The notes under the pieces were generated by a model. The model searched no databases and had not been told where the DNA came from. It saw only the letters and a list, made by a program, of their open reading frames with translations. The position numbers and the translations under genes were made by a program. DNA of 63,088 nt, filler included, from Nemertoderma westbladi (lineage: Eukaryota > Animalia > Xenacoelomorpha), in NCBI GenBank assembly GCA_032718475.1. It is 4 parts of 4 records of this genome, joined end to end, with 100 filler letters (N's around TTAATTAATTAA, not from the genome) between each part and the next. Parts side by side here need not be neighbours in the genome. Positions count along the whole stretch, not along the records: positions 19,353 to 39,863 come from JAUCBJ010000863.1; 3 more parts are not named here. One strand, 5' to 3'. Positions 1-63,088 of the stretch are shown here, piece by piece (the first letter of the stretch is position 1; every line of letters begins with the position of its first letter).

Positions 1-2678
1 CAAGCTGTGAGAGAAAAACACATTGCTTTAAAAAACGCAGCAGTGGGATGCCTGTTTGCGTTTGCGTTTTACATTTTTCTACAAATCTTAATGAGAATAC
101 ATGAAATTTGAAACCAAGATAGTTTCATCTCACTCTTCCTTGCTGGGTGAGCCAGAATTTTTATTTTGCTTTCAATCTTTAGCTACCAGCGTTTAAAAGG
201 TATCTCAGGCGATATTTCACTAGTTGCAGTGCAGTTATTCTTCAACCTTATAGTCTGTTAAGAGAACGTGGAAAGCTGAGGGTGCAAGGATTCCAAAAAT
301 GCAAAAACATTTGAATTTGGTTGGTATTCTCCAACAAGTGACACTCGTCGACGCCCCCCCCCCCCCCCCAATCCCACACTCTTCGACGTCCCCCCCAGTC
401 CCACACCCACTAGAGTCGTCGACGCCCCCCCCCCAGTCCCACACTCGTCGACGTCCCCCCCCCCAGTCCCACACTCGTCGACGCCCCCCCCCCCCCCAGC
501 CTCACACCCACTACACTCGTCGACGCCCCCCCCCCCCCCCCCCCCGAATGCGTCCCCCCAGAAACGATTGATAATATTAAATCATCAATTCAAAGGAACA
601 TTAATGGTATACAATACAGTATAATATACACACTATAAAATAATACTATATATTACTATATTCGCGATTTCTTGGCTGCTACTTTTGAGCAGTGATACCA
701 AAACGAAACAAAGAAATAAAATATTTTTGATTTTTTGTTTTTGTTTATTCTGAATAATTTTAGTTACGTTTCTTAGTCATTTGTTAATATTAGTTTCGTT
801 TCGTTTTCTTAATTTAATTGGCTATATATAAGGTGAACCAAATCCGCTAGCAGAATTTGTCCGTGGGGACTAAATCCACTAGCAGATCACAAGGAAGCAT
901 ACCAAATGAGGAGACAGAGGGAATCCGTACTCTGCAGACAGCACTCACTATGTACATTGTCCAATGTCTAACTGTAGGTATCCGCTATCCGGTATTTAGC
1001 TGATTCAGACAGAGCGTTGCGTTGCTAGGATAATGTTCCATTGACCATTAACTATTTATTGTTAAATAAATAAAAAATAAACTTAAAGTCTTTTTTTTAA
1101 GTTCTAACAAATTTGGATTATGTGGATTTTATTTACAAATATATCACATTTCAGAAAAAAACGCAAATTGCATGTTTTCGAAAAAAGTGGTTTAGCGCAA
1201 GCTGTGAGAGAAAAACGCATTGCGTTAAAAAACGCAGCAGTGGGATGCCTGTTTGCGTTTTACATTTTTCTACAAATCTTAATGAGAATACATGAAATTT
1301 GAAACCAAGATAGTTTCATCTCACTCCTTGCTGGGTGAGCCAGAATTTTTATTTTTGCTTTCAATCTTTAGCTACAAGCGTTTAAAAGGTATCTCATGCG
1401 ATATTTCACTAGTTGCAGTGCAGTTATTCTTCAACCTTATAGTGGTTTGGTCTGTTAAAAGAACGTGGAAAGCTGAGGGTGCAAGGATTCCAAAATTTTA
1501 AAAACATTTGAATTTGGTTGGGAAATAGCTGAGATATGGGCATTCGAAAGTTGCATGTATTTGCTTCCTAGGCAGACCATTTATTCTACTGTATTTAATA
1601 AATACACAAATTCTGGAACATTTTGTTTATCCCTTACATAGCTGGGCAACAATGCAATGACACTATAATCACACTATTACGTAGCTATTTATACATAAAT
1701 ATAAAGTTCTAGAATGAACAAAATAACATTACTCTTGTCTACTGTACACCATGTCCTGGAATATAGTGTCATTATTCAGGTACTTGGACCCCCCCCCCCC
1801 CCCCCCAAATTTTTCTACAAATCTTAATGAGATTGCATGAAATTTGAAACAAAGTCAGTTTCACCTCCCTCCTCCTTGCTGGGTGAGCGAGAATTTTTAT
1901 TTTTGCTTTCATTCTTTAGCTACAAGCGTTTGAAAAAGGTGTCTTCGGCGATATTTCACCAGGTTACACTCCAGTCATTCTTCAACCTTATAGTGATTTG
2001 TTGGTACCGATGGAAAGCTGTCCATGCAAGGATTCCAAATATGTAAAAATATTTGAATTTGGTTGGGAAATATCTGAGATATGGGCATTCGAATGTTGCA
2101 TGTAATTTGCTTCCCCTAGCAGGCCATTTATTATATTTAGTAAATGTACCATATTCTAGAACATTTTGTTTATTCCATACGTAGCTGGGGCAACAATGCA
2201 ATACCTCTTTAATTATACTATTTCGTAGCTATTCATAAATAAACAAAATGTTCTAGAATATGGTATTATTATTTAATAGAATAAAATAGCCTCATGCAGA
2301 TGCAAAACCACGCAAATTTTGAACGCTCATATCTCAGCTATTTTCCAACCAAATTCAGATTATGTTACATATTTGGAATCCTTGCATGGGCAGCTTTCTT
2401 TTGGTACCATCAAATCACTATAAGGTTGAAGAATGACTGCACTGTGACCTGGTGAAATATCGCCGGAGACACCTTTTTCAAACGCTTGTAGCTAAGAATG
2501 AAAGCGAAAATAAAAATTCTGGCTCACCCAGTAAGGAGGAGGGAGGTGAAACTAGAGTAACTCTGTTTCAAATTTCATGCAATCTCATTAAGATTTGTAG
2601 AAACATTTTTTGGGGGGGGGGGGCAGGTACCTGAATAACGTCAAATATCTACTAAAAATATTCCAGGACATGGTGTAT
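1..2678. mobile_element. Cluster of non-autonomous DNA-transposon-like repeats (direct copies ~1-330 and ~1198-1570; foldback copy ~1745-2678)
   Basis: caagctgtgagagaaaa...ttgaatttggttgg recurs at 1 and 1198. 1745-2240 and 2290-2678 are mutually inverted (tacaccatgtcctggaata / tattccaggacatggtgta; poly-C / poly-G tracts). The same family recurs at ~5786-6160 and 55961-56170. Confidence 0.7.
341..560. repeat. C-rich minisatellite (~25-30-bp unit cacactcgtcgacg + poly-C)
   Basis: About 6 imperfect units are visible; they explain the spurious Pro-rich ORFs. Confidence 0.85.
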
Positions 2679-2811
2679 GTACTTACAGTATTCATTCAGT
2701 ATATCTATTTGCAGGAAAATAAATTTCACTAACACCAAAATTAATCTACTACACATTAAATAAACAAAGTCACAGTTTGAAAAACGTTAGAGATGTGGTA
2801 ATGCTATCCTG

Positions 2812-4881
2812 TTAAGGTATGAAATATCGAGGAGTGTTCATGTGGTATCTGTGACCTAGATCGCCATCATGTCCAATGATGCGATTACCGAACTTTGTGG
2901 AGAATCTGATTGTAGCATCAACTTTGTTTCCGTCCGTTGTAGAACCCTGAAAGTCCTCCACGTTAGTCGCTGTTGGTAGTCGAAACTTTCCCAGTTGGAT
3001 TTCTGTGTCGCTGACGATACCGCGAGATATTCTAGCGAAACCAATCCTCAGCAAACGTTTGTACATAAGATAGAGGCAAAACCTGTTGGTGTCGTCTGGG
3101 TCAATGTCTTTTAATTCTCCTTCCCGCAGTAATTCTTTATAATCAGAAGTCGATGTATTTGCTAACAAATATCCGGCGACAACTAAAGGTCGTTGTGAAT
3201 CTCTCACAAGATTAGCTATGTACTCAATTTGCAATTTTCTGTCCAGCTTATCTTGTCTATCTCCGAGGTTACCAATCACTACATCTACAAGTCGACCGCC
3301 ACCGATATCAAGCGTAGCTTTAATCCCAGCAGAAACTTCCCCCTGAGGCGAAGGCAAGATGTGGTGCTGACTGTTAACAATAGGGAAACGGCTCAGTAAC
3401 ATTACGCCCCATGTATGATACTTTGGTGAGTGCCCGAAATCGCAATGCCATCGCAGAGCTTCCGCCAAGAACGCACAGTTATCATTGTTTCCGTTCAGTG
3501 GGTTGGATGCGCTGGATTTGAAAATGGCAAAGACGTCGGCTTGAGAATGTTTTATAACTTCCACCGCGGCATTTTGATTTGGCCATCCGTCTTTCTGTGC
3601 CCCGAATCGCAAAGCCCAGACTCCAACATTTAAGTCTATGTTGGTTTCTGAGACAGGTTTGTTGGTTAGATTGTAATAGCGAGTTGCGAAACCAAGCAAA
3701 CTGATGGTTGTAATAAAAACTGCTAGATTCTTAACTTCTTCGAAATCTATTAACTTATCATTCTTATGAAATTTAAGTTCCCATTTGTAACTTAAAACAC
3801 TTAAACATATTACAACAACGGAGAAGATGATAATAATATCCGTTCTTTCACGGATGATTTCACCTCTTGGAATAGCGTTAAAGGCTGTGCACAACATCAA
3901 TCCGAAACCCAAGGCCATCTTGGTGAGCAATGCCACAGCCACTGTAGGTAGGGGTGGACATTGGGATGCTCGCTCATACACAATCGCTGCATTCGATGTC
4001 AAATAGACAACTAATACCACCCCGGCGGCAAAACAAGTATACGCACTTGTGAACAAGATACCTATGGATGAAATAACACCAACGACAGACCATAGTGGGT
4101 GGGAGACAATAGTCGACCCCATGGTTGAAATAAAGAACCCACAGGTTGCAGCTAAAATAACCGCTATACCATGGGGGATGGGGGTAGGACCGGGATTAGA
4201 GAAGGATTGACCACACCATCTGCATACAACAGAGATCTCATTGACAAAAACCCACTGGAGAAACATCAGACACCCCAAGCCGAGACCAGCAATCATCCAT
4301 CTTTTATTCCTGTGGATAAGTCGCTCATTTTTCCTCAAAGTATCTCCTTTAGATTGTTCAATATTGTCGAAATCATTTTCAATGATGAGACCAGTGGTAA
4401 CCATCGCAATACCCAAACAGATTCTACTAATTTTAAAACTAAAAAACACGGGATTCATTGTGAGACACCAAATTCGGGCAGCCAATAAGAATAGACCTCC
4501 AAGGGATATACTCCAGAAGAATATTTTCCTCTGATGCAAATCTCTGTGCCATAAAAGGCAACAAAAAAGTAATGCCATGGCTGCATTGCCAACACTGCAG
4601 AGAGCCAGACGCTGGAACTTGTCGGTTGAGTGGAAGGAAGCAACAGCTAGAAGACTCGTTAGTCTCAATGTAGCCAATCCGTAATGTGTAGAGGCAATGT
4701 TGAACACACCAGGTATGGCTAGAAGTATGGTGGTCAGAGACGCGAACGCAGTAAATTCATAGCCACTAATACCGCGTGCATCAATGATAAATGACCAAAT
4801 TGTAGGGGCTAGACTATCGAAGGTTGATAAATAAATGTACCCGAGGTATGACTCAAGTGCTAATTGAATACCTCGCTTCAT
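2812..4881 (-). CDS. CWH43: CWH43 / PGAP2-interacting protein-like (multi-TM N-terminus plus C-terminal endonuclease/exonuclease/phosphatase-fold domain), single exon, 689 aa from first ATG
   Basis: Many hydrophobic helices, then family motifs HTWGVMLLSRFPIVNSQHHILPSPQGE, LDRKLQ, DIDPDDTNRFCLYLMYKRL, ARISRGIVSDTEIQ, GHRYHMNTPRYF. The ORF-track start (4917) is TTG; the first ATG is at 4881. Confidence 0.88.
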   Translation of the reverse strand: MKRGIQLALESYLGYIYLSTFDSLAPTIWSFIIDARGISGYEFTAFASLTTILLAIPGVFNIASTHYGLATLRLTSLLAVASFHSTDKFQRLALCSVGNAAMALLFCCLLWHRDLHQRKIFFWSISLGGLFLLAARIWCLTMNPVFFSFKISRICLGIAMVTTGLIIENDFDNIEQSKGDTLRKNERLIHRNKRWMIAGLGLGCLMFLQWVFVNEISVVCRWCGQSFSNPGPTPIPHGIAVILAATCGFFISTMGSTIVSHPLWSVVGVISSIGILFTSAYTCFAAGVVLVVYLTSNAAIVYERASQCPPLPTVAVALLTKMALGFGLMLCTAFNAIPRGEIIRERTDIIIIFSVVVICLSVLSYKWELKFHKNDKLIDFEEVKNLAVFITTISLLGFATRYYNLTNKPVSETNIDLNVGVWALRFGAQKDGWPNQNAAVEVIKHSQADVFAIFKSSASNPLNGNNDNCAFLAEALRWHCDFGHSPKYHTWGVMLLSRFPIVNSQHHILPSPQGEVSAGIKATLDIGGGRLVDVVIGNLGDRQDKLDRKLQIEYIANLVRDSQRPLVVAGYLLANTSTSDYKELLREGELKDIDPDDTNRFCLYLMYKRLLRIGFARISRGIVSDTEIQLGKFRLPTATNVEDFQGSTTDGNKVDATIRFSTKFGNRIIGHDGDLGHRYHMNTPRYFIP

Positions 4882-5785
4882 AATTAGTAATCTTGGAAAA
4901 GGGTATATGTAATACAATTGATATACTATATATATAGGTCTATTAATAAATTAATATAAACATGCAACACTAATAGTATCACAAATAACAAATTAATCCA
5001 TTAGTAACGATTGGTTAATAAACCTGTCAACTTTTATAAGCAATAAAAGTAGGGCCGAAATTGACTTACAGACAAAGGTTGGATAGAGACAAGCTCCATC
5101 CAAATGGAGAACATGTCCAGTTGGTGCCAAGATTCTTTAGTAGGGCCTACAGACAATACTCGCTAAAACCTGTAGGACAACCAATTACAGTCACTTACTA
5201 TATTGTACACGTGGTGTACTGGAAACGGTGCTGTACAGTGGAGAGCAAAATAATAGTAAGTTCGTAGCTGCTGGTGGTTATTATAACAGTAGGCCTACCG
5301 CTACCGGTACGTAGGCTTGGACATGTATGCACTAAGCTTGCTGCTTTTGTTTATTTCGTTACCATGTGAATGTAAAGCCAATGCTGCAGCACTTTACAAC
5401 TGCTGTAGCATATGCAAGGCGTGTCAATGGTTTGCTAGTAATTATTATTATTATTGGAGTGTTTTAATGATATTTGAATTTGCCCCACGCTTATTAGTAG
5501 ATGCATTGTCACGTAAGCCCCTTCACCCTCGTACACAATAGTAGAATAATAAAAGTGATATACAGTTACTGTTTGTAATATCAGTGCTGTTTCCTAATGA
5601 TGTAGGCTACATCATCATTTGTTTCCTCCTAAAATCAAATTGAAATATGATCTATAAATGGATTTAAAGGCGGGCGCATTTTTTCCCCTAAAAAAACATG
5701 AATGAAAAAGAAACCAAAAATAAATTATATCGATATTACGTTAAACACCCCACTACTGACACTAATTACACCATTACCCGTAATC

Positions 5786-7420
5786 TAGTGTCATTTTCTG
5801 ATGACACCCCCCCCCCCCCCCCCCCCCCCCCAATTTTTCTACAAATCTTTATCACTTAGCTTGAAATTTGAAACACAACTACTGTAGTTCCACTCACCGT
5901 GGTTGTTACTATGAAGCCGGAATTTTCGATTTTGCTTGTAAATATTTTATAAGCGTTTTAAAAAAGTCTCTTTTGCGAAATTGCACATTTCCTATCTTCA
6001 TCAATCGTCATATTAGTGAAGAATTTTTCATATCAATAGAAAACTTGCGTTGAAAGGATTCCAAATATGTAACAATATCTGAATTTTGTTGAGAAACAAC
6101 TGAGATATAGGCGTTCAAAGATTGTAAGAATTATTGTTCGCTGCAGGCCATTTATTCTATTGCACTTACTCGAAAAACATTCGAAAAACGTAGTTAATAA
6201 TCAGCACGAAACAAATCAAATAAACTAACTATTCCAAAGCAAATAACTCTCAGTACCGGAGAAAATCACCCGTAACCCCACTAGAGAACTGCATGTATTC
6301 TAAATGAACTTTTGAAACGTAAATTTCTTACCACAATTTATTTGCCAATTTTAATTCTTGTGGGGTTTTTGAGGTCGGTGAATCCGATGGGACACTTTAA
6401 AAAAATCTGACCCAAGTCTTGCCTGTTATTTTTTACAGTACTTGCACTTTTCGTTCTATATCAAAATTTCAAAGTGATGGGCAAATAGACAGACATACAG
6501 ACACAAAGCCTAGATTCCGCCAAACACAAAAAATAACATCAGAAATGAAATCTCCACCCCAGTAAACACCCATAACGCAAAATTTAACTAGGCGGTGTGA
6601 TTTATTATAATTGGACGGACAACTAGCAGACAGACAGACAGACAGTCAGTCTAGATTCCACCAAACATAAAAATTTACATCAGAAATGAAATCTCCGACC
6701 CCGAAAACCCCATAACGAAATAAATTTTAGTTAGTTTATCATCATCCTTACTGTCGGACATTATTTAATTGACATTCTATTCTATTTCTATTCTATTCTA
6801 TTCTAATTGACATTCTTAATTGACATAGTACAGTTTGAGAGGGAAGATTCAAAAATGACATTTTGTTTTCGTCATTTACTCCTATTTCATTTTTTGGTCA
6901 CTTTTAGTCACTAAAAATGTATCGATTCCTTCAATCTTAACCGATTTGGCTAATTTTTTTTGTTTGAAAGACCTGGGCCTCCTGAACAAATTCCTTCGAT
7001 GGATTTTTGAATTTCACTCTAGTTCTCGAGAAAAGTTAGATTAAAGCCAGTGTAGTCTATAAAAATAAAAATTTCATGCCTTCGTGTCATGAAATGTGCA
7101 AAAAAATCATTTTGAAAAAGAAATTCAAAAATTCCTCTAAGGGATAGTCTATTATAAAGGGGTAGTCAGTGCACCTACTCACCAATTTTTAGATAAAAAT
7201 ACTCAAAATTGTAGGAGGAGATACATTTTAAGAACGGACCGATCAAAATTTCGTGAAATTGGCTATTAGCCAATCAGACGCGAGTATTTTAGTTGTGTGA
7301 CCACGGAACTGGAAAGCCCGTCCATTTACCTTTCAGAATATATATATATATATATGTCCTGGTATCAAATAAATTACCCCCTCTCCCCCTCCCTAAACAT
7401 TCTAGTGCGACCTCCTGTAT
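5786..7420. mobile_element. Non-autonomous DNA-transposon relics (poly-C family copy followed by an element with internal ~130-bp repeats)
   Basis: tagtgtcattttctgatgacac+poly-C terminus as at 55961; duplicated ctagattcc.ccaaaca.aaaaa..acatcagaaatgaaatctcc at ~6510 and ~6650. Confidence 0.5.
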
Positions 7421-7891
7421 TTTAGTTTCATTAATTAGCTAAAAAAGGTCTCCAAGTAGATATTGTGCCAATCGCACCTCAATTATTCGTCAACATGATA
7501 GTGGTTTGTTGTAGGAAATAGGAAATGCAATGTTGTAAGGATTCATTTCGTTAAGGAATAGATTTTGCGAAGAATACCGTACCCTAAACCTAATCGGATC
7601 ACACCATGTCACTTCTGGCTTACTACCATGGCGACCATGGCATGAGACTTGTTATCAGGCGATTAACTACTGGCTGACAGTAAATACGTTGCAGAAACAA
7701 CTACAAATTAGTTTGTTTATATCGCAATAGAAAATCGTTGATGATAAATTTATTATTTCAACAAAGAAAAGTTACAACTTCGGATTCATAACATAAAATG
7801 TGGCGATAAATACAACAACAAATAAAACAATTAACAATTAACGATTAAACTATTTATAGTTTTGGTGTTATTATAAATATTATACACTCTA

Positions 7892-10690
7892 TACCTAGTG
7901 GCACACAGCAGTAGGTTCTCTACCTAGTGGCACACAGCAGTAGGTTCTCTACCTAGTGGCACACAGCAGTAGGTTCTCTACCTAGTGGCACACAGCAGTA
8001 GGTTCTCTACCTAGTGGCACACAGCAGTAGGTTCTCTACCTAGTGGCACACAGCAGTAGGTTCTCTACCTAGTGGCACACAGCAGTAGGTTCTCTACCTA
8101 GTGGCACACAGCAGTAGGTTCTCTACCACGTGGCACACAGCAGTAGGTTCTCTATCTAGTGGCACACAGCAGTAGGTTCTCTACCTGTGGCACACAGCAG
8201 TAGGTTCTCTACCTGTGGCACACAGCATTAGGTTCTCTACCTAGTGGCACACAGCAGTAGGTTCTCTACCTAGTGGCACACAGCAGTAGGTTCTCTACCT
8301 AGTGGCACACAGCAGTAGGTTCTCTACCTAGTGGCACACAGCAGTAGGTTCTCTACCTAGTGGCACACAGCAGTAGGTTCTCTACCTAGTGGCACACAGC
8401 AGTAGGTTCTCTACCTAGTGGCACACAGCAGTAGGTTCTCTACCTAGTGGCACACAACAGTAGGTTCTCTACCTGTGGCACACAGCAGTAGGTTCTCTAC
8501 CTGTGGCACACAGCATTAGGTTCTCTACCTAGTGGCACACAGCAGTAGGTTCTCTACCTAGTGGCACACAGCAGTAGGTTCTCTACCTGTGGCACACAGC
8601 AGTAGGTTCTCTACCTAGTGGCACACAGCAGTAGGTTCTCTACCTAGTGGCACACAGCAGTAGGTTCTCTACCTGTGGCACACAGCAGTAGGTTCTCTAC
8701 CTTGTGGCACACATCAGTAGGTTCTCTACCTAGTGGCACACAGCAGTAGGTTCTCTACCTAGTGGCACACAGCAGTAGGTTCTCTACCTAGTGGCACACA
8801 GCAGTAGGTTCTCTACCTAGTGGCACACAGCAGTAGGTTCTCTACCTAGTGGCACACAGCAGTAGGTTCTCTACCTGTGGTACACAGCAGTAGGTTCTCT
8901 ACCTAGTGGCACACAGCAGTAGGTTCTCTACCTAGTGGCACACAGCAGTAGGTTCTCTACCTGTGGCACACAGCAGTAGGTTCTCTACCTAGTGGCACAC
9001 AGCAGTAGGTTCTCTACCTAGTGGCACACAGCAGTAGGTTCACTACCTAGTGGCACACAGCAGTAGGTTCTCTACCAAGTGGCACACAGCAGTAGGTTCT
9101 CTACCTAGTGGCACACAGCAGTAGGTTCTCTACCTGTGGCACACAGCAGTAGGTTCTCTACCAAGTGGCACACAGCAGTAGTTTCTCTACCTAGTGGCAC
9201 ACAGCAGTAGGTTCTCTACCTGTGGCACACAGCAGTAGGTTCTCTACCTAGTGGCACACAGCAGTAGGTTCTCTACCTAGTGGCACACAGCAGTAGGTTC
9301 TCTACCTAGTGGCACACAACAGTAGGTTCTCTACCTAGTGGCACACAACAGTAGGTTCTCTACCTAGTGGCACACAGCAGTAGGTTCTCTACCTAGTGGC
9401 ACACAGCAGTAGGTTCTCTACCTAGTGGCACACAACAGTAGGTTCTCTACCTAGTGGCACACAACAGTAGGTTCTCTACCTAGTGGCACACAGCAGTAGG
9501 TTCTCTACCTAGTGGCACACAGCAGTAGGTTCTCTACCTGTGGCACACAGCAGTAGGTTCTCTACCTAGTGGCACACAGCAGTAGGTTCTCTACCTAGTG
9601 GCACACAGCAGTAGGTTCTCTACCTAGTAGCACACAGCAGTAGGTTCTCTACCTGTGGCACACAGCAGTAGGTTCTCTACCTAGTGGCACACAGCAGTAG
9701 GTTCTCTACCTAGTGGCACACAACAGTAGGTTCTCTACCTAGTGGCACACAACAGTAGGTTCTCTACCTAGTGGCACACAACAGTAGGTTCTCTACCTAG
9801 TGGCACACAGCAGTAGGTTCTCTACCTAGTGGCACACAGCAGTAGGTTCTCTACCTGTGGCACACAGCAGTAGGTTCTCTACCTAGTGGCACACAGCAGT
9901 AGGTTCTCTACCTAGTGGCACACAGCAGTAGGTTCTCTACCTAGTGGCACACAACAGTAGGTTCTCTACCTGTGGCACACAGCAGTAGGTTCTCTACCTA
10001 GTGGCACACAGCAGTAGGTTCTCTACCTAGTGGCACACAGCAGTATGTTCTCTACCTAGTGGCACACAGCAGTAGGTTCTCTACCTAGTGGCACACAGCA
10101 GTAGGTTCTCTACCTAGTGGCACACAGCAGTAGGTTCTCTACCTAGTGGCACACAGCAGTAGGTTCTCTACCTAGTGGCACACAGCAGTAGGTTCTCTAC
10201 CTAGTGGCACACAGCAGTAGGTTCTCTACCTAGTGGCACACAGCAGTAGGTTCTCTATCTAGTGGCAGACAGCAGTAGGTTCTCTATCTAGTGGCAGACA
10301 GCAGTAGGTTCTCTACCTAGTGGCACACAGCAGTAGGTTCTCTACCTTGTGGCACACAGCAGTAGGTTCTCTACCTAGTGGCACACAGCAGTAGGTTCTC
10401 TATCTAGTGGCACACAGCAGTAGGTTCTCTACCTAGTGGCACACAACAGTAGGTTCTCTACCTAGTGGCACACAGCAGTAGGTTCTCTACCTAGTGGCAC
10501 ACAGCAGTAGGTTCTCTACCTAGTGGCACACAACAGTAGGTTCTCTACCTGTGGCACACAACAGTAGGTTCTCTACCTAGTGGCACACAGCAGGAGGTTC
10601 TCTACCTAGTGGCACACAGCAGTAGGTTCTCTACCTAGTGGCACACAGCAGTAGGTTCTCTACCTCGTGGCACACAGCAGTAGGTTCTCT
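7892..10690. repeat. 29-bp tandem array (~96 copies), unit tacctagtggcacacagcagtaggttctc, overlapping the 3' end of the DPF CDS
   Basis: Directly visible; ~2.8 kb / 29 bp; variants are 1-nt deletions and single substitutions; no unique spacers. Confidence 0.98.
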
Positions 10691-12042
10691 GCGACGCACT
10701 GCTGGCAGCTCCAACTACCCTCTGGCGGTTCAGATAGTCTCGGAATCAGACAGTACATATGGAACCCGCGGTCGCAATCGTCGCAGAAGAGTAGCTGATC
10801 GTCGTTCTCACTAGTTCCGCAGGCCATGCACGTCTTACACTCGATGCACTGCCAACGGTAGAGTTTAACCCGAGTAGTCATAGTGATGTTGAACTGCAGA
10901 CAGGAGGGATGCCCCGAGCGGCCGCAATCGGAACAGGATATTAGTTCCTCGCGACGGCCGCTCTTGCCTTTCTCCCCGGCGCCGGCGAGACAGAAGTCGC
11001 AGTAAGTGGAGGGGGCATCGTCGGGTGGAGGTGGGGGGGAGTAGGGGGCGGTTGGAAGGGGGGCGGCTGAGAGGGGGGCGGCTGAGTGTGGGGCGGCTGA
11101 GAGAGGAGCGGCAGAGAGAGGAGCGGCTGGTAGGGTGGCGGTGGGGAATGAGGAGGTGGGAGCTGCGACGGAAAAAGGAGCGAGCGAGGGGGCACAGTAA
11201 GGGGGCCCAGCGGGTGGCGGGTTGAACACCTCCACAGGGCCCGCGCGCAGCACGTGGAATGCGGCCTCGTACGGGTTGACTACAGATGAAGTCGGACCGA
11301 GTTCCTGACCTCCCCGTTGGAGGTCCAACGAGTCTCTGCTACTCGTGTCCTCCACACCACCGTTGTTTACGTGGCTGTGGTTGATATGGTAATTGAGTCC
11401 GGCGCGATTCTTGCATTTCTTGCCGCATATGTGGCATATGAGAGCGGGTTTTTCCTCCGATTTGGTATCCGAACTTCCGGTTTCCGGTTGCGATGCGGCT
11501 TTACTTTTCCTCCCGGACGATTTTCCCTTGCGGGATTTCCGTTTCCTCGAGTTTATCTCAAAGTCTTCGTCGTCGTCACCCCCGAAACTGTCGACGTCGT
11601 CCACATCACCAACTCCGTAGTCCATAAACTCGTAATCCTTATTGGCTATCGGCTCCTCAACTTCTTCCTCTTCTGGTTTTCTCTCGGTTTCCCCAACCGC
11701 CTCCGGTTGTTTATCTTTCTCCGGTGCCGCGATCGCAGGTTCTGGTCTCTCTGCAGCGCCGGTGACCACCGTAATCTGCGTCCGTGGTCTCTTTTTCCAC
11801 CGTAACGGTGGGTACGAATAAATCTGTCCCGGACGCAACCCCTTCATACGGAAACGCTTGTCCAGCCACAGTTTACCGGGGGTCTGGGCGACCCCTGTCT
11901 GCGGATCGAGGTACGGCAGACGGGATTGGCGTTCCGCTTTGACTTTGGCGTTAAACTTTGCACAACTCTCGATGGCCTCTTTGTATAAACGAGAACGGGT
12001 GGCCTCACTACCGGGTGGCACGGCTGCTTCCACTATAGACAT
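10660..12042 (-). CDS. DPF2: DPF/requiem/d4 family protein (BAF45 subunit of SWI/SNF): Requiem-N domain, C2H2 finger, tandem PHD fingers; single exon
   Basis: RLPYLDPQTGVAQ and GQIYSYP..RWKKR (Requiem-N); CHICGKKCKNRAGLNYHINHSH; YCDFCL...ELISCSDCGRSGHPSCLQF...WQCIECKTC...DQLLFCDDCDRGFHMYCL.P.L.EPPEGSWSC. The symbol names the family; it is probably co-orthologous to vertebrate DPF1/2/3. Confidence 0.95.
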   Translation of the reverse strand: MSIVEAAVPPGSEATRSRLYKEAIESCAKFNAKVKAERQSRLPYLDPQTGVAQTPGKLWLDKRFRMKGLRPGQIYSYPPLRWKKRPRTQITVVTGAAERPEPAIAAPEKDKQPEAVGETERKPEEEEVEEPIANKDYEFMDYGVGDVDDVDSFGGDDDEDFEINSRKRKSRKGKSSGRKSKAASQPETGSSDTKSEEKPALICHICGKKCKNRAGLNYHINHSHVNNGGVEDTSSRDSLDLQRGGQELGPTSSVVNPYEAAFHVLRAGPVEVFNPPPAGPPYCAPSLAPFSVAAPTSSFPTATLPAAPLSAAPLSAAPHSAAPLSAAPLPTAPYSPPPPPDDAPSTYCDFCLAGAGEKGKSGRREELISCSDCGRSGHPSCLQFNITMTTRVKLYRWQCIECKTCMACGTSENDDQLLFCDDCDRGFHMYCLIPRLSEPPEGSWSCQQCVAENLLLCATR

Positions 12043-12157
12043 GATTTATTTCAGTATTCAGGTATTTCTTTGATTGTCCTAATTTGAAATTCAGGAAAAG
12101 TAGGGATGGTCAGATAGTACTGTAGTACAGTAGTACCGGACCGCTGGGTACCGGTAC

Positions 12158-15100
12158 CTTGATTGATTGATTGAATTTTTCCCATATAAAAATACATACT
12201 GCACAATACTGAAATAATATATATAAATCACAATTTACCGGTAATTTATTTTTTTTGTTTTATGTAAATTATGTAAATTAATGGATGGTAATACATGTTT
12301 GAAATTATATAATAAAATTGTCTTGCCTAGGTATCATAAATGGTCTAACTCTGTACAGTAGTTTACAATAAATCACGTGTATATACATACATTAAACTTG
12401 AAATAAAATAAAATTTACAGTTTAAAATATATCTGTTACGTAGCTACAGTTTAAAAAGTAGTATCACATACGTACAGTAAAATGTATTTAACAAGGTGCA
12501 ATAAAATACGAACACGTAGTTTAAAACTTATCACATATTATGTATAGTAAAATTAACTCGGAGTATCAGTACGTAACTACAGTTTAAAAAGTAGTATCAC
12601 ATACATACAATGAAATTTATTTAACAAGGTACAATAAAATTTATTTAACAAGGTACAATAAAATACGAACACATAGTTTAAAACTTATCACATATGTACA
12701 GTAAAATTAACTCGGAGTCTCAGTATAATTTTATACAATAAAACAAGGTATACAAAATAAAACAAGGTAGACAAAAATAAAACAAGGTAGACAAAATAAA
12801 ACAAGGTAGACATCAATAAAACAAGGTAGACAAAAATAAAACAAGTAGAACCTTAAAATAAAAAACAAGTAGAAAATGTGCAATATTAGATTAAAATGGA
12901 GGGATAGCCTTATGAGGTTTCACCTCGTTTCCATAAGGGTCCCTGTGCTCTATGCGGCAGACAATATTATTTGCACCAAAATTGTAATGAAAATGGAATG
13001 GCGCCAATGAAATGCTAAAAGTAACTGAAAAATACAATAAAAAATAGCAATAAATGCAATAATAAAAACACTGTAATATATAAAATATAGCCTATAAAAT
13101 AAATAATTATGAAGTTCAATAAAATACAATGTTTGTTATGTTAATTAATAATCATAATAAATGTATTCGTTTGCATTTTCGCTTAGCAGCTGCTGTAGGT
13201 AGTAGTCTTTGAGGTTGTGTTTGAACACTTCTAAAGTTTTCACGTTCGTTAAGCTTTGAGGCAGTTCGTTCCAAATTTTTGGGCCCAAGTAAGTGAACGC
13301 TTTCTTGCCGCAAACTGTCGTACAATGGGGGAGCGCAGCTGATGACTCAGTAGAACGCAGTGAGTGTGTTTGACAACGAAGGTTAACGAGGTCTGACATG
13401 TAATCGGGTGATATGTTGTTAACAATTTTGAACATATGTGATGCTATAACTGCCTTTATTCTTTCGTTTAGAGGGAGCCAATTTATTTCTTTGAAGTGTT
13501 GGATTCCGATATGTTCACGAGGACCGTAACCAAGGCAATATCTGACACATTTCCTCTGCAGTGCTTCCAATTGCTTACGAAGGCGTTGAGTTATGCTGTA
13601 AAACCAAGTAGATGCGGCGTAATCGATATGTGGTTGTATCAGTGTATTGCATAGCAAACGTCTTGTATAGTAGTCTAGTAATCCGCCACATCTATGTAAA
13701 AACTTCAATCTATTGTTACATTTCTTTATTACCTTTGTGGCCATCTCGGTCCCACTTAGATGTTGGTCTAGCACGGAGCCAAGGTAAGTGACCGATTTTG
13801 CATTTTTTATACGTTGCCCACCACAATAGACTTCTAGTTCAGGAGATGAAGCTATCTTTTGGTGTGTTCCAATGAGTATGCTGTAGGTCTTATCAAAGTT
13901 TATTGTCAGTTTATTTTGTACACACCAGTCGAATACTCTGTCCATTGTTGAACTCAAACTTTTAGAAATTAATTCTGAGTCATCATTGGTTTTTATTAAG
14001 TTTGTGTCATCGGCAAAGGTTGGGTCCAGGGTATCATCCTCTATTACCATGTGGAAGTCGTTAGTGTCTCCTTGGTACAGTAGAACTCCCAAGATAGATC
14101 CCTGGGGAACACCATTTTTAATAGGTTTAGTCTCCGATCGTGTGTTGCCAATAGCAACGAACTGTTGTCTACCAGAAAGATATGATTCGAACCAATCTTT
14201 TGTTTTATCGGTAGCGCCCATAGCCTTTAGTTTTTCTAACAATATATTGTGATTCACACAGTCAAAGGCTTTTCGAAAGTCTATAGTAACCATACCAGTG
14301 AGTTTGCCATTGTCCATACCATTTCTAATAGCGCTATCTACAAAGATTAATGCCGTTTCAGTTGAATATTCCTCCCGAAAGCCCGACTGAAGTTTATTTA
14401 TTAGTTTGTTATTGATATAGTGGTCTTGTAGCTGGTTAAATGCAACTCTTTCAAGTATTTTAGACATTATTGGAAGTAATGAGAGCGGGCGAAAGTTTCC
14501 TCTCTCAAGTCGCGAACCACTGCTTTTATATGCAGTCTTTACACGAGCAATCTTGTAACTTGTAGGGTACTTAGTGGTTATTATAGATTGGTTAATAATA
14601 TGCAGTAGGGGGGATATAATGACTGATAACCCATCCTTTATTATCTTTGCCGGTATCTCATCCGATCCAGTGGCTTTAGAAACATCAACCCTAGAACATA
14701 TTTTGTAAACCTCGTCATATGTCGTAGGGTGTAATTCGAAAGAATTTTCCACAACTCCCAGTTTTTTGTAATAGTCCACCACCTTCGGAATATCGTAGTT
14801 TCCACTAGGTGGCGGCAACTTACTTACGAGCTCATCTGCTATTGTTAAAAAGTAATCATTAAAATAATTACATACATCTTCGGTGTTGCTACATATATTT
14901 CCGTCTATTTTAAGAACGGTAGGAGTTGTGGGATCCTCTTTTTGTTTTTTTGAATGGGGGCCAATGTCTTTCAATGCTTTCCAAAGTTTTTTACTGTCTT
15001 TACCAGCCAATGCAATTTTCTCTTTGATATACGCAGTCTTCTTCTTTCTAATTATAGTTGTAGTTTCATTGCGGGTTTGTTTTAGAAGTTGTTCATCATT

Positions 15101-16200
15101 ATGGCTGCGTGTCTCTTGGAATCTATGGGTTTGTTTATTTCTATTAATAATGGCTTCTTTGACCTCAGTATCCACCCAGGGCTGAGAATGACATCGAACT
15201 CGATACTCGCGTTTGGGTGCTAGTTTATCTAGAGCAGTATTTAGAGCTAACGTTAAAATATTGGTTGCCTCATCCACATCGGTAGTAGTTGCTATCTTAT
15301 CTATTTCTCTATTGTTATGCAATTCGAATATAAGTTTCTCAGCAGTATATTCATTATAGGATCTACACTTGATATATTTTGGTTCCTTAGGACAACATTT
15401 TTTACGTTTTCTAGTTGCAAACACCATGTAATGATCACTTAACGTATCCTTAATTACTCCAGAAGTAATTACCATATTTGGGTTTGAAACAAAGATATGG
15501 TCCAATAGTGTAGCAGTTGTTGAAGTTACTCGAGTTGGCTCCCGTATTAATTGAACTATACTGTTCGACTCACAGAATTGCAATAGTTGTTTCAGGTTGT
15601 TATCGATATGTTGTATTCCTAGTGGATTTTTGACTATCTCACCCGTTAATGGATTTATCACAGACATCATATTTGTATTAGTATCACCCATTATTATTAC
15701 CTCTTTATAGCGTGATAAATCACCTGCAGTTATTTCGAGGTTTTCGAATATAGAATAGTCAGCATCGGGTCTATAAATTACTCCAATGAGTATCGGTTTC
15801 GTCTTAGGGAGGTATAATTCGCCAATTAACAGTTCAGAAGGAGTGTCATATGACTGGGGCTTCACCTCAAATGGTAAGTGTTTACGTACATAGAGTGCAA
15901 CCCCCCCTCCATTCCCAGTTCTGTCTCTCCTATATATATCATATCCATCAATCTTTACTTGTTGGTTTGTTATTGAGTCATCTAGTTTAGTTTCAGTTAT
16001 TGCAATAACATGGATAACTGGAGGGTTCAACATTACATTTAATTCATGTACTTTATATCGTAGACTGTTTATGTTTATATGAAGAAAGTGTATTCCACTC
16101 CGTTCAAAGTTTAATAGCCAGGGGTATGGGTGTGAGCCAACTGAATGTTCCTCACATGTGGTAGCGAGGCAGTAAGAAGCATCTGCAGTAGGTAGTCAAT
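12158..16200 (-). mobile_element. CR1/L2-group non-LTR retrotransposon with probable ~1-kb 3' UTR ending in an (AATC)n tail
   Basis: ORF2 above; AT-rich tandemly repeated region 12440-12870; ttgattgattgattga at ~12159-12174 resembles the microsatellite tails of this group. No ORF1 or TSD recognised, so boundaries are approximate. Confidence 0.65.
13145..16033 (-). CDS. LINE ORF2 (APE endonuclease + reverse transcriptase), CR1/L2-group, uninterrupted; frame stays open upstream to ~16195
   Basis: Upstream in-frame HININSL, then IAITETKLD, RRDR..GGGVALYV, IIMGDTN, LLDHIF, SDHYMV (APE); NFRPLSLL, QSGFR, DFRKAFDCVNH, GVPQGSILG, FADDT, YLGSVLD (RT). Confidence 0.95.
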   Translation of the reverse strand: MLNPPVIHVIAITETKLDDSITNQQVKIDGYDIYRRDRTGNGGGVALYVRKHLPFEVKPQSYDTPSELLIGELYLPKTKPILIGVIYRPDADYSIFENLEITAGDLSRYKEVIIMGDTNTNMMSVINPLTGEIVKNPLGIQHIDNNLKQLLQFCESNSIVQLIREPTRVTSTTATLLDHIFVSNPNMVITSGVIKDTLSDHYMVFATRKRKKCCPKEPKYIKCRSYNEYTAEKLIFELHNNREIDKIATTTDVDEATNILTLALNTALDKLAPKREYRVRCHSQPWVDTEVKEAIINRNKQTHRFQETRSHNDEQLLKQTRNETTTIIRKKKTAYIKEKIALAGKDSKKLWKALKDIGPHSKKQKEDPTTPTVLKIDGNICSNTEDVCNYFNDYFLTIADELVSKLPPPSGNYDIPKVVDYYKKLGVVENSFELHPTTYDEVYKICSRVDVSKATGSDEIPAKIIKDGLSVIISPLLHIINQSIITTKYPTSYKIARVKTAYKSSGSRLERGNFRPLSLLPIMSKILERVAFNQLQDHYINNKLINKLQSGFREEYSTETALIFVDSAIRNGMDNGKLTGMVTIDFRKAFDCVNHNILLEKLKAMGATDKTKDWFESYLSGRQQFVAIGNTRSETKPIKNGVPQGSILGVLLYQGDTNDFHMVIEDDTLDPTFADDTNLIKTNDDSELISKSLSSTMDRVFDWCVQNKLTINFDKTYSILIGTHQKIASSPELEVYCGGQRIKNAKSVTYLGSVLDQHLSGTEMATKVIKKCNNRLKFLHRCGGLLDYYTRRLLCNTLIQPHIDYAASTWFYSITQRLRKQLEALQRKCVRYCLGYGPREHIGIQHFKEINWLPLNERIKAVIASHMFKIVNNISPDYMSDLVNLRCQTHSLRSTESSAALPHCTTVCGKKAFTYLGPKIWNELPQSLTNVKTLEVFKHNLKDYYLQQLLSENANEYIYYDY

Positions 16201-17033
16201 CTAGACGTTCAGCTTCGTTTCTAGTCACATCCAATCTCGTGGATTGTGATCGTTGGCGGGAGATACGTCGTTTCTGCCTAAATTGATATTCCATCTCGCG
16301 TTCAAATTTAGACAAATCTTTGTTGAAATATCCGCAGTACCGACACTTTATATCTCAGTTTCTTCGTATTTTATGTGACCAAATAAGTGAATAGTAAAAC
16401 AGCGTTTTATAAAAATAAGGCTGTAGCTGGGTAGGCAGTAGGGTAGGCATACCGGTAGGATACGTCACGGATGAGTCCCTAAAAAATGTTTCAGTGTTTG
16501 TCTTTGAAGAATTTAACTTTCCGGCTATAGTGTGGGATTGTCAATGACTAAGACTAAGAGGCAGAAGAGCAGACCTGTTTCTAACGATCCTGGTTCATCC
16601 GTAAAAACAGGTCTGCTTTGAGGTGGTTTGGTAACATTGGCTGATTGGCAGAAGTCTGGTGATTGGCAGAAGTCTGAATTTTATTATTATTAAAGTATTC
16701 CCGTTCCCGGGCACCGGGTTCTATACCAATCCAATGTTTTTGTCAATTATAATGAATACAGAAAATATATTTTGATATTTAAAAGGTATACTGTATAAAT
16801 AAAATAAACTTAATACTTATAATAAACTTAAAATAAAATAAACTTAACTATTTATTTATTACGTAGTAGAAGCAGTGTCGTTGTACCTGCATCAGACTGT
16901 CAGATGGGGGGGGGGGGGGGGGGGGACTTGATTGTACATGACCGCAGTAAAAAAATACCCCTTATTTCATACAATGCTTGTAACAAGTCAGCTCGAGCAT
17001 ATTAGCCCACAAAATCCAACCGCTAGCATTCAC

Positions 17034-17393
17034 AAGCCGTTCCCCGTACAGGTATATTGATCCGTGAATAACCAAATCAGCTCACGGATCAATATTCCTG
17101 TTTTCATACAGGAATTTTTGATCCATTCAGAAAGAGTTGTCCCCCACATAATATTACTATCAAGGGGAGCAGGTTTAGTAAAGGAGCAGGTTACATGGAG
17201 GCGTGTTGAGGGAACCAAAACAAAACAATAAACGAAAGTTAACACATGTTACAATATATTATGCAGGTCTTTATAATTGGGTCTTGACTCTTGAGTCTTT
17301 GGAAATATCCAAAATTCCTGTATGAAAACAGCTGATTGAGTGAGTGAGCTGATTGGTTAATTCACGGATCAATATTCCTGTACGGAACGGCTT
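17034..17393. mobile_element. Foldback MITE (~360 bp)
   Basis: aagccgttccccgtacaggtatattgatccgtgaataaccaaatcagctcac is inverted at 17345-17393; inner arms ttttcatacaggaatttt / aaaattcctgtatgaaaa. Confidence 0.75.
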
Positions 17394-17488
17394 CTATATC
17401 AGCCCTATACCCTATAGGGGCTGTTGCGCTGTCAATCAGAGAGGTAACAGCCCATGGGGTAAGTGTTAGGATACTAGGAATGAGGACC

Positions 17489-18996
17489 GGTATTAGTACG
17501 TTTGAACGACACTAGCCAAACAAGCCTAAAATCAGATAAATAATGGTACCGGTACCGGTATAGCAGTATTGTTCACCACCTTGCGGATTGCATGGGTATT
17601 ATTTATTAAGTTCTTTGAAGGGAATGTATTATTTTAATCTACAATATATTACTTACTACTACTATTATTCCTACTATTACTATTATTTACTAGCTTAATT
17701 ATGTAATATTTTAGCTTAATCTATTAGTTTAATTACGATTTACTATGCGTACGTAATCTTAATTACAGTCTACCGTACATACATATTTCTAATATTATAA
17801 TTAATATTTACCCCGACTGAGGGTGTATCTTATTGTAAAAAAATATTACAAGCTAATAACGCTGTTGCGATACGGTTGTTTATTTCATATGTTGGCCCTG
17901 AAAAGGGCCGTTTGGGTTGGTTAAGTCAGGTCATACAGTAGATGGCCCTGAAAAGGGCCGTTTGGGTTGAAGTCAGGTCGTACAGTAGTTGGCCCTGAAA
18001 AGGGCCGTTTGGGTTGGTTAAGGTATAAGGTACAGTATAGACATTCAGCAAGGGTAGTAATGTTTGAAAAGTGCAAGGAGATTTGAGAAAGGTCGGTCGC
18101 GATTTAAAAGTCTCCACCGAAATTCTGCCAGGTGGCCAGCAATAAGTTGCGGTGTTGTGCATTTCTTATTGCGGATGACTGACGTCTTTAAGTGGCCCCA
18201 CATCGACTCTATACGTTGAGTGTGGGTGCCAGTCGCACTCACCCACTCTACCGAATGGTTGACGGTTTCGTGTATGTAGGTCCCTGTTCCATTGGTAGCA
18301 GACCACGGGTTTGTGGCGTTTGTTATGCCAACATTCACACCGCAATACGCAGACCATTCGTCGGACTGTATCTTTGGTTCCACCGGCGACATGTTTCTCC
18401 AAAATAGGACGGAGGGTGTCTGCATCACGATGCAAAACGTGGTAGAGGCGGATGTCGACTTTATTATCTGGACGTTTCCATACCAGTCCAAACACCCACG
18501 GCCCATCCACTGTCGTCCCATAATTAGAACCCACGTTCCAGAACGTGCAGTTCGCTTGTGCTTATTAGCACCGGAGCAACGCCAAACAAGCCGCATGAAT
18601 CCCCTGTCCTTCACCAGCGTAATTTTAGCTTGCGCAGTACAACCCGGAAAAGGACAAAGACGTAGGGTTGGTTGCCCATTTGATTGTAGAGTTCGGGGGA
18701 GAAGTTCCACGCTTTGAGCAAACTCAATAGCGCGCTCCTCAGTCTCGATAAGTTTCCCAATCTCAATGAAATTTAATTCAGCCATAGTCATGATGAGTAC
18801 AGTATACAAACAGTAGGCCAGTAAGTAACAGTACAGTCAATGAGTACAGTATACAAACAGTAGGCCAGTAAGTAACAGTACAGCAGTAGGCCTAACAATA
18901 CTGCTATACCAGTATACCGGTACCGGTAACAATTTTTATCAGTTTCTATCTGATTTCATGATTGTTTGGCTAGTGTCGTTCAAACGTACTAATACC
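17489..18996 (-). mobile_element. Merlin (IS1595/ISXO2-like) DNA transposon, internally deleted
   Basis: 35-bp TIRs ggtattagtacgtttgaacgacactagccaaacaa / ttgtttggctagtgtcgttcaaacgtactaatacc beginning GG; subterminal tandem repeats at 17894-18020 and 18794-18884; no matching TSD found. Confidence 0.85.
18045..18791 (-). pseudogene. ISXO2-like (Merlin) transposase, frameshifted and deleted
   Basis: N-terminal C..C / WRC...R.GTW; middle GPWVFG...RDADTLRPILEKHV..GT in a second frame; C-terminal IQSDEWSAY, HETVNHS.EWV..TGTHTQRIESMWGHLK. Confidence 0.88.
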
Positions 18997-19252
18997 AATT
19001 TAATTATACCTTACGTACATTTAATTATAATGCGTTGGTGTTCTTCAATACAGAAGATGAAACTGCAAAGATTGAACTGTACCGTCTGACCGGACCGGAA
19101 ACCGGTAGGCCTACACTCCTACCTACTTACAGTCTACAGTACCGGTAGTACAGCTACAGTTGTACAATACAGAACGAGTGCAATACCTGAATACATTGCT
19201 TTGACAGTCTGCAGGCTACGCTACAGTCAGCCTCAGCAAGTTACTAATAGAA

Positions 19253-19352
19253 NNNNNNNNNNNNNNNNNNNNNNNNNNNNNNNNNNNNNNNNNNNNTTAA
19301 TTAATTAANNNNNNNNNNNNNNNNNNNNNNNNNNNNNNNNNNNNNNNNNNNN
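19253..19352. other. Assembly gap with synthetic TTAATTAATTAA linker
   Basis: 100-nt N run with an identical central linker in all three gaps. Confidence 0.97.
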
Positions 19353-20841
19353 ACCCGACAAGTTTCTGAAGGAGAAGATCAGTTATCAGGAGCATGAAGA
19401 AACCAACAAACAGATGCTGAGACTCTTACAATGTTATGAAAATTCCGATAAGTATTTCCTGTTGTTGAGAAATCCTCAGATGCGTTTAAGGGATCGTTTC
19501 TCTAGCACAATGATAGATGGGTTGATACGTGTTGGAGGAAGGTTAACGAATGCCCCATTATCCTTTGATACTAAGTTCCCCATACTCATTAGAAATCTTT
19601 AAATACAAGTCAAGATGATTGTAGATGTTCACAGCAAACTTTATCATGCTGGTAGAGAACGAGTTCTTAGAGAAATTCGAACTCGCTATTATTTTTATAA
19701 ACCCCGTAGAGCTCTGAACCAAGTTCTTAGGAACTGTATACCCTGTAGGAAAGCATTCAGTAGGCCTTTAACACAGAGAGAGGCAGAATTACCTAGGGAA
19801 CGAGTAAGCTTTTATGAACCACCCTTTACTAATACCGGTGTGGATTTATTTGGCCCTATTGAAGTATATCGTGCTAGGACTATAGTCAAGAGATGGTGTG
19901 TAATCTTTGTTTGTATGACTTGTAGAGCCATCCATCTCGATATGGTGAACGATTTATCTACCAACAGCTTTCTATTAAGCTTACGACAACAGATCGCTCG
20001 CTTTGGCACTAGTAACACGATGAGATCTGATAAGGGAACAAACTTCATTGGTGCCAACAATGAAATCAAAGCTTACGTCAAAGATTGGAACCAAAGACAG
20101 GTGGACGACCAACTACGAGTAACAGCGTCTAGTTGGACCTTCAACACCGCCGACGCCCCTTGGTGGGGAGGAAGTTGGGAGAGATTAATAAGAAGTGTGA
20201 AGACGGCATTTCATTTTATAGTGCCTTGTCGCGCTTATCTCACCGACGAACTTTTGCGGACGTTAATGGAAGAAATCGCCGCCTATCTCAACGAGAGACC
20301 GCTTATGCCAGTCTCATCGAGTCCCGATTCCCTGGAAGCGCTAACACCCGCGCACTTCCTACTGAAGAAACCTGTAGCCATGCTCCCACAATCGGAAATC
20401 ACAGACGGAGACGAATACTGCCGACAAACTTGGCAACTCATGCAGTTGTTATCCCGTCGTTTCGCTGACCATTTCGAAAAACATTATCTGCCCACGCTAC
20501 AACTTCGAACTAAGTGGTTTGCGCAGCAAGAAAACGTCAGCGCTGGAGACATGGTTCTTATTGTGGATGTAGATCTTCCACGTAAGAGGTGGCAGACAGG
20601 TCGTATAATCGAGACCCACATCTCGGATGACGGTTTGGTGCGATCGGTAGAACTCGTCGTCATGCGACGTAACTTCAAGAAACCGGGAATTGTCTTCAAG
20701 ACGCAGCAGCTCAATCGCCCGGTGGGACGTTTATGTTTACTGGAAAGAGACAGAGAACTCTCCGGAAACTATGGGAGACAAGATACTCTTCCCACGACCA
20801 CCTCCCTAATCCAACAAACATCTAGGGACTCCCCAACTTAA
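19353..20841 (+). pseudogene. BEL/Pao LTR-retrotransposon pol 3' part (integrase with HHCC, DDE core and DUF5641-like tail), with a stop/frameshift near 19600
   Basis: GLIRVGGRLTNA..SFDTKFPIL; H...YHAG...C..C; PFTNTGVDLFGP; RAIHLD; MRSDKGTNFIGA; APWWGGSWERLIRSVK; LNERPL; ALTPAHFL; YLPTLQLRTKW; W..GRI...DGLVRSV. Confidence 0.93.
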
Positions 20842-20859
20842 CAACGGCTGGAGTGGGTG

Positions 20860-21348
20860 TGTGACCATATTACTTTATATTTGTATTTGTTTTATTTTTA
20901 TATTTATGTATGTATTATTATGTAATTTTATTTTAATCGTTTTATTTAATTTTATTTAGTAGTATGGTATTTTAGAGATTATTTAGTAAATTAGTGCAAT
21001 ATATATTCGCGTTTATTATTTAATTACGTATATTATATATTTAGTGCGACGGCGAGAAATAATTCTTTTTCTCTTTCCTTACTGTCCGTATCATATTATA
21101 AATACGTGACTACAGTAAGATGAAATATCCGTACTTATTAAAGTACAATAAAGCCACTACTATATTCAAGTATTATTGGTAGGCAGAGTATTAGGAATGC
21201 AAAGTTCAGATCCTCGTGTCTCGGCTAAACCAAGCTCTGGGTAGACCTTGGAAACGACTTGCCTCTTCACACTGACATTGCTTCGTGCGATATTGCTCTC
21301 ATACCGTATATTAAATAATACATATAGTAGCGTGATGTCCCTTTAACA
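20860..21348 (+). mobile_element. Probable 3' LTR of the BEL/Pao element
   Basis: Purine-rich ggctggagtggg (20846-20857) right after the pol stop, then TGT...; tataaa ~21097; aataaa ~21147; ends ...ttaACA at 21348. No second LTR is available to confirm. Confidence 0.5.
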
Positions 21349-21389
21349 GTAGCGTATAACGCAAAATAAATCTGTTAAACCCTTTGACC

Positions 21390-21665
21390 ATCTGTAATTC
21401 TAGTCGATTAAGATATCGCGGCACCCACCGATATACTTGAAAGACAAATTTCTAGAATCAATGGTTAACGTCCCCAGACAAGTTCTGGAATAAACTGGTG
21501 CTCATCCTAAATATTAATTATTAATATTTACAAAAATCTGTCAAATATCAGATCCTTTAAAATTCTAGTCGATTAAGATATCGTAGCACTTACCGATGCT
21601 CTTAAAAGGACAAAATTCCTAGAATCATGGATCCCAGTCCCCAGACATGTTCTGGAATAAAATTG
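21390..21665. repeat. ~165-bp diverged tandem duplication
   Basis: aattctagtcgattaagatatcg...ctagaatca...gtccccagaca.gttctggaataaa occurs twice. Confidence 0.8.
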
Positions 21666-22480
21666 TGTCTATTTAACATTAAATAAAATTTACGGGAATA
21701 AATTTAAATTCATATATTTCAATGAATTTAATAAATTGTCATTTTGTACAATTTATAACATTCCCAAAATTCCATTAATTAATAGATCATGGGAGCGGAG
21801 ATTCACTCTATTAAGTGTATTTGTGTGCGAGAATCTCCAATGTATAGTCAATAGCCGATAAAATTCATAGAATCATGTATAAAGGGGATATTGACCATTA
21901 AAGAATTACTATTAAATAGCATCCCAGATCTGTATGCATGAGAATTACCCTAATTCTACCGCTAGCTTTCCATAATGTCACCATGGCAACAACCACGCTA
22001 GAATTAGAAGTGAGTTAAAAGAACAATAGAAAGCATGCCCCATTGAATAGCATAGGGAATAAATAGCGCACTGCTAGTATCCAAGGATACATAATAAATA
22101 CAGTGACATTCTGGAAGGCACTGACTAACGGACAAATGGCCCGAATGTGTGCAGTTTGTTGCAGTTGTGTTGAATTTGTGCGTTTGTAGGTGAATGATAC
22201 TACTAAGGTGTGTTTACAGTAGCGAGTCGCAATTGTGAAAGTAACCCTAACTCTCCAAGAAGAACCTGCAGTACATCTAAGCCTTTGGGACGGACAGTTA
22301 AGTGACTTGTGCCGGTTATCGTTGTCGTTGTGTAGCTACATCGTTGGCGAAAGCACAGCGACGACGGTACATCGGCGCTGAGGATCTTATACTGTCCGGG
22401 GGCAAAAGAGGGGTAGGCAGCGACGCCCGCTAGCCTAATATATATAGACTCATTATAATATTGATAAACTCATAGCAGAT

Positions 22481-22879
22481 ATGACTGAGTTGATAGAAGA
22501 TGATCTTGGTATCAGGGAGCGATATACTCTACCTTTACAAGCGTTTGTCGATAGCTTGATACACGGCGACGCTGGTCCAACTACTACGGAGGATGATGGT
22601 CGTTATATCGAACCGTCGATGTCCCCGGAGCAACTTACGCGTGAATTGGACTATAGAAAGTTCACCGCTCGCTATACGCATCGTAATGGTACGTATATGG
22701 ACTTCTTAACTACCGGCCACCCTATCGATTTACACGATACGGACGATGTGGATACCGAAAGGGAAATGGTTTTATTTAAATGTCATACCCGGCGGAATCG
22801 GAACAGTAGGCCAGGAATAGAACACGAGAGCTCTGTTCAGAATCAGCTCGAGGGAAGGAACGTGGATGAAGGCTTGTAA
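22481..22879 (+). CDS. Hypothetical acidic 132-aa ORF in the internal region upstream of the zinc-knuckle ORF (possibly truncated)
   Basis: ATG start, coding-like GC content, TATA-like tatatatag ~40 nt upstream; no recognised domain. Confidence 0.4.
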   Translation: MTELIEDDLGIRERYTLPLQAFVDSLIHGDAGPTTTEDDGRYIEPSMSPEQLTRELDYRKFTARYTHRNGTYMDFLTTGHPIDLHDTDDVDTEREMVLFKCHTRRNRNSRPGIEHESSVQNQLEGRNVDEGL

Positions 22880-23528
22880 AGACAAATATAGGAGAACCAC
22901 TTGAGAAGAGACGTGTGTTAATGTCCAGGGTCCATAATGTGAATAGTTTTCCCCGGGGCATGGGTGCTCGCGGGCGGTCTCCTTCAGGAGGCTGTAAATT
23001 TCTCTTCCCTCATCGTTTTCTTGTAATTCTTGTGATCAGTGTCACAATTAAAAGACAAGAATGAATGATGACGTGACGGAAAACTGGTCCATTGTGGTAT
23101 CTTATGGATACTACCCTATATCCTCCCTCCTCTTTACTCCCTTTATCCCTCTATACATCGCTATTGAAAATACAACCCACTTCGTCACACCCTCTCTTCC
23201 CAATGCGCTCGGAACTTTGGGAGACGATCGACCAATCCTAGTTGTATCGTGGTATGGATCATACCACCGCTTAATAAACCTCCCATCCCTTACTGTTAAT
23301 CTGGATGCTCATATTGGTGTCCGCACCTCTTGTCCATGTACCATTCTGTTGATATTTATGATATCAACTTCCACCCTCTCGTTGTTGATTAGAAAATCAA
23401 CCATCAATAATTTCCTTAAGTCCACAACCGTGATACAAGGACTGAAAGGACACGCGGATGGTTTGTGAACAACTGGTACCATTATGTGTCATAAATCTGG
23501 TTGTTCACCCCCTAATCACTGGGGATAA

Positions 23529-25442
23529 ATTCATTTGGAGATAGTCATCGAATGATGTAATCCTCCTACTGAGATCGTATTTCGGAATATTTCTGAATAC
23601 GACATAGGTCTTCCCCTGCTCTCTACCACTACCATCAATGGAGACCTACAGAACGACTTTCGGAATATGGAGAACATTCCATACCCCTTCGTTGATACTC
23701 AGCTGATTGCTCCTTGAGCAGAAGGCCGAGGTTTCTTCCGCACTACGTATGCCAATACACCCAGCGGAATTACCAAAGTACAACGAACCTCCATCGGACA
23801 TCTTGCCTTTCAAGAATACGGATGGAATTTCAAGGTTGGAAATCCTATAAATTACCAACAAGTATACGGAGATCATTATTCTCGTTTATACTTTGATGGA
23901 CCATTGACCGCACCTGGCGCTGTGTATAGCTTTATGAGTGTTCCACTTCGTCCCTCCTTAGCTATATACACGATCTTTGAAAACGCAGCACTTGCCGGTT
24001 GGCTAGCCGATGTGTGCAGTCGTACCATACGCGCCCATCCCTTAATACTCGGAACCAAACTCGCCAAGTTAGATGAACACAATAAATTCATCCGCTTTGA
24101 ATGTTTCAGGCGCTTTCTGACTCCGTTCCGTAACGTTGATAGTCAGTTCAAGGACCGCGCTCTGACCAAACTCAGCCTGAGAGACTCAGCGGCGGAGAAG
24201 CTAAACAGCGCGGGATTTGCCCTTTTTCAGGACGTTTGTATACAGAACTTGCACTCATCTGTTATACAAAGACCCCGAATACCCACGGGTTATTCTGTCG
24301 TCGAAGTTCAGACAGTGGGTCCGCTTGCGGAGACAGCCGCACCTACCTCAGCTATGCAATTGGAAGACGAGCCAATATGCTTAGAAGCTGAAGCGATTCA
24401 GCCTACAGCGCCCCGGAGCAGCGATAACGACTACGTCTTAGAATGGTATCAAGGTCCACAATGTCTCACCGCATACGATTATCGACACGCGAACTATGTT
24501 TCTCGAAAACGTTGTCGATTATGCGCATCGAGAGACCATTTCACTCCTATGGACTCAGACGTACCCTGTTCCTACTTCCACGAACAACCAATGATGGAGA
24601 TATATTGTGCGTATTGCAGACTTAATAACTCTCATATTTTTGCAGTCTGCCCCCAATTTATGACTCAATGCCACCACTGTCAACTTAAAGGACATGCCAG
24701 TTATAATTGCCCCTTTAATCACGATTTAGAGAGCGTAGATGAAATGATTACCCTGCGCTACATCCGAGCTTGGGAAGCTAACGCGGATTTACACTGTGAG
24801 TCCCGTCATCGATACTACCCTGGACGCTCTTACGAGGGAGTTTACGTGTTCCATCCTTATTTATTAGCGTCTGTAGAACAAAAAACACGCGTACCGAGTT
24901 ACGAGCTAATGAAGCGTGTTGGTGAGTGTATTTCCACTAAATTTGTTAGAAGATACCGTAGGAACGTCAATCCTAACGATATTACTTCATACCATTTGAT
25001 CAATTATATCCGTCAAGACCCTGAGTATGGCGACTTATTTATCAACTCGCACCCTGAGTTGCAGGAAGTATCTCGACGGCCCTACGAATATCGAGCCCGA
25101 GAACACGAGCTGGGAAGAACTATTAAACCAAGGAAGTTTCTTACCACCCACGGTCCGCCTACCGCCATTGCCCAGACAACCCGTCAAGGACCCGTAGGAG
25201 CTGCTGTCCTGAGGCGCGCCCTAAAGGCTGTTCGACCTCGCTCCACGGAAGTTGATATCGATCAACCAGGTACCTCGACCGGCGGATATACTGATCGCAA
25301 TCCGAAACCTTCTGATGCAATTGTATTGCACCCTTCACCCCGGAGTTACAGCCCTCCTAGTAAAGTGGCTCGCCCCAAAGAGAAAAGGACTCTTACTAGC
25401 CTCAAAAAACTGCATAAACGCTGTCCGCGTAAGAAAGACTAA
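23529..25442 (+). pseudogene. Copy A of unknown triple-CCHC zinc-knuckle protein; in-frame TGA at 23553 and 23715
   Basis: Colinear with ORF 37733-39508; ATG 23667 (MENIPYPF) and TGA at the W17 codon; the frame continues upstream as IHLEIVIE*CNPPTEIVFRN...GDLQNDFRN. Confidence 0.85.
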
Positions 25443-25520
25443 CTGTTTAGAGTATTTTTATATTTTAGAAACTGTGATTTGTTATATTTTATAGACTTAA
25501 ATCCCATTTTCTGGGAGCGG

Positions 25521-26890
25521 TGTAAAAGCTTTTGCGTCATTAACCGGTTATTTTCCCTTAAAGTACTCTGTAGTTGGTTTGCCAGGCATAAAAAGGCCGT
25601 GTCCTTGCTGTACTGGTGTTTTAGAGGACATAAAAGTCATTTCTTCTGTGTTTGTACTGTATTTGTACTTTAGAGGACATAATCCGCAATCTCGTGACGC
25701 GATAAGCTAGATACTCTTGAAAACAGTGTCGCTACCATGACGACGGCTAACAGCTGATATTGCCACATCGACATTTCTTTGTTTCTTTGTTCTCTCGTTG
25801 TTCGGTTGACCAATCAGAGCGTTTTTTGCCTCTGTGTTGGAGGTGTATACAGAACTCAGTAGTTCAGTGTGTTATGTTTTTGCCTAGAGCCTAAGAACAT
25901 CGGCTTTTGGCACCTCCGTATATCAGCATTCTTTAGCTTTACATTAGTAGGCTTAATTATAGAACGTATATCTGTTATCAAACTAACGAGTTATATATCT
26001 TAACTAATCGAACCATATCATACATATTTTACTTAACATTACTGCTTTTACTGTCGGTTATTCATTATATTGGTTGATGAAATATTATATCGGAATACTG
26101 ATCAATAGTCAGACACCCCGCCTTCTTGATATACTAAAGGTTAGAGAGACCGGTTACAGATAAACGATTGCGACCTATGTTAAGTGGTTTGAAGTAAATC
26201 TAATGCTATTTCATATGCCCAACATAAATTGTCTGTTGCTCTCTTTATACGTGACTAAATTTAGTGAAGGTCGGCAGATTAGTGTGCAGTATTGTGCAGC
26301 ATTGTGTATGATTGTAACTGATAACAAAGCATCTCCTAAAGAATGCGCCATATACGTTAATCTATAGCCTTTTCGTTGTGTCTAGTTTAAGTCATAACTC
26401 TGTTTACATATTTAGAGCGCCACGTCCTAAAGGAACTGTTAATATTTCCCGAAAGTGAATAATATTTGTCAGAGATTATATATTACGATCAGTCGAATAA
26501 TACAGTAGGCTTGCACCATCAATCATTAAGCTCCGAACTCAGTCTCCCGGGTATATCCAACGGGTGAATGATTGCGCATAGACTGGCTTCGGCTAATGTA
26601 GTGTATCAAATACTCGTCATAAAGCTAAAGAATATATATCATCTAAAAGACATTCTAATTTTGGCAGGTTAAACTGTCAAAGGTCTTCAAAAGCGCAAAC
26701 AATTTCCTATCGGAGTAGCAGGCTATACTAACTACTCCGTCATCAACATCACCTTCATCCAATGTTCTGAGTGTATGCAATCTTGGAAATTGTTGAAAGA
26801 AAAATCTATTGAAATAGAAAATTGAAATTGAAAGCAATCGAAAGAGGAGCCTTCGGGTCGCCTCCGACTTCGGCCGACTGTTTGTTTACT
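25521..26890 (+). mobile_element. Putative LTR (copy A, ~1370 bp)
   Basis: Preceded by PPT-like ctgggagcgg; starts TGTAAA; ends TTTAC(t). 5' third diverges from copy B while ~26030-26700 is similar to copy B. Confidence 0.6.
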
Positions 26891-26995
26891 GTAGGTCTAC
26901 CGGTACATTCTGCTGATGAGAAAATAAGTAGGATCAGTTTGTACATCTAATCTTTTGTTATACAATTCCATTATTTAATTTGTCATTTGTGTTCA

Positions 26996-27088
26996 AGCAC
27001 ACACATTGCCAAACAATTATGACGTCACCCGCACGCGGGTTCTAGCACACATTGCCAAACTATTATGACGTCACACGCACGCGGGTTC
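26996..27088 (+). promoter_or_regulatory. 46-bp tandem duplication carrying two perfect CRE palindromes upstream of the cadherin ATG
   Basis: TGACGTCA at 27020-27027 and 27066-27073, ~300-350 bp before ATG 27372. Confidence 0.45.
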
Positions 27089-27371
27089 ACGTAATAGGTA
27101 AATGAGTTCCAATGCCAACTGGAACCAATGTATTTTAATACATACAAGTATAATAAATTGTTACATATAGCCAAATTAATAAATATTTCACTGTATTCCG
27201 TTTAAAATCTCAGATACCATTGTATTAATTAATAAAGTAATTATTACTTATCGTATTACAGTTATATTTAGTGACAATTTATAAATTTAGTGACAGATTA
27301 ACAATAATATCTAATGGTAAATTAAATATAATAATCAGTGTAACTGATATTTAGTTTCAGTTTTATTACTT

Positions 27372-30300
27372 ATGGCTGGTAGACTTTCGGTTATCCTTTT
27401 ATTTCTACTGATAGCAACAGGTATGTAATTACTACAACTGTAAATACTTTAAACGTTTTACAGTATTAATATTAATATTAATATATAGTTAATTTCAAGT
27501 TTTCATTTATTAATATTAAAATATATGAATAAATACATTCATTATTTCTAAATTGTCAGACATCGAACATACAGTTTACATTGAGTTCCAACACTGCATT
27601 AGGCCAAATAATTCCGCAATAGGCACCCCACCACCACCGCACCACCGGTGGTGTATGTACTGATAAACAGCTTGCGGTAACAAAAACCTTTTAAGAACAT
27701 ATTTTTTTAACTGTGTAGGTAGGGAAGGATCGATAACAAAGAAGCAAATCCCATCTCGACGAATTAATTTCCCGCCTCAATGTTAAATTATCAATTTATG
27801 GAAAGGAGCAGGTTACAGTGGCACGTTATTTTAACCAAAACAATAAACTAATCACAATAGAACAGGTTACAGTTTTATTTTTGAGAGTAATCATCTGTTA
27901 TTTGCGTCGAATTACCCCTGGAGAGAGATGGATTTTTATTGCGTCCAGTTTCCTCCTCTATCTGCAATATGTCAGTGCCAATAATCTACAGCTCCTCTTG
28001 TTCATGTTGCTGTAGAATATAATATGATTGTATACAGATGTTATACCAATGTAAAATTTGTTTTACGTTACAGGCGCTAAATGTGCTATCTTATTTGATT
28101 ACGTGACACTCCCAAACGACGGAGATGGGAACTTCCCCAGACAATCTTACTACAAGGAGACCGGTGCGGGAACTATCGTCTACTTTATAGCGACATCCTA
28201 CGCTAGTCCGGCTACTGGAGTAGACTGCGCTATTGAGTCTGTTAAAGATTCTACCAGTTAGTGGATACAACGTGTTATAATTTAATCGTTAAAAAACAAA
28301 CTTTCATTGTAGACAACGTATTTGTAAGTTCTGTGCAGAAAGTAGGCCTACCTACAGTATTCCTACAATATTATGATAAGTTGACAACAGTTGATAATAT
28401 TATTAAGGTCGATTTGTTTTATCCTAGCTTATATTACATTACAGTGGTTTGTCAGTAGATAGTACAGTTAAGTAGGCCTACATTATTTTTATTTTGTAAC
28501 TCTTCATTATCATCACATCTACTGTATGTCTCATTATGGATTCTGTTGAGACATTGTCAGTGGGTTTTACACTTTGTACTATACAATTTAAAGACTATAA
28601 AAACTACTATAAAAACTATTATCTATTCGTATAGCTGCCGATGTATCCGCGAAATTTTCACTGACTGCTGTTGGCGGGACCAATACAATAGGTGACTACG
28701 AACTTAAAACCGTAGCGATCTTCGACTACGATGTTGCCGGCACTCCGTTAAGAAATCCATACGATATAATTATTGCGTTAGTTATTAATGAATCACTTTT
28801 ACTAGCGCAGTGTTGTGTCGCGAACGACAAACAGTATAATAAATAACTTATATGATATTTAAAGAAGTCGTTGTTAAAATATTCGAGAAACATTTGTTAT
28901 CCACGAAACTTAGTGATTCTTAATTTCTTTCGATTTGAAGTCTCCATGTTGCTTAAAAGTTTCTTAATATTTTTTTTAATGGGCCCAGTAAGGGGTGGAG
29001 TGCTTAGGGAGGCGGGCTCATGAAAGACACAATAGTAATACTAGTCTTACTAAATATAATATTAATATTTCCTTCCTTTCAATAATATTTCAATAATATA
29101 TTTAATATTATTTATACATCATGTAAAAACAATGAAAAATACACCAAACAATGTTGTTAGGGATTGTCCAACATTAGCATACCTTTGTACTGTAGCTTAT
29201 TTCCAAGGGGGTCCTTTATGTTACTTGGTTACATATACAATATTACACAAAGACTGTACACTACTACAGTATAGTTAGCTAACCTAAAACTAATAAAATA
29301 AAATTCGCCCCGTGTTAAGAATAACGGGTTTTCACTTTTCGGTCAACATCGACTTTTTATTGTAATTTTATTATATGAGAGACTTTGTATTTTTAGCACT
29401 TATTTCTTCTTACAGTATGTCCTGTACAGATTCTAATTTGTTTATTGGTTTGCGGTTAGATTCTGCAGTCTGTAACTTGGGTTTTTAGTGAAAACCTGGT
29501 ATGCTTCACATGGGAGTAAACTGCAAAGTGAAATATAGTATAAAATTGCTGAAAGTCTGGTTTCCATATTGGCCACATAATGCAAAAGCCAAGCATTTCA
29601 ATACGAGTGGAACATCGTAGTGCCAATTAATTATGTGTTAAATCATGTTTTGCTTTATTAGTTTTTAAACTTTGGCCAATACGAGGGCCCAATTTCTTAT
29701 AAAATAAAATGCGTTAATCCTCTTTTATAATATGGATGAAACCGATAAACTTATATGTTATAGTACATTATGATAATGCTCTTCAAAATAACAACAATAA
29801 AATAAAAACAACAATAAAAACGAAAAATAACAACCGCCCTTATTTGGGCTCGAACCCCGTACCTAGGTTTCAAACTTCCGGTTATCATCAGCCGGGTGTG
29901 TGTCCTAGACAACTGAGCTACCAGGACGGATGGAGATTTATTCGCTATGGAGTGGGCTATCATATGTTTGCCTTTTACAGTCAAAGGAAAGTAAAACGTA
30001 CAAACCGATAAACTATATGGTGTTATCATTCTATGTTAAGATGCAATGACAACCAGGCGAGTGTGGCTAACAAATGCGTAAAAAACGGGGGAACCGGTGC
30101 GGAACCGGACTGCCGGAAAGGCTATCTGGAACTCAACTTCTACAACATTAACGACGAGACACCGGTACTGGCCCCAGGGACCGCAGTCACCTGCACCATC
30201 GACGAAGGTCTCCCAATCCGCACCGACATCACGGCTAAGTGTACGCCCGTAACGACGGCAACGGACCCAGACGATAATAATGATCCGAATTTCAGCGATC

Positions 30301-33300
30301 TGCGATACGGATTCCAGTGTTAGTGGTTTCATCTATGTATGGTTTGTAAGGTACTGCTGCGTAATAATCGAGATCAAATCATTTGGATGACAATTTATCT
30401 GAATTCCGATTTCTTTCAAATTTAGTGTCCCACACATCTTATACTCTAGTTCTCATATTATAGTATCAACCTTTTGAATTTACCGCCAAATATGCCATTA
30501 TGGTGATGGCGATTTTGTGCATAGAGTAGTTTCATAATATCTATTACTTTTATTCCGACCCATTTTCTTTCTATACGTGTACTACAGTGTGCTACTGTTT
30601 GTACTGTATGTACTATATCTTTACTATATTTGATTTTTATTGATTCTATTAGATGCCCCTGGTGATGTTTCCTATTACGCCATCCCGCAAACAGATGTCC
30701 TAAATATATTTACCTTAAAAACAATGGACTATGAGATTACTGGAGAACGGAGTATTAATTACGCTGTTAGTAAAACAGTAGTTAGGGGATGTAAAAAAAA
30801 AAAAAAAAAAAAAAAAGTTAGGGGGATGTAGGGGAGGGGGGGATTGATGTTATTTCATACAGTCTTTACTTAATAAGACTAACAAGCACACACGTCTTAG
30901 ACTCACAAACTGTTGTAAATCAAATACTGTCTACTGTACTCAATTCTCTTCAATTCTACTAAATAATTATTGATATTAATATTGGTCTCGAAAAAAATTT
31001 TCCCTATTTTATTTTGATCAGAAGAGTTAGTGTCATAATTATAATTATTTTCAGTTTGTTGTTAGTGACGGAGTGAATTCTGACACATTGACCATGACCT
31101 TTGACCTACAAGATGTCAATGAGTTCAGACCATATTGTGAACCGATGATTCAGGTCGCAGCTGTAAACGAAAACGTGGCCACAGGTGAGCAACATAGAGG
31201 AACTAACAGGCTAAGTATATAATTTAATGTATCTTTAGTAAAATTTCACGCCAATAACATGACATAACTCGTGTTGTTTTACTCAGATTGAGGGGTAAGT
31301 TGATTGAGGGCGGTACTGTTCAGATTGTTGCTAATGGTTACTTATGGTTTACAGAGCACGACAATTTTACCGAAGATGTCACATTGTTAGTCTGGAAATT
31401 AGTGGCAATTTCTAATGACTAGACTACAGTATACCAAATTATGATAAATTACACAGGGATGTTTTATTGTTTATGTTTTTAGTCGCCAATCTTGGAACTG
31501 TAACGTGCAAAGATATTGATGCCACCAATACCATAACCTATACGTGCTCAAACTGCCCGGCTCAGATTTCAATAGACCCCAGTACGGGAGTACTCAGCGT
31601 CGGTAGTGCGTTTAATTACGAGGCAGATCCGACCACGTATCTGCTAAACATTGTCGCTAAAGACCCCGCAGATGGTGCTGGTACACAAAAATCTACTAGC
31701 GCTATGGTCCGTGTCAATGTAAGTCAGTGATATGGCAGCATATTGGCATTATTAACGAGTCGTTAGTCAGAAGTCGTCAACACAATACTAGTCTCCTTCA
31801 TTTGCCTCTTTGCGTTCGTTCGTTTTTTACCCTTCAGATTCTTTCTAAACTTTTGACGGACTACAATAAGTACCAAGTTTCGTTTAATTTCATCAAGGAA
31901 TAACCGAGTTATTAGCGATCAAAAATTTACGACGACAGACGATGACGACAGACAACTCGTTAATGGCACCCATATGCTAAGCCTTCGCTCACTCGGTGGC
32001 TCGCCCCACATGTCCTACTGCTGTTATTATCAATACACCTGCGAATTCGCAACATTTGCGGTTCTGGAGCCCATAAATTGCAATTTTAAAATTCGTAATC
32101 GAGGATGTTTCTGAAACTAATAACGAAAATTAATAATTAATTATCAGATAAATCCGATGAATGAGGATACAGGTCGGACACTGAAAGTCGCCGACGTTTC
32201 GGTACCGGAAGATCAGACAGTCGGAACGACGATTCTAGACTCGGGAATAACTCTAACTAATACTGATAAAGGAGTCCATGGCACAGTCGCTGCATACAGT
32301 ATCAGTTCTATAGTCCCTAAGGAATGTTAGTTATTAATTAACTAACTAATCCATTTTAATATAGTATAACATTAAAACATATAGCATTCTTTATTATCAC
32401 CATTTAGCTTATGACATGTCCACTTATGAATATGTCCAATATTAAACCGAAAGATAATTGTTATGTTATTTTTAAATTGTTTCTGTTGAAAAGTAACCCT
32501 GAAAATAATGGCTTTACTGTGTTTTAAAATAACCAATAAGTGAAAATGAAACTGACCATAACTTGAATGTAATTCGTGATCAAGAAAAGGAATTACATAG
32601 TGTACTGATAATATTCTTACAAACACACTTAATATTTTCAGCTAACATAGAAATAGACCCCTCCAATGGCAACCTCTACCTGGTTGGTCCTCTTGACTTT
32701 GAGACTACAGCCTTGTATACTGTAAAGATAACCGCTACAATGGTTGACACTGCTGTAACAGTGGAAAGTGATGCATTCACGGTAAATTACATTATACACT
32801 GTTTTTATTTTACATCTAGGCCTACCTACATAGATAAATTGATCATCTTCACCTGCATCAATGTATTATGTAGATTAAACAAACTCGAAATCGCTCAACG
32901 CCCCGTACCTAGATATACCAAGTCCGACGCTCTATCAACTTCGCCACTGCGCCGTACGATGCCGTATTTCGGCTCGCTACGCGGATCTAATATAAAGTTT
33001 ATGGTTAATAGTTCTATAGAGCAACCGGAGGCTACAATAAAGGATGTAGCTACTGTAGCAGCATTCATACAGTGCTAGAGCACTGTCATCAGAGTGGTTG
33101 CTAATTGTGTGAAAGTGATTTCGGTTATAAGAAATCTCGTGTTACAAGAGGGGGTCCAAACCCGGGTGAGTACAAAACCAAGACTGAAGACCTGTACAAA
33201 ACACATGTGTTAACTTTCGTGTATTGTTTTGGTTCCCCCTACACACCTCTGGAATCTGCTCCTTTACTAACCTGATCCTTTAAATTGCAATGGGACCTAA

Positions 33301-36110
33301 CGCTTTGGGACCTAACGCTCTTTGGGACGTAACGCTTTGGGACCTAACGCTCTTTGGGACCTAACGCTTTGGGACCTAACGCTCTTTGGGATGTAACGCT
33401 TTGGGACCTAACGCTCTTTGGGACCTAACGCTTTGGGACCTAACGTTCTTTGGGACCCAACGCTCTTTGGGACCTAACGCTTTGGGACCTAACGCTTTGG
33501 GACCTAACGCTTTGGGACCTAACGTTCTTTGGGACCTAACGCTTTGGGACCTAACGTTCTGTGGGACCTAACGCTCTTTGGGACCTAACGCTTTGGGACC
33601 TAACGCTCTGGGACCTAACGCTTTGGGACCTAACGCTTTGGGACCTAACGTTCTTTGGGACCTAACGCTTTGGGACCTAACGTTCTGTGGGACCTAACGC
33701 TCTTTGGGACCTAACGCTTTGGGACCTAACGCTCTTTGGGATGTAACGCTTTGGGACCTAACGCTCTTTGGGACCTAACGCTTTGGGACCTAACGTTCTT
33801 TGGGACCCAACGCTCTTTGGGACCTAACGCTTTGGGACCTAACGCTTTGGGACCTAACGCTCTGGGACCTAACGCTCTTTGGGACCTAACGCTTTGGGAC
33901 CTAACGTTCTGTGGGACCTAACGCTCTTTGGGACCTAACGCTTTGGGACCTAACGTTCTGTGGGACCTAACGCTCTTTGGGACCTAACGCTTTGGGACCT
34001 AACGCTTTGGGACCTAACGCTCTTTGGGATGTAACGCTTTGGGACCTAACGCTCTTTGGGACCTAACGCTTTGGGACCTAACGTTCTTTGGGACCCAACG
34101 CTCTTTGGGACCTAACGCTTTGGGACCTAACGCTTTGGGACCTAACGCTCTGGGACCTAACGCTCTTTGGGACCTAACGCTTTGGGACCTAACGTTCTTT
34201 AGGACCCAACGCTCTTTGGGACCTAACGCTTTGGGACCTAACGCTCTTTGGGACCTAACGCTTTGGGACCTAACGTTCTTTAGGACCCAACGCTCTTTGG
34301 GACCTAACGCTTTGGGACCTAACGCTCTTTGGGACCTAACGTTCTTTAAGACCTAACGTTCTTTGGGACCTAACGTTCTTTAAGACCTAACGCTTTGGGA
34401 CCTAACGTTCTTTGGGACCCAACGCTCTTTGGGACCTAACGCTTTGGGACCTAACGCTTTGGGACCTAACGCTCTGGGACCTAACGCTCTTTGGGACCTA
34501 ACGCTTTGGGACCTAACGTTCTTTAGGACCCAACGCTCTTTGGGACCTAACGCGACTTTGCTTCTTTGTTTTGTACAGGTTTTGAGTCCTTGTTTGTACT
34601 CACCCTTCCAAACCCTAATTATACTGTCATTATCCTAAACCGAAGTTATAATCTAAGATATTCACTAAATTTTTATTTGATTAAGAGTTTTGTTTAGGGT
34701 TACCAACTAACCAAACCCCAAAACTAACCCCCACCCCCCCCCCCCCCCCCTAACTTACTAATTTTCACCCTTATTTCTATTTTCCGTCCAGATTTAAAAT
34801 AAATTATGTATGTCTTGTAATAATAGTAGTCCTTATGTTAAACCTGAATTATTAAATTGATATTAACAGATAACAGTTACGGATGTGGGTGATGAGATTA
34901 TTGAGACTGTTGATGTAACTAACATAGTTACCGTCATTGAGGGAGGAGGTAAGACAGCTGCTACGTGTTTCGGTGTAAATCCCGCAACAGCAACTGGAGC
35001 AAACGTGAGTGATTTGGGATTTTTTTTATATGCAGTAGGGCCTATCTATTGTGCAGTAAATATATTATTGCCTTCATCTGAAACTGAAGGCAATAATGAC
35101 AAGATTAAATCAAAATATGAAATATGAATAAAATATGACATCAAAATAAAAACAAAATGAAATCTGCAATACATTTATGTAGTTGTATATAAAGGTATTG
35201 AGTGATATTGGTGATACCCCCAGGTGCTAATAGAGTTAATGCTACCATTGGGTTAATATTATTCACCAACTCAGGTTGCTAAGCTACAAGTTAACACAGA
35301 TCTCGACACAAGCGGCACCCATGACTGGAAGATATCATCGGACCCCAGCGGTTACTTCAAGCTCTCGTGCAATGCACTCAACTGCCCCGCTGTCGCCCAG
35401 GCAGCTGGAATATTTATACAGACTCAGGACACCATCGACCTTGAGAAGAGTTAGTCTACAATCAAATTTTATAATCGAAAGTTTATCTCAAATTTATAGG
35501 AATATTATTTGTAATTAAATAAACTGTATATATTAAAAACATCAACATGGGCACAGATGTTAATGTTTTTTTTCCCGATTTTAACATGCAATCAGGAATT
35601 TAAATTGAAATCAATCCATTTGTCTTAACTGATGTGGAATCGTTGAGATCAATGTTTTGCATCGGTATGGTGGGGTTAAGCTACACCATCTAATATCCGA
35701 AACCAAGTTCCCTCAGCAGGAAATCAAGTCCCTGCTTGAGCTAGGTGAGAATTTGTGCCTCACAGATCATAAATCATCAATCGTTTAATTTCACTCTCAG
35801 AGACTGACTCAGACTACTATCGAATTTACGACGAATCACTTTCGTGATCACACAAACACAGTCTATCACTTAATTGATTGTGAGTGAGTTCAACCTAGTG
35901 TTAAATCTTTATAATTTTCTTCATCATTGGTTTTCTTTTATAAATAATAATGTTTGTTTACAATTTAATTTATTGTAGAACCAACCGATGGTGCCTATAG
36001 AGTTATAGTTGAAGTAACTGGCACGCCTGGCGGCACCAGACACGGTACAATGATGACAAACACAGTAACTGTGGCCATACCGGTAACGGCAACCAATGAA
36101 TGGGAACCAA
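27372..36110 (+). CDS. Cadherin-repeat protein, 5' part. Exons 27372-27420, 28074-28256, 28635-28776, 30041-30318, 30653-30765, 31055-31184, 31483-31718, 32148-32325, 32642-32781, 34870-35004, 35275-35449, 35979-36110; about 5 EC repeats; 3' exons not found
   Basis: All introns GT-AG with matching phases. Signal peptide MAGRLSVILLFLLIATGAKCA; cadherin motifs FDYD, NINDETP, TATDPD, MDYE, QDVNEFRP, VNEN, CKDID, IDPSTG, FNYE, VPED, LDFE, IDLE, TNEWEP. Confidence 0.9.
29834..29929 (-). mobile_element. tRNA-derived Pol III element (SINE head-like) in cadherin intron 3, with an internal hammerhead-like motif
   Basis: 7-bp closing stem CCGTCCT/AGGGCGG, box A-like TAGCTCAGTTG, box B GGTTCGAGCCC, T-rich run downstream; too irregular for a functional tRNA. 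Confidence 0.65.
33164..34605. mobile_element. MULE-like MITE containing a minisatellite (cadherin intron 9)
   Basis: ~40-bp imperfect TIRs gggtgagtacaaa...cctgtacaaaaca / tgttttgtacagg...tttgtactcaccc; flanking duplication (g/t)tccaaaccc. Confidence 0.8.
33291..34553. repeat. 16/18-bp tandem array tgggacctaacgct(ct)t with higher-order periodicity
   Basis: Directly visible; the variant gggatgtaacg recurs at ~33388, 33738 and 34026. Confidence 0.97.
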
Positions 36111-36308
36111 GTATGTTAATCCTAAATGTTGTTACTGTATCTCTATTCTATACTACTATACTGTAAATTATGAATATTTGATTATTTATCAACGTATTTA
36201 TATACAATAAAGGTTTTTTATGGTCTGCTTACTCTATGCTGGAGAGATGACATCTGATAACTAATACTATAATAGCCAACAACCAATATTATGAAGAACA
36301 ATTAAATA

Positions 36309-37654
36309 TGTAACTTGTGCTCTTGTTTATTGTTTTGCTTAGAATAGCCTGTCACAGTAACGTGTTCATTTCCGTTGTGGTTTCTAACAGTTGCTGGCTG
36401 CGGTTGTCGGATGTCTAGATATCTTTTATTCCCTTTTTTATGCTACATATATTGTTCGCGCTTTCAGACCTTTGGCAGTTTAACCCGCCAAATTAAGATG
36501 TCTTCTAGATATTAAATCGCTTTTTAGCCTATGACAAGTATTTGATTCACTACACTAGTCGAAACCAATCCGTGCGCGACCATTCACCCGCTGGATATTC
36601 CCGGGAGATTGGGTTCGACGGTTTAATTTTATTGCTATGTAAGCTTAATGTATTATTCGACTGACAGTATTATATAATCTCTGACAATATTATTCACCTT
36701 CGGGAATATTAACAGTTCCTTTAGGACGTGGCGCTTTATCTATATAAACAGAGTTATGACTTAAACTACTCACAACGATATGGCTTAATTATAATTCACA
36801 TATATGGCGCATTCTTTAGGAATTGCTTCTTTAACAGACTCGCTCATACGCAATGCTGCACAATACTGCACACTAATCTGCCAATCTTCACTGATTTTAA
36901 TCACATATAAAAGGAACACGGACTGACTCATGTAGGGTCTATCAAATAACATTAGATTCACTCCAAACCACTTTAACATAAGTCACAATCGTTATTGGTA
37001 ACCTTTCTCTCTTACCTTCGGTATATCAAGAATATTGGGTGTTGGGGTTATTTCTCGTTATTCCAATATAATAATTCATCAACAAATATAATGAATAACC
37101 GACAACAAATAGCAGTATGCAGTATTCACAGATCAATCGTGCCAGTTTGTTTTGATATTTACAGAGTTTAAAGCCAGGTTGTTTGATGCGTAATTGCAGC
37201 CAGTTAAAGGATATATGTCCTTGTAATTAAACCTACTAGTGTTGAGCTAAAAAGCATAAAACATAAAACACTAATAAGCCGTTCTTTCGTGGCTTTGAAA
37301 AACTCGTGACTACTGCTCTATACGAGGATACCAACTCCCTTATTCCACGAAGCTCCCGTTCAACACAGAGAAAGAGCAGTGAGATAGGAAATTTTCAGTT
37401 CAGTACTCTGTGATAGGTCAACATCAAGGATAACTCAAATTCTATTGGGAGATACAAAACAAGGCTATGACGCAACCTCCCTAGGCTTGTTGGCCGATTA
37501 AACAGAGCCCAGATGCCTGCGTACAGCAAATCAGCCAATAAGCTGGTAACTTGCACTATTTTTAGCTGTAGATCACTTTGAGAGTATTCTTAGCGACTGG
37601 GGGGGAACTGGCCAACAAGGCAAACGAATCAGTTATCCCACAAAAGCTTTTACA
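36309..37654 (-). mobile_element. Putative LTR (copy B, 1346 bp)
   Basis: Minus strand: PPT-like ctgggagcgg, then TGTAA...AATAAA-caagagcacaag-TTACA (5-bp inverted termini); 36450-37110 is similar to 26030-26700. Confidence 0.7.
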
Positions 37655-37732
37655 CCGCTCCCAGAAAATGGGATTTAAGTCTATAAAATATACAAAATCA
37701 CAGTTTCTAAAATATAAAAATACTCTAAACAG

Positions 37733-39508
37733 TTAGTCTTTCTTGCGCGGACGGCGTTTACGCAGTTTCTTGAGGCTAGCAAGAGTCCTTTTCTCTTTGG
37801 GGCGAGCCACTTTACGAGGTGGGCTGTAGCTCCTAGGCGAAGGGTGCAATATAATTGCATCAGAAGGTGCAGGGTTACGATCGGTATACCCGCCGGTCGA
37901 GGTACCTGGTTGATTAATATCAACCTCAGTGGAGTGAGGTCTAACGGCCTTTAGAGCGCGTCTCAGGACAGCAGCTCCTACGGGTCCTTGACGGGTCGTC
38001 TGGACACTAGCGGTGGGTAGACCGTGAGTGGTGAGGAACTTTCTCGGTTTAATGGTTCTCTCCAGCTCGCGTTCTCGGGTTCGGTATTCATATGGGCGCC
38101 GAGATACTTCCTGGAGTTCAGGATGCGAGTTCACGAAAATGTCGCCATACTCCGGGTCCTGACGGATAAAATTGATCAGGTGATATGTGGTTATATCATT
38201 AGGGTTAACGTTTCTCAGGTATTTCCTGACAAACTTGGTGGAAATACACTCACCAACACGCTTCATTAACTCGTAACTTGGTACGCGTGTTTTCTGTTCA
38301 ATCGACGCGAATAGATAAGGATGGAACGCGTAAACTCCCTCGTAAGCTCGTCCAGGGTAATAGCGATGTCGGGATTCGCAATGTAAATCGGCGTTCGCTT
38401 CCCAAGCTCGGATGTATCGCAGGGTGATCATCTCGTCTACGCTCTCTAAATCGCGATTAACGGGACAGTTGTAACTTTCGTGTCCTTTAAGTTGGCAGTA
38501 GTGACATTGAGTCATAAATTGTGGGCAGACGGCAAATATATGAGAGTTATTAAGCCGGCAATAAGCACAATATATTTCCATCATCGGTTGTTCGAGGAAA
38601 TAGGAACAAGGTACGCTCGAGTCGAGAGGAGTGAAGTGGTCTCTCGATGCGCATAATCGACAACGTTTTCGGGAAACGTAGTTGGCGTGTCGATAATCGT
38701 ACGCTGTGAGACGCTGTGGACCTTGATACCACTCTATGACATAATCATTGTCACTGCTCCGAGAAGCCGTAGGTTGAATCGCTTCGGATTCCAAGCATAC
38801 TGGTTCATCCTCCAGCTGCATAGACGAAGTTGGTGCGTCGGTTTCCGTAAGTGGACCCACTGTCTGTATTTCCACGACAGAATAACCTGTAGGTATTCGG
38901 GGTCTTTGTATAACAGATGAATGCGAGTTCTGTATACAAACGTCTTGAAACACGGCAAATCCAGCGCTACTCAGTTTCTCCGCAGCTGAGTCTCTAAGAC
39001 TGAGCTTGGTCAGCGCGCGATCTTTGAACTGACTATCGACGTTACGGAACGGAGTCAGAAAGCGCCGGAAACATTCGAAACGTATGAACTTATTGTGTTC
39101 GTCTAACTTGGCGAGTTTAGTTCCAAGTATTAACGGGTGAGCGCGTATGGTACGACTGCACACATCGGCTAGCCAACCGGCAAGTGCTGCGTTTTCAAAG
39201 ATCGTGTATATAGCTAAGGAAGGGCGAAGGGGAACACTCATAAAGCTATATACGGCACCAGGCGCAGTTAATGGTCCATCAAAATATAAACGGGAGTAAT
39301 GATCTCCATATATTTGCTGGTAATTTATAGGATTTCCAACTTTGAAATTCCAACCATATTCTTGAAAGGCAAGATGTCCGATGGATGTCCGTTGTACTTT
39401 AGTAATGCTGCTGGGTGTATTGGCATACATAGTGCGAAAGAAACCTCGGCCTTCGGCCCAAGGAGCAATCAGCTGAGTATCAACGAAAGGGTATGGAATG
39501 TTCTCCAT
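37733..39508 (-). CDS. Copy B of unknown triple-CCHC zinc-knuckle protein (591 aa, basic C-terminus)
   Basis: Open 591-codon frame; CX2CX4HX9C, CX2CX5HX4C, CX2CX4HX4C; tail KKLRKRRPRKKD; many synonymous differences from copy A. Confidence 0.85.
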   Translation of the reverse strand: MENIPYPFVDTQLIAPWAEGRGFFRTMYANTPSSITKVQRTSIGHLAFQEYGWNFKVGNPINYQQIYGDHYSRLYFDGPLTAPGAVYSFMSVPLRPSLAIYTIFENAALAGWLADVCSRTIRAHPLILGTKLAKLDEHNKFIRFECFRRFLTPFRNVDSQFKDRALTKLSLRDSAAEKLSSAGFAVFQDVCIQNSHSSVIQRPRIPTGYSVVEIQTVGPLTETDAPTSSMQLEDEPVCLESEAIQPTASRSSDNDYVIEWYQGPQRLTAYDYRHANYVSRKRCRLCASRDHFTPLDSSVPCSYFLEQPMMEIYCAYCRLNNSHIFAVCPQFMTQCHYCQLKGHESYNCPVNRDLESVDEMITLRYIRAWEANADLHCESRHRYYPGRAYEGVYAFHPYLFASIEQKTRVPSYELMKRVGECISTKFVRKYLRNVNPNDITTYHLINFIRQDPEYGDIFVNSHPELQEVSRRPYEYRTRERELERTIKPRKFLTTHGLPTASVQTTRQGPVGAAVLRRALKAVRPHSTEVDINQPGTSTGGYTDRNPAPSDAIILHPSPRSYSPPRKVARPKEKRTLASLKKLRKRRPRKKD

Positions 39509-39863
39509 ATTCCTGTTGTATGCCTAATATGTCTTCCATTGATGGTAGAGAGCAGGGGAAGACCTATGTCTTGTTCAGAAGTATTCCGAAATACGATCTC
39601 AGTAGGAGGATTGTTACATTCGAGGACTATTTCCAACTGAATTTATCCCCAGTGCGATGAGGTAAACACCAGTTCAAAGATATGTTTGACTCAGTGGTTC
39701 TACATAAGATTTATATCCCCAATCATTAAGGGAGGTGAACAACCAGATTTATGACACATAATGGTACCAGTTGTTCACAAACTATCCGCGTGTCCTTTCA
39801 GTCCTTGTTTCACGGTTGTGGACTTGAGGAAATTAGGAAGTGGTTGATTATCTAATCAAGAAC

Positions 39864-39963
39864 NNNNNNNNNNNNNNNNNNNNNNNNNNNNNNNNNNNNN
39901 NNNNNNNTTAATTAATTAANNNNNNNNNNNNNNNNNNNNNNNNNNNNNNNNNNNNNNNNNNNN
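39864..39963. other. Assembly gap with synthetic linker
   Basis: N run + TTAATTAATTAA. Confidence 0.97.
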
Positions 39964-41438
39964 GACCCCCCCCCCCCCACCCCCCCCTCTAAAATCTACA
40001 AATATTTACGAAAACGTCTGATTTTTTGTTTGTACGTAGGTATCACTTGTCTGGATCCGACCGAAAAAAAAAAATTCGAAAAAATGTACTGGGGTGGTTA
40101 TATTGCAGCACCAAAATTACAAGTAGTGCACAATTTTCACAAAATTTGAAAGTTATATTTTCGGCTAATTATTTTTCAATACAGGTTTTCTGGGGTGCAA
40201 AATACATTGGAAAATATTTAAAAATGATATGATTACTATAAATGGATGTTTAGTCCTCTCTGCGTAGGAAAAAAATGAAAAAAACAAGTAACCAGCACTT
40301 TTCAGTTAGAACACAAAATTTTTAATTCACTTATACGATGCTATAAATTCACATTTTCAGGTTTTCGAGGGCGCTGATTCTAATGGAATACATTTCTAAT
40401 ATGCCAGATCATTGCTACTTGTATGTACCCATCACCAAAAAGTACAAGCTTGCGATGTCCAGTGATGGTTTTATTGATTCCATCGGATTCAGGACCCTCA
40501 TAAACCCGTATAACGCAAGAAACAAGGTGATACTATCTACTTATCAATTTGCATATTTTCCAAAATTTGGTGCTGGCACAATAATTTTCACCCACCGGCG
40601 AAAAATACAAGTTTGAGAACTCTTATGAAATTTTTACTGATTCCATTGAATTCAGAACCATCACAAACCCGTATAACGCAAGAAACAAGGTGACACAATC
40701 AATTGATATATTTGATGGTTTTCAAAATTTGGTGCTAGCACCACATTTTGCACCCACATCCGAAAAATAGAAGTTTGAGATGTCTAGTTCGATAATTATA
40801 TTTTCCATTGAATTCAGAACTGCCATAAACCTCTAAAACGCAAGAAATAAATTGTCACAAGCAATTTTATCTATTGAATGGATTTTCAAAATTTCGTGCT
40901 AGCACAAAAATTTGCACACAGCACCGAAAAATACAAGTTTGATACGCTTGGTGCAACTCGTATATATTTCATCGAATCTAGAACCCCAAAAAACCCCAAT
41001 TGCGTAAAAAACAAGTTTCAAACAATCAATTTACAAAATTGACTTATTTCAAAATTTGGTGCTGGCACCAAAATTTGGCACCCACCGAAAAAAACAAGTT
41101 TGAAATTTCTAAATCAATTTATATGAATTCCATCAAATTTCTAACAAAGTCTAACAAAAAACCGGTGTAAATCAAAAATAGAGATGTTACAATTCATATT
41201 TAATGAAATGTTATTTTCAAAAAACGTCAAAAAAAGTGCCAAAAGTAGGGTTAAAAAATGGTGCTATAACTCGAAAAGTACCCAATATTTTTGAAAACGG
41301 TTTACACTACTAGGAAGACAATAGATTTTTAGGAAAAGTCATAAAATTTCAGATTCCCAACTGCGTTTGTTTCAGAATTATAATAAAAAAACCACGGGGG
41401 GGTCATATTGACCCCCCTCCCCGGGTTTAATAGGGTTA
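39964..41438. mobile_element. Non-autonomous DNA transposon with ~165-bp internal tandem repeats; piggyBac-like end
   Basis: About 4 units containing caaaattt(g/c)gtgct(g/a)gcac at 40561, 40723, 40886, 41050; terminus ggggggtcatattgacccccc...atagggtta. Confidence 0.55.
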
Positions 41439-41510
41439 TGTGACCAAAGCAATTTCTCCATTGCATCTTACAACATATTTTTCTATGGGGTCTGAGTTGG
41501 GGACTTCCCT

Positions 41511-41835
41511 CGTTACTAAAACTCACCTTCTTTAATAAAATCTAATATATTTCTGCCTCTAGGGCCATCATCAGAGTAAACAATTACCGAACTAGACTAC
41601 AATGGACTAACTGACTCATCAATATTAAAAAACCTAATGTAAACCTAATATAAACTTCTACATTCGGTCTTCTCCGACATTAGATTTACTATTGACGTAG
41701 ACGTTTACATAAGGTTTTTTCAATATTGATTAGTCAGTTAGTCCAGTGTAGTCTAGTTCGGTAATTGTTTACTCTGATGATGACCCTAGAGGCATAAATT
41801 ATTAGATTTTATTAAAGAAGATGAACTTTAGTAAC
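41511..41835. repeat. ~325-bp palindrome (~130-bp arms) with a degenerate hammerhead-like motif in each arm
   Basis: catcatcagagtaaacaattaccgaactagactaca / tgtagtctagttcggtaattgtttactctgatgatg. Confidence 0.9.
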
Positions 41836-41986
41836 TTTATAAAATTTATGGAATTATTGGTTTTACCGATATGGTTTTACTTTTTACACATAAGTTGCCA
41901 CATTCAGTGGTATCATGATTAAAGTCCCCTGTCAGTGCAGTGTGATTGCTAATCGGTACTTTGAGATCGAATTTAATTCATTCCAG

Positions 41987-42127
41987 ATATGAGTTCAAGC
42001 ACTATTTCGTAACGGTCGATTTTCCAAATGAAATAATAGACTACAACGATTATATCAACCCAATGAGTCTCATCCGCGATACCCGCAGGGTGGTGCAGGG
42101 TTTTGGCAATAATATTATACTACTGAG
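41987..42127 (+). other. Possible isolated coding exon (YEFKHYFVTVDFPNEIIDYNDYINPMSLIRDTRRVVQGFGNNIILL)
   Basis: ttccag acceptor, ag|gttgtg donor, open frame; its phase does not join cadherin exon 12; parent gene unknown. Confidence 0.3.
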
Positions 42128-42247
42128 GTTGTGCAATTCCTCATTAGTTAAGAGAACAATGAATCTATGCCATAACCCTGTCTTCAGTTAATTGTTGTAT
42201 GATAAAGGGTTTTTACCGCGTAATAAAAATATAAAATATATGAATAG

Positions 42248-42278
42248 GCCAGATGCATTTCGAGCCTTCTTCAGTGGC
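42248..42278 (-). ncRNA. Minimal type I hammerhead ribozyme motif at the Penelope 3' end
   Basis: GCCA CUGAAGA AGGCUC GAAA UGCA UC UGGC: 4-bp stem I, both core boxes, palindromic stem III, UC site; stem II vestigial. Confidence 0.7.
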
Positions 42279-43767
42279 AAAATTATCAAACAATAAAATA
42301 ATTAAAACCAGAACAATAGTATAATTAAAAATAGGTCCAATAATAGCTATTCCGGAATGTACCAGTACATAGTAGTAATCCTAACATGGTAGGCCTACTA
42401 TTTACACCTTCACGCACCAATGTAAAGAACCGTACTACACAAAAGGGTCTATAGGACCCGTTTCCCACACTATTGACCAGTCACCCGCTCCATGCGGGTG
42501 ATGCCGGCCAGACAAGGCAGCAGCCGCAGACTGAACCTCCAAAAACTGCCTACTGGCAAACGGGGTAGCATCAGGCAGTAGGACACACGCTGACTCATTG
42601 GTAGAGGCCTAGCTGCAGGATCTAACAGGCATGCGGCCCCGCGTTCAATCGACCAATGTACTGTACAGTATATGGCGTTTTTTATTATATGGGGGGGGGG
42701 GGGGGGATTACCAGAGGTTGGGAATTACCGAATTGAGAGGAGGTCTGTGGGTGATGATATACACCACACCCACTTCCTTGAGGATTGACATCTGGTGGCT
42801 GTAGAACTGTTCGCACACTGTAAAGCGTAGGTCATTCATGGGGCACTGGTAAAACTGTCGCAACAGCAAAATCTCTGGGGCAGATGTCTCAAACACCCCC
42901 TTTTGCGCGTTTCTAATGGACTGATGGTGCTTATTGAGGCAGTCATTGAGTCTCTGCTCGGTCTGGCTGATGTAGTATTGGCTTGGGTGCTGAGCACACC
43001 AGATACTGTATATTACATTATGCGAGTTACAGTTAAACCTGCCCACTACGGTGTCTCCCCATGGGGCTTTCCGTAAATACGTTATAGAGACGAACACATG
43101 CAGCGTGATGTTAGACAGGTGTGATTACCGAGGTCGAGGGTGGGAGTGTGTTTATGGATTAGCATCTTTCCCAAGTTGATGTTATTGCGTGGAACCGTTT
43201 TTATGTTGAGTCCCACCTCTCTTAGCCGGTTGTTATGCCTCCTGACTACAGGGGCTATGAGAGGGAGGTACTGTGGTGTAGTCACCAAGTATACCGTCTG
43301 TACATTCAATTGTCTTGTCGAAGCATTGGGGGGTCTCAACTGGTACTTATCGGCCTCCCATGCATGCATCTGCAGCATGAAGTTCAACGAGCAGCCCCTG
43401 AGCTTACACCATTCTAGATACTCGTGTCTGAGACAGTGGAAAGTCGAGTCAGAGTCGTGAGTAGTCGGATGCGAAGTATTTGGCCTTGATAACTGCTAGT
43501 AGTGAAGGTTTATGATGAAAGCTACTGTACAGAATCGGTAATTTGTTGGTGGCTGGTTTCCTGTACAGCTTGGTGGTAAGGTTATATGCTCTTGTGTTGA
43601 CAATTAGCTCCAGGTAATTGACACTGTCGTGAGAGAACTCCATGGTGAACTGGATTGAGTTATTCCCATAGAGGTCCCAGCAGGCTGAGTTAAAATCATC
43701 CTTGAAGTCTGAACATTGTTTGTCAGATAACCACTGGTCAAGTATACAAAAACTGTCATCCACAGTA

Positions 43768-44252
43768 CAGGCCACCAGAAAACGCAGATTTGCTCAAATG
43801 TGAACACATTTGATCAAATGTGTACTAGTGTAATGTAATGTTGTTGAACGGGACAATTGAATATAATTGAACATTATTTGAATTGGCAACAACCAAAATT
43901 TTTTCGCCAAAGGATACATTTGAATACTTTTGAAACGCTTAGAAATCTGGAAACTCTCTGTAGTTAGCCGAGAACTGTCACTCACTGCAGCTGGAAATGC
44001 GATAAGGATTTTGTTTACCTTTATAGTGTGCGGTTATAATAGTTTCCAGTAGGCCTATAGTTAGTGATGTTAAGGCATGCACCGCACACAAAGCTTTTGT
44101 CGGTCCCAGCAAGTCAGCCTCGTAAAGTGTGATCTACAAGATAACTCGCCATTGAATTAATGTAGTCAATCAGTTCAAGTCAATCCGATGACTTGAACAA
44201 ATGTGTTCACATGTGATCACATTTGATGAAATCTGCTTTTTGTGGTGGCCTG
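43768..44252. mobile_element. TIR element inserted into the Penelope RT
   Basis: caggccaccagaaaacgcagattt...caaatgtgaacacatttg / caaatgtgttcacatgtg...aaatctgctttttgtggtggcctg; imperfect 7-bp flank duplication cacagta/cactcta. Confidence 0.75.
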
Positions 44253-46778
44253 CACTCTACCAGTGTACAGAAATAGGTGGCCGAGAACAGGGATACTGTC
44301 AGTGCTCTCTTAATAACCCGGTACGATGTAAAAATTGACTGATGTTGTAATGTTGGGTCCTCCACGAGGGACTGCATGGTGGCCTGTAGACCAAGCTCAT
44401 GTGGGATACTGGTAAACATGACTATGACGTCAATGGTTGTTAAAGTGTAACGGTGGCCATTGGTTCTGAGTGGGACTAGCGGGAGTGTTTGTTTTAAGAC
44501 CGATGCAGACTTCAAGTAGGTGTCGGCGACCGTAACTAGAGGTTGCAGGTAGAAGTCATGTTGTTTTCAAAGGCCGGCTTAATCATCACTACCATAACTT
44601 TCCATTAAAGTTTTGGTACCCCTTCCTGGTGGACATGATTCATTCATCCCCCTTCCCCTCACACTCGCAGTACTTCCCCCCCCCCCCCCCCCAACCCCCG
44701 GCGTTTTTATATTTATTACTATCTTATTTTACATACATACTTATAATATATTGATCTATTTATGTCCAGTGATACCTTTGTTTTTATCCATCATACATAC
44801 TTACAATATTTTGTTTTTGATCATGGTAACTCTTATAATATTTTGTTTTTATCTATCATACATGCTTAACATACATACCTTCATCCCTTCCTGTAATAAA
44901 TGCTTAACATACTTACAATATTTTATTTTTTTTACTTCATCTTTGACCTATTCCAAATATTTTACTGTATGCATACGGTGTTTCTTTTGTAATAATTATT
45001 TATTATTTTAACTCGTCGTCCTTAACTTTTTAGGTCCACGTAGCGAGACCTCTGGTATACACTCCGTTGTTGTTGGTGTTGTTGTTGTTAATTTCCACTT
45101 GGTTTTGGCTCCATACGGCATGGTACCGAGTTCAATCCCTTATTCCGGTGAATGTTTTTTGTTGTTGTGAGATTGATAGTAACTCATTTAAAGAGGCATT
45201 TCATGCGTTAGTAGACACAGACCTTTGCGCGATTTCACGCTTGTTACTCATGTCATTCATTTTATATTTTGCCTGATTAATTTGATATAACCGCAATAAT
45301 AAATTATATTATACCAACTTCTATTTACGTGTAATTTTAACCCGAGTTTTTTTTTATCTATTCCAGCCAAACATTTTATTATATTTATATTGTATTTTAT
45401 TTGTCCGATACCTCCTACGTACCTTTTAATTACAACACTATGGTGTTCACTTAGATAGACTTTGATTTTATTTATAATGAACGTACAGTACAATTTCATA
45501 CATTCGAATTTACCTACTGTTATTTTATATTTACCAATTATGTCACTGTTCATTTTATTTATAGTGTGTATGGGCTCGATAAGCAATAGCTTCCTTATGC
45601 CCTATTACCAATAAACCATTAATGCATTATTTTTGAAAGTGGTTTAAAAATAGCATTGGTGTACGAAATAATCGGTCTCCCCTTTGGTATAATGTTGCCA
45701 CAGGGGTGGGTGATCCATGTGGTCTATCCCGTGGTTCCTGTGGTTTATGACCCTTTAATGTAATAAAGATAAATCCGGTACAGTAGGAGCCTGGGAATAA
45801 GTAGGACGCTAGGTCCGGGTTCCTAATGTGTTGTCCATCCAGCAGTGATCGTGAAATTTAGCAGTAGGATCTTTGTAAACTCGTTGTAAGTGTTGGCATC
45901 CCTCAAGATTCGTTTTATCTTGAAGTCCCAATCGTTGATGTCCAGAACGATGGTACTGCCCGTTTTATCTCCTGTTTTATATCCTTGTTCATATGAAGCG
46001 TTTTTAAGCGCCGTGGTGTGTTTACTCGACATGTCGGTTGGTTGCTCCCTAATTAATTTAAACCCTGGCTTGGAAGAAATACTTATACGTATGTCAGTAA
46101 TCGTATTCTTGATGTTACTGTCATCCACCTTGCTGGCAACATATCTCGCATTGTGGTAATAACCCTGTCTAGCAACGATGGAACTGGTGTCTTTACTAGT
46201 AGGAGCCCAACGGCTGTGAAACTCTACATAAATTTATCTCAAATATATTATTATATATATATATATTATATTAATATATTATATACGAACCTGTTTTTAG
46301 ACTGGGTAGTTTTTGTCTAAAGCTGAAGCCGGCAAAAACACGATGGATGTGTGTTTGTATGTATAACCACCAAATGGCTTCAAACCACTTGCATGTACTG
46401 GAAAATTGAAAACGCAACTTATTTGTCAATTATTATTAAGTTGTGGAATAAAAAAATTTTGGAACGATTCGGTGTGCGATATTCGAAATACTTGTGGGTA
46501 GATGAATGGAACATTTTACCAATTTTCATAAGGCTTATGCGTACATTAAATTGGTTGCTTCCGATGTGTTTTATTAGGCTGAGAATGTATTAGGTAGAAA
46601 TAATTAGTATTCTCTATTTTATTTATCTAATACAATAAGACCCCTTTGTGGAATAGACTGTTGGGCCGTTTCCCAGGTTGTGGATACAGGTAACATTTCA
46701 CACATCGCAGTAATTGTGATTATGATTTGTTTGCCTAGGCTACTACTGGGATCGGCATGCTGCATTGCAGATGCATTA

Positions 46779-47460
46779 TTAAGAATGCTGTGCCGGCTTG
46801 ACAAAATTGCACCGCCACAACTCCCTATCACCCATGACATTTGCTAGATCATCCGCATCTTCAAGGCCAGTGTCCTTTAAGATGTGTCTCAAGAAAGTTA
46901 TAGGCTGTCCACCATGCTTATTCACTCCAAGAGGCTGCCAAAGCACAAGATTATGCACTGGCTGGTCCTCGCAGCGAAAGCAATGTCCTGGAAAGCGGAG
47001 GAGTAGTAAAGCTAGTGTCAAGCTTGGGGGAACCAATGAGACACCTCCAATGTTATATAGTGTCTGGTTGGAGATCTGTGCATTGTACTTGACACAGTGA
47101 ACCCGGCGTAGCATTCTTTGCATTCTTTTCTTAGCATTCTGTGCCATGTTTGATAACTCTTCAAATATCCTTCTAAGTGCCAAAATGGGCTCCATGGTCC
47201 CACGACCTTTACGGAACCCATTCTGATTTCCACGGAGCAGTCTCTCAATGGGATCCCTCATGCGATTTAATATAATTCTATTGTATAGCTTTGCAGCAAT
47301 CGAGATCAATGAGATTCCCTGAAAAGAGCCATAGAGTGTTATAGGTTGCCCTTCTTGGGAACTGGTACCAACTTATTTGTTTTCATTTCTTGTGGGACTC
47401 TTGTTGTTCTGTACATGTCTACTATGATGCGATAGATGATTCGTTTAAAGCCATCTTGAT
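46779..47460 (-). pseudogene. RTE-clade LINE fragment (internally deleted RT)
   Basis: SIAAKLYNRIILNR...LLRGNQNGFRKGR...ILALRRI fused to C-terminal LRFPGHCFR...LVLWQP...MGDRELWR. Confidence 0.85.
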
Positions 47461-48409
47461 GGTGTTCTAATAATTATTTAGGTTATATTATTTATATTAT
47501 ATAGAACAACTTTTATATTCTTTCTGGTGTTGGATAAGTTTATATTATATCAATTATTGCAAATTATTTAGATTTAAAGACAAATTTATCTCAAAGAAAG
47601 AACAAAAATATATTCTCGCTTTGTTTTTTACCTGTATTTACTTGGTTTCGATATCTTCTCACTCATGGCCCGTTGCAGCAACGGACTCCTATTACTGGCT
47701 TTGGTATTGATCCCGAATACAACCCGTGGACCTGGTCGAGGTGACGCAGGAGTGCGTCGAGGTGACAGAGTATTACTGGATGATGGAGAAGCTCGGCGGG
47801 ACTCTGGGCTAGAGCATGACGATCGTTTGCCACTCGTTGATGATGGCGGACATAGGTAGTTGGGGTCGTATGACGATTTATCATTAAATGTCTGTAAAAT
47901 AATAACGTATCATAATATATTGGTCACTACATTTATGATATTTTCTAAGCAATTAACCAATTTTTCGGTTCTGCTCTTACATGCTTTGACATAACATGGC
48001 CCATGTAGATTGATTTTCATAATTCTAAACGTTTTACTTGCCAAATAATAATTTTAAAAATAAATTTATAATATTGGTTTAATTTCAGCAATGATTATGT
48101 AGGCCAATTTATTTCGGTTTCTTATCAAAACTACCGGTACTGACAGACATACTGTATGATTTTTGACCTAACTTGAGAATCTTTCGAAACCTTTGACAGA
48201 CATGTTTACCAAGTTTGGTTTAATTGCATCTATGATTAACCAACTTAATTTAGTTTTTATTATAAGTCTGAAACTACTGGTACCGACTAACAGACTGTCT
48301 GATTTTTGATCAAACTTAATATTCTTTCTAAACCTAAACCTTTGATGAACTACATACATACCAAGTTTGGTTTACTGCTAACCTACTGCCAACTTACTAC
48401 CTCTAGGTC

Positions 48410-48985
48410 GAACTAGTCGAACAGTGGAAATGAGATCCTTCCAGGCTTACCAATTCTCCATAGATGTCACAATTTCGTTTCTCTCAAGTTCAGTATCCCT
48501 TTCAAGCTGGTCTATACATGTTATAGCCGGTCACCCACGGGTACGCTTTCCATGTGTTGATTGCCAGAAAAGTAGATCTGGTATGACCTCGTCTTTACTT
48601 CTCCAGCAGTGCCCACTGAATCTTAATCTGCATTCATGGAGGGTGGTTGATACAGGTGGTATAGTACCATAGAGCTCAGCGTTTGTCATATGTTGTCTCC
48701 AGCTGATGTTTAGGGATGCCCTTAGTAGTCTTGTGTAGCAACCATCAATTTGGTGTTCAGGAGATTTCGTCAGTGTTCAGGTCTCACCCTCATATAAAAG
48801 TACACTTGCTACTGTGGCTCGAAAGAACTTAGTCTTCAGGTGCCTGGAGAGATCTGATTTCCAGATGGTATCCGTTTTTGATAGAGCTACCCATGCCTTT
48901 GATTTCCTAACTTATATGTCCTTTTGCTACTCTCTATCCATGAACCAAGGTACTGGAAGTTGTCAAGCCTGGCTATTAGTCTTCT
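48410..48985 (-). pseudogene. RTE-clade LINE 3' fragment
   Basis: Minus-strand pieces YLGSW, KFFRATVASVLLYEGE, IDGCYTRLLRASLNISWRQHMTNAELYG, RLRFSGHCWR. Confidence 0.8.
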
Positions 48986-49269
48986 GTGGTGGTCGTCTCA
49001 CACTATAATTTGTTTTTAATATTGGTTAAATTTTGTTGGTTAATGGTGTTAATATTTGTTAAAATTTATATATGTAACCAGCAGAAAGGAAATAAATATC
49101 AATCTATATCATATATTTTCCTTGTTGTTGAGATTTTTTCATTTCCCAACACGTTCTTCAGGACTATCAGCTTTGAGGTGCCCCTTTTCGTTATTAACGA
49201 TCAAAAATTAGACGATGACAGAAGATGACTGACAACTCCTTAATACCCTTATGGTAAGGCATGCCCCAC

Positions 49270-49460
49270 AACCTGAAACAAGCACGAAACAACCTGACAC
49301 TGCACGAAACAACCTAAAATAACCTGAAGCAAGCATGAAACAACCTGAAACAAGCACGAAACAACCTGAAATAACCTAAAACAAGCACAAAACAATCTGA
49401 AACAACCCAAAACATCCTGAAACAAGCCCCAAACAACCAGAAATAACTTAAAAACAAGCA
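49270..49460. repeat. ~11/22-bp tandem repeat (aacctgaaacaagcacgaaac)
   Basis: Directly visible. Confidence 0.85.
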
Positions 49461-52329
49461 TGAATGTAGATTCTCTATGCGTACATAGGTCATAGGTCCA
49501 AACTTATATCCCAAACACGAACTTAGATATTAGTTATTGAGAGAATCAGAATATCCATAGGAAGAAAGCAAACCTATTGGAACAATAGGTTTGTTATGTT
49601 CGCAATGTGTGGACTTTGGAATGTTGTGTTGTGTTGTACATGTTGGAACCAAGGTCTACTAGAAGGCAGTACTAAAATAGTATAATAGTATAGTAAGATA
49701 GTACAATAAAACTATTTTTCAAATTAAATTATGATTCTACTGGGCTTATAATTATGGGTATGCTTATTTTTATACTTTACTTTAACTTTTAGGTTTTAAT
49801 TAAGTAAAAAGTCGTTTTTAAAATTCGTATATGGGCGTGTTAATAACTGTCATAATAGGCTTATTATAATCCTCTTTTCAAAATTTAATCTAATTTTAGC
49901 CTTACTCTATTAAACAATTGATCACTGTCCTATTACACTTGCACTAGATTTACACAGGTACATTTTGCGGATAATATCCATATCCCATATTGCTAATTAA
50001 CTTGATAGAGAGAAAGATGAATAATACATTATATAAGCTTCTGGGCTACTATATGTAAGGTTGTACTTATCTGTCCTTCCATGGTTGATGAATGCCAAAT
50101 AATAAGCTTGCTTATTCTGAAACCTACACCTTCAACTGAACCCAACCAGGAAGAGAGTATATGCAGCATGCATATTTGATAGCAAGTAACACATTCTATA
50201 GTCAGCTTTAACCTATAATTTATGTCTCCATGTCCTTAGCTATTAGCAATGTATGTTTAAGCTAGAGCTCATCGTTATTCACTATGTAGAATATATATTG
50301 TAGAGGCGTTGCCTTATATGGCGCACTATGGGCATTCAAATTTATTACAGTGAAAGGATGTGTCAATGAGAGCAATGCAGACTGCACAATGCACAATGCA
50401 CACACACATGTAATAAGGTGGACATGTTTTCTTCTTCTAATGAGGTAACCATTATTTTTTTTACAATGTTATGTTACAATGGCCAGATTTTCTTCGATTG
50501 ACACCAAATAATGTGATTAGCAAAATAAAGAGACTTTGAACATAGTAACACAAGGCTGAGATTGACATTCTTGAAACTCTGCTCAAAACTCTGGCATGGC
50601 CTTCATGGCTGTTTCCCAGCTCCCACCCATGCATGCATGCATGCATGCTTTAAGACCATTGAGGCTACATAATCGCCGATGAGAAACTGCTGCAATAAAA
50701 TCAATGATGATTCCACAAAATTTGTCCCTACAGATGGAGAAGATGCATACCCATTTAAGTGTCATGGGTTGTCTTTCAAAGTGACATGCTTTTAATTTTC
50801 CCCTTCATTATTCTGTTTCAGTATTCACTATTTACTGTGTATATCTCTTGACCAGCATAATATAGAAGTGTGGCCAGTGAAAGCCAGTGGAAGTATAATG
50901 ATCTGAATTTAAAACGTCAGATATACATTGGAGGTTACCCAAACATTACACAGCACTATCAGCAGTCTGGGACAGGCAGCACCTAAAATGTCGTTTTATT
51001 TGTGAATGCTACAAAGACCAAAATTCGGACTTTAAACATAGATACCCCCAAGAAGGTTATTCAGTGTGTTGAGTCATTGGATGGACTGTGTCTGTCAAGG
51101 TCAAGTTGAAGACTTCCGCTACCCACTCTTGCATTCGCATATCTGTGGTTATGTGAACTTTGTTCAAATGAGAGTAGTTCAACTACAAACTTTGTTCCAA
51201 TGGTTGCAATCCTTGTTCCAATAGATGCGAACTTTGTTCAAATAGCTACAAACTTTGTTCCAAAAGATGCAAACTTTGTTCCAATAAACTAAAATGCTAT
51301 TTAAAAATTACCTTTGATATTTCAACTACATAATAATGTATGTAAACCGATAAACTGATTACGATGGAATACATACTATTGAGTATTTATTGTGGTAGAG
51401 GTGTTATCATAAAGTTTTTGGCCGTCAGAATGCATTTGGTACTTTTAGAAAAGACAAGGAACACGTATGTGCTAATTGGCCAGTTAAACAGACTGACAGA
51501 AATAACCTGGGGCAATATACCTGCAGTGTATAGGTCATAGGTGGTCACCATTGTTTCTTCTTAAATAATATAGATGTCATCATGGTCTAGCAATTTACAA
51601 ATCAAATTTATCGAAGTACTTTCAGACTTCACCTGTGTGATAAGGTAAGCTAACTTGATAAGTATACTAATTTGGATTAGGATTACTAAGGATTAGTATA
51701 CTAATTATCTTTAATGAGCAACCGACACATTGTAGTCTCTACACCATACGTCTCGCCTCACACTATAGGCCTAATCTAATACGTTATGGACTACAACAAT
51801 GAAAGAAATAGTTGGTATATATTCGATTCATAATCGTAATATCTTGTTATTATGCTGGTATTCTTATGTTAGTCATTAAAAACCTAAGGGGATGCGGTTC
51901 ATTGGAACAAAGTTCGCATCCAATTGGAAGAAAGTTCTCAACTATGCCCAATATACCACTTGCCCAATAAAAAGCAGATGAGTCATATGCCCAATAAAAA
52001 TTTTAATTTAAAACTAAAAATGGGTCACTTTCCCAATAAGTCACTTGCCCAATAAGTTACTGAAATCATTCTACAAAATTAATTAAGGCGTTCTCTCCAA
52101 AACACATCATTAAATGCCACATCAAGATATGAATGTTCCAGTAATTGAATCCCATGTTTAGGATTTTGTAGACATCACAAGCCCCCATTCTACAATCTTA
52201 ATCTCCATATTTTCGAACAATGAAGACATGTTATCGCGGTTCCCTTTCAACATTATACCAGTGCTTTGGACGGTATGGCAAAGGTTCGCTATTTAAGGAG
52301 CTACTATAATAATTTATTTAGTATTGATC

Positions 52330-54095
52330 AGGCAACTTTTTCCTGCTCTTTATAGTTTAAAAATAGCTGTATTTGAAACCAGGTTTAATAATGGTCCTCT
52401 CGATGGAGATGGAGATTGATTGATGGAGATTAGAAATACATACGTCTCGGAATATAGCAAAGCCACCGCTGGCTAGCTCATCCGCCGCAGAGCGACGTAG
52501 CTCTCGCTGAGACAGTGATTTTACACAGAACTGACTGTCAATGTTGGCGAAGGTGGTTAAGAAATGCCAAAAGCATTCGAAGTTCAGGAATTAACCAAAT
52601 TCGTCGAGTTTGGCGAGTTGGGTTCCGAAGAACTTTAATACAGTTGTTGCAATTTTGGAAAAATATTTCCAATAGGTCTGGTGACCAACTGTAACTGCTC
52701 TATCACCTGAACACACCCCCCCCCCCCCCCCCCCCCCCCCCCGCTCCCCATCATGTCCAATTGCCATTCTACCTGTGCCTTTTGTTTTTCTTTTGTTATT
52801 TCATCAGAACCCCATTTTTGTTGCACCTTGTGTGAATTAACTTTTCATCTGCCTTGTGGCTCACACCTAACACAATCCGAATTTACAAACCAAAATTACG
52901 CGACACACCTATGCATTTTCTGCCAACACCAGACGTTTCCGTTTTCCACAGTTTTAAACGATGACGAAGATATTTTTACCGGTAACTGTTTTAATCAGTC
53001 AAATAAAGCTCCATCTGATTCGGAATCTCATCACCTTAATCAGATCTTCACCAATATAGACCCGGATCAAATAACAAATATATCCTTTGACAAAGGTTCA
53101 TACATTCCCCACATTATTCAAACCGATTTTGCGGACTCAAAAAAGCAATCCTTTTCAGTTTTCCACCTAAATTGTTTTAGCTTATCTTTTAATTTTGACA
53201 CAATAAATCTCTTTTTAAAAAGTTTAAACTACAAATTTGAAGTTCTGACTAAACGAATTCTAGACGTGGAGGAACTGCCATTTATGTTAGTGAATCTCTA
53301 GAGGTGTCTGAATGAGCAGAGTTCCAAATCCCGGGTCTCGAAAATTCATGGATAAAAATATTGTTATTGGCACCATCTACCGCACAGACTCCATCACACC
53401 CACCAACTACATCACTCTACTGGACTCTACTTTAACCAGACTAACAGAAAAGAACCTAAACACCATTATTACGGGAGATATCAACATTGACATACTGAAA
53501 ACGAACAACAACCAAATACAGAAAAGTTATATAAACCTTCTTAACTCTTACGGGTACATACAGCTTATAAACCATGCTACTCGTATTGACCCAAAACGTA
53601 ACTCAGAAACACTAATAGACCACATAATTACTAATATTACAACCTCAGTTTCCAATGCGTGTACTTTTAGCTGTAAAATAGATGGAGATTAGAAATACAT
53701 ACGTCTCGGAATATAGCAAAGCCACCGCTGGCTAGCTCATCCGCCGCAGAGCGACGTAGCTCTCGCTGAGACAGTGATTTTACACAGAACTGACTGTCAA
53801 TGTTGGCGAAGGTGGTTAAGAAATGCCAAAAGCATTCGAAGTTCAGGAATTAACCAAATTCATCGAGTTGGGCGAGTTGGGTTCCGAAGAACTTTAATAC
53901 AGTTGTTGCAATTTTGGAAAAATATTTCCAATAGGTCTGGCTGTTGGCACTCATTGGTTTTTATCGATAATTATTGGAAATTTAGTGTAGGAGGATGTTG
54001 GGAGCTGAATGAAGCAGTTGGAGGAATTGAAGGAGAATACCATAAAATCTGTTGGTGGCCATTAGAATCACTATTGATTATAATGAATCCCTGCT
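52330..54095 (-). pseudogene. Copy C: divergent, decayed homologue of the zinc-knuckle-protein N-terminal domain, split by an insertion and a 260-bp duplication
   Basis: Manual translation of ~52422-52635 (and ~53681-53894): FFGTQLAKLDEFG*FLNFECFWHFLTTFANIDSQFCVKSLSQRELRRSAADELASGGFAIFRDVCISNLH versus copy A ILGTKLAKLDEHNKFIRFECFRRFLTPFRNVDSQFKDRALTKLSLRDSAAEKLNSAGFALFQDVCIQNLH. Confidence 0.85.
52682..53680 (+). pseudogene. CR1-group LINE fragment (PHD-like Cys cluster + APE endonuclease), flanked by 260-bp direct repeats
   Basis: C..C...C..C...FH..C...C..C....PF; VFHLNCFSL; IVIGTIYR; IITGDINID; ATRI...ETLIDHIITN; repeats 52422-52681 and 53681-53940. Confidence 0.85.
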
Positions 54096-54530
54096 GAGAT
54101 AGCCGTCACCATCACATCATTATTGCCCATCATAATTTTTGTTACACGTTACACGTTTATCAATAAGAAAAAATACAAAAAAATCCAAATAATTAGGGGA
54201 TTTTATGGTGCTAACTGTAAGTCATACTTAACAAATAGCTCAAACTCTCACGAGTAACTACTACCCCACAGGCTACTTACTACCCAATATGTGAACTAAA
54301 ACTAATATCCTGAGCAGTAGCACTCACTGCGTTGGAGTTGTTACATCCTGAGAGTACTTGAGTGAGAGTATGGAACTAGATATTCAAGGTGATTGAATTA
54401 TGGACTTTTTCTATAATAGATTTTTGCCTAACAAAACAGACAGACAAGTGGGAGTACCGAACCTCGGTCCGTGTGAGTGGTACCCTACTCTATCCTGCTA
54501 CCAGCTACCTGCCGTCATGATGTCTCCGGT

Positions 54531-54630
54531 NNNNNNNNNNNNNNNNNNNNNNNNNNNNNNNNNNNNNNNNNNNNTTAATTAATTAANNNNNNNNNNNNNN
54601 NNNNNNNNNNNNNNNNNNNNNNNNNNNNNN
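54531..54630. other. Assembly gap with synthetic linker
   Basis: N run + TTAATTAATTAA. Confidence 0.97.
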
Positions 54631-55960
54631 ACTATAATAATATAATAATAATGTAGTACGTAACTCAAATTAGCAATAAGTAGTGAAATGTTGTTCAGCT
54701 GACAAAGTGTAGCTGTGGGTATTTAATTTCGCGTTCCATAATGTTGATAATATGCTAATATTTCGAATTTCGCACATCGAATCATTCCCAACTTTTTTAT
54801 TCAACAACTAGATACTAATTGTTAAATAGTCGCGTTAAAAATTGTTGCGTACCTGCTTGAGTTTTTGAGATATTGGATGGTTATACACACATACACACAT
54901 AACCAGATAACCACATCGTGTTTTTGAACGGCTCAACTCTTGACAAGAACTACCCAGTCTAAAGACAGGTTCGTTATAACCAGAGAATGAAATAAAGGGA
55001 TTTTACAATAACTCAACATTGTAAACACAGCTGGTGTATGGCAACTGCGGGCGCCTTCCTGTTGTGGTCTATTAGGCTTCCTTTTCTTTTGCTATCTAAT
55101 TTACTACTTAATGAGGTCATGTTTACAGCCCACTGGTAGAGTCCCTTATCATATCCCTTATCACATTACTTAACTTAGGTAACTGGCCTGGGGATATTTG
55201 GGTTGGTTGTGTTATTATTGAGCTGTGTTATTATTTACTGGGCTAAAAACCCGTCAGCAGTAGCATTTCATTCTTTAATCTTTGATCTGAAATAAACTCT
55301 TGGTTTGATCCGTTTGTTCCTATACTAATATTTCTTAATATTAACTCATGGGAATTCAAGAATTCAAGTAGTCAGGAGCGGCGGCTCCTGACTACTTGAA
55401 TTCCCACCTTCCTGAATCCCCCTTCAATTAATTTCAATAATATCAACTGTTTAATGAGTGAAGTTTCTTCCCAGTTCCCTCGTAGCTAGGTACGTGATAC
55501 ATTTGTTTTTTACATTTATACATTTTATATATTATTATAGCTCATATACACATATACATTTTACATATATATGACAAATAATGGCGTCATTTAACCATTG
55601 TGTGCAACTGAAAACGTTTTGAAATATATTTATAAAGAATAGTTAATTATCTAACGTTTTGAAATATATTTATAAAGAATAGTTAATTATCTGATCACAC
55701 ACAAACAATTATGGAACGATATTAATGATACAGCAGTAATAGAGCAATGCCCTGCCCAATCAAGAAGAAAGAATCATCTTCTGAAAAGTTCGGCATTCCT
55801 GATTTGAATTGAAGATCTCTGTTGGTCACTCTTGAGGGTTCTTGGTCTCTTTGAGAAAATTTTCACTTTTCACATTCTTGGAGGTTCTTGGCCAGTAGAA
55901 AACTCTTGGAACGTCTTTAGGCAAGTTGGTAAAATGATATGGAATTTGTAAAAAGTACTG

Positions 55961-56170
55961 TAGTGTCATTTTCTGATGACACGGACCCCCCCCCCCCCCC
56001 CCCCCCCAGATTTTTCTACAAATCTTTATCATATTGCTTAAAATTTGAAACACAACTAATTCCACTCACCGTCGATGACCCATACACACTAGTTGTGTTT
56101 CAAATTTCAAGCAATAAACAGTAGAAAAATCCGGGGGGGGGGGGGTCCGTGTCATCAGAAAATAACACTA
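55961..56170. mobile_element. Short MITE of the poly-C/poly-G TIR family
   Basis: tagtgtcattttctgatgacacggac(C)n ... (G)ngtccgtgtcatcagaaaataacacta. Confidence 0.85.
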
Positions 56171-56229
56171 TATTACAGTACGGTTCATGGTGTACAGTAT
56201 AGCACATATGTACAGACATAGCTCATACT

Positions 56230-59092
56230 GGGTTTTACTTTTCAACGTATGCCGTACGTATCCACGTACAGTATGTGCGTACGTATCCACGTATCTATAC
56301 ATTACATTGAGCGATTTCATATACGCGTATGCATACGCGTAGGCGGATACTGCTTCCTGATTGGTCCAGATGATTATTGTCAAGTCAACAGTGTCTCTGT
56401 TGCTACTGTAGGCCTATTATTACAGTACCGTGGTGTTTTGCTTTACAGCATTAATCTGTCTGGCAGTATATTGCTGCAGTCAGGTAGTATGTTATTAGCA
56501 GGGATGGTTAAAACCTAATTTTTTAAAAAGCAAAATTGGTTTTTTTCTTTAATTAAATAAAACCTTATAAAACCTAATAAAACCTAAATTTTCATACAAA
56601 AATTAAGAATTTTTTCGAGAACCAATGACATAATTATTGCTGTTTTGAAGGTTGTAACACCCACTAAATCGACCGTTGCGGTTTTATTACGCCTATTCTC
56701 AAATCTGTGAAGCAATTGCAAGTATGACTTATTAACTTATAATAATCTCACCAAACTATGGCAAAACTATCGTACACGTGCTGCTACTACAGTTAGCACT
56801 GTATAGCAGTTAGTGAAATACAGTAGGTCTATCCTATACATACTGTAGTTAACATTAAACATAGATTAAACACCTGAGCCATTAAGTGGGGCCTTTGCGC
56901 AGCTCATCATTGAGAAAATTTGTTACAGTGTTAAGTTTAAGTACCACTCGAAAGGATGATAAACTGATAAACAAAATAGGATAAATTTGCCGGCCTTTGC
57001 CCCACCCCACTCCTGCAGCTGCACTTACTAGTCAGCTAGTGGACTAGATTTCGCCTCCGACAGTCCGAGCACCTATTGCACCTAGTGGTAGTGGTAGACT
57101 GGAGAACTACATTAACTGCAGACATTATCAAGCACTCAAACCACCACAAAGGTTAAGCTACTATAGCTGTACAGTACAACTATGCACTACAGCACTAAAA
57201 AGGGCACAGTAGTCGTACAGTAGTCTACTGTCTACCTACACTAACTAACTAAAGATATAATGTCTAATCGGACTGTCTTTGAAGGTCTACCAGTCACTGG
57301 TCGCAACTCACAAAGGACTATAAACAAACAACGAAATGTGAGCTTTTTTCCTCCATCTGCAATCTGTCCATATGCCTGACGGCTGAACGGATTGCACTCT
57401 GGAATAAAACCCACTAAAACCTAATGAAACCTAATACTTTTTACACTAGGTTTTATTATTAAAACCTAATAATAAAACCTAATATTAAAACCTAATTGCC
57501 ATCCCTGTATGTTGGTGTCAGTCGGATATACAAAGGAATATTATTAACAACGCACTTAGAATACTACAGTATATAAATGAGTAATTATTTGCCCATAACG
57601 CAAACCACGGAAAAATAATACTACAGTATAAAGAATATATAACATTGTGTTACCATTATTAAGGGGTACCCTATTGTATTGTATACGGGATACCCCAGTC
57701 GCAGCCGTCGAGTCAGACATCCAATAGAATCAACTCACCTTAAATATACTACAGTAAGTGTCCCCTTGTCTGTGTCACTAATAAACTGCATACGCCCCAT
57801 GTTAAATAAATACATGTTCTGGAAGGAATATTTGTTGGATATTAGTTGGATGACTGCGTGCCAATAAGTACTTTAATAATAAGTACTTTGCAAAAATAGT
57901 TTTCATCAAGAATTGTAACATTACTAAACGGCATATTATGCCTATAAAACCTTTGCTATAAAAAGTGTAATGGTTTTGGTAGAATTTCTCAAGCTTAAAT
58001 TTTTAATATATTAATATTATATTTAAAACGCATGGGACAGTTCTAAAACGTGTTTAAAATCAATAAAAAAAATTGTGAAAAAAAATATAGTGAATAAATT
58101 TTTAAATTTTTTTTATTGATTTTAAACACGTTTTAAAACGATTCCATGCGTTTTAAATAGAATCTAGATTTTTATCTAAAAAATGTTCTAGAACAAAAAA
58201 TATTCGTTCTAGAACGTGATTTTTTCTTAAAATGAATAGCTAACATGTTCTGGAACATTTTCTATACAAATAGTAATAAGAACTAGCTACTACAAAATAT
58301 TTATAGAGGGAAGTAGGATGTCGGAACCAGTGTTGAAATTACTAGGTAAACCTATCTAAAACACCAGCTACCATAAAATTTAGTATCTTGCTTAACGAAG
58401 ACACTTCAATTACGTCCGTTGACCAAATTGCAGCAAATGAAAATTTATAGAACTCCCCCCCCCCCCCCCCCCCCCCATATCTGCATATCAAAATAATGTA
58501 AAAAAAAACTGGCCTCTTTTTTAAGGCCAAATCGACAACGTTAGGCCGTATATATAGTTGTAGACCATGCTTCAACTCTCGATGTTGCCTTACTCAATGT
58601 TAAAATAATTTAGTGTTCTCAAATATTTTATTAGGTAACTAGAGGGCCGCTTAACTACATAAACCAATATAGCATATTGAGTTCTGTTTTGGTGTACGCC
58701 ACGCACTCACGCAGACACTAAAGTTGCACTAACGTTTGAGTGTGTGAATGGATTTTCCTCAAATCCGGCACTGGTGATGTGTTTCCAGTTGTTTCGGCAT
58801 TTTAGCATATTCAACTGTACAGTATGTACCGGTCCCGGTCCCGGTCCCGGTGCCATGCCCTCTCTCGTGCCATGGGCTCTGTGTCGAATCTAAGGCTGAG
58901 GCCTAAGCGTCAGTAACATAACTAACATTTCTCTCCGTATCTCATCTGGACCAATCAGGAAACAGTATTCGACTACGCGTATGCATACGCTATGTGAAAT
59001 CGCTCAATGTAATGTATAGAGATACGTGGATACGTACGCACATACAGTACGGTGATACGTACGCGTACGGCTTATGTTGAAAAGTAAAACCC
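56230..59092. mobile_element. Non-autonomous TIR element (MULE- or Merlin-like), ~145-bp TIRs, just upstream of WDR45B
   Basis: gggttttacttttcaac...cctgattggtccagatga is inverted at 58942-59092; flanking duplication gctcatac(t/c). Confidence 0.85.
56499..57507. mobile_element. Nested hAT-like MITE
   Basis: Termini cagggatgg / ccatccctg with subterminal aaaacctaat repeats; TSD not exact. Confidence 0.6.
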
Positions 59093-59343
59093 GCTCATAC
59101 CAGCATACTGCTGTCCTGTCTGCATGTATGTAGATACAGTTGGATAGTAGATCAAGTCCTACAGGAGTACAGGTACATCAGTACATAGACTACCGGTAAC
59201 TTGCCAAGCGGGTGTCAGTGGTTGGGGTTGGTCAGTTGGTACATTGTACAGACTCACAGACAGGCGAGGCGTACCTCAGAAGTGGCAGCGTTGCATCCGT
59301 TCCTGACTTCCAGCAGTCCAGTTTAAGTTTACATTACTGCATT

Positions 59344-62291
59344 ATGAATCTCGTCAACGGAAACCCTTACTCCAATGGACTTCTCTTTGTTGGATTTAAT
59401 CAGGATCAAGGTAGGTCAGACTATACTGTTGTAGGCTGGTAGGCGTAGCCAGTTGCCCAGTCAGCCAGTCGGTCAGTAACTGTTACTGGTACGGTAGTCG
59501 TATTGTCTGATTGTAGGTTGCAGGGTTGAGAAGTTCGAAGGAAGTGCTAAGTCATTGGCCGGCTCCCTGCTACTGCCAACTGCTGTACCGGTACTGTTTC
59601 CCTGTTACTGACTAGCTGATAGGGTTCGACCGGAGCTCCGGCTCCGGCTCCGGCCGGACTTGGCATGTCCGGCTCCGGTCCGGCTCCGGTCAAATTAGGT
59701 GCAGGAGCTCCGGCAAAAAGTATTTGTGCTGCACGATGCATAGCTACATGGATAGGCAAGGCAAACATACAGCCAGACACCAGACGTCCGTCTGCGAACT
59801 GATCAAAGTCTACTGGCAGACTGTACTGCCGACTGTATTACGCGTGGCAGTATGGCCGTAGGCTAAACGCTGTACAGCTGTAGGCCTATTGCTGTAGCAT
59901 TGTCCTGTTGTCTGACTATGTCTTTCGCTGTACAGCTGTAGGCCTATTTCCGTTGAATTGTCCTTTTATCTGAGTCACTGAGTCTGACAGTCTTCCACTT
60001 ACCCAAGACTGCAAGACTGCTAACTTTAATAACCCAATATCCAGTCTTGCAGTCTGCCCGTTAGCTAGTACATCGGCCAGGCTGTCAGGCCGTACCCGAA
60101 TGACCGTATACAGGTATAGGCCTATAGATTAAGATTAAATTATATCAGTAATCAGTAGGCCTATACAGGTATAGGTCTGTCAGTCTGTAGATCTACAGAT
60201 CTATGCTATCCGTTAATTGATTATGTAAAGCAGTAAAGAGCCCCCCCCCCCCCCCCTGCCAGCCTGCTGAGCTATCTGCAAAATTAATTACGGCAAACTC
60301 AAGGCTAAATAACAAACAATGTTGCTCCGGTCCGGCTCCGGCCCCGGCTCCGGCACTTTTAGGTTGCTCCGGTCCGGTACCCGGCTCCGGCAAAAAAAAT
60401 TGCTCCGGTCGAACCCTACTAGCTGAGCCTGATTGCTGTATCATAAGCAGTAGGCTACGGTATCACATCACAAGTTCGCTCTCGGCTGCTCGGTGCCGTT
60501 AATTTACTACTGTCTGACAGTACTGCAACTGCAGTACTACAGTACTACTACTACTAGGCTGCTAGATCGAGCGAGCTCGGACAGTCAGACAGTGGAATGG
60601 AAATGATATCTCCCGAATGAATGTTTATTATTATCATATGAATGTTTCCCGATTCTCCATAGTTGTCGCAATTTCGTTTCTCTCAAGTTCAGTACAGCAG
60701 TATCCCTTTCAAATTGATCTATATATTTCACAGCCGGTCGTCCACGGCTACGGCTTCCTTGTGTTCAGATGTTCCTTTCCGCCTTTACTGCATTGTCAGT
60801 TCTGAGTTTCTCCCAGTCATAGTTTATTTGCTTGCTTGTCCTGGGTTTGCTGGCTCTCAAACTGAGTCTGACCTCTGCCAGTCTGCAGTCACGATTCTGT
60901 GGTGCGAACCAATTAGGTTGAACGATCTGTATGCCTCGCAGTTAATCATGCTGTTTCTCCACATTTTGTTTATAAGGATGTAATCCAGCTGTGCTTTGGT
61001 TCCATTGGGGTATGGAAAGGTCCATAGCTTCCCATTAGGCCTACTCTTTTCGAATGTGGTGTTTGTTGGTTTCAATTCACATTCTTCTATTAGGTCTAAG
61101 AGTAAGCACCCATTTCCGATAATTTAATTAATTGTTAATTCTCAGCTTTTGTTTTGTGTAATTAACTGCTCTTGTATTTGTACAAGCTAGACTTAAATGA
61201 GATGTATGGGGATATCTTGTTCTTCCTGCATGGAGGCTGTAGAGAGGGTATCTTGTGGAATCGCTTTAGGGCATAAAGTGCAATGATAATGCAGTTAGCC
61301 TAATGTAAATGTTGTAAATATTATCTATTATTATTATTGCAGGTTGTTTTGCGTGCGGAATGGAGAACGGATTCCGTGTCTTTAATTGCGACCCACTAAA
61401 AGAGAAGGAGAAGCACGACTTTGGGGAGCCCGGTGGGATCGCTTTTATCGAGATGTTATTCCGTTGCAATTACTTAGCCGTTGTCGGAGGCGGTCCCAAA
61501 CCCAAATACCCTCCCAATAAAGGTTGATTTATATGTGAAACAGTAAAACTAATAATAAAACGATTGGTACCGGTACCACGTGGTGGTACACGTGTCTGTA
61601 GTTGGATTCCTATACACAGCTATACAGACTCACACAAGTACATCTAGCAGGTAGGTACTGTAGTGTAGTGTATGTTAATTACTGCAACTATTTGCGTTTC
61701 AGTTATGATTTGGGATGATTTAAAGAAGCGGCCGGTCACCGAATTGGACTTCACGACTAATGTATTGGGGGTTCGGTTACGTAGAGACCGTATCGTCGTC
61801 GTCTTGGAAACTGTGGTAAAGGTCTACACATTTACCCTCCATCCACAACGACTTCATGTATTCGATACCTGCAGTAACCCAAAAGGTATTTTGTTATTTA
61901 TAACTATTTACATCTTAGTATGAAAATCCATCACTTGTTGCGCTCGCTCGGAACATAAATAAATGGACATAAAAATCCGACAGGCGAGTTAACAGGAGCC
62001 CATTATAGGTTGCTTATTAAACTTGCCCCGGGTTAATGGTATTAAATGTAAATGTTAATCAATTGTATATCAGAGACATTTCTCTATATTTATATATCAT
62101 TGACTACTTGTATCTTTATTCTTTGTGCAGGATTGTGTTGCCTTTGTCCAAACAGCAGTAACTCACTTTTGGCATTCATTGGTCGAAAAACTGGTCACGT
62201 CGAAATAGTCGACCTCGGGAACACTGATAAACCCAGTCTCGATATCGCAGCACACGAGGCGCCATTAAGTTGTATTACATTAAATCTACAG
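59344..62291 (+). CDS. WDR45B: WD repeat domain phosphoinositide-interacting protein 3 (WIPI3), exons 59344-59410, 61343-61522, 61703-61885, 62131-62291; continues beyond the window
   Basis: Spliced [45 protein letters not shown]...[31 protein letters not shown]...[10 protein letters not shown]...[18 protein letters not shown]...AHE..LSCI.LNLQ; GT-AG introns in phase. Confidence 0.95.
59620..60418. mobile_element. hAT-type MITE in WDR45B intron 1
   Basis: 17-bp TIR tagggttcgaccggagc / gctccggtcgaacccta; perfect 8-bp TSD ctagctga; subterminal (gctccg)n. Confidence 0.92.
60590..61118 (-). pseudogene. RTE-clade LINE fragment (endonuclease + 3' end)
   Basis: NTTFEK....[40 protein letters not shown]; 3' end similar to 48420-48560. 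Confidence 0.8.
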
Positions 62292-62296
62292 GTATG

Positions 62297-63088
62297 TGGG
62301 GCGAGCCATGGGAGTGGGAGTTGTAGAAGGGGTGGGCCATGGGAGTGGGAGTGGTGGAAGGGGTGAGCCATGGGAGTGGTGGAGGTGGCGAGCCATGGGA
62401 GTGGGAGTGGTGGAAGGGGCGAGCCATGCGAGTGGAAGTGGTGGAAGGGGCGTGCCATGGGAGTGGGAGTGGTGGACGGGGCGAGTCCTGGAGTGGGTGT
62501 GGTGGAGGGGGCGAGCCATGTGAGTGGGAGTGGTGGAGGGGGCGGGCCTGGGTGGGAGTGGTGGAAGGGGCGAGCCATGAGAGTGGAAGTGGTGAGAAGA
62601 GGGTGAGCCATGGGAGTGGGAAGGGGTGAGCCATGGTAGTGGGAGTGGTGGAAGGGGCGAGCCATGCGAGTGGAAGTGGTGGAAGGGGCGAGCCATGGGA
62701 GTGGGGGACGGGGCGAGTCATGGGAGTGGGTGTGGTGGAGGGGGCGAGTCATGAGAGTGGGAGTGGTGGAGGGGGGGGGGGTGGGTGGGAGTGGTTGGAA
62801 GGGGCGAGCCATGAGAGTGGGAGTTGGGAAAGGGTGAGCCATGGGAGTGGTGGAGGTGGCGAGTCATTGTAGTGGGAGTGGTGGAAGGGGCGAGCCATGC
62901 GAGTGGAAGTGGTGGAAGGGGCGAGCCATGGGAGTGGGGGACGGGGCGAGTCATGGGAGTGGGTGTGGTGGAGGGGGCGAGTCGTGAGAGTGGGAGTGGT
63001 GGAGGGGCCGGCTATTAGAGTGGGAGTGGTTGGAGGGGGGGGGGGGGGGGGGGGGGTGGTGGGGGGGTGGTGAAGAGGCGAGCCATGA
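62297..63088. repeat. G-rich ~31-bp minisatellite (ggggcgagccatgggagtgggagtggtggaa) at the start of WDR45B intron 4
   Basis: Directly visible; it generates the many spurious His/Pro/Gly ORFs. Confidence 0.95.

Follow-up and report, generated by a model that had tools for sequence, protein, structure and literature searches.

The analysed window, i.e. 63,088 nucleotides of joined DNA from Nemertoderma westbladi (assembly GCA_032718475.1), contains a genuine gene under strong purifying selection that encodes a protein with three CCHC zinc knuckles. On the contig JAUCBJ010000863.1, which supplies positions 19353–39863, the gene order is pol end, spacer with a predicted hairpin, short ORF, knuckle ORF, purine tract and an LTR-like unit of 1.2 kb. 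These parts probably form one element. By analogy with known systems, our preferred explanation is that the knuckle gene may be a non-env third gene (ORF3) carried by a large LTR retrotransposon of the Bel/Pao type and may encode a nuclear RNA-binding export factor, a combined reading which we consider somewhat short of an even chance.

Two inverted copies of a zinc-knuckle gene

The gene is present in two inverted copies, each of 591 codons when counted from the first ATG common to both, i.e. copy A on the plus strand (23667–25442) and copy B on the minus strand (37733–39508). The initial annotation had placed a protein of about 600 aa at 23529–25442 (+) and 37733–39508 (−); the inverted pair was recovered, but the frame proposed for copy A stops at 23553 and 23715. 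Because of these in-frame stops copy A is interrupted, at codon 17 of the common frame, and only copy B encodes an intact protein of 591 aa. For comparison with sequencing reads, contigs from four of 11 listed runs were used, with two runs in a second comparison, and all figures refer to the best-supported contigs listed; X1 may be the source sample of the window, and X5 is RNA only by guess. The codon-17 stop is private to copy A, the six X4 and four X5 contigs listed at this site all differing there.

The three knuckles show exactly the spacings annotated initially in both copies, i.e. CX2CX4HX9C (aa 283–301), CX2CX5HX4C (aa 314–328) and CX2CX4HX4C (aa 335–348), and lie at 24513–24710 in copy A and 38662–38465 in copy B. 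In copy B they are preceded by a conserved N domain (residues 1–200) and an acidic linker, and followed by a post-knuckle segment and a basic tail (pI 11.6); with 16 Lys or Arg among the last 39 residues, the Lys/Arg tail noted earlier was confirmed.

The two copies share 1547 of their 1776 nt and, at the protein level, 544 of 591 aa (92 %), and 173 of the 229 nucleotide differences fall on third codon positions. With a dN of 0.039 and a dS of 0.65, dN/dS is 0.059 (Fisher p ~1e-80), in line with the many synonymous differences reported initially. The N domain has a dN/dS of 0.028, and dN is very low (0.014–0.058). Four of the five other frames show dN/dS values of 1.6–3.0, and the antisense frame that has its third positions in common with the ORF shows 0.13. 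Upstream, the leader common to both copies (23381–23666 (+) on the copy A side; 88 % A/B identity) contains stops in the frames read and gives no selection signal in any frame, and that of copy B (39509–39863, −) runs to the contig end. A pyrimidine tract with AG upstream of the copy A ATG is, by its sequence, a candidate splice acceptor. Upstream of the ATG there is also an antisense frame that resembles protein by eye, in which synonymous changes are not in excess.

As the initial annotation had proposed, the protein has no membrane segment: its highest 19-residue Kyte–Doolittle mean is 1.19, and hydropathy gives neither the signal peptide nor the transmembrane anchor of an env or fusion glycoprotein. 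There is one N-glycosylation sequon.

Homologues and similarity searches

A full HMMER scan of 1.84 billion representatives returned a single match, P0001 (E 3.4e-4), the only homologue of the knuckle ORF found. P0001 (29 % identity) resembles the N. westbladi protein in the knuckle trio and post-knuckle motif, and differs in that this module is present twice and in its N terminus, which is unrelated (190 of 500 shuffles). Compared with the second repeat of P0001, the post-knuckle segment, which was picked with the BLAST match in view, scored 50 against 24.3±4.5, a score reached by none of 2000 shuffles, while the test against the first repeat failed (711 of 2000 shuffles). At its locus, a 3.7 kb contig (L001), P0001 also has a similar 3′ context, its stop at 2025 preceding a purine tract and, at 2073, TGT; nothing is seen upstream of P0001 on this contig, and a different acidic ORF begins past the LTR-like unit.

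Word-indexed protein searches gave no match for copy B and only P0001 itself for P0001 or alignment A1. Viral contigs contained no relative of copy B, A1 or the integrase, and genome contigs no relative of A1. Pfam matched neither the knuckle ORF nor its N domain, with no Gag, nuclease or chromatin domain, and found no DEDDy exonuclease or SGNH hydrolase in the ORF, its N domain or the P0001 N terminus. Sequence searches of the PDB had no significant result. A resemblance of the P0001 N terminus to DEDDy nucleases was considered but found no support in Pfam or the PDB. No knuckle-ORF search gave a sequence link to CERV or Rev. In the Atlas, residues 1–200 had no usable match, and single-sequence AlphaFold models were unusable (mean pLDDT 34.1 and 32.7). 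A survey of Daphnia LTR elements (PMC2996953) gave no description of such an ORF under the terms used, and passages of PMC6338049 contained nothing of relevance.

The spacer and its predicted hairpin

Between pol and the accessory ORFs lies a spacer (20842–22480, +) that is multi-copy in the read contigs. Within it, positions 22281–22403 (+) are predicted to fold into a long imperfect RNA hairpin of 49 bp with many G–U pairs, on the genomic-RNA strand. This was the best of 82 segments scored (z −5.68; runner-up −3.15); the sense strand reached z −5.75 (0 of 200 shuffles) and the antisense strand −2.06. Rfam gave 0 matches on 19353–39863 and 0 on 21300–23700 at E≤1. On this modelling, the hairpin is a candidate cis element that could act as a response element or packaging signal or give rise to small RNAs. 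The spacer is followed by a multi-copy ORF of 132 codons (22481–22879, +) with no Pfam match at E≤10, possibly a second accessory ORF or an exon.

A possible export factor and its alternatives

Judging from the sequence motifs, the protein is likely to bind RNA through the knuckles and the post-knuckle segment. We propose that it would be expressed from a spliced or subgenomic RNA, that the Lys/Arg tail would direct nuclear import, and that the protein would bind unspliced genomic RNA of the element, which would then leave the nucleus as with CERV of Cer1 and Rev of lentiviruses, the hairpin being the candidate response element. That export is the specific job of the protein is an analogy, possible but not quite probable.

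CERV is an ORF of the Caenorhabditis elegans Ty3/gypsy element Cer1 with a Cys-rich element and a basic NLS-like motif (PMC10309623). The knuckle ORF is likewise Cys-rich with a basic NLS-like motif and, assuming the linkage to pol, sits after pol and before the 3′ LTR; however, the element is here likely Bel/Pao, and there are three CCHC knuckles in place of the C4 loop of CERV. In PMC5408684, the bdelloid elements Juno and Vesta carry non-env ORF3s of DEDDy, GDSL and coiled-coil type, which are similar in being captured accessory genes in the env slot without a membrane anchor. In contrast to these, whose intragenomic variation is described there as mostly neutral, the N. westbladi gene has no detected enzyme domain and is under strong purifying selection. 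Non-env ORF3s are not new in themselves. The third gene of Bel/Pao is described only as env-like; the ICTV profile of the Belpaoviridae gives only gag, pol and env-like genes, in genomes of 4.2–10 kb (PMC8742986). Unlike that profile, 4.7 kb separate pol from the LTR-like unit here and hold the hairpin, the short ORF and the soluble knuckle ORF.

For few elements is it known how an LTR retrotransposon exports its unspliced genomic RNA and withstands silencing in the germ line of animals; CERV of Cer1 is a worked example. If our reading is true, Bel/Pao would provide a second, apparently independent case, in the form of a strongly selected and soluble ORF3 of RNA-binding type that is accompanied by a candidate cis hairpin. 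With copy B intact and the hairpin at hand, this reading is open to direct testing. A bolder extension, which we regard as somewhat unlikely, is that this Bel/Pao lineage has independently become ‘complex’ with a Rev/RRE-like pair of nuclear triple-knuckle protein and spacer RNA, the module representing an unrecognised accessory family in the same slot of LTR elements of distant hosts.

With the same architecture, the protein might instead counter host silencing (piRNA, nuclear RNA decay), for example by coating the element RNA or by imitating AIR2/TRAMP-type adaptors, which have several knuckles. A host-facing factor would suit the strong conservation and the high copy number; in the Atlas, the knuckle region resembles multi-CCHC proteins of eukaryotes, AIR2-like clusters among them (0.77–0.87, leads only); and a silencing role is discussed for the bdelloid ORF3 DEDDy nucleases in PMC5408684. 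Regardless, the low dN shows no arms-race signature between copies A and B, Pfam found no nuclease or chromatin domain and the DEDDy-like look of P0001 went unsupported; we consider this role unlikely.

Equally unlikely, in our estimate, is a second nucleocapsid-like chaperone in the cytoplasm that would serve dimerisation, packaging or reverse transcription and for which the hairpin would be the packaging signal. CCHC knuckles are the nucleocapsid motif, the PDB gave P0001 weak matches to NCp10 and HIV NC among others (E 1.3–2.9, not significant), and in X4 high depth is seen at the hairpin as well as over the pieces retained in a deleted derivative, i.e. an X4 contig of depth 2918 joining 22795 to 24414. 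However, Bel/Pao Gag already possesses a triple Cys-His box, given in PMC554778 as CX2CX3-4HX4C, CX2CX2-4HX4-5C and CX2-4CX3HX4H, and a chaperone would leave the most conserved part, the 200-residue N domain, and the NLS-like tail unexplained.

Probable linkage to a Bel/Pao pol

The export reading places the knuckle ORF downstream of a Bel/Pao pol. The contig starts within such a gene, at 19353, ahead of which gag, protease, RT and RNase H would lie, and positions 19603–20841 (+) encode its 3′ end, comprising the H2C2 zinc domain and the core of the integrase as well as DUF5641 (Pfam; Integrase_H2C2 E 1.1e-7, DUF5641 E 2.5e-20). DUF5641 is a marker of Bel/Pao, and the pol end is assigned to this family by its domains. 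This integrase end was absent from the initial annotation. Copy A begins 2826 nt downstream of it, on the same strand and contig, and 17 of the 22 listed read differences in the integrase end are at third codon positions.

Every bin of 19353–26807 was far above single-copy level in X1 and X3 (minimum 18,557 and 13,020), as compared with single-copy depths of 36 and 21 at 27163–27517. Element subfamilies are 10–20 % apart. The deleted derivative ties the spacer to the ORF, and among the contigs listed no terminus occurs between pol, spacer, ORF and LTR-like unit, all of which are multi-copy. The linkage of pol to the knuckle ORF thus rests on continuous multi-copy cover and bridging contigs, with no single piece spanning all and weak X4 and X5 cover over 0.7 kb (22903–23612), where these runs are at single-copy depth or zero (15 and 8; 0 and 1.8); because of this weak cover, most copies would differ there.

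That gap, together with the loss of the region upstream of copy B at the contig end, could suit a separate non-autonomous LTR element carrying the knuckle ORF (gag-only or ORF-only), or a composite with an upstream Bel/Pao copy ending at 21348. Indeed, behind the pol stop there is a run rich in purines and then TGT at 20860, where a Bel/Pao 3′ LTR usually lies, with AACA at 21348, and X5 depth over 20746–21414 exceeds that over pol. However, multi-copy contigs among those listed cross both positions unbroken in two studies (at 21348, X4, 21169–21506, depth 1049, and X5, 21168–21506, depth 52.7), and 20860–21348 resembles 25521–26701 only in AT-rich matches, so that a functional LTR at 20860–21348 is not supported. 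No 5′ copy of the 1.2 kb unit was found between pol and the knuckle ORF, and in L001 the ORF past the LTR-like unit is a different, acidic one. The gag-only alternative of the initial annotation is disfavoured since the knuckles deviate from the Bel/Pao Gag box as given in PMC554778 (the first finger has HX9C, the second CX5H and the third a terminal Cys, where Gag has His), no Gag family in Pfam matched, and the integrase lies upstream without an intervening LTR-like unit. Taken together, a separate element is distinctly improbable, and dN/dS, the upstream pol, the multi-copy reads and the slot of P0001 uphold the core of the earlier proposal, an ORF under selection that is not env and occupies the 3′ slot in a large LTR element.

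Purifying selection would also suit a family of host genes, or a captured piece of a host gene lying beside repeats, but the multi-copy depth, deleted derivatives, divergent subfamilies, the purine tract with TG..CA unit in both copies (purine tract with TGT in L001) and the lack of a host homologue among the 1.84 billion representatives make this highly improbable.

Purine tract and LTR-like unit

As annotated initially (about 70 nt), an identical polypurine-tract-like 10-mer lies 69 nt past each knuckle-ORF stop, at 25511–25520 (+) and 37655–37664 (−), with TGT directly after it. The A/B homology past this TGT ends exactly at an AACA present in both, giving LTR-like units of 1181 bp (A, 25521–26701, +) and 1202 bp (B, 36453–37654, −) that replace the 1370 and 1346 bp estimated before. 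In a global alignment the first ~550 bp of the units are 45–60 % identical and the rest 76–89 %. In an X4 contig (depth 411), other sequence is fused to the unit exactly at position 25521. Both copies thus show a PPT of about 10 nt followed by a 3′ LTR-like unit within 0.2–1.2 kb with TG..CA ends, which, like the integrase with DUF5641, resembles the Belpaoviridae as described in PMC8742986 and PMC554778. The contig 19353–39863 ends inside both elements, and the paired 5′ LTR, the PBS, which in Belpaoviridae corresponds to tRNA-Arg/Gly, and the TSD lie beyond it.

The AATAAA..TTACA with which copy B had been thought to close is likely not the LTR end, because it resembles a short dispersed repeat with four copies in the window (17174, about 27795–27800, 33287 and 36385), of which the one near 27800 has many unrelated flanks in X4. 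Twelve loose ends behind 26884 in X4 were set aside as the LTR end, copy B being without that stretch and X5 depth already down there; they are possibly a longer LTR end for subfamily A.

The triple-zinc-knuckle ORF and its copies

Both copies of the knuckle ORF sit on the contig at 19353-39863 and align without gaps across 1776 nt (A, 23667-25442, + strand; B, 39508-37733, - strand), with 87 % nucleotide and 92 % amino acid identity. Many of the differences are synonymous, as initially read: third codon positions carry 173 of the 229, and dN/dS between the two copies is 0.059 for the whole ORF, i.e. 0.028 in the N domain, 0.048 in the linker, 0.059 in the knuckles, 0.057 in the post-knuckle region and 0.117 in the tail. 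Considering the dS of 0.65 and the unlike 3' flanks, A and B represent independent insertions of two subfamilies and not a local inverted duplication. Among the listed read differences, 9/14 ORF sites are third positions. The initial annotation had treated 23529-25442 as open, but copy A carries a stop at codon 17, and the longer frame contains a second at 23553. At the codon-17 site, all contigs listed in two public sequencing runs (six in X4, four in X5) differ from copy A, and the break is therefore private to that copy.

The protein combines an acidic linker, three CCHC knuckles, whose proposed spacings hold in both copies, and a tail of pI 11.6 with a terminal K/R run. Hydropathy of the ORF sequence revealed no hydrophobic segment, so that the protein is not an Env, in line with the earlier view. 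The ORF is real, and non-env ORF3s are known as a class: besides CERV of the Cer1 element, those of bdelloid LTR elements include DEDDy, GDSL and coiled-coil types in the available text of PMC5408684. The ICTV profile of the Belpaoviridae lists only gag, pol and env-like genes, with LTRs of 0.2-1.2 kb and genomes of 4.2-10 kb (PMC8742986), and the available text of PMC3118150 mentions env alone as third gene. No triple-CCHC ORF3 in Bel/Pao was found in the literature searched, a scope exclusive of Repbase, supplements and most subscription journals that does not establish absence from print.

Upstream of the knuckle ATG, broken antisense frames of protein-like appearance occur at 23000-23660 (-) and 39520-39863 (+), with no selection signal in the A/B comparison; in copy B, short direct repeats enclose an extra 76 nt whose ends resemble GT..AG on the antisense strand.

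A single remote homologue

When 1.84 billion representatives were scanned with HMMER, one protein matched: P0001 (633 aa, E 3.4e-4, 29 % identity), which is unnamed and forms a cluster by itself. The other protein, viral-contig, genome-contig and PDB sequence searches gave no further relatives. In P0001, the three knuckles and the motif behind them are present in two repeats. The post-knuckle segment scored above 2000/2000 shuffles against the second repeat, while 711/2000 reached its score against the first; the N termini did not align. On the 3.7-kb contig encoding P0001, a purine tract comes after the stop (2025), then TGT at 2073, a stretch of around 1.3 kb with no long sense ORF and, from 3390 to beyond the contig end, a new acidic ORF. 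This order, with 123 nt covered upstream of P0001, would fit ORF3-PPT-LTR-leader-gag. The contig also has a candidate LTR of ~0.9 kb (2073-2970), followed near 2963 by a candidate primer site that begins with TGG.

Predicted spacer hairpin and possible function

Among 82 windows of 150 nt scanned for folding across 20700-26800, the sole outlier was 22275-22424 (z -5.68; next best -3.15), in the spacer at 20842-22480 (+). On the sense strand, 22281-22403 is predicted to form a 49-bp imperfect hairpin (z -5.75, 0/200 shuffles) without an Rfam match; the antisense strand folds far less well (z -2.06), suggesting that the structure is formed by RNA. Judged by eye, the predicted pairing is kept both by the most frequent of the differences listed in the hairpin, at 22300, and by a variant loose end in front of 22358. 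The spacer also contains a ~105-bp direct repeat (21396-21500 and 21561-21667, 82 %) and is followed by a short ORF of 132 codons (22481-22879, +) without a Pfam match.

In the Bel/Pao Gag box, the third finger terminates in His (available text of PMC554778), a pattern which the fingers of the knuckle protein do not fit. Taken together, these non-Gag knuckles, the lack of a hydrophobic segment, the acidic linker, the basic K/R tail and the pyrimidine tract and AG directly upstream of the ATG suggest an accessory protein that would be nuclear, bind RNA and be translated from a subgenomic transcript. For an ORF in the 3' slot, the precedent studied in most depth is CERV, an accessory protein of Cer1 that combines a Cys-rich finger with an NLS-like motif and on which the export of unspliced Cer1 RNA depends (PMC10309623, available text); the knuckle protein may work in a similar manner, although it is not classed as a CERV homologue. 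The preferred reading, still tentative and somewhat short of even odds, is that the protein acts in export and that the hairpin is its candidate target. Either a silencing antagonist or a second nucleocapsid-like chaperone is unlikely, and equally so.

One element or two

On the strand of copy A, a 412-codon frame at 19603-20841 (+), with DUF5641 (E 2.5e-20) and Integrase_H2C2 (E 1.1e-7), is by its domains recognizable as the end of a Bel/Pao pol, its stop lying 2826 nt before the copy A ATG; third positions hold 17/22 pol sites among the listed read differences. The pol stop is followed by a purine-rich run, TGT (20860) and AACA (21348), and 20860-21348 could be the 3' LTR of a separate element. 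A working LTR end is expected to branch into many flanks, which was examined in public assembly contigs, from 4 of 11 listed runs in one comparison and from two in another. Single contigs of multi-copy depth from two studies (X4, 1049; X5, 52.7) span 21348 with >150 nt on either side, and 20860 is crossed as well, since the contigs listed at 20866 continue for 52 and 104 nt before they end. Spacer and ORF are further tied together by an X4 contig of depth 2918 in which 22795 meets 24414, the sequence between being deleted. X4 cover is also much deeper over 22300-22795, 24414-24780 and 25206-25650, which, with this joint, marks a derivative of the element that has lost internal sequence and reached high copy number. 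The lowest bin within 19353-26807 reached 18,557 in X1 and 13,020 in X3 versus 36 and 21 in single-copy DNA, summed depth not being copy number and X1 possibly being the sample that the window derives from. Against one element, X4 and X5 cover over 22903-23612 is at single-copy level or zero, and no contig covers the whole pol-to-LTR stretch among those listed, the tables giving the best-supported rows. Overall, pol end, spacer, knuckle ORF and LTR-like unit probably form one element, whose 5' LTR, PBS and TSD would fall beyond the ends of contig 19353-39863. A separate non-autonomous element, to which the gap in cover would be congenial, is improbable beside the contigs crossing 20860 and 21348, and a host gene is hardly credible at such read depth.

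The LTR-like unit and other features of the window

The purine tract of 10 nt is found 69 nt past the stop of either copy, close to the ~70 nt first noted, and TGT comes next. The initial ~550 bp of the two LTR-like units differ, while the remainder is 76-89 % identical, and homology stops exactly at a common AACA, giving units of 1181 bp (A, 25521-26701) and 1202 bp (B, 37654-36453) instead of the ~1370 and 1346 bp proposed. The AATAAA..TTACA end suggested for copy B resembles a ~80-bp dispersed repeat ending AATAAA..GTTACA, which occurs four times in the window (17174-17253, 27795-27873, 33216-33287 and 36309-36385) and at very high copy in reads; in X4, its copy at 27800 has at least 32 loose ends before and at least 58 behind. 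Other sequence is joined exactly to 25521 in an X4 contig of depth 411, as expected of a true terminus. At the same depth, an X4 contig passes from 26306, in the middle of the unit, through 9 letters to its first base, 25521, i.e. an amplified nested or tandem LTR.

Since the window consists of four joined contigs, neighbours across the 100-N linkers (19253-19352, 39864-39963 and 54531-54630, each centred on a palindrome with stops in all six frames) need not be linked. The window is animal DNA and includes genes of the DPF family, PGAP2IP and cadherin as well as a LINE and a DDE transposase. A DPF/d4-family PHD gene (10660-12045, -, 461 codons) and a PGAP2IP/CWH43-like gene (2812-4950, -, 712 codons) are single uninterrupted frames, reflecting either an intron-poor genome or retrocopies. 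A LINE ORF2 with endonuclease and RT is uninterrupted over 1016 codons (13145-16195, -). At 17489-18996, ISXO2/IS1595-like transposase frames (18045-18836), which we take to be Merlin-like, are flanked by 60-bp inverted repeats. Satellite and minisatellite arrays start at 7724 (29-bp unit) and occupy 33291-34553 (15/17-bp units) and 62263-63063 (31-bp unit).
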